This document shows, in pieces, positions 1 through 64,000 of a stretch of DNA of 64,000 bases; positions within the stretch are counted from its first letter, which is position 1; every line of letters begins with the position of its first letter. Both the position numbers and the translations under genes were made by a program. The notes under the pieces were generated by a model, which saw only the letters and a list, made by a program, of their open reading frames with translations, did not search any database and was not told the origin of the DNA. The stretch is from Chiloscyllium plagiosum (lineage: Eukaryota), in contig NC_057718.1 in the NCBI RefSeq assembly GCF_004010195.1, forward strand, positions 5,230,325 through 5,294,324. Direction: 5' to 3'.

Positions 1-90
1 AGGATGGAGGGTGTGTGTGTGTGAGGATGGAGGGTGTGTGTGTGTGAGGATGGAGGGTGTGTGTGTGTGTGAGGATGGAGGGTGTGTGTG
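1..90. repeat. Tandem (GAGGATGGAGG(GT)n) minisatellite
   Basis: About 4 copies of a ~23-27 bp unit, directly visible. Confidence 0.9.
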
Positions 91-179
91 AGTGATAGCA
101 TGCTCTTTGTGCATACGTGAGAAAGAGAGTGGGGAGTGTGTAAGTGAGAGAGAAAGTGAGGTATCATTGATAGCTGTGG

Positions 180-1580
180 ATGAGGTGCTAGAAGACTGGA
201 GGGTGACTAATGTGGTGCTAGTATTTCAGGTGAAGCAAGGGAACGATAGCCAGTTGAACCTGGCATCAGTGGTGGGCAAGTTGTTGGACAGGATTCTAAG
301 GGACAGGATCTATCTGTATTTGGAAAGGTAAGAACCAATTTGGGATATTCAACTTGGCTTTGTGCTAGGAAATCATGTCGCACTAACTTTATTGAGTTTT
401 TCGAAGAAGTGATAAAGCAGATTAATGAATACAGGGTGGTGGAATTTGTCTTTTTGGACTTCAGTAAGGTGTTCGCCAAGGTTCTGCGTGGTAGAATTGT
501 TAACAAGGTTAGATCACATGGATTCCAGGCCGAGCTAACCATTTGGATACAAAAATGGCTTGAAGGCAGAACACACCGAGTGGTGGGGGAACATTGTTTT
601 CACGTTGAAGGTCAGTGACCAGCACAAAGATCGGTGCGGGGTCCACAGCTTTTTGTCAATCATAGAAATGATTTAGATGTGAATGTAGGAGGAATGATTA
701 GTAAGATCGCAGATGATACCAAAATTGGTGCTGTAGTGGACAGTGAAGAAGATTATCTCAGAGTACAATGGGACTTTGGTCAGATGAGTGGATGGACCGA
801 GGAGTGGCAGATGGAATTTAATCTAGATAAACAGGAGGTGCTACATTTTGGTAAGGCAAATCAGGGCAGGACTTTTACACTTAATGGTAAGGTCCTGGGG
901 AGTATTGCTGAATAAAGAGACCTTGGGGTGCAGGTTTACAGTTTCTTGAGAATGGAGTTGCAGGTAGACAGGATGGTGAAGAAGCCGTTTGGTTCACGAC
1001 TTTATTAGGTTGTGCATGGAGTATAGGAGTTGGGAGGTCATGGTGCGGCTGCACAGGACATTGGTTAGGCCATTTTGTAATACTGCGTTCAATCTGGTCT
1101 CCCAGCTATGGGAAGGATGTTGTTAAGATGGAAAGGGTTCAGAAAACATTTACAAAGATGTTGCCAGGATTGGAGGGTTTGAAGTATAGGGCGAGGTTGA
1201 ATAGGCTGGGGCTGTTTTCCCTGGAGCATCGGAGACTGGCAGGTGAACTGATAAAATCATGAGGGGCATGGATAGGATAAATAGACAAAGTCTTTTTCCC
1301 TGGGATGGGGCAGTCCAGAACTAGAGGGCATAGGTTTAAGGTGAGAGGGGAAAGACTTAAAAGGGACAACTTTTTTTCACACAGAGGGCCATGAATGTAT
1401 TGCATGAGCATTCAGAGAAGGTGGTTTAGACTGGTACATTATAACATTTAAAAGGCGTCTGGATGGATACATGAATAGGAAAGAATTAGAGGGATATGGT
1501 CCAAACACTGGCAAAATGGGACTAGATTAATTTAGGAGTTGGACTGAAGGGATTGTATCTATGCTGTACAGCCCTATGAC
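180..1580 (+). mobile_element. CR1-clade LINE 3' fragment, decayed
   Basis: RT remnants (FLDFSKVFAKV, KIADDTKIGAVVDSEEDYLR, WQMEFNLDK) with frameshifts, and a CR1-type 3' tail ending ctatgactct. Confidence 0.9.
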
Positions 1581-1584
1581 TCTG

Positions 1585-2052
1585 TGGTGTGTGAGGGAGA
1601 GTAGGGTGTGAGAGAGAGTGAGGTATATTTGTGTATGAATGAGAAAGATTGTGGTGTGTTTGACTGAGAGAGATTGTGGAATGTGTTTGTGTATGATTTA
1701 GAAAGTGGTGTGAAAGGGTGGGATGTATGTGTGTATGAAAGAGAGGGTGTGTGTGTGAGTGAGAGAGTGGTCTGTGTGTGTGTTTTGTGTGTGAGTGAGA
1801 GTGGATTGTGTCTCTGAGTGAGAGTGTGCACGCGCATGCATACGTGAGAGAGACTGGAATGTATGTCTGTGAGCAAGAGAAAGAGTTTGTGTGAATGTGT
1901 GTGTGTGTGCCAGAGAGTGGGGTGTGTGTGTGTGAAAGAGAGAGAGAGTTTGACTGCTTGTGTAAGCAAGTGAGACAATGGGGTGTGTGTGAGAGAGACA
2001 GCAGGGTATCTGTGTATGTCAGTGAGAGAGAGTTTTTGTGAATGTGTGTGTG
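1585..2052. repeat. Degenerate GT/GA low-complexity tract
   Basis: Mixed (GT)n/(GA)n runs. Confidence 0.85.
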
Positions 2053-2624
2053 TATACTATGGTTAAATCCAATTGTTTGCTTCCCCAGTGTTCTGACAGA
2101 TCAGAGTCCGCTTTTCCACCTCCCAGCCTCCAATCTCATTCCCAGTACGATCCTGGGCCAGACTCCTGAGCGCCACTCTCTGGTTGGCTGTTCAAATTTC
2201 CCTCTGTTATCCCAATGCACTATCCAGGAATATTATCAATACAGCCAATCTACTAAATCAGCTAAATAATGAACTGAGTTAGGCACAGAGCCAACAGCAA
2301 CAACTGCCAATTCCAAACCAGACATGAGATTTTAATGCATTGCGTAAAAAAAGTAATCATTTCCAAAAATATATACTTTTTCATTTCACAACATAAAATC
2401 AATCCTCATCACTTCAATAATTATACTGTGATCAGTTTTAATATAAAATGTTTGTGGTCAGTTCCACCAAAAATATAAACATCTTTTAACAAGTAAAGCC
2501 TTACTGAGTACTGTATTTGTGTTCACCTCAGTTTTTAAAAGTCATCTTTCTTGAAGGCAGATTAGGGCAAAAACAGATCCTAAATGGGGATCAAAACTGG
2601 CCACTGAGGGAAGCAGATTGAGGG

Positions 2625-2995
2625 CTAATCAATAATCTGACTGAGGGGTTCCAAGGCGTTTATATGTAGAATATCTGATACCTTGAAATGAATTATAAAC
2701 CCAAATCTAATCAAGGGGTTCCGAGGTGTTTGTATGGAGAATAACAGATAATCGGGAGTAAATTACAGGCTGGAATCTAATTGAGGGGTTCAGGATTGTT
2801 TGTTTATAGAGCATCAAAAACCTGGGACAGAGTTACAGACTGAAATCTAATCAAGGGGTTGAGGGTGGTTTATATATAGAATAACATATTCGGGAGTGAG
2901 TTACAGTCTGGAATCTAATCAATAGGGTCAAGATGGTTTATATACAGAACAACAGATACCTGAGAGTGAGTTACAGGCTGGAATCTAATTGGAGG
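2625..2995. repeat. ~69-70 bp tandem repeat, about 6 diverged copies
   Basis: The motif aatctaatcaaggggtt...tatatagaataacagata...gagttacaggctgg recurs near 2633, 2704, 2773, 2843, 2912 and 2982. Confidence 0.85.
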
Positions 2996-3000
2996 ATTTA

Positions 3001-3340
3001 GAATTAGAATCCCTACAGTGTGGAAACAGGCCTTTTGGCCCAACAAGTCCGTACTGACCCTCCAAAGAGTATCCCACCCAGACCCGTTCCCTTACATATC
3101 CCCCTGACTCATGCACCTAACCTACACATCCCTGAACAGTTTGGACAATTTAGCATGGCCAATCCACCCAACCTGCACATCTTTGGACTGTGGGAGGAAA
3201 CCAGAGCACCTGGAGGAAACCCATACAGACACGGGGAGAATGTGCAAACTCCACACAGACAGTCGCCCGTGGCCGGAATCAAACCCAGGACCCTGGAGCT
3301 GTGAGGCAGCAGTGCTAACCACTGAGCCACTGCACCACCC
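3001..3340 (-). mobile_element. tRNA-derived SINE (HE1/V-SINE-like)
   Basis: Minus strand has A box GGCTCAGTGGTTAGCAC, a B-box-like GGGTTTGATTCC, and central GTGTGGAGTTTGCACATTCTCCCCGTG...GGTTTCCTCCCACAGTCCAAAGATGTGCAGG with a CR1-like tail. Confidence 0.85.
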
Positions 3341-4444
3341 CTTTTTTTGTGTGGGAAAGGGTGGATTAATGATTAACTGAGAATACATAACAAGTAGAAA
3401 CCCAATTGACGTGTACAAATTATTGTCACAAGAAAATAATCTAGGTGCGTGTTACAAATGGGGATTTAATTGTGGGAGTCTCCAGAAATGTGTCAATACT
3501 TGTAAAGTGAACTGGAGGAGGCCATTCAACCCTTGAGCCAATTCATGGCTTTCTGCATTTCAACTCCATTCAGCCCCTTCTTTCCAAATCCCTTGATATT
3601 CTTACGAACAAAAATTGATCAATCTCAATTTTGAAATCTCCTGTTGGATAAAATATCCCCCTTTGCATTCCTCTTTTGTGGAGAAGTGTTGGCTGATTCA
3701 CTCCTAAACCTGATTTACTCCTTGACGACTTATTGCTATTTTTAAGGTTAGAATCAGACAGCACAGAGGGAAGTCATTCATTCCCTCATGTCCATACTAA
3801 CTCCTTGGTAGAGCTGATCAGGATGGCCCACCCCCCCCTTGCTGTTTAACCACTGGTCATTTATTTCCGCTACAAGTGTTTCACCCATGTGAAAGGATGA
3901 GAGGGCACAGGTTTAAATTAATCAATAAAGGTAGCAATAAGTGGTATGAGGAAGTTCATTATCACACAGAATGGAACACACTGCCTACAACTGAGGCAGG
4001 TTCACGTGAACCACTGAAAAGGAAATGGGTTATTACCATGTGCAGGGTTGCAGGGAGAGACGAGAGAGTGACACTAGGTGAGGTGTCTATTTCAAGAGTC
4101 AGTGCAGCAAAGGATGGGCCAAATGGCCACCATTGACACAGTAATAACTGTGAGGTTCTTTGGATTCCCCTAAGTTTGAAATTGATTGAATTGGTTTAGT
4201 ACAGAGAGACAGGCTTCCAAAATAATTTGGAATACATGCTGTAAAATGTATAATGTGCTTTTGTCCAAAGGTGTTGCAGATTTAATAGCATAACAGTGGT
4301 AGAAAACAATGTATTTACATCAATATATATAAAATCTATTTTTAAAAGTGTCAAAATTCAATGTAGGCAACTTGAGTCTTTCCGATCTGCTTCTGAATGC
4401 CCTGTCACCTGTGGCTCCTCAATAGAATGTAGGGCAGCAGCGGG

Positions 4445-5714
4445 TTATTGAAAGACTTGGTGAAAGCGGGGCAGAGGAGTTGGTGTGAGCAAGGAGGGGA
4501 AGGCTGGCGAGACTTGTTGAAGTTGGGTCAAATTCAAACCAGTGGCCGGGACACCCCCTTCCTGCTGCAGCTGCTGCTCGCAGAGGGGACCAGCCCTCTG
4601 CCCGGTCTCTCCTTGGCAATATGACAGCGCTGCATCGCCACCTTGACGCTGGTCGCTGGCACTAGGAGGCGGGAGTCCAAGCAAACAAGAGATGTCCGTG
4701 GAATTCATGTTCAGGGGCTTGATATCTTTATGCATGGTGCTGACACAGTCCGTGGTGTTCAGGGAGACGGTCAAAGTTTCAAAGCCAATGTCCGAGCTAT
4801 CCTTATCTGGCGCTGATTGGGATTCGAGCCCGGGTATATCTCCAGGTAAACTCACATTGTAGCTCCTTGTGCCAATCTTTGTAGACTTGTCTTTGCCGTG
4901 CAAGGGGCTATAGGAGGAACTGTTGAGCTGGTATCGTGGGGGATGCATACAATGGCTTGGAGGGGGTGGCACGGGAGGAGAAAGTATTGGAGATGGCATC
5001 TCCATGATAGTCCACCTTGTCCCCAGTGAGCTGGGCACCACGTGGTGAGTCTTTCTTGTGTGCTGCCTGAATGGTGAGGGATAGGTGTAGAGTTCAGTGC
5101 TCATGTTAGCATTGCCCTTCTGCTCCAGCTCATCGGGAGGATCAGGCCAGGCACCAGCCATCTCCTCCTTCAGGGAGGTGGGGAAGGCACCACTCATGGG
5201 CACCACCGCCCTGTCAGCCTCTGACCGCCCCTTCAGCAGCTCCTGGGCGTGGCTCTTCTTGGTGTGCCGCGTTAAGTGGTCCTTCCGGCCAAAGCGCTGT
5301 GAACAGAACTGGCAGAGGAAGTCCTTGCGCCCCGTGTGGACCACTGTGTGCCGCCTGACATCCTTGCGGGTGTAGAAACGGCGCTCACAGCGATCGCAGG
5401 CGTGACGTTTCTCCCGGGTGCTGCTGGCCAGCCTGCCCGCGTGGCCCTTCAGGTGCTCCAGGAGCTGGTCCAACTGCCCAAACTCACGGGCGCACACCCC
5501 ACATGTCAGGTCACCGCTGGTGGCTGTGTGCCACGCCAGGTGCCGCCTATAGCCCAGCTTGGTGTTGTACCTCTTGCCGCACTCGCCACACCTGAAGAGA
5601 GTCTTGTTGGGGTTGTGGGTCTGAAGATGGTTCTTGAGGTGGTCCTTCCGATGGAACATCTTCTCACAGTGTGAACATCGGTGAGGCTTCTGAGGGCAGT
5701 GACTGGCCATGTGT
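4445..5714 (-). CDS. PLAGL1: PLAGL1 terminal coding exon: end of ZF2, ZF3-ZF7 and Pro/Ser/Gln-rich transactivation region
   Basis: Translation [33 protein letters not shown]...[10 protein letters not shown]...[10 protein letters not shown]...[26 protein letters not shown], ending LPRFHQVFQ* (PLAG-family C-terminus). Acceptor cccttcag|A at 5715/5714. [10 protein letters not shown] and LTRHTKK match PLAGL1 as I recall it. Confidence 0.95.
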
Positions 5715-8700
5715 CTGAAGGGGCAAGCACACCAGGACTTTTCTTAGAAAACTCTTTCACCAAAGATCCTCACACAGCACCTTCCAAACCCACAACCACT
5801 TCTATCTAGTAGGGCAAGGGCAGCAGATACATGGGAACACCAGCCTTTGTAAGTTTCCCTCCAACCCATTCGCCATCCTGACTTGGAAATATATCGCTGT
5901 TCCTGGGTTGAAATCCTGGAATTCTCTCCCTAAGGGCATTGTGGATCTAGCTACAGCGCATGGACTGCTGCAGTTCAAGGAGGCAGCTTATCCCCACCTT
6001 CTCAAGGGGGAAACTAGGAACAGGCAATAAATGCTGGCCCCACGAATGAATAAACCAAAAAGGAAGATTAAAAAGGAAAGCAAGGTCTCAAATCTTCAGT
6101 TATGAGGGAGGTTTAATATGCTGATCCCCAAAGGACTCTGGTGAGGAAACCTACACACCCACTGAGGAACCATGTTCTCTGAAGACTGGGAGCAATAGAC
6201 TCATCCTGATTAGCTTCAATACACTACACCCCCCTCGATATGTGGCTGCTCTCTCAGATCAGAATGTGGCTGTCAGGTCGTGAACACAGATTCAAACCAT
6301 TCAAAGCCCAAACTTAATCCCAATATCAGGAAGGTAGCATCAGTATGAGATTAGCCAACTCAGAAGAGACTTCCGAGTTCAACAGTGGTGGCAAAATTCC
6401 TGGAATCGTTTGAGAGGCTTAGAAATAAATTCAGGTGTCGGCCATTCAGCTCCTCTAGCTGATTACAGTTTGTATGCAACCTCAATTTCATTTCTCCACC
6501 CAAAATCCATAGCCCTCAGTTCCCTTGGGGTCCAAAAGCCCATCTATCTCAGCCTTGTAAATATTAATGACTAAGTCCACAGGCATCTAGCACAGAGCGT
6601 TCCAAAGATTCACCTGTTAAAATGAAGACGTTCTTCTTCATTCTCATCCTAAATGGCCGATCACATATACTGAGACTGTGATGCCTAGTTCCTACACTTG
6701 CTGGCTATGGAAAGTGCCCATCAATACACCCTTTGAAGTTTTAATGAGATCACCTCTCATTCTTCTAAATTCTCCAGGATATCGGTCCATCCTGCTCTGT
6801 CTCTCCAAACAGGGACAGCCTTACCTCAGGTGTCAGCATATTTATCCTGTGATGGCTAAAATGAACAAGTGGTCATCCTGACTGGATCTTCAGATTGAGA
6901 TACAGTCTTGGCCAAAAAGATTCAGACTGAAGTCAAGGCCAATCAGGAACAAATAAGGTGGTGACTTCAACATAGTTTCTCAAAATCTGGTGGAATATTG
7001 ATACTTTCTAATCAACCCAGTCAGAGACGCACCTCTCGGGCAGGTAGGACTTAGACACAAGATGCCTGGCTCTGAGGTAGGGACACTACCACTGCATCAC
7101 AAGAGCCCCAGCCAGAGGATTCTAGGAAGACAGGTTTCTACAATTTACCCAGAAACCATTTAGATATTCATTGGGGTATCTCAGTTGCTTTCTATTATCA
7201 GGTAATGTCAAAGAAAGCAGTTCACTCCATCAAAAAGATCAACACAATTAAGGTCTCAGTCTTTATGAGATACTCTCAACACCCTAGTGACTGCTCATCC
7301 CTCAGCCAACATGACTAACCTGATTACCCTCTATTATCGCATTACTATTTGTGACATCTTGCTCTGCTAACTTTTGAACAGTGCTAAATGATTGCAAGAT
7401 CTTCCTTATTTCCCAGCTCTCTGAAGTTTCCTTGCTTCATGCTTAGATCTGCTAATCGATTGTTGTTTTTTTTTTAAATTATTCACTCCTGAGGTGTTGC
7501 TGGCTGGGCCAACATTTATTGCACATTCCTAATTGTCCAGTCAAAATTCAACCACAATGCTGTGGCTCGGGAATTACATTTAAGCCAGACCAGGTAAGGA
7601 TGGCACTTTCCCTCCCTGAAGGATATTAATGACAAAGATAGTTTATTTTATTGGAATCAACAGGCTTGCATTTAATTCAAAATTTTATTGATTTCCAATG
7701 GAACCATCTATCAAGGTGGGATTCGAACCCATGACCCCAGAATCTTAGCCTAAGGTTCTGGATTGCTATTCCAATGACATTACTACTTTGCCATTACCTC
7801 TGCAAAAAGATTTTTAATCAGTCTGTTCTCTGGTATTTTGACACATCTCTGGAGCAGATGGGGTTTGAGCCCAGGCCTCCTGGCCTAGAGGTAGGGACAC
7901 TACCAATGCACAAGAGATAGCGAATGCTCACTGTGGTGAGTCAATAACACCATTATTGGTGTATGATATCACTGATAGAAGGTGTACCTGCTTGATTTTT
8001 ATTCTCATGGCACATGGGCATCACTGGCTGTGCCCAGCATTTATTGCCCGGCTCTAGTTGCCCCTTGAGAATGTGGGGGTGAGCTGCCTTCTTAAACCGC
8101 TGCAGTCCACGCGCTGTGGGTGTACTCACAATGCCCTAAAGGAAGTAGTTCCAGGATGCTGACCTAATGACAGTGAAGGAACGGTGATATATTTGCAAGT
8201 CAGGATGGTGAGTAGAGGGGAACTGGCTGGGGGTGCCCTTGTCCTTCTAGATGGAAATGGTTGTGGTTGTGGGTTTGGAATGCGCTAGCTAAAGATCTTT
8301 GGTGAATTTCTGTAGTGCATCTTGTAGATAGTACATACTGCTGCTACTGAGCATCAGTGGTGGAGGGAGTGGGGGCTCGTGGATGTGGAGACAATCAAGG
8401 GGCTGCTTTGCCCTGGATGATGTCAAGCTTCTTGAGTGTTGTTGGGGCTGCCTCCATCCAGGGCAAGTGGGGAATATTCCATCACACTCCTGACTTGTGC
8501 CTTGTAGATGGTGGATTGGCTTTTGGGAGTCAGGAGGTGCGTCAGTCGCCTTAGTATTCTCAGCCTCTGACCTGCTCTTGTAGCCACTGTGTTTATGTAG
8601 AGAGTCCAGTTCAGTTTCTGATCAATGATAACTCCCAGGATGTTGATAGTGGGGATTCAGTGGTGGAAACAGCATTGAAAGTCAAGGGACGGTGGTTGGC

Positions 8701-11700
8701 TTGTCTCTTATTGGTGATGATCATAGACTGGCATTTGTGTGGCACCAATGTTACTTGCCACTTGTCAGCCCAAGCCTGGATATTGTCCAGATCTTGTTGC
8801 ATTTGAACATGGACTGCTTCAGTATCTGGGGAGTCATGAATGGTGCAATCATTGGTGAACTTCCGATCTTATGAAGGAGAAAAGGTCATTGATGAAGCAG
8901 CTGAAGATGGTTGAGCCGAGTAGACTACACTGGAGAACTCCTGCAAAGGTGGCCTGGAATTGAAATGACTGACCTCTAACAACCAAAACAATCTTCCTGG
9001 GAGTCAGGCATGACTCCAATCAGCAGAGAGTTTGCCCCCAATACCCACTGATTCTAGATTTTTCAGGGCACCATGATGCCACACTCGGTCGAATGCAGCC
9101 TTGATGACAAGGGCTGTCACTCTTACCTCCCCTCTGGAATTCAGCTCTTTTGTCCATGTTTGAATCAAGGCTGTAATGAGGTCAGGAGCGGAGTGGCCCT
9201 GGCAGAACAAAACCAGGGTGCCACTGATGACACCTTCCATGATTGGTACCTCATCCACCATCTTTCACGTTCACATCCTCCACCAGAGATGCACAATGGC
9301 AACATGGCGTTCTGTCTACAAGATGCGCTGCAGAAAATCATCAAAGGTCCTCAGATAGCACCTTCCAAACCCATGACCACTTCCACCTAGAAGGACAAGG
9401 GCAGCAGACACATGGGAACACCACCACTCTGCAAGTTCCACTCCAAGTTACTCACCATCCTGACTTGGAAATATATCGCCATTCCTTTGGTGTCACTGGA
9501 TCAATATCCAGGAACTCACATACCAATGCTACAGATGACTCTACACCCCAAGGACTGTGGTGGTTCCAAACTCTAGCTCACTACCATCTCTGGGGAATGG
9601 GTGATAAATATCGCCCAGCCAGCAACATCCACATCACTAAGTTTCTTTTTTAAAAAAGGTGCATCCTGGTCTTATTTCATCCAATAGTTGCAATGTTTAA
9701 ATTTTTGCCAAGGCCTTTCACTGCACCAAAGAGAGAGAGAGAGCAGGAGACTGACCAAAACACTTGGCGAAAGTGAGCACTGCAGTTGCTGGAGATCAGA
9801 GTCAAGAGTGTGGTTCTGGAAAAGCACAGCAGGTCAGGCAGCATCCGAGGAGCAGGCAGGAAAATTGACGTTTCGGGCAAAAATCCTACATCAGGGATGA
9901 GGCTGGGAGCCTCGGGTGGGTGGAGAGATAAATGGGAGGGGGATGGGGCTGGGTAAAGTCCACATTGATGCCCTGAGGTTGAAGTGTTCCGAGGCGGAAG
10001 ATGAGGCATTCTCCCTCCAGGCGTCAGGTGGTGAGGGAGCGACGGTGGAGGAGGCCCAGGGCCTGCATGTTCTCGGTACAGTGGAGAGGGGAAGTTGAAA
10101 TGTTGGGCACAGGGTGGTGGGGTTGATTGGTGTGAGTGTCCCAGAGATGTTCTCTGAAGCGCTCTGAGAGAAGGTGTCCGGTCTCCCCAGTGTCGAGGAG
10201 ACCGCATCGGGAGCAACGATACAGTAAATGACATGTGTGGAGGTGCAGGTGAAACTTTGATAGATGTGGCCTTGGATGGAGATAAGGGAGGAGGTGTAGG
10301 TGCAGGTTTTGCAATTCCTGCGGTGGCAGGAGAAGGTGCCAGGATGGGTTGGTGGGGGCGTGTGGGCCTGACAAGGTAGTCACGGACGGAACAGTCTTTA
10401 CGGAAAGCAGATAGGGATGGGGAGAGAAATATATCCCTGGTGGTGGAGTCCGTTTGTAGCGGGTGGAAACGTCGACGGATGATGTGATGTTTACGGAGGT
10501 TAGTGGGGTGGAAGGTCAGGACCGGGAGGTTCTGTCCTTGTTGCGGTTGGAGGGGTGAGGAGTGGGACGTGGATGAGGTGCGTTGGAGGGCAATTTGCGG
10601 TCTTTAAAGAAGGAGGCCATTTGGTGTGTTCTGTGGTGGAACTGGTCCTCCTGGGAGCAGATGCGGCAGAAGCGGAGGGCTTTTGCCCGAAACATCTAAT
10701 TTTCCTGCTCCTCAGATGCTGCCTGACCTGCACCACACTCTTGACTCTGACCAAAACACTCGGTCAAGGGATGAGTGAAGAGAGGGAGGGGTGTAGAAAG
10801 GGAATTTCCAAAGCTGCAGCCTTTACCTGATCAGTTTGTATTTGGAGATGAAAGCTTTGGCGCAGTCATGGTGTGAGCAGACATGTGGCCGTTCTCCGCT
10901 GTGTGTACAGGAGTGAGTGGTCAGCTTGTCAGCACTGAGGAAGACCTTCTTACACAGTGGGCACGGTAGGCTCTTCTGCACTTTCATCACTTGTCCCTCC
11001 TTGCCTGTGTCCATCTGTCCGTCTCGTGGCAGCACATTCAGACCTGGTGGCCACTTAGCCTGACCGTCAGGAGCAGGACTGTCTGCCTTCCAGCAAATGG
11101 GCATATGATCTGACCCCAAGCACCCGGTGACAGCCAATCCCCGTACGCTCCCTTGGCCTGAATCACTGCAGGGATGGGACTCCAGCAAACTGAAGGTGCT
11201 GAACACGTGGCAGCAGCTGGAGCATTTCCACCGGCTAGCAGTCTCCGTCTGCAGGAGAAAGAACAGGCATTTGAGGTTAGAGTTACAGATATGCACCCAT
11301 CAAGAATAGGATTGTGCCTGTCTCAGCCAGCTCTGTGAAAGAGCTAGTCAAATAGTCCTACTCTTTGGAAAGCACAGGAAAAGGCTGTTAGAATTGTATA
11401 ATGGAATCCCTACACTGTGCAAGCAGGGCATTTGACCCATCGACCTTCCAAAGAGCACCCCAACGTGGAACAATCTCATCCACATAATCCAACGTTTCCC
11501 CATGGCTAATCCACCTCACCTGGAAACAATCCACCTGACCTGCACATCTTTGGACTGTGGGAGGAAACCGGAGCACCCGGAGGAAACCCACGCAGACACG
11601 GGGAGAATGTGCAAACTCCACACAGACAGTCAGCTGAGGCTGGAATCAAACCCAGGTCCCTAGCGCTGTGAGGCAGCAGTGCTAACACTGAGTCACCCTT

Positions 11701-14700
11701 TGGCCCATTATGCGTGCCTTATTGTTGACAGTCAAAAAATATCCACTTTACTATTCTCATCCCATTCCCCGATACTTGGGCTCAAAGCCTTCTCAACTTT
11801 GGCATCGCTGGTGCACATCCAAATATTTCTGAAATGTGATGAGGGTTTCTGTCTCTCCCACCCTTACAGGCAGCGAGTTCCAGATTCCCACCACCCTCTG
11901 GGTGAAAAAGCAATTTCTCCCATCCCCTCCAAATCACCAGCCCCTTACTCTCTGATCATTAATCTCTCTGTCAAGGGGAAAAGTTTCTTTCTGTCTACCC
12001 TATCTATGCCCCTCGTAATTTTATACATCTCAGTTTCCTCTGCTCCAAAGAAAGCAATGCCAATATGTCCAATCTCTCTTCCTAACTGAACCTCTCCACT
12101 CTGGGTAATATCCTGGTAAATCTCTCTTGCACCCTCTTCAGTCATATCCCACCCCTCCCATAATATGGATTCCAGAACTGCACCCAATATTATAGCTGTG
12201 AATGAGCCCACATTTTACATAGTTCCAGCATCTTATGCTCTGTGCCTCAGCTTGAAAGGAAAGCATCCTCTGGCCTTTCCCTGTAATTCCCTCTCCTTCA
12301 GGTATTTCTTCAATTCCCTTTTGAAAGTTTCCAGTGAATTTGCTTCCATTGCCCTTTCAGGCTGCATGTTCAAGATCACAAGAACTCACTGAATAGAAAT
12401 AAACCATCCTTCTCAAAGAATTCTCTGGTTCTTTTCCCAATTATACCTCTGTTCCTTTTGGTTACAGCCCGTCGGGGCAAGTCTCTCCATCTGTGCACTT
12501 CACTTCCCCGATATCACCTGATGGACCTCTGATCCTTCCAGAGATGAGGAAAAGCCAAATAAGCAATTGGTAGAGAGGCCTTGGGAAAAGTATCTGCTCT
12601 GTCTGCTAGAGCTGGGTCAGTCCTCCCTTCACAGCTCAAAAATAAATGGCTACAGTCAACTATTTAGATTAGAGGAGACTCCCTACAGTGTGGAAAAGGC
12701 CCTTCAGCCCAACCAGTCCACACCGACCCTCCAAAGGGTAACCCACCCAGACATATTTCCCTCTGACTAATGCATCTAGCACCATGGGTAATTTAGCATA
12801 GCCAATTCACCTAACCTGCACATCTTTTGATTGTGGGAGGAAACCTGTGCAGACACAGGGAGAATGTGCAAACTCCACACAGACAGTCACCTGAGGCTAG
12901 AATTGAACCTGGGACCCTGGTGCTGTAAGGCAGCAGTGCTAACCATTGAGCCACCATGCCACCCCTATACATAGAAATATAGTCTTCCATTTCTGTTGAG
13001 ACTTGTCCATATCTTGACACACAGGGAAGTATCCAAACTCTTCATATCCAAATCAGTTTGTTTAGAAATGCAGTAACTGTTCATTTACAGTTAATCAAAC
13101 TTGCCCATTTTCTCCGCTCAGAGAACAAGGAGATGAAAGAGGTATCATCGACCAAGGGAGAAATGTTGAACAGGGCACTGGGTGCGTCACCAGTGACTGT
13201 TACTGCTCACCTCAGGCAGTAGAATGAGTTCCCATGGGCAGAAAACAGAACCTGAGATCTTTCAAGTCTGTTTGACAAAGAGACTGGTTCTCTAGCTTTG
13301 CGGTATCGGTAAGACTCGACTGGTTTAACCTCTGGCGATGTGAATTAACCCAACCGAGCCAATCCCTCAGTGACAAACTGAGACTTACTGCAGCTGGAGA
13401 TGTGGAGAGCCCAGGCTCCTGTTTGATTACCACTAAAGGAGCTTCCATGAATTTGGCGTAATCTGCCGCATACCAGACTTTCAGCTCCATCTGGGGTTGG
13501 ATATTCTGTAGAAGAAACCATTCTATTACCATCGACATTGTTAAAACTTAACCCTGATGCACATCGCACTGCTCTGTATGTATCTATCTGCTGTGGCAGA
13601 GCTCCATACTGGATGGGACTGGTCTAAACACTGACATCTACAGGAAGCACAGAATAAAAACATTCCAGCAAGAAACAAGAATTCCAAAGCAAATAAAAAT
13701 GTTAAAGATGGTATTAAACTTAACATTAAAGCATATAATTACACAAAGGTCTGCAGATACAGCTCTGGTTAATAAAGCAGGGAAAAGGTGGATTGCAAGA
13801 GAAAGCTAGCTAGAAATATAAAATCAGATTGAGGTTCTAGCAAGATGTAAAGGGCTACATTTGCTGACACCAGTCTGTGTGTTCTATGTCCCTCTTAAAT
13901 TCACAAAGATGTGAATGATTGGTTTTGGAGGGTGTGGCCCAATACCCGGGGGTAAGCAAAGGGGTGGGAGGGGCAAGGAAAGGGGCTGGTGGAGGCTTCC
14001 AGGCTCCCACATCCTTTTCCCCACCTCACCCAACCCCCACCCCGTCCTATCCTCCCACACCTGTGACCGCACTCCCATTACACATCTCCCCCTCCATCCT
14101 GTGTCCCCACATAGCCCCCATCCCACGTCCTAATTCCCATCACTTTTGCAAATTCCACACGATCGAGTCTTGGCTCTGGAATCGCAGATGCATAGATGCC
14201 CGCTGTTGTAGGGGTCAGTCAACGCTGCCTTTCTCCCAGTCAGTGAGGATAGATTCATGGTGGGTAAGAAGGTGAAAGGTCATCAGAGGGTAGGGAAATG
14301 CAAAATAAACAGCACAGCTATGGTCTGACTGAATGGCAGCACAGGCTTGAGTGGCAGAGTGGCCTACTCCTGCTCCTAATTGGTGTTAGTTAGCTCAGTT
14401 GGCTGGACAGCTTGTCTGTGATGCCAACAGTGTCAGATCAATTCCTGCACAAGCTGAGTTAACATGAAGAAGGACTCTCCTCACTCTCTCTCCTCACTGA
14501 GGTGTGGCGACCCTCAGGTTAACCCACCACCAGTCTCTCTCTCTCATGAGAGAGCAGTCCTATGATCCGGTAAGACATTGGTGACTTTATCTTGAGCTTT
14601 ATTCATGTGTTTGTACATACCCGTTCCCCTCCAATGGATCTCCAGCCCCTACCTTTACAGTGGTGAAGTACACTTCTCCCTGGTGCTGATACGCTACGAG

Positions 14701-17700
14701 GGTTTGCTCCTCCAGATTCCTCGCAGGACGGACAAACATCATCCAGTTACCAGCCTCTTCGTCTGGCGTGTTCAGGAAATATTTCACGCCGTCCTTTAAA
14801 ACCTGAGGGAGTCAAGAGTGCATATATAGAACAAGGTACAACAAGGTCTCTCTCAAACTCAAGCTTAACTCAAGGGAGACAGTAAGCTACCTTCCCCCCA
14901 AACCCACCCTCTCCCATTTATCTCTCAGCCCCCAGGCCCACAAGCCTCATTCCTGATGAAGAGCTTATGCCCGAAATGTCGATTCTCCTGCTCCTCGGAT
15001 GCTGCCTGATCTGCTGCGCTTTTCCAGCACAACACTCTCGACTCTGATCTCCAGCATCTGCAGCCCCCACTTTCTCCTATATATATTTCAATCTCAGGTG
15101 AAAAAGTCAGGGATGTTCAGTAGGTGGTACCCCTATGCTAAGCTTGGAAAATTCAAGGGCTTAAGATGGCAGATGCTGAGACAGTGTTTCTATTGGCTGG
15201 AAAGTAACAAACTAGGAGGTCATAATATCACTTTGTTCTGAGATGAGGTAGATATTTTCAGTCAGACGATGACAAATCTTTGCAATTCTTCATAGAATCA
15301 TAGACTCCATACAGACTGGAAGCAGTCCATTCAGCCCATTAAGTCCACACCACCCCTCTGAAGAGCATTCCAAATAAATCCACACCATCCCTGCAGTCCT
15401 ACAGTTCCCATGGCCAATCCTTCTAACCTGAACATCTTTGGACTGTGGGAGGAAACCAGAACATCCAGAGGGAAACTTCAGTGAGTCCTTGATGCTGAAT
15501 ATACTCACAACTGAGATCGCTAGATCTTTAGGTGCTAAGGAAATGCAGGGTTAATTTTTGAAAGTGGAGTTAGTGTAGAAGATTAGCCATGATCTTCCTC
15601 ATTGGTGTGGCATGTTTAAGGCACCTTGGACATTCCTCATGTAACTCCAAACCCATTGCAAGGGAAGGCAGAAAAATTGTCATCGAGGTGGAGAAGGAGG
15701 CCACTCAGCCCACTGAGCCTGCTTTGCCATTCTAGATCATTGCTGAAGGCCATATTCATGCACTGTCCTCATAACCCTCTGCATCATGAGGAACTAGAAA
15801 TCTATAAATTTCTGTCTTGAACTTGGTCAATGAAGGAGCATCCTCAGCCCTCTGCGGTAGAGAATTCTAAAGATTCACGACCCCCTGAGAATAAGAATTC
15901 CTCTTCATCTCACTTGTAAATGGTTTGTCCCTTATTCTGAGACTGTTCCCCTGGTTCTAGGCCCTTCAGCCCATCTAAATTTACCCAATGAAGCCCTGTA
16001 AGGATTTTGTAAGTCTCAATGAGTGTACTGCACATTTTTTTGAAACTTGAGAGAATCCAAGGCTAATCCCTATGTACCCTTCACATAAGACAATCCAGCC
16101 TGCACAGGAATTATCTTTCTCAATCGCTACCTGTAACACAAGCCTGTTGTCATCATTGTTAGTGAGACTGGTTGAGAGCTGGCCTACGTAGGGTCCAAAC
16201 TGTGTCCTCTTCTGGATCATCTTCTTGGCAAATACACCGAGGACTGCAAGGAGGAGACAAATGACACAAAATTACATCAGAATCACATTATAGACCCAGC
16301 TGGTCCCCACCAGTGCTTCTGCTCCATTCAAATCACATGTCTCCCTGTCAGCATCACCTCTATTGCTCTGTCCTTCAATAGCTCTTCCTCCCAACCCTAT
16401 CCCAAACCCACGAGGGAAAACTGCTTCTCAACGTCAACCCTTTTTGAAATTTAAAGATCTCTTTCTATCGGATTAGGAGGCCTATCCTGTTGAACCTCCC
16501 CCAGTGGACGGGTGCACATTGTGGTCCAACCAAGCTCCGGTAGGAGTTTAAAGTATAGATGGTGGGTCAATCACAAAGTGATAGCAAATGCACAGGCGTG
16601 GTTCAGGAATGTGAAGCCATGCACGCTGCAAGAGGCATCTCAAAACAATACTCAATATGGAAACAATATTCACTTGTTCTGCTGTTGGTTGGTACATTGG
16701 CCTTGATAGACAGGACTAGCCTGCATACCAATAACTCCATGAACACGTCTGTGTACCCGCAGCTTTATTGGCTATTAGGAGCCTAACCTTCCCTGGGGCA
16801 CCAGGAATTAAAATCTTTCAAGAGTTCACGGATTCAGTTAAGGACTATTATGACTCCAAGCCTTCTCTAATTCTGAGACACTATCGATTTACTCGGCAAA
16901 TCGAGAAACAAGAGAATCCATATTGGGATTTTGACTGGGTTAAGATCACTGGCAGAGGGAAGTGACTTTGATTTAGCCCTTAATGAGATGCTGAAAGACT
17001 GGTAAGTGAGATAAATGATGTAACCATGCAAAAGCCCGTGTACACTATGGACAATTTAGTATTGCCAAACTCCCTAACCTGCATATCTTTGGACTGTGGG
17101 GGGAAACCAGAGCACCTGGAGGAAACCCACACAGCCACAGGGAGAATGTACAAACCCCACCCTGTCCATCACAAACATGAAGGGATCTAACACTGATCCC
17201 TGTGGTATGCTACTGCACACTGGGCTCCAATCACACAAACAGCCTTCTAATACCACCCTCTGTCACCTGCCACTAAGCCAACTTTGGATCCATCTCTGTG
17301 AACCAGTCTGTGAACCAATGTCGCTGAGTACTAGCCTGTGTACCAATGTGGCTAGTCCAATTCAGTTTCGGGTTGATGTTAACTCCAAGATGTTGCCTCT
17401 TTGTCCCATTCCTTACTTTGCAACTGCTTCTGCCATGTATTCATTGTCATGTCCCCTTCTCCTCTGGTTTCGAACCATTCACCTCAACCTGTAAGAGGTA
17501 CTTTCAGAACCCGAGGCACATTTGGCACAGTCTCTGTACCGGGCACTCACTGTGTTTGTTGACAGCTGGCATCTCCAATACTCGGAGGGCAAGGTAATGT
17601 GGAAGACTCAGCCTGGCACGGCTGGGAATGCTCCTGTCCTTCACCTTGATCAACGGTCCATGTATCCTACACTCTCCTGGCAGGCACTTCCCACAGTCCA

Positions 17701-20603
17701 CGCACCCTATGACAACAACAACCTGCATTTATATAGCAGCTTTAATTGCAGCTGATCTAGAGACTGAACCAAGAAAGAGCAAAGAACAAAGAAAATTTAC
17801 AGCCCAGGAACAGGCCCTTCAGCCCTACAGGCCTGAGCTGATTCAAATGTACTGTCTAAACCTGTCAGTCAATTCCTAAGCATCTGTATCCTCTGCTCCT
17901 CACCTACTCATGCATCTGTCCAGACGCATCTTAAATGAATCTACCGTGCCTGCCTCTACCATCTCTGCTGGCAATGCATTCCAGACACCCACCACCCTCT
18001 GTGTGAAGTACTTGCCACATGTATCCCCTTAAACTTTCCACCTCTCACCTTGAAAGCATGACCTCTCGTTATTGAATCCTTCACCCTGGGAAAAAGCTTG
18101 TCTCTATCCACCCTGTCTATACCCTTCATGATTTTGTAAATCTCAATCAGGTCCCCTCTCAATCTCCTTTTTTTCTACTGAAAATAAACCTAACCGACTC
18201 AACCTCTCTTCATAGCTAGCACCTTCCATACCAGGCAACATCCTCGTAAACCTTCTCTGCACCCTCTCTAAAGCATCCACATCCTTTTGGTAATGTAGCG
18301 ACCAGAACTGTACACAGTATTCTAAATGCGGCCGAACCAATGTTTTGTACAATGTTAACATGATTTGCCAGCTCAATACCCCGTCCAATGAAGGCAAGCA
18401 TACCATATGCCTTCTTGACCACTCTATCCACCTGTCCATTGTACCTTCAGGGTACAATGGACCTGCACTCCCAGATCTCTCTGCCCCTCAATTTTTCCCA
18501 AGGCTCTTCCATTCATTGTATAATTCGCTCTAGAATTAGTCTTGCCTAAATGCATCACCTCACATTTGTCTGGATTGAAAGCCATCTGCCACTTGTCCAC
18601 CCAACTCACCTATCTCTATTCTCCTGTATTCTCTGACAGTCCCTTATGCTTTCTGCTACTCCACCAATCTTCGTGTCATCTGCAAACTTGCTGATCATAC
18701 CAACAGTGCCCTCTTCCAGATCATTTATGTACATCGCAAACAACAGTGGCCCCAATACTGACCCCTGTGGAACACCACTGGTCACCTTTCTCCATTTCGA
18801 GAAACACCCTTCAACTATTACTTTCTGTCTCCTGTTGCTCAACCAGTTCTTTATCCACCTAGCTGGAACACCCTGCACACCATGTGACTTCACTTTCTCC
18901 ATTAGTCTACCATGGGGAACCCTTTCAAACGCCTTACTAAAGTACATGTATATGACATCAACAGCCCTTCCTTCATCTATCAACTTGGTCATTTCCTCGA
19001 AGAACTCTATCAAGTTGGTAAGGCACGGTCTTCCCCTCACAAAATCATGCTGCCTATCACTGATAAACTCATTCTTTTCTAAATATAAATAGATCCTATC
19101 TCTCAGTACCCTCTCCAGCAACTTCCCCACCACCAACGTCAGGCTCACTGGTCTGTAATTACCCGGAATATCCCTACTATCCTTCTTGTACAGGGGGACA
19201 AGAAATTAAAGAATTAAAGTTCAGTATCGCGAAATAGCAGATTAGTGATCTCCAGCTGTGGGTTGCCTCCTGTGTGGGACCACATACTTGCTTTTTGCTT
19301 TTGGACTCCAAGCTGGAAGATGGAAGTTGGTCATTGATATATCGCTATGGCAACCAGAAAAATATTTAAGATCAAATAGGATTGTCTGGTGCACCCTGCA
19401 ATTCTACATGATTATACTATTTTATAGAATCCCTACAGTGTGGAAGCAGGGCATTCAGCCCATCAAGTCTCCGAAAAGCATCCCACCCAGATCTACCCTA
19501 TCCCTGTAACTTCCCATGGCCAATCCACCTAACCTGCACATCTTTGGACTGTGGGAGGATACCAGAGTACCCAGAGGAAACCCACACAGCCACAGGGAGA
19601 ATGTGCAAACTCCACACAGACAGTTACACAAGGCTAGAATCGAACCCACGTCCCTGGTGCTGTGATACAGCAGTGCTAACCACTGAGCCACCGTGTCACA
19701 CGTTATACAGCAGTGACATGAATACTTTATGAGAATGGGTACACTAGGAGTTTTTAGTAAAGGAAAATCTGCCTAATGACAGCCTTTGTATTGGTCTGGC
19801 TGCAGTTTGTTAGGCCAGTGGGTGCTATGTACTCAGAAGTATCTAGAAACATGTGAACAAGGAGTATCTTTCACCATCTCTCTCTGTGACCGAAAGAGCA
19901 AAACAAAAACGAAATTCTAATAGAGGAAAAGATCTAGAGATCCATCTAATGAACTATGCAATGAATGATCAATCAACACTTTGCAGCCAACATCACGTCA
20001 CCATCACTAAGAAAAAAATTCAAAAAGATTGTGAGAAACTATCTGCCCCATGTTTTGGTCTGGACTTTGAGCAACAGAATTTGTTTCTCCCTGTCTATAT
20101 TTTTTCATCTGGATAATTTGTGTCAAATCATCTGTACTTTATCTGTCCTATTTGTGAAGGAATGCTCGTCTGATTGGGTTTTTAAGGTCATAGTTTAAGT
20201 TGAACTTCATTGAGATCTAATCCTGTTTTGTTTGCCATTTGTTGAATGAGTTTCTTTTGTTAAATAAGTAGATATTTTCCTGTTAATAAGGAAAGCCAGT
20301 GTGAATTGATTTTGTCCTGAATAGCAGTGAATCAGGCGAATGAATTATTTTGGTCAGATATTTATGACGGCTTAGGAATTGTCGGGCTCTATTCTAGCAC
20401 GTTTTTCTCTAGTGGATCAGGACCTGACTCTGATCATCTTCCAACATTCATTCACTTGGAGACTGATGTGTGTGTGTACTTTAAATGAGGAGTTCTGAAT
20501 AAAACAAGTAGGGGAAATGAGCTACAAGTGAACACAAGTCAAACTTTCCAACATAATTTAAGACAAAGAGAAGATTGAACTTACAGAGCTCGTCGGAGGA
20601 CAT
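4445..20603 (-). CDS. PLAGL1: PR/SET-domain-containing PLAG-family zinc-finger protein (PLAGL1/ZAC1 orthologue); predicted 7 coding exons join(20603..20585,17706..17551,16243..16131,14802..14653,13505..13389,11248..10827,5714..4445), 748 aa
   Basis: All six introns are GT...AG with compatible phases (1,1,0,0,0,2). Exon lengths 19+156+113+150+117+422+1270=2247 nt with no internal stop. The C-terminal part is clearly PLAG family and the N-terminal part is a PRDM-type zinc knuckle + PR domain. Linked on the same strand to SF3B5, as human PLAGL1 is. Confidence 0.82.
5755..6055 (+). mobile_element. 3' end of a second LINE family (CR1/L2 group)
   Basis: Same sequence as 9330-9630 (+) and the reverse complement of 8000-8330, ending aataaatgctggcc...aatgaataaa. 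Confidence 0.7.
7490..7800 (-). mobile_element. Second SINE family; related copies at ~23690-24040(+), 25815-26120(-), 27865-28150(+), 42770-43045(+)
   Basis: Shared core ccagaccaggtaaggatggca...ttccct / agggaaggaaa...ccttac...ggtctgg, a tRNA-like head (gggttcgaatcccacc) and a tail shared with the second LINE family. Confidence 0.65.
8000..9640. mobile_element. LINE (CR1/L2 group) RT fragment on minus (8000-9215) abutting an oppositely oriented 3' fragment on plus (9230-9640)
   Basis: [40 protein letters not shown] and [17 protein letters not shown] are RT motifs. Confidence 0.8.
9765..10746 (-). mobile_element. Penelope-like element 3' fragment (GIY-YIG remnant) with inverted terminus and target-site duplication
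   Basis: [26 protein letters not shown]. Direct repeat CTGACCAAAACACT at 9751-9764 and 10747-10760. Confidence 0.8.
10827..11248 (-). CDS. PLAGL1: PLAGL1 exon: degenerate C2HC finger, linker, PLAG ZF1 and most of ZF2
   Basis: [27 protein letters not shown]...[48 protein letters not shown]. Acceptor tttctcctgcag|ACG. Donor AG|gtaaag at 10826; AG+A makes the Arg in KYKLIR-HMASH. Confidence 0.92.
11404..11690 (-). mobile_element. HE1/V-SINE-like SINE
   Basis: Same consensus as 3001-3340. Confidence 0.85.
12665..12964 (-). mobile_element. HE1/V-SINE-like SINE
   Basis: Same consensus, with a small internal deletion. Confidence 0.85.
13389..13505 (-). CDS. PR/SET domain C-terminal exon (39 codons)
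   Basis: [39 protein letters not shown], containing the PRDM ELxVWY motif. Acceptor ttcttctacag|AAT, donor GCA|gtaagt, phase 0/0. Confidence 0.9.
14653..14802 (-). CDS. PR/SET domain core exon (50 codons)
   Basis: [59 protein letters not shown]...EQxLVAYQ is the PRDM10/15-type motif. Acceptor tccctcag|GTT, donor AAG|gtaggg. Confidence 0.92.
14895..15078 (+). mobile_element. Penelope-like terminal fragment with hammerhead-like motif
   Basis: CTGATGAagagcttatgcccGAAAtgtc at 14953-14980, followed by the common ctgctcctcggatgctgcctga...ccagcatctgcag terminus. Confidence 0.7.
16131..16243 (-). CDS. PR/SET domain N-terminal exon
   Basis: (I)[40 protein letters not shown]...KRTQFGP is the PRDM10/15-type motif. 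Acceptor ctccttgcag|TC (phase 1), donor CAG|gtagcg. Confidence 0.9.
16780..17030 (+). mobile_element. Gypsy gag fragment inside a PR-domain intron
   Basis: Similar to 32120-32370 (ttaaggactattatgactccaagccttctctaattctgagacactatc...tcggcaaa). Confidence 0.65.
17551..17706 (-). CDS. PRDM zinc-knuckle exon
   Basis: (W)[51 protein letters not shown]. The WCxxC-x7-CxxHGP...SRARxSLP pattern is the PRDM4/10/15 zinc knuckle. Acceptor gttgtcatag|GG, donor A|gtgagt. Confidence 0.9.
17780..19200 (-). mobile_element. CR1-clade LINE 3' fragment
   Basis: [18 protein letters not shown]...[20 protein letters not shown]...[32 protein letters not shown]. Confidence 0.92.
19425..19696 (-). mobile_element. HE1/V-SINE-like SINE
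   Basis: Same consensus. Confidence 0.85.
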
Positions 20604-20618
20604 GTTCGAGGAGGATAT
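20585..20618 (-). CDS. Micro-exon carrying the putative start (ATG 20603-20601, MSSDEL) and the T of the conserved knuckle Trp
   Basis: ttttcctcagcag|ATATCCTCCTCGAACATGTCCTCCGACGAGCTCT|gtaagt. The consensus donor is phase 1, and T+GG of the next exon gives TGG (W) of WCxxC. The ATG has A at -3. Confidence 0.75.
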
Positions 20619-23600
20619 CTGCTGAGGAAAATACTGTTTAGTAAAACACACAGCGACAGTCCTTAATCCTTCCATAACTTTGCCAGTACGATTCCTTGTC
20701 TCACCATTTACTTTCATGATTCCATCAATCTTTGAAAGCTCTTGCCTTGGTTGGAATACAGAAGTCAATGAATTAAAGGAAAGAATCGGACTCTAGAGAA
20801 ATCTCCCAAGCGCCATATAATTGAGACACTGCAACAACAACAAACAACCCACCACTTGCACTTAAAACACAGCCTTAATTAAACTGCTCCAAAGCACACC
20901 ACTGCAGCACTATTGTGCATTGTTGAACAGTAACATAGGCAGACGTTAATTGACCAAAAGCTGGTCAAATGTGATAAGCTTTAAAGAGGAGGAAAGCGAG
21001 GTTGAGAAGTTTAGCGAGGCACTTGGGGCCTTGGCTGTCTGTGGGAGCTTGCTGTGTGCTGTGATTCCTCTGTTATACCAGAGACCATAATCTCTATTGT
21101 GTCCAAAACAGATTCTGAGGACATGAAAGGCTCTATTTAAATGCAATCTTTTTTTAAAAACAAAACAGCCATATTGATATCTCCATGGAACTTTAATCTC
21201 TTTCCCTGTAAATGACAAACACACAACCCCTTGGGAAGAGATTAGATCATTCTCCAGGGGGTTTTAAGCTGTAGCATCAAATTCTAGCAATGCCCTTCGC
21301 TACTCAATCATCCCCTCCCAAATTCGCCAGTAACATTCTATGCTCACCACTACAACATTCCTGCAAACAACACTACATTTCTTTGATGTTTATTTTCATT
21401 GAGGCACAAGATATGGACTCCATTGATAACACTGGCATTTGAATCTCTCTCCTCACTGGCCCAACGATGGTATTGCTGAATCTTCTCATGTATTCAGCAG
21501 AAATACCTTGATACAACTGAGCGGCCATTTCGGAGAGAACTTGAGTTCTGGTTTGGAATTGAAATCACCCCTGTAGTGCAGAGTGGTCAGAACAGTCAGT
21601 TCGCTGCCCTAAAAGGTGATCAAATTAGATTTTTATGACACTGCTGATTCCGGCTTTTAAAACCTAGTGCTTTCTTAAAACTGATATTATGGTGGAGTAT
21701 ACCTGATTATTAGCACAGACCTTGAAAGTAATTTAATGACTGCATCATTATTTGTTTCTGTTTATTTCTGTTGACATCCAGTGAAAGCTGCAGTCAGCAC
21801 TGGTGAGGAGTCTTCAGCGAGTCCATAAAACAGCCTTCAGAGCCTAAATTGGGAGTGAAATCTGAGTGAATTTCAGCAAATTTGGATTGTGGGTCAACCC
21901 ACAACGGACTGCAGCAGTTCAAGAAGGCAGCTCACCACCACCTTTTCAAGGGGCAACTAGGGACAGGCAATAAACGCAGGACTCAGCCAGTGACTCCAAT
22001 GTCCAATGAATGAATAAAAAACACTTGCTCTTTTTGCTTCACCCCCCACACTTCAGTGAGAGACCACAAGGTAAACAATCTCACCAACAAGCAGTGGAGG
22101 AAATAAACGGGGAATCTCAATCCCAGAACTTGGAACCTATTGCATTGAAACAAACTGTTCAGCTCAACTAATCTCTGCTGGTATTTATACTCTTCAAAAG
22201 CCTACTCCCAGTCCATTCACCTTATCTCAGCCTTCCAGGGCATCTTTCTATCCCCATTTCTCTCATGTTCTCATCTGGTTTTCTGAGAGAGGAGTTACCC
22301 ATGAGAGGAAAGGTGTGTCTGTTAGATTACCCATCCAGTCAGGTGCATTCTTGGAGGTTTCATCACAACCATTCCATTTTCCTGTCCCTCATCAGCACAT
22401 GGCTCCTTATTGGGTCAATTGGTCAAATGGTCTCTTCTCACACTTCATTTCTTTAGCTTAGTATCTTGCTCCATTCCACAACATCACACTGGACTCATTC
22501 CTGTGCTGGAACTGCATCATTGCACACTATCCTGATCAGGGGCACAGATCTCAAGGGAGAGGCATGAATCATTGTCTGCTGAAATGGTAGATCTGTCTAG
22601 ATTGAGGGCTGGGTATGGATCTGTCTTGCTCAGTGAGGCACATCCATATGATATATAAAGATCATTTGAGAGAATGGATTTTCAAACAGTAGCATTTGGG
22701 ATTGCTTTTCTGAAGCATTTCTTTAGAAATAACTAGGTCAGATAATCCTTCTGAAATAGTGATCTAATTCAGTATAAGTTAGACAACAGAGAACCCTTGG
22801 AGTGTTAATAAAAGATTGTTTTTACTGCTTCTTTTATGACAGTTTGAGTAAACATTAAAGCTATTTGCTTATTTTTGATTAAGACAAGGATTGTTGTTGA
22901 AACTGAAAGTTTTTCAGGCAGTTCAGAATAGACCTGAGAAGGTTCAGATAAATATAGTTAGCTAAGCAAATATAATTTCTCTCTGAGAAACAAGTACAGT
23001 ATATGACAGTTCAGGGAAAACATGGTTATTTTAGTCTAAAAGTTTAGTTTGTGAAACATCCAAACCAAAAGTATTTGGTTAGAAATCTGCAGGCTGAGAA
23101 AGTTTAAACTCACAATTGATAGTCTACAGAAACAGAACTGGAGAGAATCAGTGAGACAAAATTTAAAGATTTTATATGGAGGAGTAATTTCACTAGATTT
23201 GAGTCTCTGTAATGGATAGCATCAGAAAACAGCTTGAGACTTTGTTTTTCAGTGTGTATCAAAACCATTCAAACTGCGTTCCAGAATTAGAAAATCTTTT
23301 TACTTGACTTTTGTGTAATAATTTTCTATTCCATTGTTAATAAAAAAAAACTGCAGTGCAGCATAACTATATTTAATTGAATGACTACCACGTTATCTAA
23401 AATAAGACCTTTCATTCTAGGATTTGACTTATTCAGCTTGGATCCCAACAAGGAACACATTTTATGGTCGATAAGGAGGGGAGCAAATATTAGGTCTGAC
23501 TGCGGGGTGAATGATATGGCCATTAAAACAGTAATTGTATGACTTGACTTGTTAATCACCAGGCAGATCCTTCCAACACTTCACACCCATCTCTGAGGCA

Positions 23601-25205
23601 TACTGACACAAAAGCAACAGCAGATTTCATAAATAAGGCAGCCTGAGGTTCTCAGGAAGGGCAGGAAAATGAAGTTGAGAATGCAATGGGAAGGTGATCG
23701 TATTAACACTGGACCTATTAATGCAGAGACATAGGTAATATCTGGGGGACCTGCATTCAAATCCTGCCATGGCGATTGCATTGAATTCATATTTCACCAA
23801 TGAAATTAAAAGTCTAAAGAAGACCATCGCTGATATTTGGGGGGGGGGGGGGGGGGGCAGAAATCCATCTGGGTCACCAATGTGCTTTAAGAAAGGAATT
23901 CAGCCATCCTTACAAGATCTGGCATGCACGTGAATTCAGACCCACAACAATGTGGTGGATCTTATAACTACCCTCTGAGCAATTAGGGATGAATAATAAA
24001 TGCTGGCCTAGCCAGTCATGTCCACATCAGGTGAATGAATAATAAAAATAAAAATCCTTGAACATATTGTTCTTGGAAACTGTCTTCAATGCATTCTATG
24101 AATTCCTCCTCAGGGCTAAGTGCTAATCTGACTATCTCAATCTAACTGAAGATAAAATCACCTATGATTAATGTTGTGCTATTTCGCATGCTCTCATTAT
24201 CTCCTGATTTATTCTCAGCTTACTGTTAGGGGTTTGTAGAAATCATTATGTTAAAGGTTAATTAAGAGTGCATTATAAATTGCTTACAGATTGAAATTTC
24301 TGAGTATGTTCTGACAATTGAGAATGTCAGAGGAAAATGCTGTGGTGGGGGGGGCGGGGTTTGGCATGAGTGCTTCTAATTTTTAAGCAAAATATTTTGA
24401 AATAACAAATTTGTGACTATATGAACAAAGAATTTCACCACAATGTTGCCAATTCAGAGGTTCCAACAACACATCTCATTTTTGTTAAACAAAAGTAATC
24501 ATAGAATATGGGCCAAAGGCAGATATATTGAGTTAGGCGCAGATAAGCCACCATCTCTCTGAATGGTGGAACAGGCTCGAAGGGCTGATTGGCCTACTCC
24601 TGTTCCGTTGAATAGACCAGCTTTGTTTGATACATTAGTCACATGTAATTCGAGGTATATATTACTGCATTTATGAAGATGTGATCTGAAATCTCGTATT
24701 AGTACGGTATGTGAATTTACACCTTTCCATGCTTTTGTTGATGAAACATATTAAGCTGTGTATTCTTTGAGAGTTCTCTTGTTATTACCTTAGGTATAAA
24801 CCATCAAAATACCATGATCAGATCCCAGTGACTCATATGTTGTTACTTTCAATCTTATTAGTTTCATGTGCAGAGTTCATGTGATACATTCTCATGTTTT
24901 CCAGCACCAGAGTCTCAAACCCTTTAACACTGAAGAAACAGTACCTTCCACAGATCAAAAGAAATCGTCTGAAAAAAATGTGGAACAACTCTTTTGTCGA
25001 TAAACACACTCTTAATCGTTAAACAAGCTGCTGTGCTTCCAAGACCCTCCATTGTTTCTGCTTTAACTACCTAACGGCGTTGTCACACTGAATTGATGGC
25101 CAACGTTTGGATATTTACAGTGCACGCAATGAACACAGCCTTTTAAAACAGCAGTGTCCAAGATGTTAGCCACGTGTGGCTAATTGGGAATCCAGATGTG
25201 AGATG

Positions 25206-25515
25206 GGGGTGGCACGGTGGCTTAGTGGTTAGCACTGTTGCCTCACTGCACCAGGGACCCAAGTTCAAGTCCTGCCTCGGGTAACTCTCTGTGTGGAGTT
25301 TGTATGTTCTCCGTGTCTGCGTGGGTTTCCTCCAGGTGCTCTGGTTTCCTCCCACTGTCCAAAGATGTGCAGGTTAGATGAATTGGCCACGCTAAATTGC
25401 CCGCAGTGTTAGGTGGATTAGTCAGGGGGGAATGGGTCTGGGTGGGTTGCTCTTCGGAGGGTCAGCGTGGACTTGTTGGGCTGAAGGGCCTGTTTCCGCA
25501 CTGTAGGGAATCTAA
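25206..25515 (+). mobile_element. HE1/V-SINE-like SINE
   Basis: ggcacggtggcttagtggttagcactg...tgtgtggagtttg...cactgtagggaatcta. Confidence 0.85.
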
Positions 25516-26979
25516 TTATTGTATTCCTGATTTGTATTGTTTTTTAAAAAACTCTTTCATTGATCATTTGATCACAATACTCAGATTGCCAAGATATGCG
25601 TTTGTGAATTTTAACCTTTGTCAATATTTGTTTGGTAATAGATGAAGGCAGAGAATGCAATTTTTTTAATCAATGTGGCTGCTTTATTTCCCTGGTTACT
25701 GGATAACAGTAGGATTACACATCGCAGAATCACAGTACTGTTCCAGTGCAGACGGAGGTTAGTGACCCCTCATGAGTGCACCGCCTCTCTGAATGAGCAT
25801 TTCACTTTGTAAAAATTCACTCAGGGGATGAGGGCATCCCTGGCTAGGAAAGCATTTACTACTCACCCCTAATTGCCCAGAGGGCAGCCCAGAATACTGC
25901 TGTCAGTCTGGAGTCACATACAGGTCAGACCAGGTAAGGATGGCAGATTTCTTTCCCTAAAGAACATCAGTCAACAGGATGTTATTTTTATGATATTTGA
26001 GGAAAGTTACATGGTCACTATTAGCATTTAATTTCAGATTTTCATAAAATTCAAATTTCAATATCTACCATGGTGGGATTTGAACTCTTGTTCCCAGAAC
26101 TTTGGCTTGGGGGTTAGTGAAGATCTACTCTCCTTAATACTTCTTCAGTCTGCGTGTTTGGGTATTTGCAAGTGTGTGTAAGTCTGTGGTTGTTTATGTG
26201 TGTGTAAATCTATGTCTGTGTATGTGTGTGCGAGTCTATGTTTGTGTATATGTGTCTATACATGTGCAAGTCTGTGTCTACCTGAATCTGTCAGTACATG
26301 TAAATCTGTGTGTTGCTGTATGTGTGTGTAGGTGCATGTACCTGTGTTCACACATACATGGAAACCCACATATATTCTATGTATTGACTACATTGTTGAA
26401 AGGACCAATGGAATTCACATTCTCAGCAGATTTTACGTTCTCTAATCAGCAAGGGCCATACAGTCATACAGCACAGAAGAGGCCCTTTGGATCATCGAGT
26501 CTATGGGGGCCTATCTGTTCCAATCCCACTTTCCAGCACTTAGCCCATAGCCTTGAGTCTTTATGACGTTTCAAGTATTCACCTGCCACCCTCAAGAATC
26601 AGTAGACAATCAGCCCAAGATCCCTGTGTTCCTCTCTCAGCTTTCTAGTGTCCTGCCATTCAGTGAATATTCCCTTGCCTTCTTACTTCTGCCAAATGAA
26701 TCCTCTCACACTTTTCATCTGCCTCTGATCTGCTCACCAACCCAATCCATCTGTATCTTCCTGTAATCTAAGACCTTCTATTAACTACTCAGCTAATTCG
26801 CATATCATCCACAAACCTACTCAACAAGCCCCCTGCACATCCTCCTCTACACCGTCTATTACAAACATGAAGGGATCTTGTACTGAGCCCTGTGGTATGC
26901 TACTGCAAACTGGGCTCCAGTCCACACAAACAGCCTTCTAATACCACCCTCTGCCTCTGGTCACTAAGCCAACTTTGGA

Positions 26980-27775
26980 TCCTTCCATCTACCTATTGCA
27001 CTCTCAACTACCTTCTCCCCAGCTCCACCCTCCTCCCATTTATCTCTCCAACCCCGAGGCTTCCAGCCTCATTCCTGATGAAGGGCTCCTGCCCAAAACG
27101 TCGATTTTCCTGCTCCTCGGATGCTGCCTGACCTGCTGTGCTTTTCTAGCACCGCTCTAATCTTGACTCTGATATCACTTTCGCCTAGTTGATTTTAACC
27201 TTACGGCGAATCCTCTTGCAAGGATGCCTATCTTGAAGAAGTTCTCCTCCTCTCTTTACAAAGATCTGAGTGAGTCTCTCTCTCACTGCAACCCCAGGTC
27301 ATCTCCTCTGCCCTGAAGCTCTTCAACCATGTCCTGAAACAGACTCGAAGAACACCTCATCTTCAGCCTCGGCACACTTCAACTCCAGGGCATCAATGCG
27401 GACTTCACTAGTTTCCTTATTTCCCCTCCCCCCACCTTACCCCAGTTCCAACCTTCCAGCTCAGCACCATCCTCATGACCTGTCCCAACTATCAATCTTC
27501 TTTCCCACCTATCCATTCCACCCTCCTCTCTGACCTATCACCTTTATCCACAACTCCATCCACCTACTGTACTCCTAGCTACCTGCTCCTCAGCCCCACC
27601 CCCTGCCATTTATCTCTCCACACCAGAGGCTCCCAGCCTCATTCCTGATGAAGGGCTCCTGCCTGAAGCGTCGATTTTCCTGCTCCTCCAATGCTGCCTG
27701 ACCTGCTGTGCTTTTGCAGCACCACTCTAATCTCGACTTTGATTTCCAGCATCTGCAGTCCTCACTTTCGCCTTT
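26980..27775 (+). mobile_element. Penelope-like element remnant with tandem (direct) terminal repeats
   Basis: Two copies of the terminus (about 26985-27190 and 27560-27775), each with a CTGATGA hammerhead-like core. Confidence 0.75.
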
Positions 27776-28226
27776 GGATCCATCTTGACAAGTTACCCTA
27801 GATCTTGATGTTAGAAAACTTCCTAAAACTTCCTGCACAATTTTACAATAAAATGTGTTTGGCAAGATGGCCTAGTGGTATTATTATCACTGAACTATTA
27901 ATCCAGACACCCAGGTAACATATCTGGGTTCAAACCCAGCCACACAGATGGTAGAATTTGAATTCAATTTATTTTCAAAAATCTGGAATTTGATAACCAT
28001 GAATCCATTGTCCATTGTTGGGACAAACCCATCTGCTTCACTTTAGGGAAGGAAACTGCTATCCTTAACTGGTCTGGACTTCAGACCCACAGCAATGTAG
28101 TTGACTCATACCTGCCCTCTGGGCAATTAGGGACGGGCAATAAATGCTCTCCTATCCTACCAGCCACAGCTTTTGCACAGCTTTGATCTGCCCCTAATGC
28201 ATCCTTGGTTTGATTTACTTCAGCAA

Positions 28227-29424
28227 ATGGAACTATAGACCAGTGAGCCGGATGTCGGTGGTGGGCAAGTTGTTGGAGGGAAGCCCGAGGGACAGGATAT
28301 ACATGTATTTGGAAAGGCAAGGACTGATTAGGGATAGTCAACATGGCTTTGTGCGAGGGAAATCATGTCTCACAAACTTGATTGAGTTTTTTGAAGAAGT
28401 AACAAAGAAGATTGATGAGGGCAGAGCAGTAGATGTGATCTATATGGACTTCAGTAAGGCGTTCGACAAGGTTCCCCATGGGAGACTGATTAGCAAGGTT
28501 AGACCTCACGGAATACAGCAAGAACTAGCCATTTGGATAAGAACTGGCTCAAAGGTAGAAGACAGAGGGTGGTAGTGGAGGATTGTTTTTTAGATTGGAG
28601 GCCTGTGACCAGTGGAGTGCTACAAGGATCGGTGCTGGGTCCTCTATGTTTTGTCATTTACATAAATGATTTGGATGGGAGCATAAGAGGTACAGGTAGT
28701 AAGTTTGCAGATGTCACCAAAATTGGAGGTGTAGTGGACAGCAAAGAGGGTTACCTCAGATTACAACAGGATCTGGACCAGATGGGCCAATGGGCTGAGA
28801 AATGGCAGTTTAATTCAGATAAATGCGAGGTGGGAGGTCATGTTATGGCTGTACAGGACATCGGTTAGGCCACTGTTGGAATATTGCGTGTAATTCTGGT
28901 CTCCTTCATATCAGAAAGATGTTGTGAAACTTGAAAGGCTTCAGAAAAGATTTACAAGGATGTTGCCAGGGTTGGAGGATTTGAGCTATAGGGAGAGGCT
29001 GAACAGGCTGGGGCTGTTTTCCCTGGTGCGTCGGAGGCTGAGGGGTGACCTTATAGAGGTTTACAAAATTATGAGGGGCATGGATAGGATAAATAGACAA
29101 AGTCTTTTCCCTGGGATCGGGGAGTCCAGAACTAGAGGGGCATAGGTTTAGGGTAAGAGGGGAAAGATATAAAAGAGACCTAAGGGGCAACTTTTTCACG
29201 CAGAGTGTGGTACGTGTATGGAATGAGCTGCCAGAAGAAGTGGTGGAGGCTGGTACAATTGCAACATTTAAGAGGCATTTGGATGGGTATATGAATGGGA
29301 AGTGTTTGGAGGGATATGGGCCGGGTGCTGGCAGGTGGGACTAGATTGAGTTGAGATATCTGGTCGGCATGGGCGGGTTGGACCGAAGGGTCTGTTTCCA
29401 TGCTGTACATCTCTACGACTCTAT
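28227..29424 (+). mobile_element. CR1-clade LINE 3' fragment with internal deletion
   Basis: WNYRPVS...[21 protein letters not shown]...YMDFSKAFDKVPH; QGSVLGP; tail ctctacgactctat. Confidence 0.92.
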
Positions 29425-29879
29425 GCCACATAAATGAACGTTGTTGCAATATGGTGACAGTGACTGTATGTCCAAAATGGAAGCATCGATTGGAAAATAC
29501 TTTTGGCTTTTGTCAGCATTGCTCAGTAAATAACAGACTGGGAGATTCTGAGTCTGTACAATGAAGTATATTTACAAAATAAATCTCTCAATTTCTATAG
29601 TATCATTCACAGCCTCAGAACATTGTTACATCTCAGGAAATTCAGTCAATGCTGTAAAATAGGAAATGTTGCTGACAACATGCTCACAATTTTCCACATA
29701 CAACAATGAGATGGATGGCCAGTTTTGGATGACTCAGACATTGGGAAAATTATATGCGTTAATTTTGAGGATGAGCTTTAACGTCCATCTGAGGGTGTAG
29801 GCATGCATTTGTTTAACACCTCACCTTATATTAAACAAGAATGCATCACCCTCTGAACCAAAGTGATATATTGCTGCAA

Positions 29880-30600
29880 AACAAGAAAGTCCATTAAAAC
29901 TTTCTGCCTTACACTCATCAGGACAGATACAAGAACATCAAATTTCAAACTGAGCAACAATTTACTCTCTATGAGAAAAGTGTGCTGATTGGTAGATAAG
30001 CTAAGATATTTCTATCGAGAATGTACCAGGGAATTGTTGCTGATATGCTTCTGAGAACAGGGTCCTACCTATATACATGTGTAACTTCAAACAAGTGTCA
30101 GTGAGTCACAATGACTAGAAATCTTAAATTGATTATTAGTGAAATCCTTAGCACATTTGGGATTGTTCAGCAAGTACTGTCCAACCGTGCAGTCACATCT
30201 AATGAGTTGTTATAAGTTTTGTAAGCGGCGCCTGGTTGGTTATGGTCAGTATGCTCCTGCTACAAACAGGCCGAAAGTGTGGATTTATACAATTCACAAT
30301 GAGATATTAAGTCAGAAGACCAATGCATCCAGCATTGCACCAGCACAGAAATTCATACCTCTTCATTCTCATTTGTAAGACTGGAATAACATCCCTTTAC
30401 CTTGACTGCACCATCTTGTACATGGAGACTATCACTTGTATTGCTAGTGCATAGTGGGTGTTCAAATATTTCAAAGAAAACCTTTTCTTATGCAGTATAA
30501 ATTGTTATTATAAATTGTTGAAGTTTGGTATTCTTGCAGCTGTGCTGATGAGTGCAACCGAAAAAGCTTTGACAATATTGTCTTGATTTTCAGAATTAAG
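29880..30600. mobile_element. Old Penelope-like remnant bounded by inverted CTGATGA...GAAA motifs
   Basis: Minus-strand gtcCTGATGAgtgtaaggcaGAAA near 29900-29922 and plus-strand gtgCTGATGAgtgcaaccGAAA near 30545-30563. Internal minus-strand LLNNPKCAK-like remnant. Confidence 0.45.
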
Positions 30601-31802
30601 TGTTGTCTGTGGTCAGTTTGCACGTGCAAGTTTTCTTTTGTTGAATTGGCCGTAAAACTGAGATTTTAGAAACTGACTCTAGAGAATTATCTAATATATA
30701 TAGGATCATGGAATCCCGACAGAGTGTAGGCAGGTCATTTGGCCCATCAACTTCACATGACCCTCTGAAGAGCATCCCACCTACACCCACCCCTCCAGCT
30801 TATCCCTGTAACCCTGCATTTCCCATAGTTAACCCACCTAACCCACACAGCACTGAACACTATGGACAATTTAGCATTACACAGGGAGAATGTGGAAACT
30901 CCACACAGACAGCTGGTCAGAGCTTGTGACTACATTGTGACTGTTGACACAGAAAAAGCAAATGAGGTAAATCTTGATCAGCAACAGGGCAAGTTGGAAG
31001 AGAAGCAGGAACCAAACACCGAGACAGCAGGAATTAAGTTCAAAACAAGCAGGATGTACTCATGAGGATGCTTCTAACTGACCGCTGACCTATCAGTCAC
31101 TTACTCCTCAGTCACTCTGGCCCTGCTTACATCTTGGTGGTCAACTTTATTCTTCAATTTGTGTTAGAAACTCAAAACTGAATTGAAAGTCTTCATCCTG
31201 CACTAAATTTAATTCACTCATTCATTTCACACAGTTGTGTTAAAGCATCCAACAGGAAAGTTTTCACCCAAATGGCGAGGATTCCATATGGTTAAAACCA
31301 ACACCAGCTTCTGAGAGTCCATGCGCATGGGAATTGCAAGCATTTCATTGTCTCAAGGGGTCTTTTGTGGAGAGTAATCATGACCCTCCCTCTGGGCTTG
31401 AGGTTCAAGTCCCAGCTGCTCCAGAGGTATGTCAAAACATATTTGAACAGCAGATTCAAAATATTCATTTTTCTGACATAAAACTTTGGTCAAAGTGATC
31501 AGAAACCCCTGCAAATGGGTGTAAAACAATTGAGTTTCCACGTATAGCAAGACCCTAATAAATCTAGGGACCATGAGAGCTTTTTTGCCAGGGTTTAGTG
31601 TTTGTGTGACTGAGGAGGCAACATCATAGCCAAGTGCCTGATCTGAAGACCAGGAAATGGCAAAAGAGAGGGAAACAACAACTTGTGCTGTCTTCACCCT
31701 CTGGTATGTTGGATGTTGCAATGTTATGTACAGAGCGAGGTGGGAGTGAAGAAAGCAGAGAGAGGAAATTATTTTTTCACAAAAGAGATCAGAATTACCA
31801 CA

Positions 31803-34800
31803 GACTCTCCACGTATAAATAGAGGCCGACTTGGTGTTGGGATACCAGCCTCTGTGGAGTTATTTCAGTGGCGATGAGAGAAAAGCACACTCCTGAAGAA
31901 ATTCACTCGTAACAGTCATCTTCAAATTAAGATAAGCACTTCTGGTATTATGCTATTATTTGGGAAACTTGACTCATTCGATCCTGCTGTCAAAGACTGA
32001 GCGCAGTTTGTTGAAAGAATGCATTATTTTTTCTGGGCAAATGACATTGGGGCAGATGAAAAGCAACAAGTAATTCTCCTGACAGCCTGTGGACCCATAG
32101 CTTTTTTGGTTTTAAGGAGCCTGACTTTTCCTAAGGCACCTGACACTAAAACCTTTTGAAGGTAGGTGGATTTCGTTAAGGAATATTATGACCCCCGAGC
32201 CTCCTCTCATTCTGAGACACTATCAATTTACTCGGCAAACGAAGAAACAAGGGAATCCGTATCAGGATTTTTGACGAGGTTAAGATGATTGGCAGAGGCA
32301 TGTGACTTTGATTTAACCCTTAACGAGATGCTGAGAGACTGTTTGGTAAACGGGTTAATGATGTAATCATTGAGCCTACTAGCTGAAGCCCAGGCAGACT
32401 TCAAACAGACACTACAGCTGGCTTTATCATTGAAAACTATGGCAAGTAGAGCATGTGAGTTGTAGGGTATTCCGATGGAAGTGGAGACTCTCGCCAGGCC
32501 AACCGAGCTTGGGGAACACCGCTTAAGTGAAGGCGGTTGCACAGCCTCACTGAGGACATAATCTGAACAGAGGGACTCTCGGTCACCCCACAGTAAAACC
32601 CCAAAACAAAGCCAAGCCTCAACCAAACGGTTAATATCTTCTTCACGATCTCGACTGGCAAGTCATTGTAGTTGCTGTCGGTATGCGGACTCGAGACAGC
32701 AAAGGAGTCCTCCCAGACCTGAACTGAATAAGATAACTCACACATCGGTATCCAGGAGAGTGCGCATTCTGGAAAGTCCACCTACATCTGGTTTGGAACA
32801 GTTAAATTGTTCAGCAACATCCAAATCAGAACCAATCAAAATAAACATCTGGTTAAATGGTCACCTGGTTTTAATGGAGATCGATTCTGCTGCAGACAAT
32901 TCAGTGATTGCTGAACCAGTCCTTTACAAACTCGTTCTGGATTCCAACCCTTATGCTTGCACAAGACCAGAGCTAGACTAAGAACTGAAACCTTTACAGA
33001 TTAACGATACAGCTCTGGTTCCAGTCTGTTATGAGAAGCAGCTAGTTCACTTCCCACTGATTGAAGTAAAAGGCTCAGGCCCAAGCCTGATGAGGTGAAG
33101 TTGATGAGGTTGAGAAATATTCCCTTCGATTGACTCAACATTTTTTGATTAGAAAGTGGCTACCCGAGTGAAGTCCTAATTAAATACCCGGAGGTTTTTC
33201 AGGAAGGTCCAGGGACTACCAAAGGAGGCATGGCCACTTTAAATGTTGACCAGGAAGCAATTCCATGTTTCTTCAAGATTTGCCCAATGCCATTTGCCTT
33301 AAGGGCAAAAGTAGAGACTGAAATCAGGAGGCTGGCAAATGAAGGAATCCTGGATTTCCACATCTAGGAAGGGGAGTGTGTTGTTGTTCTCTTCCGTTCT
33401 GGTGAAGTTTATGCCAGTAAGGATGTTGTTAATGATATTGTAGGTTTCCTCTAATTTGTTCCATTTCATTATGACAAAGGTGTTACCCACATAGCGGACC
33501 CAAAGTTCGGGTCGGATCATGGGGAGGGCTGTTTGTTCTAGTCTCTGCATAACTACTTCTGCCATGAATCCTGATACTGGTGATCCCATGGTGATCCCGT
33601 TGACTTGTTTGTAGGTCTTGTCATTGAAGGTGAAGTGGGGAGTGAGGCACAAGTCTGATAGCATGAGGATGCTGTTCTTGCTGATGGAGTTGGTGCTGTC
33701 TGGTGTTTGTGTCTTTGGTTCATTTCATAGTGAGGTCAGTGTTTCTTTGGCCAGAGTGATATTAAGGTACACAAACCAGGGCCCCCCCCCTCAGACCCAT
33801 CGTCTCACTTCCTGGCCCACTGACATACAGACTGGCAAAGGAGCTTCACTGTAAACAGAAGCACCTGGTAGAAGACTCATGCCCCTCCATGCACTCCATC
33901 CAAGAATTCCTGAACATCATCAAAGACGCCACGATAGAAGAGGACAAAGTAATTGTCTCCTTCGATGTAATTGTCTCCTATTCACATCAAAGAAACACCA
34001 ACCTCACTACTAGATGAAATGTTGACTCTCCTGCCCCTCGGATGCTGCCTGACCTGCTGCGCTTTTCCAGCACCACACTCTCGACTCTGATCACCAGCAT
34101 CTGCAGTCCTCACTTTCTCCACAGCCAGTGGAGAGCTGCAGACCAGCGTCTACAGGAAAACAACACAGACAGACCAGATACTCAACTACAGTAGCAATCA
34201 TCCCAACACCCACAAATGGAACTGCATCAGGACATTATTTAAATGGGCCACAACACACTACAGCACCCAGGAACTACGAGCAGCAGAAGAAAAATACCTT
34301 TACAGTGCATTCAAGAAGAAAGGGTACCCAATAAACTCATCCAAGGCCTGCTCCCTGGATACTGCCTGACCTGCTGTGCTTTTCCAGCACCACTCTAATC
34401 TTGACTCTAATCTCCAGCATCTGTAGTACCCACTTCCATCCAATTAACACAGTCCGCCAATTCTTAACCAACAAACCCAAATAAGAACACACAACACACC
34501 CATTGACTCTAGCCACACCACCATACATCAGAGACATCTTGGAGATGTCTACCAGACTACTCCGACCTCTTGACATTATGGTAACCTTCCAACACACAAA
34601 CAGCTCCTGGTGAACCTAAAGGACCTGTACCAACAACTGACAAATCGAATGCCATTTATAAAATAGCCTGCAAGGACTGCAACAAACACTACATTGAACA
34701 GACAGACAGGAAACTAGCCATCAGGATACATTAGCACCAACTAGTCACCAAAAGACATGGAGCAGCTATCACTCGTATTGTTATACACAGACGAAGAAGG

Positions 34801-35563
34801 ACACCACTTTGACTGGGACAATACATCCCTCCCAGCACAGGCTAAACAGAGACACACACGGCAATTCCTAGAGGCCTGGCAATCAAACTCATCAACAAAC
34901 ACATCGATTTGGACCCCAATAACCAACCTCAGAGAAAAAGAACCGGAAATGATATCACCCACCCTAATAGACCAAGAGACATAAATAGCAAGCAAGACAG
35001 AACACCAGTGCTTCAACGGAGGCTCACTGATGATGTTTCCTAACATGGTGATGAAATATCTGAGAACAAATCTACCAGCTCAGTGAGAAAACTTACAACC
35101 TGATACTTCGGAAACGGAGATGGACACAGTGGATATCGCTGCCTCGATGTCTTTGCCGGCTGAAGAGGAGAATGAATTTCTTCCGAGATGATCTGGGCAC
35201 AAGGTGAGCTGCTGTACGTTACATGCCACCTGTGTCCGGGGCAGAGTTGGAAGAACCTGGCCCGGTGCTAAACCCCCCTCCCCCCCCAGGAGCAGCTAGA
35301 AAAAAAGAACCAGCCTATATCCTCGGACTCAGAGGCGGAGGGAGGTAGTGATTGTAATGAGGTCAGGCAACTGGACCTCATAGAATATGTATTCCCTGAT
35401 TGGGGTTTTATCCTGATCCAATCAGGGAGCCCTGGCTGACAGACCTAAACGGAGTGTCAGAGGGTGTGTTCACTCTGAGGGAGCTGGATCGGTGTCAAGG
35501 ACTCTGCACGTATAAATAAAGGGTGACTTGGTGACAAGATCCCAGCCTCCGTGGGGTTATTTA
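31803..35563 (+). mobile_element. Decayed Ty3/Gypsy LTR retrotransposon interrupted by a Penelope-like element
   Basis: 5' LTR remnant ends ...gagttatttCA at 31867. PBS TGGCGATGAG at 31869-31878. gag-like GKLDSFDP, protease-like LMEIDSAA, RT start KYPEVFQEG...PFALRAKVETEIRRL. Purine tract at ~35330-35346. The 3' LTR (~35347-35563) matches 31803-31867 at its end. Confidence 0.8.
33352..35102. mobile_element. Penelope-like element nested in the Gypsy; RT segment inverted (33352-33762, minus), remainder plus
   Basis: Minus strand: DLCLTPHFTFNDKTYKQVNGITMGSPVSGFMAEVVMQRLEQ...LWVRYV. Plus strand: GIY-YIG-like IYKIACKDCNKHYI near 34655-34700 and a terminal hammerhead-like motif at 35023-35064. Confidence 0.85.
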
Positions 35564-36369
35564 AGGAATGGCGTATTGTAGCTCTGAATCTCCTGCTGAA
35601 TGAGGTTGAGATAACTGTGTTAAAGTAGCTGAGCGCTGCCTGTCAGCTCTACAGTTGGCTATGTCACATTTCACAAGGCACCCAGGGTACATGAATAGGA
35701 AGGGTTTGGTGGGATATGGGCCAAATGTTGGCAAATGGTACCGGGTCAGATTAGGATGTCCGGTCAGCGTGGACGAGATGGAGCGAAGGGTCTGTTTCCG
35801 TGCTATCTGACTTTATAACAATTATATAATAAGCCCCAATCCGAAACCCGTCTACACTCCTTTATGACCATTCATAAAATTCTGGTGAACAGAAGAGGTC
35901 GAACTGGAGCCGCAATTGTATCTGCAAAAACATTGGCCAGGGGGAGAGAGAGAGAGAGAGAGAGCGAGCAAGGTCTAGGAGTTGTAGATTACTTTCCAAA
36001 ATAAACAGACTCCAAGATTGACTCCTCACCCCAGAACATGTATAGGGTCTCTCGATATAAGCCACACACAAGAGTAAAAGGAAGAATTCACCAAATTGCA
36101 AATTCCCTCGATGTGATGTTATTGAAATTGGCAGTACAAAGAAATCAGGAATGAGGAAAGTGGTCAGGCACCATCCAAGGAGCAGGAGAATCGACGTTTC
36201 GGGCATGTGCCCTTCAAAGCAGGGACAGTGTAATGATAGCATCTAATTATTCATAAATAGAATAAACGCACTCCGATGCAAATGATAGCCGCAATGAAAA
36301 CCATTAATATTCTCCCTGCTTCCCAAAATGATGCAAACAGCGAATTTAAATAATTTACTTTTCATTGGA

Positions 36370-36770
36370 TATCCGGGCGGGGAGAGGAGACAGAAGGAAG
36401 ACTGCGGAAAGAGAGAGAGAGAGAGAGAGAAGTTCAGAAACTCCAGCTCTGGGTCAGGAGTTGCAGTTTTGCATTGTCAGAGAACATGCTGCCGAGAGGG
36501 GAACTCACCCGCATCGCATCGCCCCCCTCCCCGCCCCTCATTCACACCTCCTCCGAACGGCCTCTCTCTCCGCTCCTCACTGCTCCCCGAGGGTCCCTCC
36601 GTCCCTTCCCGTACAACAGGCAGGCCAACTCGACCAGATCCTGGGGGCGGGATTCACAAAGGAAGTTCACAATTCTTCACAAATGGAACCTACCAGTCAC
36701 TGAGAGCTGCAGGGGGCCCGGGGACGTGGGAAGAGGGGAGGAGAGGAGGGGCGATACTACTGTTGTAACT
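36370..36770 (-). promoter_or_regulatory. CpG/GC-rich island with candidate first exon of the PR-PLAGL1 gene (donor GTGAGT at 36508-36503)
   Basis: CpG-rich patch in a CpG-poor window that I could not assign to a repeat family. GC-box CCCGCCCC occurs twice. Minus strand reads ...GCGATGCGATGCGG|gtgagtt. Confidence 0.5.
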
Positions 36771-37188
36771 CATACACACAATACCCACTAACACACAGAC
36801 TGCTGAATAACACATGTACATTCTTCACTGACATACAGAAGACTGAATAACACACATACACATACAATACTCACTAACACAGTGTTGAATAACACATGTA
36901 CATTCTTCACTGACATACAGAAGACTGAATAACACATACACTCTAGACTAGAGCTCATACACACAATACCCACTAACACACAGACTGCTGAATAACACAT
37001 GTACATTCTTCACTGACAGACAGAAGACTGAATAACACACATACACATACAATACTCACTAACACAGACTGTTGAATAACACATGTACATTCTTCACTGA
37101 CATACAGAAGACTGAATAACACATATAGTCTAGACTAGAGTGGTGCTGGAAAAGCATAGCAGTTCAGGCAGCATCCGAGGAGCAGGAA

Positions 37189-37224
37189 AATCGACGTTTC
37201 GGGCAAAAGCCCTTCATCAGGAAT
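37189..37224 (-). ncRNA. Minimal type I hammerhead ribozyme motif (Penelope-associated), intact core
   Basis: Minus strand: attc-CUGAUGA-A-GGGC-uuuu-GCCC-GAAAC-GUC-gauu. Confidence 0.7.
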
Positions 37225-37304
37225 AGAGGCAGAGTGCCCGCGGAGTGGAGAGATATATGAGAGGGGGGTGGGAGTGGGGAGAAAGTAGCATAGAGTACAA
37301 TAGG

Positions 37305-38098
37305 NNNNNNNNNNNNNNNNNNNNNNNNNNNNNNNNNNNNNNNNNNNNNNNNNNNNNNNNNNNNNNNNNNNNNNNNNNNNNNNNNNNNNNNNNNNNNNNN
37401 NNNNNNNNNNNNNNNNNNNNNNNNNNNNNNNNNNNNNNNNNNNNNNNNNNNNNNNNNNNNNNNNNNNNNNNNNNNNNNNNNNNNNNNNNNNNNNNNNNNN
37501 NNNNNNNNNNNNNNNNNNNNNNNNNNNNNNNNNNNNNNNNNNNNNNNNNNNNNNNNNNNNNNNNNNNNNNNNNNNNNNNNNNNNNNNNNNNNNNNNNNNN
37601 NNNNNNNNNNNNNNNNNNNNNNNNNNNNNNNNNNNNNNNNNNNNNNNNNNNNNNNNNNNNNNNNNNNNNNNNNNNNNNNNNNNNNNNNNNNNNNNNNNNN
37701 NNNNNNNNNNNNNNNNNNNNNNNNNNNNNNNNNNNNNNNNNNNNNNNNNNNNNNNNNNNNNNNNNNNNNNNNNNNNNNNNNNNNNNNNNNNNNNNNNNNN
37801 NNNNNNNNNNNNNNNNNNNNNNNNNNNNNNNNNNNNNNNNNNNNNNNNNNNNNNNNNNNNNNNNNNNNNNNNNNNNNNNNNNNNNNNNNNNNNNNNNNNN
37901 NNNNNNNNNNNNNNNNNNNNNNNNNNNNNNNNNNNNNNNNNNNNNNNNNNNNNNNNNNNNNNNNNNNNNNNNNNNNNNNNNNNNNNNNNNNNNNNNNNNN
38001 NNNNNNNNNNNNNNNNNNNNNNNNNNNNNNNNNNNNNNNNNNNNNNNNNNNNNNNNNNNNNNNNNNNNNNNNNNNNNNNNNNNNNNNNNNNNNNNNNN
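37305..38098. other. Assembly gap (794 N)
   Basis: Run of N. Confidence 1.
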
Positions 38099-39397
38099 AA
38101 AAAATGTCAGTGTCAAGTCGGTCGTCATTAATGGAGATGGAGAGGTCCAGGAAGTGGAGGGAGGTGTCAGAGATGGTCCAGGTAAATTTAAGGTCAGGGT
38201 GGAATGTGTTGGTGAAGTTGATGAATTGCTCAATCTCCTCACGGGAGCACGAGGTGGCACCAATGCAGTCATCAATGTAGCGGAGGAAGAGGTGGGGAGT
38301 GGTGCTGGTGTAATTACAGAAGATGGACTGTTCTATGTAGCCAACAAAGAGACAGGCATAGCTGGAGCCCATTTGGGTGCCCATGGCTACCCCTTTGGTC
38401 TGGAGAAAGTGGGAGAATTTGAAGGAGAAATTGTTAAGGGTGAGGACCAGTTCAGCCAAACACTGTTGAATACAATCTTCACTGACATACAGAAGACTAA
38501 ATAACACACATACACATACTATACTCACTAACACAGAGACTGCTGAATAACACACACACACACAATCTTCACTGACATACAGAAGGCTGAATAACACACA
38601 CACACACACAATACTCACTAACACACAGACTGTGGAGCAACCAACACACAATACTCACTAACACAGACTACTGACCCTGGTCAGATGTTGGTCACGTGGT
38701 TATATTTTTAGATAAAGAATTCTGAGTTTATAATTCATATTGTACACTGGCAATTTAAGAATTTGAAATCAATGTCAAAAAATCTTGAAGTGAAAAGCTG
38801 GTAATAGTACACATTGCCTTGAAGCTGTCAAATTGACGTGGTGTCAATTAAACTATTAATCAGGAATTTGGGAAGTCAATTCACTGATGATCCATTTTCC
38901 ATTATAACACCATTTGGAAATCTACCTCAGTGATGTTGCCTTATCAAGAATACAGACAACAACGTCAAACAAATCAGCCAGGTTTTAGTCCCAGCTTGGG
39001 GAGTGATCAACATTATTTATAATAATGAGGGAAGAACATTGGAGCTTAAACCCTCATGCCAACTTTGATCGCTGCCGATTGTATTATCTTGAGGATTCTT
39101 GATTGCATCTCATCTGGTCCATGTGCCTATTAATATTTCATGCTTTTTAAACTCATTAATTGATTATAATTTTACCAGTCAATTTAGATCTTGAGTTTGA
39201 TCACAGACTTAATTTGCGTAAAATCAAATTAATGTATTTTCGCTTTCCGGATCCTTTTAAATGTCCTACCTTACACCAAGCCACACGTCTCTCACTTGTG
39301 TCTCTGCGGATATTCATTTTCTCCCAATCTATTTCTAAAGCTCTCGGCAAAGATATTAACATGTTCAATGGGGGTTTTCCTTTCCAACTTGCATTTA

Positions 39398-39745
39398 GAG
39401 TCACAGAGTCATTGAGATGTTCAGAGCAGAAACAGATCCTTCGGTCCAACGTGTCCATGCTGACCAGTTATCCTAAATTAATCTAGTCCTATTTGCCAGC
39501 ACTTAGCCCATATCCCTCTAAACCCTTCCTATTCATTTACTCATCCAGATGCCTTTTAAATGCTGTAATTGTACCAGCCTCCACCACTTCCTCTGGCAGC
39601 TCATTCCAAACACGTACCACCTTCTGCGTGAAAAAGTTGCCCCTTAGTTCTCTTTTACATCTTTCTCCTCTCACCCTAAACCTTTGCCCTCTAGTTCTGG
39701 ACTCCCCCAACCCAGGGAAAAGACCTTGTCTATTTACCCCATCCG
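39398..39745 (-). mobile_element. CR1 3' end
   Basis: Reverse-complement match to 29090-29424. Confidence 0.85.
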
Positions 39746-42030
39746 TTTACTCATTCATCCTTCTCAGCTAGCTAGACCTGGAATTCCAGCCTCTTTTATA
39801 TCCTCATTTCCTTTTTTCCATTTCTGGTGTAGCCCCCAATTCCCTCTTGGTGACTGCATACTTAGTTATGGAATTCCTTTTTCAATCTCACCACATCTCC
39901 TCCTTTAAAACTCAGTTATACAATTATAGAATTATATAGTACAGAGAAGTCCCTTTGGCTTATCAAGTTTGTACTGTCAAAAATATTACCTGTACTAGTT
40001 CCCCTTCCCGAACTAGGCCAATAGCCTTGAATGTTATGACAGTTCAAATGTTCATCCAAGGGTGTGAGGTTACCCACCTCAACTACCCTCCAGGCAGTGC
40101 ACACTACAACCTCCCCTTACACTACCCTCTGGATGAAAATGGTTTTTCTCAAAGCACTTCAAACTTCCTACCTTTCACTTTAAAAATATGCCCCCTCCTT
40201 GACCCTTTGACTAAGTGGAACAGCTGCTTTCTGCCCATCCTTTGTCCAGGCCCCCCCATAATCTCATAAACTTCTATAACATTTTTCTCCAACCTTCTCC
40301 ACTCCAAAAAAAAACCTGTGTTTATCCTGCCTCCCTTCATTGCTGAATGCCCCATTCCAAGCAACATTCTTTTTGATCTTCTCCACACCCCCTCACATCC
40401 TTCCTATTGACATTACCAAGCTCTAGGTTACGTAGGGGAATTTCAGTGCAGTCACCCAATCCAGATGAGAGAGCGGTGATCCGGATATGGCTTCTGTAAT
40501 GGATGATGACATTCCAGACGTTGCGGTTTTTCTTCTGGACTCGATCCTGGAGATTGAACATGCTGTAAGCAGTGAGTATAGAGGGGTGAGTATTTCAACC
40601 AATGACTGGATCACTGATTGAGTGACTTTACTCTGGAAGGTGCTGAATATTGTGACCGTTAATGTGCCTGCATCTGTCCAGGAAACAAGTGATCATTCTC
40701 TCACAGTCTAACATCGATCTTGGTAGTCGATGGAATGGCAGTCAGGAGTTGAATTGTTTGATATCACACCCAACACCTGAACTGCTTTTGATGATGTAGC
40801 TGGATCTGCTTTTCATCAGTGATGACAGTCAGGCTTATCATAGTGATGCTGATGGTTGGCCAGAGGGAGATGGTCCAACTATCTCATGTCCATTTGTTGT
40901 TATGTGGAATTAATGTTATGACAGGCTGGAGGAGTGCACTCTCTGTCTCTCTATTCCCACTACTCCAAGTGTCACAACATAAAACAACATTTTGTCAATA
41001 TCCAAGAAGACAAATTAGACACAATCAGATAAAATGATCCACTAACCAGATTTCTTAAGGAACACACTAATGGATTTATATTCAAAGCAAAACTTATTCA
41101 ATAAAATTATTGTTTAACGCACGTGGTTAGTAATACAGAGGGATAAGGGCTTATCCATGTAGATATCCCCAAAACACAAAGACAGACAGACAGATAGACA
41201 AGACACACACATATTTATCTGCAGCAATGTTGCCAATGAGATATTCTTGAAAGCAAGAGGATAAAGCACATGATGTTCTGGAGTCTAATGCTCAGATGTT
41301 CTGGCAAATGTGGTCAAGTCACCAGTAATACACAGCTGTCTCTGAACTCTTGCAGAAATAGCTTGTTCATGTAATACAATCTTAGAATGTTTTTCAGTCA
41401 ATCTTTTAAAAGAACAAAGCAACTTCACCCTGAACTGTTATAGAGGCTTTTCTTTTCAGAAATGGGAAAGATCAGCTAGACAGCTTGTTTTTAAAAAGCT
41501 TTCTTCCAACTGAACCACAGAAGACAGGAGATTTTTCAAAGCCGTGACTGTTCAAACGCCAGCTCCAGCAGTACCCAGAGCAATTTTTCCAGTTATCACC
41601 AGCCATGTGATTTTCAGGAAGCTTTAATAGAAAAGATTCAATGACCACTGTGAACTTTCAATGAATAAACCACTCTACCTCTGTTCACAAAATTAAAATA
41701 AACTCAATCTTCTGCAACCCTGCAGAACCCAAGCCTTCCAAGCAATATTGAATATACAGCATCCAGGTAAGACTTGGTCAACATAACAATGGGTCAACAT
41801 GTAACAAGATACACAGAGGATCTTGTGGCAAGGTGTCATAGAATCAAAGCATCATATAATACAGAAGAGGTCTTTTGGCCCATTGAGTCTGTACCATCCA
41901 AGCTGCATTAAATCTACGTGAGAACCACTTTCCACCTGTCAGCCCATAGCCTCGAATGTTATGACATTTAGTGGTCATGTTCCTATCTTTTGGTTCAAGT
42001 GCTACTTGCTTTGGAGGTACATCATAACAT

Positions 42031-42338
42031 GGGCGGCACAGTGGCACAGTGGTTAGCACTGCTGCCTCGCAGCGCCAGAGACCCGGGTTCAACTCCCGCC
42101 TCAGGCGACTCTCTGTGTGGAGTTTGCAGATTCTCCCTGTGTCTGCGTGGGTTTCCTCCGGATGCTCCGGTTTCCTCCCACAATCCAAAAATGTGCAGGT
42201 CAGATGAATTGCCCGTAGTGTTAGGTGAAGGGTAAATGTAGGAGAATGGGTTTGGTGGGTTACGCTTCGGCGGGTCGGTGTGGACTTGTTGGATTAGATT
42301 CCCTACCTGTTTCCACACTGTAGGGAATCTAATCTAAT
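42031..42338 (+). mobile_element. HE1/V-SINE-like SINE
   Basis: gggcggcacagtggcacagtggttagcac...gggttcaactcc...cactgtagggaatctaatctaatc. Confidence 0.88.
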
Positions 42339-43649
42339 CATGTCTGAACAAGTTGGTTAAAAATAACTGACAACAACATACCTCCAGAGAAGATAGACTA
42401 CACAGTGTCTATGTCCAATCCAATGTTCTCCCAATAAGATCTTGTGTGTTGTTCTTGCCATTACTGTCTATGGAGTAATACAGTGTAATGGACATTTTCT
42501 TCAGTTATATAGAGCCCTGATTTCAAGTCAGAGGTTTTACAAAGAGTGAACTACCCACTACATTTAAAAATACATTTGGACAGGCACATAACAGGAAACA
42601 TTTTGAGGAATATGGACCAAATGCTGCCAAATGGGACTAGATTAGTTTGGGATACCTACTTGGCATGGATGTGTTAGATCGAAGGGTCTGTTTCCATGCT
42701 GCATGACTCTATGACTCTATAAAGAACATTACAGCTATCATGAGGTGGTGATGGTCCACTGGTATTCATCTTGCAGCACAGTTAATGTTCTGAGGACCAG
42801 TGTTCAAATCCTACCATGGTGAAATTTGAAATCAATAAAAACTTTCTCTGAAGAGTCCAATGAAACTGTTGCCAATTATTGAGGAAAATGCCCTCAAGTT
42901 CACTAATATTCTTGAGGGAATGAAGGTGCCCTGCATGGGACTGTAGACCTACAGCAATATGGTTGACTCTTAACTGTCCTCTGGCCAATTAGAGATGGGT
43001 GATAAATGCTGGCTGTGTCAGTGATGCTCACATCCAGTGAATGAATTTTTAAAAATACTTGAAAGAAGTCAGATATTTTCATTCCAATGTATTTGAGTGG
43101 TTAACAGTGTGGTCTACATGGCCCAAATGAAATGCAAAATAACCTGTTACAATGTAATAAAATAACAATTGACCCATTCAAGAAATAATGTCAATTATCA
43201 TTCATAAACTGATTTAATAATTTGAATAAATAGAAAACAAAATGTAAACAGATAAATCGTACAATCATTTATTTATTGACACTGATTTTTACTAATATTG
43301 ACACTGATTTTTACTAATATTGATAGATTTGCAATCAAGTTGTAGCAATCACATCTTCAGAACTATACTTTTGTTCGGATAGCTTTGAGCTTTAATGTCT
43401 GAAAGCTAGGGGCAACTTCTTACACAGAGAGTATGAAAAGTTAATGTTTTTTCTGGGCCAAACTCATAGGATTGTCTGACATAAAATCACATTGACACAA
43501 GTGGGTAGAATATACTTACTCCCTGTTAGTTGTGTCCCAAGTGATTATGAACTATCATTCCCTACACCCTTAATATTGCAAATAATCTTTTACATGACAC
43601 CTTTCCAAATGCCTTCCAGAAACCATATGGACAGCATCAACCAACAGTT

Positions 43650-44135
43650 AGAGAGTCGTGTAGATATACAGACTGGAAACAGACCCTTCAGTACAACTCA
43701 TCCATGTTGATCAGATATCCTAAATTAATCTAGTCCAATTTGCCAGCATTTGGCCATTATCCCTCTAAACCCTTCTTATTCATGTCCCCATCCGGATGCC
43801 TTTTAAATGTTGTAATTGTACCAGCCTCCACACTTCCCATGGCAGCTCATTCCATACACGCACCACCCTCTGTGCGAAAAGCTGCCCCTTAGGTTCCTTT
43901 TAAATCTTTCCCCTCTCACGATAAACCTAGGCCCTCTAGCTCTGGATTCCCCCACCCTGGGGAAGAGACCTTGTGTATTTACCCTATTCATGCCCCTCAT
44001 GATTATAAGGCCACCCCCAACCCCCTACCCCCTAGGCAAAGTAGCCACAGTCACTTCAGCCCCAACCTAGAGCTCAAATTCTCCAAACCCGGCAACATCC
44101 TTGTAAATCATTTCTAAACCTTTTCACGTTTAACT
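43650..44135 (-). mobile_element. CR1 3' end
   Basis: MRGMNRVNTQGLFPRVGESRARG plus CR1 tail. Confidence 0.8.
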
Positions 44136-46689
44136 ATGTTACTCCTGGAAATGGACTTGAATCTACAACCTCAGGGATTCAGAGGAAAGAGTAACAGAGC
44201 TCACAAATCTGCAGGCTGGTAAAGTAAAGATTAGACCATCTGCTCTTGTCCTGTTTCATGGCAGAACACCACCCCCTATGTTCTCTGTGGGACATTTCCA
44301 ATTGCTATTCTGGTCCCCATATGGTTACTTTGCCTGAGAAATATTGTTAATACAAGATGTGCTTAGACTGTATAAGCACTGATTCTCTCTTGCAGCTATT
44401 TCCTCTCATCCTATTTCACTATTTTTGCCCCAGTCAACTTCCATATGTTGCTCTCTCAAGTATTTATTCCATCTTTCCTTTATGCTGAAAATAACTGAGT
44501 CTCAATAAGGAGACCGCATATGCTTGATCCTCTTCTCCAGTTGATTTCAATTAATGAACCTAAAGACTGTGCTGCTTGAATGGGCAAAATAATAGTAAAG
44601 CAATCTTCAAGTATTGTAAAATATATTGATGCAATTTATATAATGATGTTGAGGAATGTTATGTCAGGAGTTTGTAGGCACTGTATATCAATCAATGTGG
44701 GGGTCAGGCAATTAAAAGCAAATATGGCTCTGGAACTTTCTTTAGCTTGCATCTGGGAGCACTTAAAAAAGAACCTGATCTCTCAAATCGCAATTGATAA
44801 CTTAAGTTCTGGATGCTGTACTAATTGGCATCATGTGCTGTGGCCAATCAGCTCTGTCTCCCAGTGCCTTGTTAAATGGTAGGGTGGAAAGGTCACAGGT
44901 CCCCAAGCTGTAATTGCTGCTCAAAATTGAAAGGCTGACTGAGGGACAGAGAAATGTTGGGAATGCAGGAAGGCAAAATAAATAGTTTTTTTTTGGATAA
45001 GCCCTGTTCGTGGTCTTGAATGATTGACCATTAAAATAGGGAGATGCTCATGGGGTCAAATATTTCAAATAAATACTGAATAGAAGGGAAAAGGGCGTCT
45101 TCATAGAGAGACTCTAACCAGAGAGTAAAGGAGGCTTAAGGAGCTAAACACTCACTTCCTCTATTACTGGTGCACAGGGGCATCAAGATGTATTGCATCA
45201 ACTTAATAAGCTTCCTGTGCCAGCATCTTTCAAACTTCTACTGTCTAGGAGGACAAAGGTAGCAGACAAATAGGAATGTCAGCATCTGCTAGTTTCCTTC
45301 CAAATCACTCCTCATCCTACCTTGAAAATATATTGCTGTACCTTCAGTGTTGTGGTTTCTCAATCCTGGAGCTCCCGATTAGAAGTAGATTACCTTCCAT
45401 GGGATGTAGCAGTTCAAGAATGTGGTTCACCACTGCCTTCTCATAAAGTAACTGGTCATGTGGAATAAATGCTGGTCCAGCCAGTGATAGCCACATCCCA
45501 TGAACAAACAAAGGGATATAGGTATTGGGTGAGGGCTACAGAATGTAACATTCTGGGCCACAGTCTGGTTGAGGCTAAAATGTTGAATGTTTTTAAGAAG
45601 GAGTTGGATACAGTTCTTTGATCTGAAGCGATCAAGGGGAGAAACCAAGAACAGAGATCTGTTAGTCATGATTATGTTAAAACGTGGAGCAGGCTTGAAG
45701 GGCTGAATGGCCTATTCCTGCTCCTGTTTTCTATGTTGCTATATTATGTCATAGACTATTCAGAGACAGAAACTGGAGACAAGGCTGAAGAAAGAAGTAG
45801 ACGTGCTGAATGGAGACCAGTGAGAGATACTGAGCCAGAGATTAGTGACACTAGAGTAAGGCATAAGGGTGAGTCTTGTCAAGGAACTACTGAGTTGATG
45901 AGAATAGCTCCAGAAATTGTCATGTACTGGATAAGAAAGTGACATGATGGACAGGACAGGACACGTCTACAGGAATGATGATGTTAATAAAATCAAAATA
46001 GGGGCTAGGATTCTGAAACATTCAAAAGCTCTTTGACTTAAAGACGTTACACAAATATTGCTTTTAAAAAAAAATCATCCCAATGCCTCAGCGGAAGGGT
46101 CACTCGACCCAAAACATTAATTCTGATTTCTCTCCACAGATGCACCCAGACCTGCTGAGTTTTTCCAGCATTTTCTATTTTTGCCTCTGATCATCTACTG
46201 TGTGCTGGAATATTACTGTGCATTAGCTCAATATTGTTCACATTAGTTATACATTTGCTATGTAACGGTAAATTGAAGTGTAATGAATGCCACATTTTGA
46301 CTAAAGAATTATTTAGGGTTAGATCTCACCAAGTAAACCCAACCTGAATAAATAATTTAAAAGTCAACCTGGGATTCTGGTTGTAATTCAAAACAGTTCG
46401 ATGATTACAGCCAGATGACTCGGACTATGTCTGTAGTGCTTGACTGTGTTTGTAAATTTAGGAGTATCTGGAAGGGCCTGTTTGCTCTAGTCAGTGGTGT
46501 TTCCATAACACAAACAAAATAGAGGAACACGCAGGATGTGAAGGCGCTGACATTTGCAGAATTTGCACAAATAGCAATCACTGTATCTGTTCAGTCTTCT
46601 CGCTCATTACATGCAAAGAAAGGGCCAGATGTTCATGATCTCACGATATTCTCAAGCAATTCTGGAGTAGGAAATGCAGCAGCAAGTTA

Positions 46690-47210
46690 GGAACATAGGA
46701 ACAGGAATAGAATAGAATAATTGCATATAATAGAATAGAATAGAACATTCAGCCCCTCGAGCCTGTTCTACCATTCATTAAAATCATGGCTGATCTGTGA
46801 CCTAGTCCCATACACCTGCCTTTGGCCCATATCCCTTAATGCCTTTTGCTTAACAAAAAATTAACCATCTCAGATTTAAAATTAACAACTGATCCAGCAT
46901 CTACTGTCATTTATGGAAGAGAACACCTCCCACCCTTTGTGTTTCAAAGTGCTTCCTAACATCTGAACAGTCTGGCCTGACTCTCAGACTATGCCATCTC
47001 GTTCTCAAATCTCCAACCAGTGGGAAACAGTTTATCTTCACCTACCCTGATTTTTCCTGGTAATGTCTTGAAGATTTTGATCGGATTACTCCTTGATCTT
47101 CTAAATTCTAGAGAACAAAGGCCGAATTTGTGTGATTTCTCCTCAAACCTTAAACTCTGCAGTCCAAGTATCAGTCTTGTAAACCGATGTTGTTCTCCCT
47201 CGAAGGCCAA
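46690..47210 (-). mobile_element. Older CR1-like 3' fragment
   Basis: EQHRFTRLILGLQSLRFEEK...GLCSLEFRR. Confidence 0.65.
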
Positions 47211-48919
47211 AGTTTTATACACAGCCAGCTCTGACAATGAGATAATACTTAGATGGTTTGTATTTTGTGAAGCTTGCTGAGGGATAAGAACTTATTGGGA
47301 TTTCACGGAGAATGGCATTGCTTTGTTTTAACAGAGGTGTCTGCTCCAATGACCCTCTGTTGCAGAAGGTAAGAGGGTTACAACTGAAATCAAGCTTAAC
47401 CCTTCCAGTGAATATCCAATTATTTAACATGCCCTGGTTATTACCCTATCAGATGCATCCATTATACCTCGTGAAGGTAACTTCCTCCTATAACCCCAAA
47501 GGATTGTGTGCACTTGTGTCAAGCAGGAACCTATCAGTCTCCAAAACAAATGGTGTTACAATTGGAGAGGGCCCACGGCCTGAATGTTCTGAAGCAGGGT
47601 CACTGAACCTGAAACATTAACTCTGTTTTCTCTTCAGATGCTGACAGATCTACTGAGCTTTTCCAGAAATTTCTGTTCGAATCTTTTCTTTACTTTTTGT
47701 GACAAGGGAGAAAGCTATCTCAGGATCTTGAGCCTCAGAGAGACACGCCACTAAATTGTTCACAGATCAAAGTTGATCACAGTGAATATTGTAATTGTTA
47801 TTCGGTGATTCATATGTTACAATGATGATAAAGTTCTTCACAAGATGTTCTGGACACCTAAACTTGTGAAGACACCTATCAAAATGAAAATTTTCTTTTT
47901 TGAAGCTTTTTTAAAAAATTCTGTTGACAATGGTTAGACGTGTTGTGGGTGGTAATTTCTGTCACTTTGTCCCTCTGGGTGCTATATTTTTGGTGTGCCC
48001 CCTGTCTTATTCATTAAGGAACACTTTCAAGGGAAAGCAATTGACAAATCTATCTCAGGCGAAAGGGAAAAGAGGTTTTTTCACTCTTCATCAAGTTGTC
48101 CTGCAATGTTTGCATCTTGTATACTTAAGACTAAATTAAAACAGTATTAATTTCACACAAGATGTGCGCTGATATGTTGCACAGGAGAGTTGATTGAAAG
48201 ATTCATCAGCAAGATGGATTTAGGAATATTTAGATTTTTATTGTTCAAGAGGTGTGGGTGTCACTGGCAAGGTTAGTATTTATTGTCCAGCTCCAGTAGC
48301 CCTTAGACTGATTGGCTGTGAAGGCTAGCTGAATGTTAACCAATGGTGTAAGGTGAAGAGAAGATTAAGAGTAGGCTGAATTTATCAATAGGAGTCTCAT
48401 TGTCAGGGGAGCGGATACATTGAGGAATGATGGAGTGGATATTTGAGAGAGGCATGGAGGTCCTGAGAGTGTGGGGAGGAGGGAGATTAGAGAAAAATGA
48501 ATATTCTTATGAAGTTGAAGGTGTGTGCTGTACCTTTAAGTGAAAGAGAATGCTGTTCTGAACTGAGAGCTTACAAGCACCTGCGTATATGACTAGACAG
48601 CAGAGTGTCCTGGAAGTTTGAAAATATCTAACATTTGACTGTGAAATGGATACCTGAGTATTGATTGTTGTTTTAACAACAATTCTAATTTAACCAATCA
48701 GTTTGAATTATGCCCTAGGATACTAAAACTCAATCGAGTTTGAATTTGTTGTTTTGCCAACATTGAACCAATGAGATGATCTGATGTTGGAGGTATAAAA
48801 ATGCAGACATTTTGAAAATTGGTCAGACAGCAACTGCCATAGAGAGACCTAATTGCTCATATAACATCTTGCTCTCCAAAAATTATGAAACACTCTCTAT
48901 CAAAAGTACCTTTTCATGT

Positions 48920-49593
<674 letters not shown>

Positions 49594-51487
49594 TCCACGA
49601 TATTGGTGCAGGGGTCCTCCGGGGTGGTTTTCTAGGCTGAATCATCTTGAGTTGCTTCACCAATGCTCTTTCCTCCATCACAAAATCAAAAGTGGATGTT
49701 TGCCAATTATGCAATGTTCAGCACCATTCATGACTCCTCAGATACTGAAGCAATCCATGCTCAAATGTGACAAGAGATTTAAATAAGTACATTAATGGGA
49801 AAGATCTGGAGGGATATGGGCCAAGGAAAGGCAGATGGAGCTAGTTTAGTTTGGGAATACAGTTGGCGGGGACTGGTCAGACTGAAGGGACTGTTTCCAT
49901 GCTATATGATTGTATGACACAATGACTGCAACAGTCCAAGAAGGCAGCTCACCATCACCTTCTCCGGGGCAATTAGGGATCGGCAATAAATGCATGTACA
50001 TCTCATGAACAAACAAATCAAAACCTTGACAGCAAGACTGATGCATTAAATCCCTACACCACAAAGATCAATGGCATGTGGTAGGGGAGACATCTGGACC
50101 ACCATCTGCTGGAAAGAATGTTGGAGCCTCTGCCATTAATATGCTCCTCCAGACCACAGCATGCATGTAAATGTGTACATTGCTACAGCAACCCAGGACT
50201 TCTTGAGGGCTAGTTGTCTCATTTGTCTGAACAACTACTGTGGATCAGACTGGTACCAACAGCACAGGGTTCAGTCCCCTTTCTGGTTGGGCTGGACTAG
50301 ACTGGTCTCTTTGCTCCCCCTGTGGTAGAGACTACAATGTTGTGGGATAATGCTGCCTTTAGGGAGTGATTTCAAAAAGAAGAATGGCCCTTTCATTTGA
50401 GGAGGCACCAACAGTGGTTTACAAGACAGCTATTGAAATCAAGACTGATCAGTGGGGCTGTTAAGTATACCGTTAAACAAATGACTGGTACAGATAATCG
50501 TTACAGGCTGGTTAGGAAAGGGTTAATTAACTTGCCAGATTGATGCAGAATGAAGTGAATGCCATATTTTTGAGTTTCATTTATTTTAAATCAGAAAGAA
50601 GCCCGAGCTGAATGAATGCTTCATCATTCTTTATCATCAGAGGCAAGTTAACGCTTCTATTTTGCTCCTTTCCTAACTGCAAGAGGATTTATTCTGCTCC
50701 ATGTTTCCCCAGCTGTCAATCATCCTTGGGATCAAGCTTTCCTTTCCCTAGGGAATGGCTGTTACTATCCAGAGGTTTGAATGAACCAAACAGACCCATT
50801 CAGAGCAGTGCTGCCTGTCTGCATATTTGTAGCATCTCCATCAAGAGCATGTGTGACCCAAAAACATACTAAAACCACATTCACATTCACATCTGTATTT
50901 CATTCCAAGATCATCTATTACCTACATTCAGCACTCATATTGAATTCCATAGTACATCATGAAGCATTTACAATGGAATTATCCCTTAAATTGTTAGCTG
51001 CCAAACTACTGAAATTAACTTTAGTCAGATTATTGGATAAATTCAAGGAAAAGCTCACAAGAATCAAGAGCAGGAGTAAGCCATTTGATAAGATCATTGC
51101 TGATTTGATTTTAGCCTCAACTCCATGTTTCTGTCTGCTTCCCAATAATCCTTTCTTCTTCATCGACCAGAGAATGTCAACCTCAGCCTTGAACATATTT
51201 AATCATCCTGCCTCCACTGTTCTCTGGGGAAGAGAATTTAACAAATCAAAGCCTTGTTTCAATTTGCCCTCAGACTACAATTTCATGAATTATATTTGAT
51301 GAGTAAGGGGCTAGATAGCCTTAGTATTTAGTCTATCTTCAGTTCTGTCAATTTAAGACTTTGAGAACTTCTTCTGCAGTTTTAGATATGTGGAATATGC
51401 TCTCAGATAAAAATGATTAGGAATGATCAACATCTCTGGCAAAATGGGTCATGAATTTCAGGTTTGGAAAAACAATTTATAAGCATA

Positions 51488-51800
51488 TTAGATTGGATTA
51501 GATTACATTACAGTGTGGAAACAGGCCCTTCGGCCCAACAAGTCCACACCGACCCACCGAAGTGCAACCCACCCATACCCCTACATTTACCCCTTACCTA
51601 ACACTATGGGCAATTTAGCATGGCCAATTCACCTGACCTGCACATCTTTGGACTGTGGGAGGAAACTGGAGCACCCGGAGGAAACCCACGCAGACACGGG
51701 GAGAACGTGCAAACTCCACACAGTCAGTTGCCTGAGGCGGGAAATGAACCCGGATCTCCGGCACTGAGGCAGCAGTGCTAACCACTGTGCCACCGTGCCG
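51488..51800 (-). mobile_element. HE1/V-SINE-like SINE, young copy
   Basis: CpG-retaining and nearly identical to 54065-54374. Confidence 0.9.
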
Positions 51801-54064
51801 CGCATATATAGAGATTTTACTTTTATTAATATACGTGAAAACAAGGTACAGGAGCAAATTATTGCAGATGCTACAATCTGTACTGAAACAACAAATGCTG
51901 GTGATCACAGCGGGTCAGGCAGCATCCTGCTGTGATTGCTAGCATTTATTGTTTTCAGTACAAATTCCAGTATCTGCAGCAATTTGCTCCAACATTTTGT
52001 TTAATCGACTACCACATCTCTTCGAGGAATGCTTACCCTGAAGAAGTTTTGCTCTTCCCATGACAGGAAATCCTGTTGACACTCAATGTCAGCTTGCTCT
52101 ATCCCCATAGATGCTGTCTGGCCTGCTGTGATCACCAGCATTTGTTTTCAATACATTAAAACAAGGTGTGGAGGACACATTGAAGTGTGTGATACTGACA
52201 CAAGAAAGACAAAGGCAAAAACTGAAAGGAAATTGGTCAAGGGATTGGATGAACACCAAGGAGACTTACCCACACTCTTCTTTAGAATAATGAATCTTCT
52301 CCATCAACTTGAGAGGGGGGAAAATGGAGCATTAGTTTTATATATATAGCTGACAGTATAGCACTCCATCACTAGTGCATTGGGATTGTCAGCCTGGATT
52401 TCATCCTCAATTTTCTCAGGTGGATTTTCTGAATCAACTCGGAGGTGAAAGCATCGCCAACTAAGCCATTCCTGGTTATATAATCAGCAGGAATGAGAGT
52501 GGTCAAGGACAAGAAAGATCTGTTTGGAAATTTGTTTTTGTGACTAAGGAATTATGTACACATTACCATGCGAAGCCACTATGACATGCAAAGCTGGAAA
52601 ATTAGAGCACTTATTAAGATGCGTGGTGGAACACAAATGCTTCTAGACTTCCAGGAGGGCAGAAACATTACTCTTTGTTTCCTTCCATTACTACCAAGAC
52701 TGTGCACCAATGGACTTGTCCAAATTTATGAAAAGGATTAGAGCTTTTCATGAAGTAAGTATATTTAACACGGGATACTATATTTAGTCTATACTAACAC
52801 TTTTTGGGACAAGTTTCTCCTCATGGCTTTGGCCACTTTGGAGGCATTGTTGCATGCAGAGTTGTTGGACGCCCTTCTTTGGATTTTCAGTCACCTGTTA
52901 TCCAGCTTTGTCTTCATCATCTTACAGAGTGTTGGACTGTTCATCGATTATTTGCTTGTAATGAGCGATAAAATGCACCCAAAGTCTCAAACATGGCACC
53001 AGTGTGACCAATCAGAATAACCACTGTGATTCCATGCCCTAAAGCATCTACCTGGGTTTCTGGTTTTAATCCAGCACGGAAGGTTTGAAATGCAATTAGG
53101 CATGCTTCCAGAATCAACTCAATTAGAGGTAACTAAACCAGCACACATTCCTGAAGACACATACTCACTGAAAATATGAAGATAAATCTGAAACTGTTAA
53201 ATTTGAATATGGAGCTGATGCCAACAGATTTTTTTCAATTGCTTTTAGGCAAATCGATTTCAAGACAAATAGTAACCCTTAGCAACTCAGCAAACACTGC
53301 ATGTAGATTTTATCAGGGATACTAGTACATTGGATAATTATTTTCATTGCTTTTTATCTGCAAACCAGGAATGCGAGTAGGAAATTTGACTTTTTATCCT
53401 GCACTGACATTTAATTGGATCTTGGCTGATTTATCTGCATTTTGGACTCCTTATTCAAGGAAGATATAAAATTCAGCAGAGGCAGTTTGGAGATTTATTA
53501 ATTTAATATCGGGAATGAGTGTGTTGCCTTATAAGGAAAGTTTTAACAGACTTATATGAAGACCATATCTTGTAATTTCTGTGTTATTTTAGGACAGAAG
53601 TAAGAAAGAAATGTCATTGTTGGATAGCTACACTTTTTTAAAGATTTACCGGATACTCACTGTGAGTGGTGTTTACACTGCTGTTTGCCAAGTGGGGGAA
53701 GGTTAGTTGCAGACAACCTGGAGCCAGGGGACTTTGTTCAAATGGAAATTTGACCAGTGATTTGCTAAATGGTGATCAGTAGTCGATGACAAATTCCGCC
53801 ACCTCCAAACAGACCCCACCACCAGGGATATATTTCCCTCCCCACCCCTCTCCGCCTTCCGCAAAGACTCCAGAATCTGGTTTCCAGCATCTGCAGTCAT
53901 TGTTTTTACCTCGACAAAAACTTCCTGTCTGCCAACAAGTCTGAGTGGTTAAATACTAAACAAAACACAAAAGAATTGTAGATGCTGGAAATCAAAAATA
54001 AAAATAGAAATTGATGTAAGATTTTAGCAGGACTGGCAACTCTGCAAAGAGAAATCACAGTTAA

Positions 54065-54374
54065 TTAGATTACATTACAATGTGGAAACAGGCCCTTCGG
54101 CCCAACAAGTCCACACCGACCCGCCGAAGCGCAACCCACCCATACCCCTACATTTACCCCTTACCTAACACTACGGGCAATTTAGCATGGCCAATTCACC
54201 TGACCCTGCACATCTTTGGACTGTGGGAGGAAACCGGAGCACCCGGAGGAAACCCACGCAGACACGGGGAGAACGTGCAAACTCCACACAGTCAGTCGCC
54301 TGAGTCGGGAATTGAACCCGGGTCTCTGGCGCTGTGAGGCAACAGTGCTAACCACTGTGCCACCGTGCCGCCCA
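54065..54374 (-). mobile_element. HE1/V-SINE-like SINE, young copy
   Basis: Full length with intact A/B boxes (GGCACAGTGGTTAGCAC; GGGTTCAATTCC). Confidence 0.9.
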
Positions 54375-54819
54375 CAAATGTTTTGGGTCCTGTGACCCTT
54401 CCTCAGAACCTCACACTGAACAGCTGAGGTGTGAACACTCTGGTCAGAAGCTATCAAGCCTCAGGAAGGAGTTGCCTCCTCCCTGACCTATCACCTTCAT
54501 CCCCTCCCCCACTCACCTATTGTACTCTATGCTACTTTTTCCCCACCTCCACCCTCCTCTAGCTTATCTCTCCACGCTTCAGTCTGTCTGCCTTTATTCC
54601 TGAAGGGCTTTTGCCCAAAACGTCGATTTTACTGCTCCTTGGATGCTGCCTGAACTCCTGTGCTCTTCCAGCACCACTAACCCAGAATCTGATTTCCAGC
54701 ATCTGCAGGCATTGTTTTTACCTTGTGACTTGTAACTACAAGGTCAGAGATCTTTACTCGGGTAAACCAGTCAGGTTGTGCCTCTTACAAACAATGAGAG
54801 TACCTGGAGAAGGAAGATC

Positions 54820-55137
54820 AGATTAGACTAGAATACTTAGTGTGGAAACAGGCCTTTCGGCCCAACAAGTCCACACCGACCTTCCGAAGAGCAACTCGCC
54901 CTGACCCATTCCCCTACATTTGCCCCCTCACCTAATACGGCGAGCAATTTAGCATGGTCAATTCATCTAACCTGCACATCTTTGGACTGTGGGAGGAGAC
55001 TGGAGCACCCGGAGAAAACCCAAACAGACGCAGGGAGAATGAACAAACTCTACACAGACAGTTGCCCAAGGTGGGAATTGAACCCAGGTCTCTGGCGCTG
55101 TGAAGCAGCAGCGTTAACCACTGTGCTACCGTGTTGC
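54820..55137 (-). mobile_element. HE1/V-SINE-like SINE
   Basis: Same consensus, more diverged. Confidence 0.85.
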
Positions 55138-57198
55138 CTGTACTATGAGAACTATGGTCTGATTAGTAAAAGGATAATCTCAGTGAACTCTGTGGATCAG
55201 ACCCACTTAACTGCTTCCCCATTTTCTCCTCCAACCATATCATCACATTTTTGTGTGTGTATAGTGAGTTCTATATGTGGATTAGACTTTTGACAAGTAG
55301 AGTTTTACATTTTAATGATTTAATAGCTTAAATCTATAATACAGTAATTCCTAAGTACAGAAACTAGGCCTATGCTCAGTCAACCTGAATCAAACACAGG
55401 TAAATTGGGGAAATCTACATATTTTTAACAAAATGTTTTAACATTTGACAGCGTTCCAGGAAGGCAAGGCTGATTTTGCAACTTGATTTCTTGTGTAATG
55501 TAACACTGGGTAGTCATGATTGGGGTTAGAAGAGCAAGTGACCACTTGATTGAAGTTTCTATGATCGTGAATGGTCTTGACAAGGTGGATATGTTTACTC
55601 TTGTGTGAGAGACCAAAACCAGGGGACTTCTGAAATAAAATTGTCAGTCACTTTAGGGCAGAGACAAGGAGTAATCTTTTGAGGCTTGTGTGACTTAAAA
55701 ATTCTGTGGCAGAAGATGGAGGTGGGGGTTATTGAGTACTTAAGGAATTTTAGACTTTTGTTTGGCACAGGAAAACAAAGGTAATTGGAGTAACAGAAAT
55801 GTAAAATAAAAGGAGTGTAAGGATTGGAACATCTCAACCATAGTTTATTGAATAGCAGAGCACATTTTGAAGGGCCAAATGGCTTAACTCTCCTAATTCA
55901 TTTGGAACACACAAAAAAGGACAAAAAATTGTGTTCTATAAATTCAATGCTCTTTGACCAAGGACCATCCATTTAACTCGGCATGTTATATTTCAGAGTA
56001 ACAAAAAGAAAAATGGCAAAACAACTGAAGTATTAAAAACTCAATTAACTGAGCCACAGATAGCATAATGATATACATCTAAGTAAAGCAGTTTGTTTCT
56101 CCAGTTTAATCAAAATCTTTTACAAATTACAATTTGTAGAATTCGAGGTCCAGCAAAACCAGAGTAGGAATAAACTGGCAACGCAAGAGGTCCAAAACCC
56201 TCACTTCTGAATGAAGAGAGATTTTCTCAATGACCTAGTCATGGTTGAGGATGCTTCAAACTTGGCTGAACAATCACTGTTGAAACAGTACTGTTTACAT
56301 AAAAAATCCCCAGAACATCGTTCAACAGATCACAAATGTTTTATGAAAATCACTTGATTGAAAATAGCAAAACCTTTCTAAAATCAGTGACATTCCAAGT
56401 TAATTCAACTTAAATAAAAAATACAAGTGGCCATGCATGTCATCATGCATGGGTTTCAAGGAATTTTTCTACTTTGTTGGCAACCATTTATTCACATGCT
56501 AATATAAAGGCTTTTTCTAAAGTTCAGTCGCTGGGGAAGGCTCAACATTGCTGTTGATCCACATAGTTTTTTACTCGGAGGGGCAGTCTTTATACCGTTT
56601 ACGAGGCAAATCATTCTTAGAAGCTTTTTCATGCAGTAACCATCTGTGTAGACACTGGGTATTTTTCTAATTCTCATTTTAAAGATTCTTTCAAGGCCTT
56701 CATAACAGCATTGGGCTTCAGTTTCAATATCAGTAGCCACCTCCCAATAGACAAAGTCAAGCAGAAAGCTCCTCACTGATGGAGGTGTATGGAGACCATT
56801 CCATTTAACTGGCAGGAAAGCAGATAGTCTTTATAAGATTCCTTTCCTTAGTTGCTTGAGGTCACATTGCCAAAGTGAGTGAAAATCACAAGTAATTCAC
56901 TGGATGTATTCAGATCGTCTTGAAACGGTGAAATTTCACTTCTGTTGACAATGACAAAAATGTCACTTGTGAAAGCAAATCAGATGGACAGCCACTTTTG
57001 CAACAGAATTTAGTGGTCTGCGATCATTTACCTGTAAAATAATTCCATTTTTCAAAACAGTCATCTGCTTTTATAAAGACAATATTTCAGATGAATAACA
57101 AAGTTTTAAATCAAATGCAAGTCCTTGTATTGACAGAGCCCTGAGACAAGTGCGGACTCCCTTGCTGCTGGAGAAAGATGAGTGGATTCCTTTGCTTG

Positions 57199-57202
<4 letters not shown>

Positions 57203-57246
<44 letters not shown>

Positions 57247-57250
57247 AGGA
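57203..57250. repeat. (AG)n microsatellite
   Basis: Directly visible. Confidence 0.95.
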
Positions 57251-58121
57251 TGACTGAAGAACCTGGGGAAGGCACAGAGCTGGATCCACCTGGACAAGAC
57301 AGGGTGCAGTTCTCAAGAGTCATATCGAATCCTTAACTGTTTTTTTCTCCCCACAGATATTGCCAGACATGTTGAATTTTTCCAGCATTTTCTATGTTGG
57401 TTTCAGATTTCCAGCATCCTGCAACATTTTGCTTTTATTTGGGTACAGGAACGATGCCATGCTGGAAGTGGGTTGGATCAATCCCTCAGTTGTTGACAAA
57501 GACATTGCATGTGGTGGCAAATGGGAGGGCCAAAATTCAAGTCAGAGTTTTGGAGGGGAATGGAGCACAAGCACCATTTGTGCCCTAAAGCCACATCACT
57601 CCTCCCCAACAGCCACAGAGTAGCTCTCCCTCATAAGCCAACCTTCACAAATATCCTTATCCAACTCAACCCTCCTCCATCCAAGTCTCCTTTGCACTCC
57701 ACCAATAAATCCTTGCAACCTCCCATACTTCACCCAAATCCCTCACCCGTTCCCTTCTCATACAACTCCATTCCTCCAGCCACATCCATCCCCCCTCTGA
57801 ACACATCATCCCTCAGGTAAAAACAATGACTGCAGATGCTGGAAACCAGATTCTGGATTAGAGGTGTTGGAAAAGCACAGCAGTTCAGGCAGCATCCGAG
57901 CATCATCCCTCAGCCTACACCTGTAACCATCCCAAACTCAGTATCTTCCTTATCCTCCAGCTGTATTCCCCTTTTCCTCCACGTAACTCCACACGTATCC
58001 CAGTCACCCTCCACATATTTCCCACCCTAACATAGCACCCCCACATATCCCCTCCTCATCCTCCAATCATTTGTTCCCCACACCTAATAATGCCCAACAT
58101 CTCCTCCTGCACACCTATACC

Positions 58122-58174
58122 NNNNNNNNNNNNNNNNNNNNNNNNNNNNNNNNNNNNNNNNNNNNNNNNNNNNN
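58122..58174. other. Assembly gap (53 N)
   Basis: Run of N. Confidence 1.
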
Positions 58175-58261
58175 CCAGACCTCAACCCCCCCAGCTCGCC
58201 ACATATCCCCTTCGCATCTCCATATCTATTTACCCCCCCAATTACAACACCCCAGGCCCTC

Positions 58262-58522
58262 TCAGGCCTCCTCGGGCTTGTCGGGCGGGGGCCCGCACGG
58301 CTGCAGCATCTTCTCCATGAGGTTGAAGCGGACCCGGGCCTTGGTTTCGTTCTCGGCCACGGCGAAGTAGTTGAGGAGGTCGAAGTGGCCCATGTACGAG
58401 GCGTACGAGTCGCGGTGCTGGTTGACGAGCCACTCCCACTTGGTGGTGTCGGCGTGCCCGGTTCCGATGTACTTGGACTGGAGATGCTCCAGCTGGCTGT
58501 GGATGTTGTAACGGTCAGTCAT
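58262..58522 (-). CDS. SF3B5: Splicing factor 3B subunit 5 (SF3b10), 86 aa, CDS uninterrupted
   Basis: MTDRYNIHSQLEHLQSKYIGTGHADTTKWEWLVNQHRDSYASYMGHFDLLNYFAVAENETKARVRFNLMEKMLQPCGPPPDKPEEA is near-identical to vertebrate SF3B5. True ATG at 58522; the ORF track's extension starts at a non-ATG codon. CpG-rich. Confidence 0.97.
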   Translation of the reverse strand: MTDRYNIHSQLEHLQSKYIGTGHADTTKWEWLVNQHRDSYASYMGHFDLLNYFAVAENETKARVRFNLMEKMLQPCGPPPDKPEEA

Positions 58523-58524
58523 TG

Positions 58525-58980
58525 CGATGATGGCGGCGGTGGCTCTCCCCCCGAGAGGTTCAAATTCGAATCCCAACCGTCAACCGCCCTCCGAGGAAAA
58601 CCCAATATGGCCGCTGTTACCATGGTTATCTCCACGTGTCCCTCAAAAAAACAGCCACCAGTACAAATTGATGAAAACTAACTTAAAATGAAGTCGTAAT
58701 TTTGTTTCAACGTTAAATAAAATCTTGCTAAACAATGGTTTTAAAAATTAATGTATATTCTTGCGCAGGCGCATTAGGATAACATGCATAGAAGCCACGC
58801 CCCATCCCAGGCGACTTTTTTCACGTACTAATTGGAATGAAAAACCGAGCCTTACCAAACAAAAACACTGACGAGAGTATGATTAGTTTTAACATAAAAT
58901 ATTTTTTTTAGTGAATCGGTGTAACTAAATTGAACGGTAATGGTGCGCAGGCGCATTGGCTGTTGAAGCCACGCCCCGTG
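58525..58980 (-). promoter_or_regulatory. SF3B5 housekeeping promoter
   Basis: NRF1 motif TGCGCAGGCGCA at 58762-58773 and 58944-58955. KLF/SP motif GAAGCCACGCCCC at 58791-58803 and 58965-58977. ATTGG (CCAAT box) at 58955-58959. YY1-like AATATGGCCGC at 58604-58614. Confidence 0.7.
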
Positions 58981-59142
58981 GCTGTTACAACCGCACTCTG
59001 CCCCCTAGGTTGGAGGACCGCTGCTGTGTGGTATTGCATTCACATTCATTCCAATCCACCAACTGATTTCACTCCTCACCATAGCCAAGGTACATGTGAC
59101 AATAATAAATTAAATTTCAGCTCGTACTTTTTATAGAATCTC

Positions 59143-59855
59143 CAGCATAAGAGGTACAGTTAGTAATTTTACAGATGACACCAAAATTGGAGGTGTAGTG
59201 GACAGTGAATGAGGTTACCTCAGATTACAACAGGATCTTGACCAGATGGGCCAATGGGCTGAGAAGTGGCAGATGGAGTTTAATTCAGATAACTGCGAGG
59301 TGCTGCATTTTGGGAAAGCAAATCTTAGCAGGACTTATACACTTAATTATAAGGTCCTAGAGAGTGTTGCTGAACAAAGAGACCTTGGAGTGCAGGTTCA
59401 TAGCTCCTTGAAAGTGGAGTCGCAGGTAGATTTGAGCTATAGGGAGAGGCTGAACAGACTTGGGCTGTTTTCCCTGGAGCGTCAGAGGCTGAGGGGTGAC
59501 CTTATGGAGGTTTACAAAATTATGAGGGGCATGGATAGGATAAATAGACAAAGTCTTTTCCCTGGGGTGGAGAGTACAGAACTAGAGGTCATAGGTTTAG
59601 GGTGAGTGGAGAAAGATATAAAAGGGACCTAAGGGGCAACCTTTTCACACACAGGGTGGCACGTGTATGGAATGCGCTGCCAAAGGAAGTGGTGGAGGCT
59701 GGTACAATTGCAACATTTAAAAGGCATCTGGATGGGCATATGAATAGGAAGGGTTTGGAGGGATATGGACCGGGTCTGGCAGGTGGGATTAGATTGGGTT
59801 GGGATATCTGGACGGTTTGGACCGAAGGGTCTGTTTTCATGCTGTACATCTCTAT
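59143..59855 (+). mobile_element. CR1 3' fragment with internal deletion
   Basis: MGQWAEKWQMEFNSDNCEVLHFGK...RLRGDLMEVYKIMRG. Confidence 0.9.
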
Positions 59856-60159
59856 ACAGTGCAGAAAGGCTGTGCACAGACCCTCTGAAGAGCGTCACAC
59901 CCAAACCCAGCCCCTTACCCTAAACCTGTAACTCTGCATTTACCACAGCTGATGCACCCAGCCTGCAACATCGCTGGACACCATGGACAATTTAGCATGA
60001 CCAATCCACTTAACCCCATCTTTGGACTGTGGGAGGAATTCGGAACATTCAGCAGAAACCCAAGCAGACACAGGGAGAACATGCAAACTCTACACAGCGA
60101 GGGAATTGAAGCCAGATGCCTGGTACTGTGAGGCACCAGTGCTAACCACTGTGCCACCC
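59856..60159 (-). mobile_element. HE1/V-SINE-like SINE, diverged
   Basis: ggcacagtggttagcactgg...cccacagtccaaagatg. Confidence 0.75.
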
Positions 60160-60559
60160 TTGATCAGCATGTTGAATAGTCCAACTTAGATTGGGACAAT
60201 AAACAATTGCCTCTCCTTTGCAATAAATATCAAATCATCTTCAAGTTGCTTCATCAATGAGCTTCACTCCATCATAAGGTCAGAAGTGGAGATGTTCGCT
60301 AATAATTGCACAATGTTCAGCACCATTTACAGCTCCTCAGACACTGAAGCAAACCGTCTTCGAATGAAACAAGATCTGGACAATATCTAGGCTGACAAGA
60401 TCTAGGTATGATCTTTGCAAAGCCATCAGGAACACCAAGAGACAACCCCAGACTAAACCAGAGTCCTAGACTAACCAGAGAAACACACATCGACTGTGGC
60501 AAGGCTTACACGATATAACAGGTTACAGAGCCCTGACATCCTCGGATGCTCCTGTACCC

Positions 60560-61770
60560 ACAGTCACCTCAGCAGATGTCAGACTCGCCTTCTTGAGGGT
60601 GAATCCATGGAAAGCGATTTGTCCGGATGGGAGTCCCTGACTGTGAACGCTGATCCTGCCCAGAGAAGCTGTTGGGAGTATTTGCAGACACCTTTAACCT
60701 TTTCTTACTGCGATGTGAGGTCCCCCTGCTCCAAGAAGACCATTCTCATCCTAATGCCAAAGAAGACTCAGGCAGCGTGCCTTAATGATCACATTAAGGT
60801 GGTTTTGACATCCATCATTCTGAAGGTTTCAAGAGGTTAGTAATGAGACAAAGCAACTCCAGCCTCCCAGATTGCCTTGATCCACTACAATTCTCCTATC
60901 ATCACAATAGATCCATGGCAGACACCATCTCCTTGGCCCTACACTCATCCCTGGTACATCTGGTTAACAAGGAGACCGACGTCAGACTTATTTATTGACT
61001 CTAGCTCTTTCTTCAATACTATAATTACCACAAAACTAATCTCCAAACTCTGAGACCTAGGAACCTGCTCTTCCTCCTGTAACTGGATCCTGGACTTCCT
61101 GACCCGTAGACCACAAACAATAAGGACAGGTGACAACCCTTCCACAATAATCCTCCATAGTGGGTTGGATCTCAAACAACAATGAGACAAAGTACAGGAA
61201 GGAGACAGTCAGTTTAATGGCATGGTGTAAAGACAAATATCTCTCCATCAATATCAACAAAATGAAAGAGCTGGTCATTAACTTCAGGAAGTGGAGTGGA
61301 GGACATGCCCCTTTCTGTATCAGTGATGGAGAGCATCAAGTTCCTAGGAGTAAATATCCCTAATAATCTATCTTCATCCACATCAATGCTAGTCAAGAAA
61401 GTAGACCAACGCCTCTACTTCCTCAGAAGGCTAAGGATATTCAGCATGTCTACAATGAATCTTACCAATTTTACAGATGCACTGTAGACAGCATCCTATC
61501 TGGATGCAACACCGCTTGGTATGGAACAGCTCTGCCTAAGACCACAAGAAATTACAGAGAGTTGTGAAGGTGGCCCAGTACATCACAAAGTTTAGATCAA
61601 AGTGGTGCTGGAAAAGCACAGCAGGTCAGACAGCATCCGAGGAGCAGGAAAATCGACGTTTCGGGCAAAAGCCCTTCATCAGGAATAGGTACGTCATAAA
61701 ACCCAACCTTCCAACCATCGAGTCTACAGTTTCCACTGCCTTGGGAAAGCAACCAACATAGTCAACCACC
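60560..61770 (+). mobile_element. Rex1/Babar-like LINE remnant with a short Penelope terminus inserted (~61590-61688)
   Basis: ILMPKKTQAACLNDH...VVLTSII; LDPLQFSY..NRS; AWCKDKYLSININKMKELVINFRK; QRLYFLRRLR. Confidence 0.7.
61651..61686 (-). ncRNA. Minimal type I hammerhead ribozyme motif (Penelope-associated), intact core
   Basis: Identical to the 37189-37224 motif: CUGAUGA-A-GGGC-uuuu-GCCC-GAAAC-GUC. Confidence 0.7.
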
Positions 61771-63529
61771 ACCCCCTCACTGTCACGAGGTCAAAATCTT
61801 GGAACCACCTCCCTAAGAGTCAACCTACAGCACATAGCCTGCAGTGGTTTAAGAAGGCAGCTCACTACCACCTTCTCAAAGGCAACAAGAGATGAGCAAT
61901 AAATGGCTGTCCAGCCAATGACACCCACATCCCATGAGTGAATAGAGAAAACATACCTGTTAGACCTCAACTGAAGTATTTGTAAAATTGCCATAGTGCT
62001 GCAGAAGACTGCGTAGCATCATAGAATCTCTACAGTGCAGATAGAGGCCATTTGGCCCATTGAGTCTGCACAGATCCAATGAAGGGCAACACATGATTAT
62101 TTGGATACAAATAATTTGTGTACATGGGATTATGGGCAAAAGGCAGCAGATTAGCGTTAGGTAATGATGCTTGTTTGAAGAACAGGTGCATGCATGATGG
62201 GGTCAAAATGGCTTCGTTTGGTCCCATAACAATTTTGTGATTTTGCAGTATTATCCTATATGATGTAGGCCATTTGGCCCTTTGAATCTGCTCTGCCCAT
62301 TCAATGGCTGATCTGATAATCCTCAACTCCACTTCCCAGCCTTTTCCCCATAACCCTTGATTTCCTTACTGAATGACAATCTGCCTATCTCAGCCTGTAT
62401 ATACATAATGACTTAACCTCGACGGCCCTCTGTGTTATAGAGTTCCACAGATTCATTTCCCTCTTAATTAAATGGTCTGGGGCTTCAAGCCATCCAGTTC
62501 CCAATGCACATACACACAAACATAATTTAGTTTTAAAATATCTCATTCACAAAAGCTAATCATTTTGTTAAATTGAATCAGTCTCATCAGTGTTTGCTAA
62601 GGTTGGTTTTTATCTGATATTAAATTGAAAAGAGTATCTACATCATCAGCTTCAATTCACTGCTTCCCAGTGCATATGCACATGAAATGTATATATATAT
62701 TTATTAAGAATTTTTTTTAACCAACATTCTGCTTTCCTCTGAACCTCTCGTAAATGGGTGACCCCTTACTCTGAGATGATGCCCTCTGCTCCTAGACTCT
62801 CACAAGGGGAAGTAACCTTTCTGTATCTATCCTATCAAGTCTTGCATGTTTCAGTAAGGTTACCTCTCATCCTTCTCTATTCCAATGAGCACAGGCTTAA
62901 CCTACACAACCTCTCCTCAGAAGGCAGTTCCTGCATACTCAGGGTCAACCGAGTGAACCTTCTCCACTGACTGCTCCAGTAGTAGCATAGCTGAAAATGT
63001 GTTGCTGGAAAAGCGCAGCAGGTCAGGCAGCATCCAAGGAACAGGAGAATCGGCGTTTCGGGCATAAGCCCTTCCAGCAACACATTTTCAGCTCTGATCT
63101 CCAGCATCTGCAGCCCTCACTTTCTCCCAGTAGTAGCATATCCTTCCTGAGATAAAGAGCATGAACAGTTCACTCTATTCCAGCTGTGGTCCAACTACTG
63201 CTTTTATCATTTTTGCAAGAATTCACTTTTTGTACACTCCATTCTCTTTGAAGTAAAGCCAACAATTCATTTGCTTTCCCCATTACTTGCTGAACTTGGA
63301 TGCTAGCTTTCTTGATTCATGCCTCTGTACTGCAGCTTTCCTCAGTCTTTCACCTTTTAAATAATAAGCAGCTTCCTTATTCTTCCTGCATGACTTCACA
63401 CCTTCCCATATTATAGTCCATATGACAAGTTTTTGCCCACTCAAACTCTATCTATATCCCTCCGCAGTGTCTCTGTGTCATTCTTATGGCTGGCTATCAT
63501 TCTTCCCTGTGATGGGTCATCACTTGTGG

Positions 63530-64000
63530 AACATAGAACAATACAACGCAGAACAGGCCCTTTGGCCCTCGATGTTGCGCCGACCTGTGAACTAATCTAA
63601 GCCCGTTCCCCTATACCATCCCATCAGCATCCATGTGCTTATCCAAGGATTGTTTAAATCTCACTAATGTTGCTGAAGCCCCTCGTACAAGCTGACGTCA
63701 TCATCCTTAGAAAAAGATTTTCACTGTCTAGCCTATCTAATCCTCTGATCATCTTGGGTGTCTCTATCAAATCCCCTCTTAGCCACCTTCTTTCCAAAGA
63801 GAATAGACCCAAGTCTCTCAGCTTTTCCTCATAAGACCTTCCCTCCAGATCAAGCAATATCCTGGTAAATCTCCTCTGCACCTTTTCCAATGCTTCCACA
63901 TCCTTCCTGTAATGGGGTGACCAGAAATGTACACACTTTTCCAAGTGCGGCCACACTAACATTTTGTATAGTTGCAGCATGATATTATGGCTTCGGAACT
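63530..64000 (-). mobile_element. CR1 3' fragment running off the window end
   Basis: LYKMLVWPHLEKCVHFWSPHYRKDVEALEKVQRRFTR. Confidence 0.88.

Follow-up and report, generated by a model that had tools for sequence, protein, structure and literature searches.

A predicted shark gene joining a zinc knuckle, a PR/SET domain and PLAG fingers is probably a PLAGL1 orthologue in the ancestral form of the PLAG family

A zinc knuckle precedes the PR domain in a subset of PRDM proteins (PRDM4, 6, 7, 9, 10, 11 and 15). PRDM10 and PRDM15 share an N-terminal layout made of a CCCH knuckle, a PR domain and a zinc finger directly after it. Mammalian PLAG proteins bind GC-rich PLAG/ZAC-type sites, and one of them, PLAGL1, is a growth regulator. 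To our knowledge, mammalian PLAG1, PLAGL1 (ZAC1/LOT1) and PLAGL2 start at or just before finger 1, without a knuckle, PR domain or C2HC finger, and the database matches listed contain no mammalian protein of the PR-PLAG class. For the shark Chiloscyllium plagiosum, a sequence-only reading of a 64,000-nucleotide window (the whole stretch analysed, contig NC_057718.1, positions 5,230,325 to 5,294,324) had proposed that one gene combines a zinc knuckle, a PR/SET domain and PLAG fingers, a core inference that is supported here by the exon join, by domain matches and by orthologue models. The gene spans at least 32 kb and consists of seven coding exons plus an upstream 5' exon:

36509..36541, minus strand: coding end of the upstream 5' exon; 11 codons (MRGGEGGDAMR), ATG...CGG followed by a gtgagt donor
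20585..20618, minus strand: exon 1; acceptor cag/ATATCC at 20618, ATG at 20603, 19 nt coding at 20603..20585 (MSSDEL + 1 nt), donor GTAAGT
17706..17551, minus strand: exon 2, 156 nt; predicted zinc knuckle and start of the PR domain (SRARLSLP...)
16243..16131, minus strand: exon 3, 113 nt; first part of the PR domain (LGVFAKK...FGPYVG); PF21549 positions 14-46, E 5.3e-6
14802..14653, minus strand: exon 4, 150 nt; core of the PR domain; PF21549 positions 53-100, E 1.4e-16
13505..13389, minus strand: exon 5, 117 nt; last part of the PR domain, beginning of the linker; PF21549 positions 101-123, E 8.6e-4
11248..10827, minus strand: exon 6, 422 nt; post-PR C2HC finger (WKCSSC...H-x-C), variable linker, PLAG finger 1 and start of finger 2
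5714..4445, minus strand: exon 7, 1270 nt including the stop; remainder of finger 2, PLAG fingers 3-7 and low-complexity C-terminal region ending LPRFHQVFQ

Exon ends located by script join the seven minus-strand coding exons within 20603..4445 into a 748-aa frame that starts MSSDELWCVDCGK and ends LPRFHQVFQ. This frame is identical to that of the sequence-only reading, including the 13389/11248 junction, and thus reproduces its claim that five small exons splice by GT-AG signals, in phase, onto the PLAG finger exons. All six donors are GT (GTAAGT, GTGAGT, GTAGCG, GTAGGG, GTAAGT and GTAAAG), the acceptors are pyrimidine-rich and end in AG (6/6), and the exon entry phases (0,1,1,0,0,0,2) are mutually consistent. 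The decay of nearby repeats, also reported in that reading, is seen in the introns as retroelement remnants (RVT_1, 83 bits at 18606-19205 and 19.8 bits at 9004-9264). The closest database model, P0001 from Hemiscyllium ocellatum (NCBI/UniProt, 764 aa, 'zinc finger protein PLAG1-like isoform X1'), represents the same gene in another species and is 96.9% identical, aligning to the frame at 725/748 residues without gaps across every junction; all six junctions therefore agree. The observation is thus confirmed at the sequence level: the predicted exon joining in C. plagiosum is borne out by its splice signals, by its phases and by gap-free alignment to gene models made independently.

The gene begins 5' of the coordinates read earlier, with the extra 5' exon at 36541..36509. 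An in-frame TGA is found immediately 5' of its ATG, its 11 residues differ at two positions from the start of P0001 isoform X1, and the 15 nt 5' of the exon-1 ATG encode ISSSN, the same as in P0001. The exon-1 ATG is the start in orthologues from catshark to hemichordate, and the upstream ATG appears to provide an optional, putative N-terminal extension (764 aa versus 748 aa).

The exon join could also be read as two genes falsely connected, a small PRDM-like gene lying upstream of a PR-less PLAGL1, with the joined models produced by predictor read-through. Short entries named 'PRDM10/4/15, partial' that contain the PR part only (P0007, P0009, P0010, P0014-P0016) would fit such a reading; however, these are labelled partial and derive mostly from short contigs, while P0021 extends into finger 2. 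Moreover, exon 5 reaches a consensus GTAAGT without meeting a stop and leaves off in phase 0, the phase in which exon 6 begins, and the post-PR C2HC finger, which also follows the PR domain directly in PRDM10, shares exon 6 with PLAG finger 1. As the same join is also predicted independently in many species from five phyla, with unchanged hallmark order, we consider a false join very improbable.

The identity of the PR/SET domain is supported by sequence and by predicted structure. Exons 3, 4 and 5 match a single Pfam model (PF21549, PRDM2_PR) at successive positions, so that chance is far too small to explain this set of exons, and in the four full-length orthologues scanned PF21549 scores 113-130 bits (cut-off 27) and SET 26-34 bits (cut-off 22.4). 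Both the PR domain (exons 3-5) and zf-C2H2 (exon 7), which the sequence-only reading expected from Pfam, were matched exon by exon. Against PDB sequences, exon 4 matches PRDM4 (9.2e-12) and PRDM10 (6.1e-10), the bird N-terminal fragment P0007 matches PRDM10 best (5.7e-26), followed by PRDM4 (5.4e-25), and all matches of the exon and P0007 queries are PRDM proteins (15/15). The structure model used is that of this bird orthologue, 71% identical to shark P0001, rather than of the Chiloscyllium protein; its AlphaFold model (mean pLDDT 82.6) finds the PRDM4 and PRDM10 crystal structures as best Foldseek matches (target TM 0.85-0.88), PRDM4 (3db5) being the best for the knuckle and PR module (E 9.4e-14, target TM 0.86-0.88), with PRDM10 (3ihx) at E 3e-12. 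The family-defining PR subtype of the SET domain is thus present according to PF21549, the PDB matches and the predicted fold of the bird orthologue. In exon 2, before the PR domain, lies the motif C-x2-C-x7-C-x2-H (17704..17660), whose four ligands are invariant in 22/22 proteins of alignment A1. The knuckle model PF18445 gave no match on exon 2 or on the four scanned orthologues; position by position, the motif can be aligned with a stretch of PRDM10 that scores 24.9 bits with PF18445.

C-terminal to the PR domain, the C2H2 array that is a further PRDM feature is present (zf-C2H2 E 3.4e-13, five stretches in exon 7 and more in exon 6), and the ligands of the C2HC finger after the PR domain are nearly invariant in alignment A1 (22 proteins). 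When 4000-21000 was scanned in six frames with a C2H2 pattern, fingers turned up in exons 6 and 7 only; the one other match (11542-11613, within a repeat) arose by chance and is not a finger. No second array separates the PR exons from the PLAG exons, bearing out the absence noted previously. The seven colinear C2H2 fingers that characterize the PLAG family are present, with the hallmark motifs FHRKDHL, FYTRKDV and GRKDHL.RH in that order, and over ~205-209 aa they are 73% identical to alligator PLAGL1, 66% to amphioxus and 60% to hemichordate. The nearest ESM Atlas clusters of exon 7 are PLAG1, PLAGL1, plagx and PLAGL2 (0.97-0.99). The C-terminal end P[RH]FH[QH][AV]F[QK] is found in 18/29 PLAG-type proteins, including P0001, and the Chiloscyllium protein ends LPRFHQVFQ.

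The PR-containing PLAG gene is already annotated automatically and is in that sense known to public databases: dozens of orthologues named PLAGL1 or PLAG1-like carry precomputed PF21549, and the full architecture is annotated in seven sharks, birds, turtles, crocodilians, amphioxus, one hemichordate and echinoderms. The hallmark order (knuckle, NWMMF, WY, post-PR finger, PLAG finger motifs, C-terminal motif) is identical in sharks, sauropsids, amphioxus, hemichordate, crinoids and sea stars. Shark and sauropsid models (P0001; P0004, Scyliorhinus canicula; P0018, Alligator mississippiensis; P0023, Mauremys mutica) have the same architecture from knuckle to C-terminal motif, and identity to alligator P0018 is 72% across the first 215 residues and 73% in the finger region. 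No literature description of the gene was found in the papers searched. The main texts of the PRDM surveys Vervoort 2016 and Fumasoni 2007 contain no instance of 'PLAG', which agrees with the earlier suggestion that the gene falls outside the standard PRDM list, and neither PLAG-finger nor PR-PLAG motifs are present in the examined part of the Vervoort 2016 sequence supplement.

Between sharks and sauropsids, the PR domain is 75-77% identical and the fingers 69-72%, as opposed to 24-30% for the linker and C-terminus. Compared with P0001, exons 1-5 contain 0/185 differences and the rest of the frame 23/563 (Fisher p 0.0022). Neither the NWMMFVR stretch nor the Y of the WY motif varies among the 22 aligned sequences. 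Judged from these comparisons, the predicted PR module is shown to be under strong purifying selection, as conserved as the fingers.

This conservation bears on the possibility that the PR transcript is a minor isoform, with sharks mainly producing a mammal-like PLAGL1 that lacks the PR domain and arises from an internal promoter or from a start close to finger 1. A methionine is found in exon 6 just before finger 1, the window holds two alternative ATGs, and orthologue models vary at the 5' end: shark P0006 and bird P0019 are without the knuckle exon and P0029 is without most of the N-terminus. Exon 5 is missing from P0017 and P0022, and such exon differences among database models may reflect alternative splicing or annotation noise. 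However, models from seven shark species and from invertebrates commonly show the full architecture, and strong purifying selection on exons 2-5 indicates that the product with the PR domain has a function, however abundant it is. We therefore find it unlikely that the PR form is the minor product; a PR-less isoform driven by an internal promoter may nonetheless exist.

By sequence and fold, the nearest paralogues of the PR module are PRDM10, PRDM15 and PRDM4. The N-terminal part of PRDM10/15 is 39% identical to that of Chiloscyllium over 212 aligned columns (E 4e-42), and the finger region is also colinear (29% identity, E 6e-22). Nevertheless, PRDM10 and PRDM15 differ in their length (1000-1200 aa), long N-terminal extensions and more and different fingers, and PRDM4 differs in its finger array and overall protein. 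In a PR-module tree of PR-PLAG, PRDM10 and PRDM15 proteins, rooted at the midpoint and with the protostome proteins as unresolved long branches, PRDM10 and PRDM15 form separate, well-supported clades (100/98 and 100/100), the Chiloscyllium PR module groups with those of PR-PLAG proteins, and the monophyly of the deuterostome PR-PLAG group has moderate support (64/88). Membership in the PRDM10/15 subfamily is ruled out by the separate clades at 100% support and by fingers that are only 26-33% identical.

The gene had been described in the sequence-only reading as a chimera, a term that proves wrong in the evolutionary sense, since sharks and sauropsids share the architecture even with hemichordates and echinoderms, and the tree of PR modules mirrors that of the species. 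Capture of PR exons by sharks from a PRDM10/15- or PRDM4-like gene through exon shuffling would fit the 39-46% identity of the PR module to PRDM10/15; yet this module resembles those of PLAG proteins much more (72% in sauropsids, 57% in amphioxus, 40-43% in hemichordate and echinoderms) and groups with them in species-tree order, making a lineage-specific capture extremely unlikely. Given this conservation and the agreement of the two trees, the combination of knuckle, PR domain and PLAG fingers is best read as the ancestral PLAG form, one old gene with no lineage-specific fusion. A PR domain is found in three protostome proteins, scoring 111 and 121 bits in the two that were scanned and given by precomputed PF21549 in the third, and the fingers of the protostome candidates are 41-49.5% identical to those of Chiloscyllium (E 1e-58 to 1e-66), compared with only 26-33% for true PRDM10/15. 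The same architecture is therefore probably found in a nemertean, a brachiopod and an annelid. These comparisons show the architecture to be at least as old as deuterostomes, and it probably dates to the bilaterian ancestor.

Taken together, we consider it highly likely that this is a shark PLAGL1 orthologue that retains the full length of the ancestral PLAG form, a single transcription factor gene built like a PRDM. The protein, 748 aa long or 764 aa if begun at the upstream ATG, would comprise a CCCH knuckle, a PR/SET domain, a C2HC finger, seven PLAG C2H2 fingers and a low-complexity C-terminus, and would act as a sequence-specific transcription factor of PRDM-like build, with the seven fingers binding GC-rich PLAG/ZAC-type sites and the knuckle and PR module serving as an effector at PLAG-type sites. 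The PR domain might instead be a working lysine methyltransferase like PRDM9, writing a histone mark at such sites. The domain is complete and gapless against the profile, PRDM9 structures are among the matches (sequence E 5e-18; Foldseek 4e-11 to 7e-11), the WY-motif Y and NWMMFVR are invariant as noted above, and conservation as strict as that of the fingers over >400 million years would suit an active site. However, the closest proteins by sequence and fold are PRDM10, PRDM15 and PRDM4, not PRDM9; the biochemical role of the PRDM10 PR domain is stated as unknown in PMC7368010, and defined activities are given for only a few of 19 PRDMs in the abstract of PMC9861158. We thus regard methyltransferase activity as doubtful. 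Since, according to PMC7368010, the N-terminal PR-containing part of PRDM10, this nearest relative, supports activation together with the finger domain, the knuckle and PR module of the proposed PLAGL1 orthologue is by analogy most likely non-catalytic or weakly catalytic, serving protein interaction or transcriptional activation.

The assignment to PLAGL1 rather than to PLAG1 or PLAGL2 draws on one syntenic neighbour, 38 kb upstream of the PR-PLAG gene on the same strand:

58265..58579, minus strand: SF3B5, intronless; PF07189 SF3b10, E 1.1e-41, full profile 1-78

SF3B5 also flanks PLAGL1 at human 6q24, and this neighbour fits the PLAGL1 identity; in addition, sauropsid orthologues carry the NCBI name PLAGL1. 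Mammalian PLAGL1, PLAG1 and PLAGL2 resemble the Chiloscyllium protein in their seven PLAG-type C2H2 fingers and C-terminal activation region, and their PR-less form would represent a derived state in which the PR exons were lost.

The open frames on the minus strand between 20.8 kb and 4.4 kb of the window contain all the peptide pieces quoted in a sequence-only reading, which had proposed that small exons encoding a PRDM-type zinc knuckle and PR/SET domain splice onto the finger exons of a PLAGL1 gene. The exon ends were found and joined by script, with the following result:

20603..20585, minus strand, exon 1 (19 nt)
17706..17551, minus strand, exon 2 (156 nt)
16243..16131, minus strand, exon 3 (113 nt)
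14802..14653, minus strand, exon 4 (150 nt)
13505..13389, minus strand, exon 5 (117 nt)
11248..10827, minus strand, exon 6 (422 nt)
5714..4445, minus strand, exon 7 (1270 nt)
36541..36509, minus strand, coding end of an upstream 5' exon (in-frame ATG, 11 codons MRGGEGGDAMR, gtgagt donor, in-frame TGA directly before the ATG)

All introns begin with GT and end in a pyrimidine-rich AG, phases are unbroken, and exons 1-7 join into a product of exactly 748 aa, from MSSDELWCVDCGK to LPRFHQVFQ; the exon coordinates first proposed, including the 13389/11248 junction, are thus correct. The NCBI model of the related shark Hemiscyllium ocellatum (P0001, 764 aa) has 16 more residues at its N terminus, of which the first 11 codons correspond to window positions 36541..36509 and the next five residues to the 15 nt that separate the ATG at 20603 from an acceptor at 20618. 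The upstream exon matches the start of P0001 isoform X1, so the gene includes a further exon at its 5' end and extends over 32 kb or more, reaching well beyond the extent originally described. Orthologues from catshark through hemichordate start at the exon-1 ATG, so the 748 aa represent the conserved product. The assembly has a gap (N, 37305-38098) immediately upstream of the 5' exon, so the promoter may be incomplete in the window.

Each exon was translated and then scanned against Pfam. Exons 3, 4 and 5 match successive segments of the PRDM2_PR profile PF21549 (positions 14-46, E = 5.3e-6; 53-100, E = 1.4e-16; and 101-123, E = 8.6e-4), a series that would not be expected from unrelated ORFs. 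When exon 4 alone was compared with solved structures, all 15 matches were PRDM proteins, led by PRDM4 (9.2e-12) and PRDM10 (6.1e-10). C2H2 fingers are encoded in exons 6 and 7 (zf-C2H2 in exon 7, E = 3.4e-13, five stretches), and a six-frame pattern scan of 4000-21000 found none outside these two exons, bar one chance match within a repeat, in agreement with the claim that no other finger array lies between the PR and PLAG exons. A zinc knuckle of the form C-x2-C-x7-C-x2-H is present at 17704..17660 (minus strand). The Pfam domains predicted for the joined protein were found for the PR domain (PF21549, exons 3-5) and zf-C2H2 but not for zf-PR_Knuckle, as the zinc-knuckle model PF18445 matched neither exon 2 nor the orthologues scanned. 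In full-length orthologues, both PF21549 (113-130 bits; cut-off 27) and SET (26-34 bits; cut-off 22.4) score above threshold.

The case that the PR and PLAG exons would form a single gene rests on comparison with models from other species. When longer proteins were searched with exon 4, 29 matches emerged from 30 candidates. Seventeen of the matches, 648-775 aa long and named PLAG1-like or PLAGL1, combine PF21549 with C2H2 families; their sources are seven sharks, birds, a crocodilian, turtles and a hemichordate. P0001, the best match, is identical to the window protein at 725 of 748 positions with zero gaps and therefore represents an independent gene model that uses all six junctions. Seven bird and turtle entries named 'PRDM10', 'PRDM4' or 'PRD15, partial' (P0007, P0009, P0010, P0014, P0015, P0016 and P0021) are 80-86% identical to exon 4 and show the hallmarks of PR-PLAG proteins, that is, proteins with a knuckle, PR/SET domain, C2HC finger and PLAG-type C2H2 fingers; P0021 extends into PLAG finger 2. 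They seem to be N-terminal parts of PLAGL1 that were given another family's name.

The gene is likely the PLAGL1 orthologue. Sauropsid orthologues carry the NCBI name PLAGL1, PR-bearing PLAG clusters number one per species among the best 120 of 519 matches, and the window contains a gene that neighbours PLAGL1 at human 6q24:

58265-58579, minus strand (same strand as PLAGL1), intronless SF3B5 ORF (PF07189 SF3b10, E = 1.1e-41, full profile)

Conservation is unevenly distributed along the protein.

Identity of the window protein to sauropsid orthologues, by region
Exons 1-2 (knuckle): 66-72%
PR domain: 75-77%
Seven fingers: 69-72%
Linker and C-terminal region: 24-30%

The window protein and P0001 differ at none of 185 positions in exons 1-5 and at 23 of 563 elsewhere (Fisher P = 0.0022). 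A 22-protein alignment shows no variation at the four knuckle ligands or in the NWMMFVR and VWY stretches. Constraint on the PR module is at least as strong as that on the DNA-binding domain. The window protein combines a PRDM-type layout with PLAG fingers and is under selection.

The resemblance to PRDM proteins extends beyond the PR domain. P0001 is 39% identical to PRDM10 over the knuckle, PR domain and next finger (E = 4e-42), its fingers 3-7 are colinear with those of PRDM10 at 29% identity (E = 6e-22), and its knuckle aligns with those PRDM10 residues that PF18445 matches. These alignments suggest that PR-PLAG proteins are paralogous to PRDM10/15 over their whole length. The fold was predicted with AlphaFold for P0007, a 213-aa N-terminal bird fragment 71% identical to P0001, using a 129-sequence alignment; 295 unnamed matches from an exon 4 search of protein representatives served only to enlarge this alignment, and a shallower one of 22 sequences (mean pLDDT 37.2) was discarded. 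The retained model (mean pLDDT 82.6) is confident for residues 1-163 and for the post-PR finger, with a disordered linker. Foldseek ranked this predicted structure closest to PRDM4 (3db5, E = 9.4e-14, target TM 0.86-0.88) and PRDM10 (3ihx, E = 2.9e-12, TM 0.85), followed by other PRDMs and then classical SET enzymes.

Residues 1-175 of the hemichordate protein retrieved the same architecture from crinoids, sea stars and amphioxus, with vertebrate PRDM15 next at ~45% identity. With P0001 residues 17-235 as query, the top 25 rows among the best 120 of 519 matches are all PR-PLAG proteins (at least 187 bits), from sharks, a crocodilian, turtles, birds, amphioxus, a hemichordate and echinoderms, after which scores fall to teleost PRDM10 (at most 146 bits). 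No PR-bearing PLAG protein from a mammal, squamate, amphibian or teleost occurs among these best 120 of 519 in this word-indexed protein search, an absence that does not amount to proof of loss. In all PR-PLAG proteins tabulated the order of hallmarks is the same: knuckle, NWMMF, WY, post-PR finger, three PLAG finger motifs and C-terminal end motif. A maximum-likelihood tree of the knuckle, PR and C2HC module (33 rows, midpoint root only) places the deuterostome PR-PLAG proteins on one side of a branch with moderate support (64/88), with an internal order that matches the species tree and the window protein adjoining P0001; PRDM10 and PRDM15 form separate clades (100%), and four protostome rows are long branches without settled placement.

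Three of these four protostome proteins, from a nemertean, a brachiopod and an annelid (P0037, P0038 and P0039), include two that NCBI names PRDM15-like and PRDM10. Their fingers are 41-49.5% identical to those of the window protein over ~204-220 aa (E = 1e-58 to 1e-66), whereas true PRDM10/15 fingers reach 26-33%, and we therefore reject their assignment as ordinary PRDM10/15. They are probably protostome PR-PLAG orthologues, although their placement in the PR tree is unsettled; from this finger similarity it follows that the PR-PLAG architecture is probably bilaterian in age. 'Chimera', the term used in the sequence-only reading, is the wrong word for what appears to be an ancestral PR-containing PLAGL1, with the same architecture across deuterostomes and a tree in species order.

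Taken jointly, we give an even chance to the reading that PLAG factors are an overlooked, bilaterian-old PRDM subfamily related to PRDM10/15 along the whole protein, with a knuckle and PR domain strongly constrained in sharks, crocodilians, turtles, birds, amphioxus, hemichordates, echinoderms and some protostomes, a module that mammalian PLAGL1 and the paralogues PLAG1 and PLAGL2 have lost. If this reading is true, the well-studied mammalian PLAG proteins would be truncated derivatives without a chromatin-effector domain that their ancestor had. In the line to mammals, the module may have been lost in connection with the changes to the 5' region of PLAGL1 that came with imprinting.

PLAGL1/ZAC1 and PLAG1 have been much studied in mammals, in connection with imprinting, transient neonatal diabetes, tumours and livestock growth, to our knowledge always as plain zinc-finger factors, and the PRDM reviews we know of count 17-19 members without PLAG proteins among them. 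The literature searched for PLAG proteins together with PRDM, PR or SET domains or plagx (subscription journals lying outside it) returned only unrelated papers and no description of PR-PLAG. 'PLAG' is absent from the main text of the PRDM census of Vervoort et al. 2016 (PMC4760075), and the portion of its sequence supplement covered holds neither a PLAG-finger motif nor a PR-PLAG-specific PR motif; Fumasoni et al. 2007 and a bivalve PRDM survey likewise contain no PLAG. The passages covered of a duck study handle PLAGL1 as an ordinary zinc-finger factor. Public gene models already carry the Pfam domains, so PR-PLAGL1 as an object is not new, contrary to what had been implied; the interpretation as a PRDM-like regulator outside the standard PRDM list is supported. 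The ancestral PR-containing PLAGL1 has been annotated automatically and has apparently gone unrecognised as a PRDM subfamily, and as the sequences were public, the value lies in seeing the pattern rather than in a new gene. Our comparisons indicate that PLAG proteins descend from a PRDM-type factor, which PLAGL1 outside mammals still is. The PRDM family tree would thereby gain a subfamily, nature would offer one DNA-binding domain in versions with a PR effector and without it for comparison, and the mammalian domain structure should not be assumed for PLAGL1 of chicken, duck, turtle or shark.

In mammals, PLAG fingers bind GC-rich PLAG/ZAC sites. By analogy, the fingers of the window protein would bind such sites, where the knuckle and PR module could serve as an effector. 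For PRDM10, the closest relative with functional data, passages of one study (PMC7368010) report that the finger domain on its own does not activate transcription, that activation is supported when it is combined with the N-terminal portion containing the PR domain, and that what the PR domain does biochemically is not known. These findings favour a non-catalytic or weakly catalytic PR module, acting in interaction or activation, towards which we lean; the main rival, that the PR domain is a true methyltransferase, seems unlikely.

The 124 other ORFs of at least 75 aa in the window yielded no Pfam families other than SF3B5 and two RVT_1 (reverse-transcriptase) pieces. Broken LINE-type RVT_1 ORFs lie at:

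18606-19205, minus strand, intron after exon 1 (83 bits)
9004-9264, minus strand, intron after exon 6 (20 bits)
28198-28865, plus strand, intron after the upstream 5' exon (39/28 bits)

The reverse-transcriptase pieces within the introns are decayed. A short interspersed repeat, seen as near-identical ORF peptides, also occurs in the introns (~11516-11629, 12776-12886, 16980-17168 and 19498-19623 on the minus strand, with mirror copies on the plus strand). A 53-N gap (58122-58174) lies just downstream of SF3B5, and the composition profile shows a strong GC skew (0.51) over positions 1-2000.
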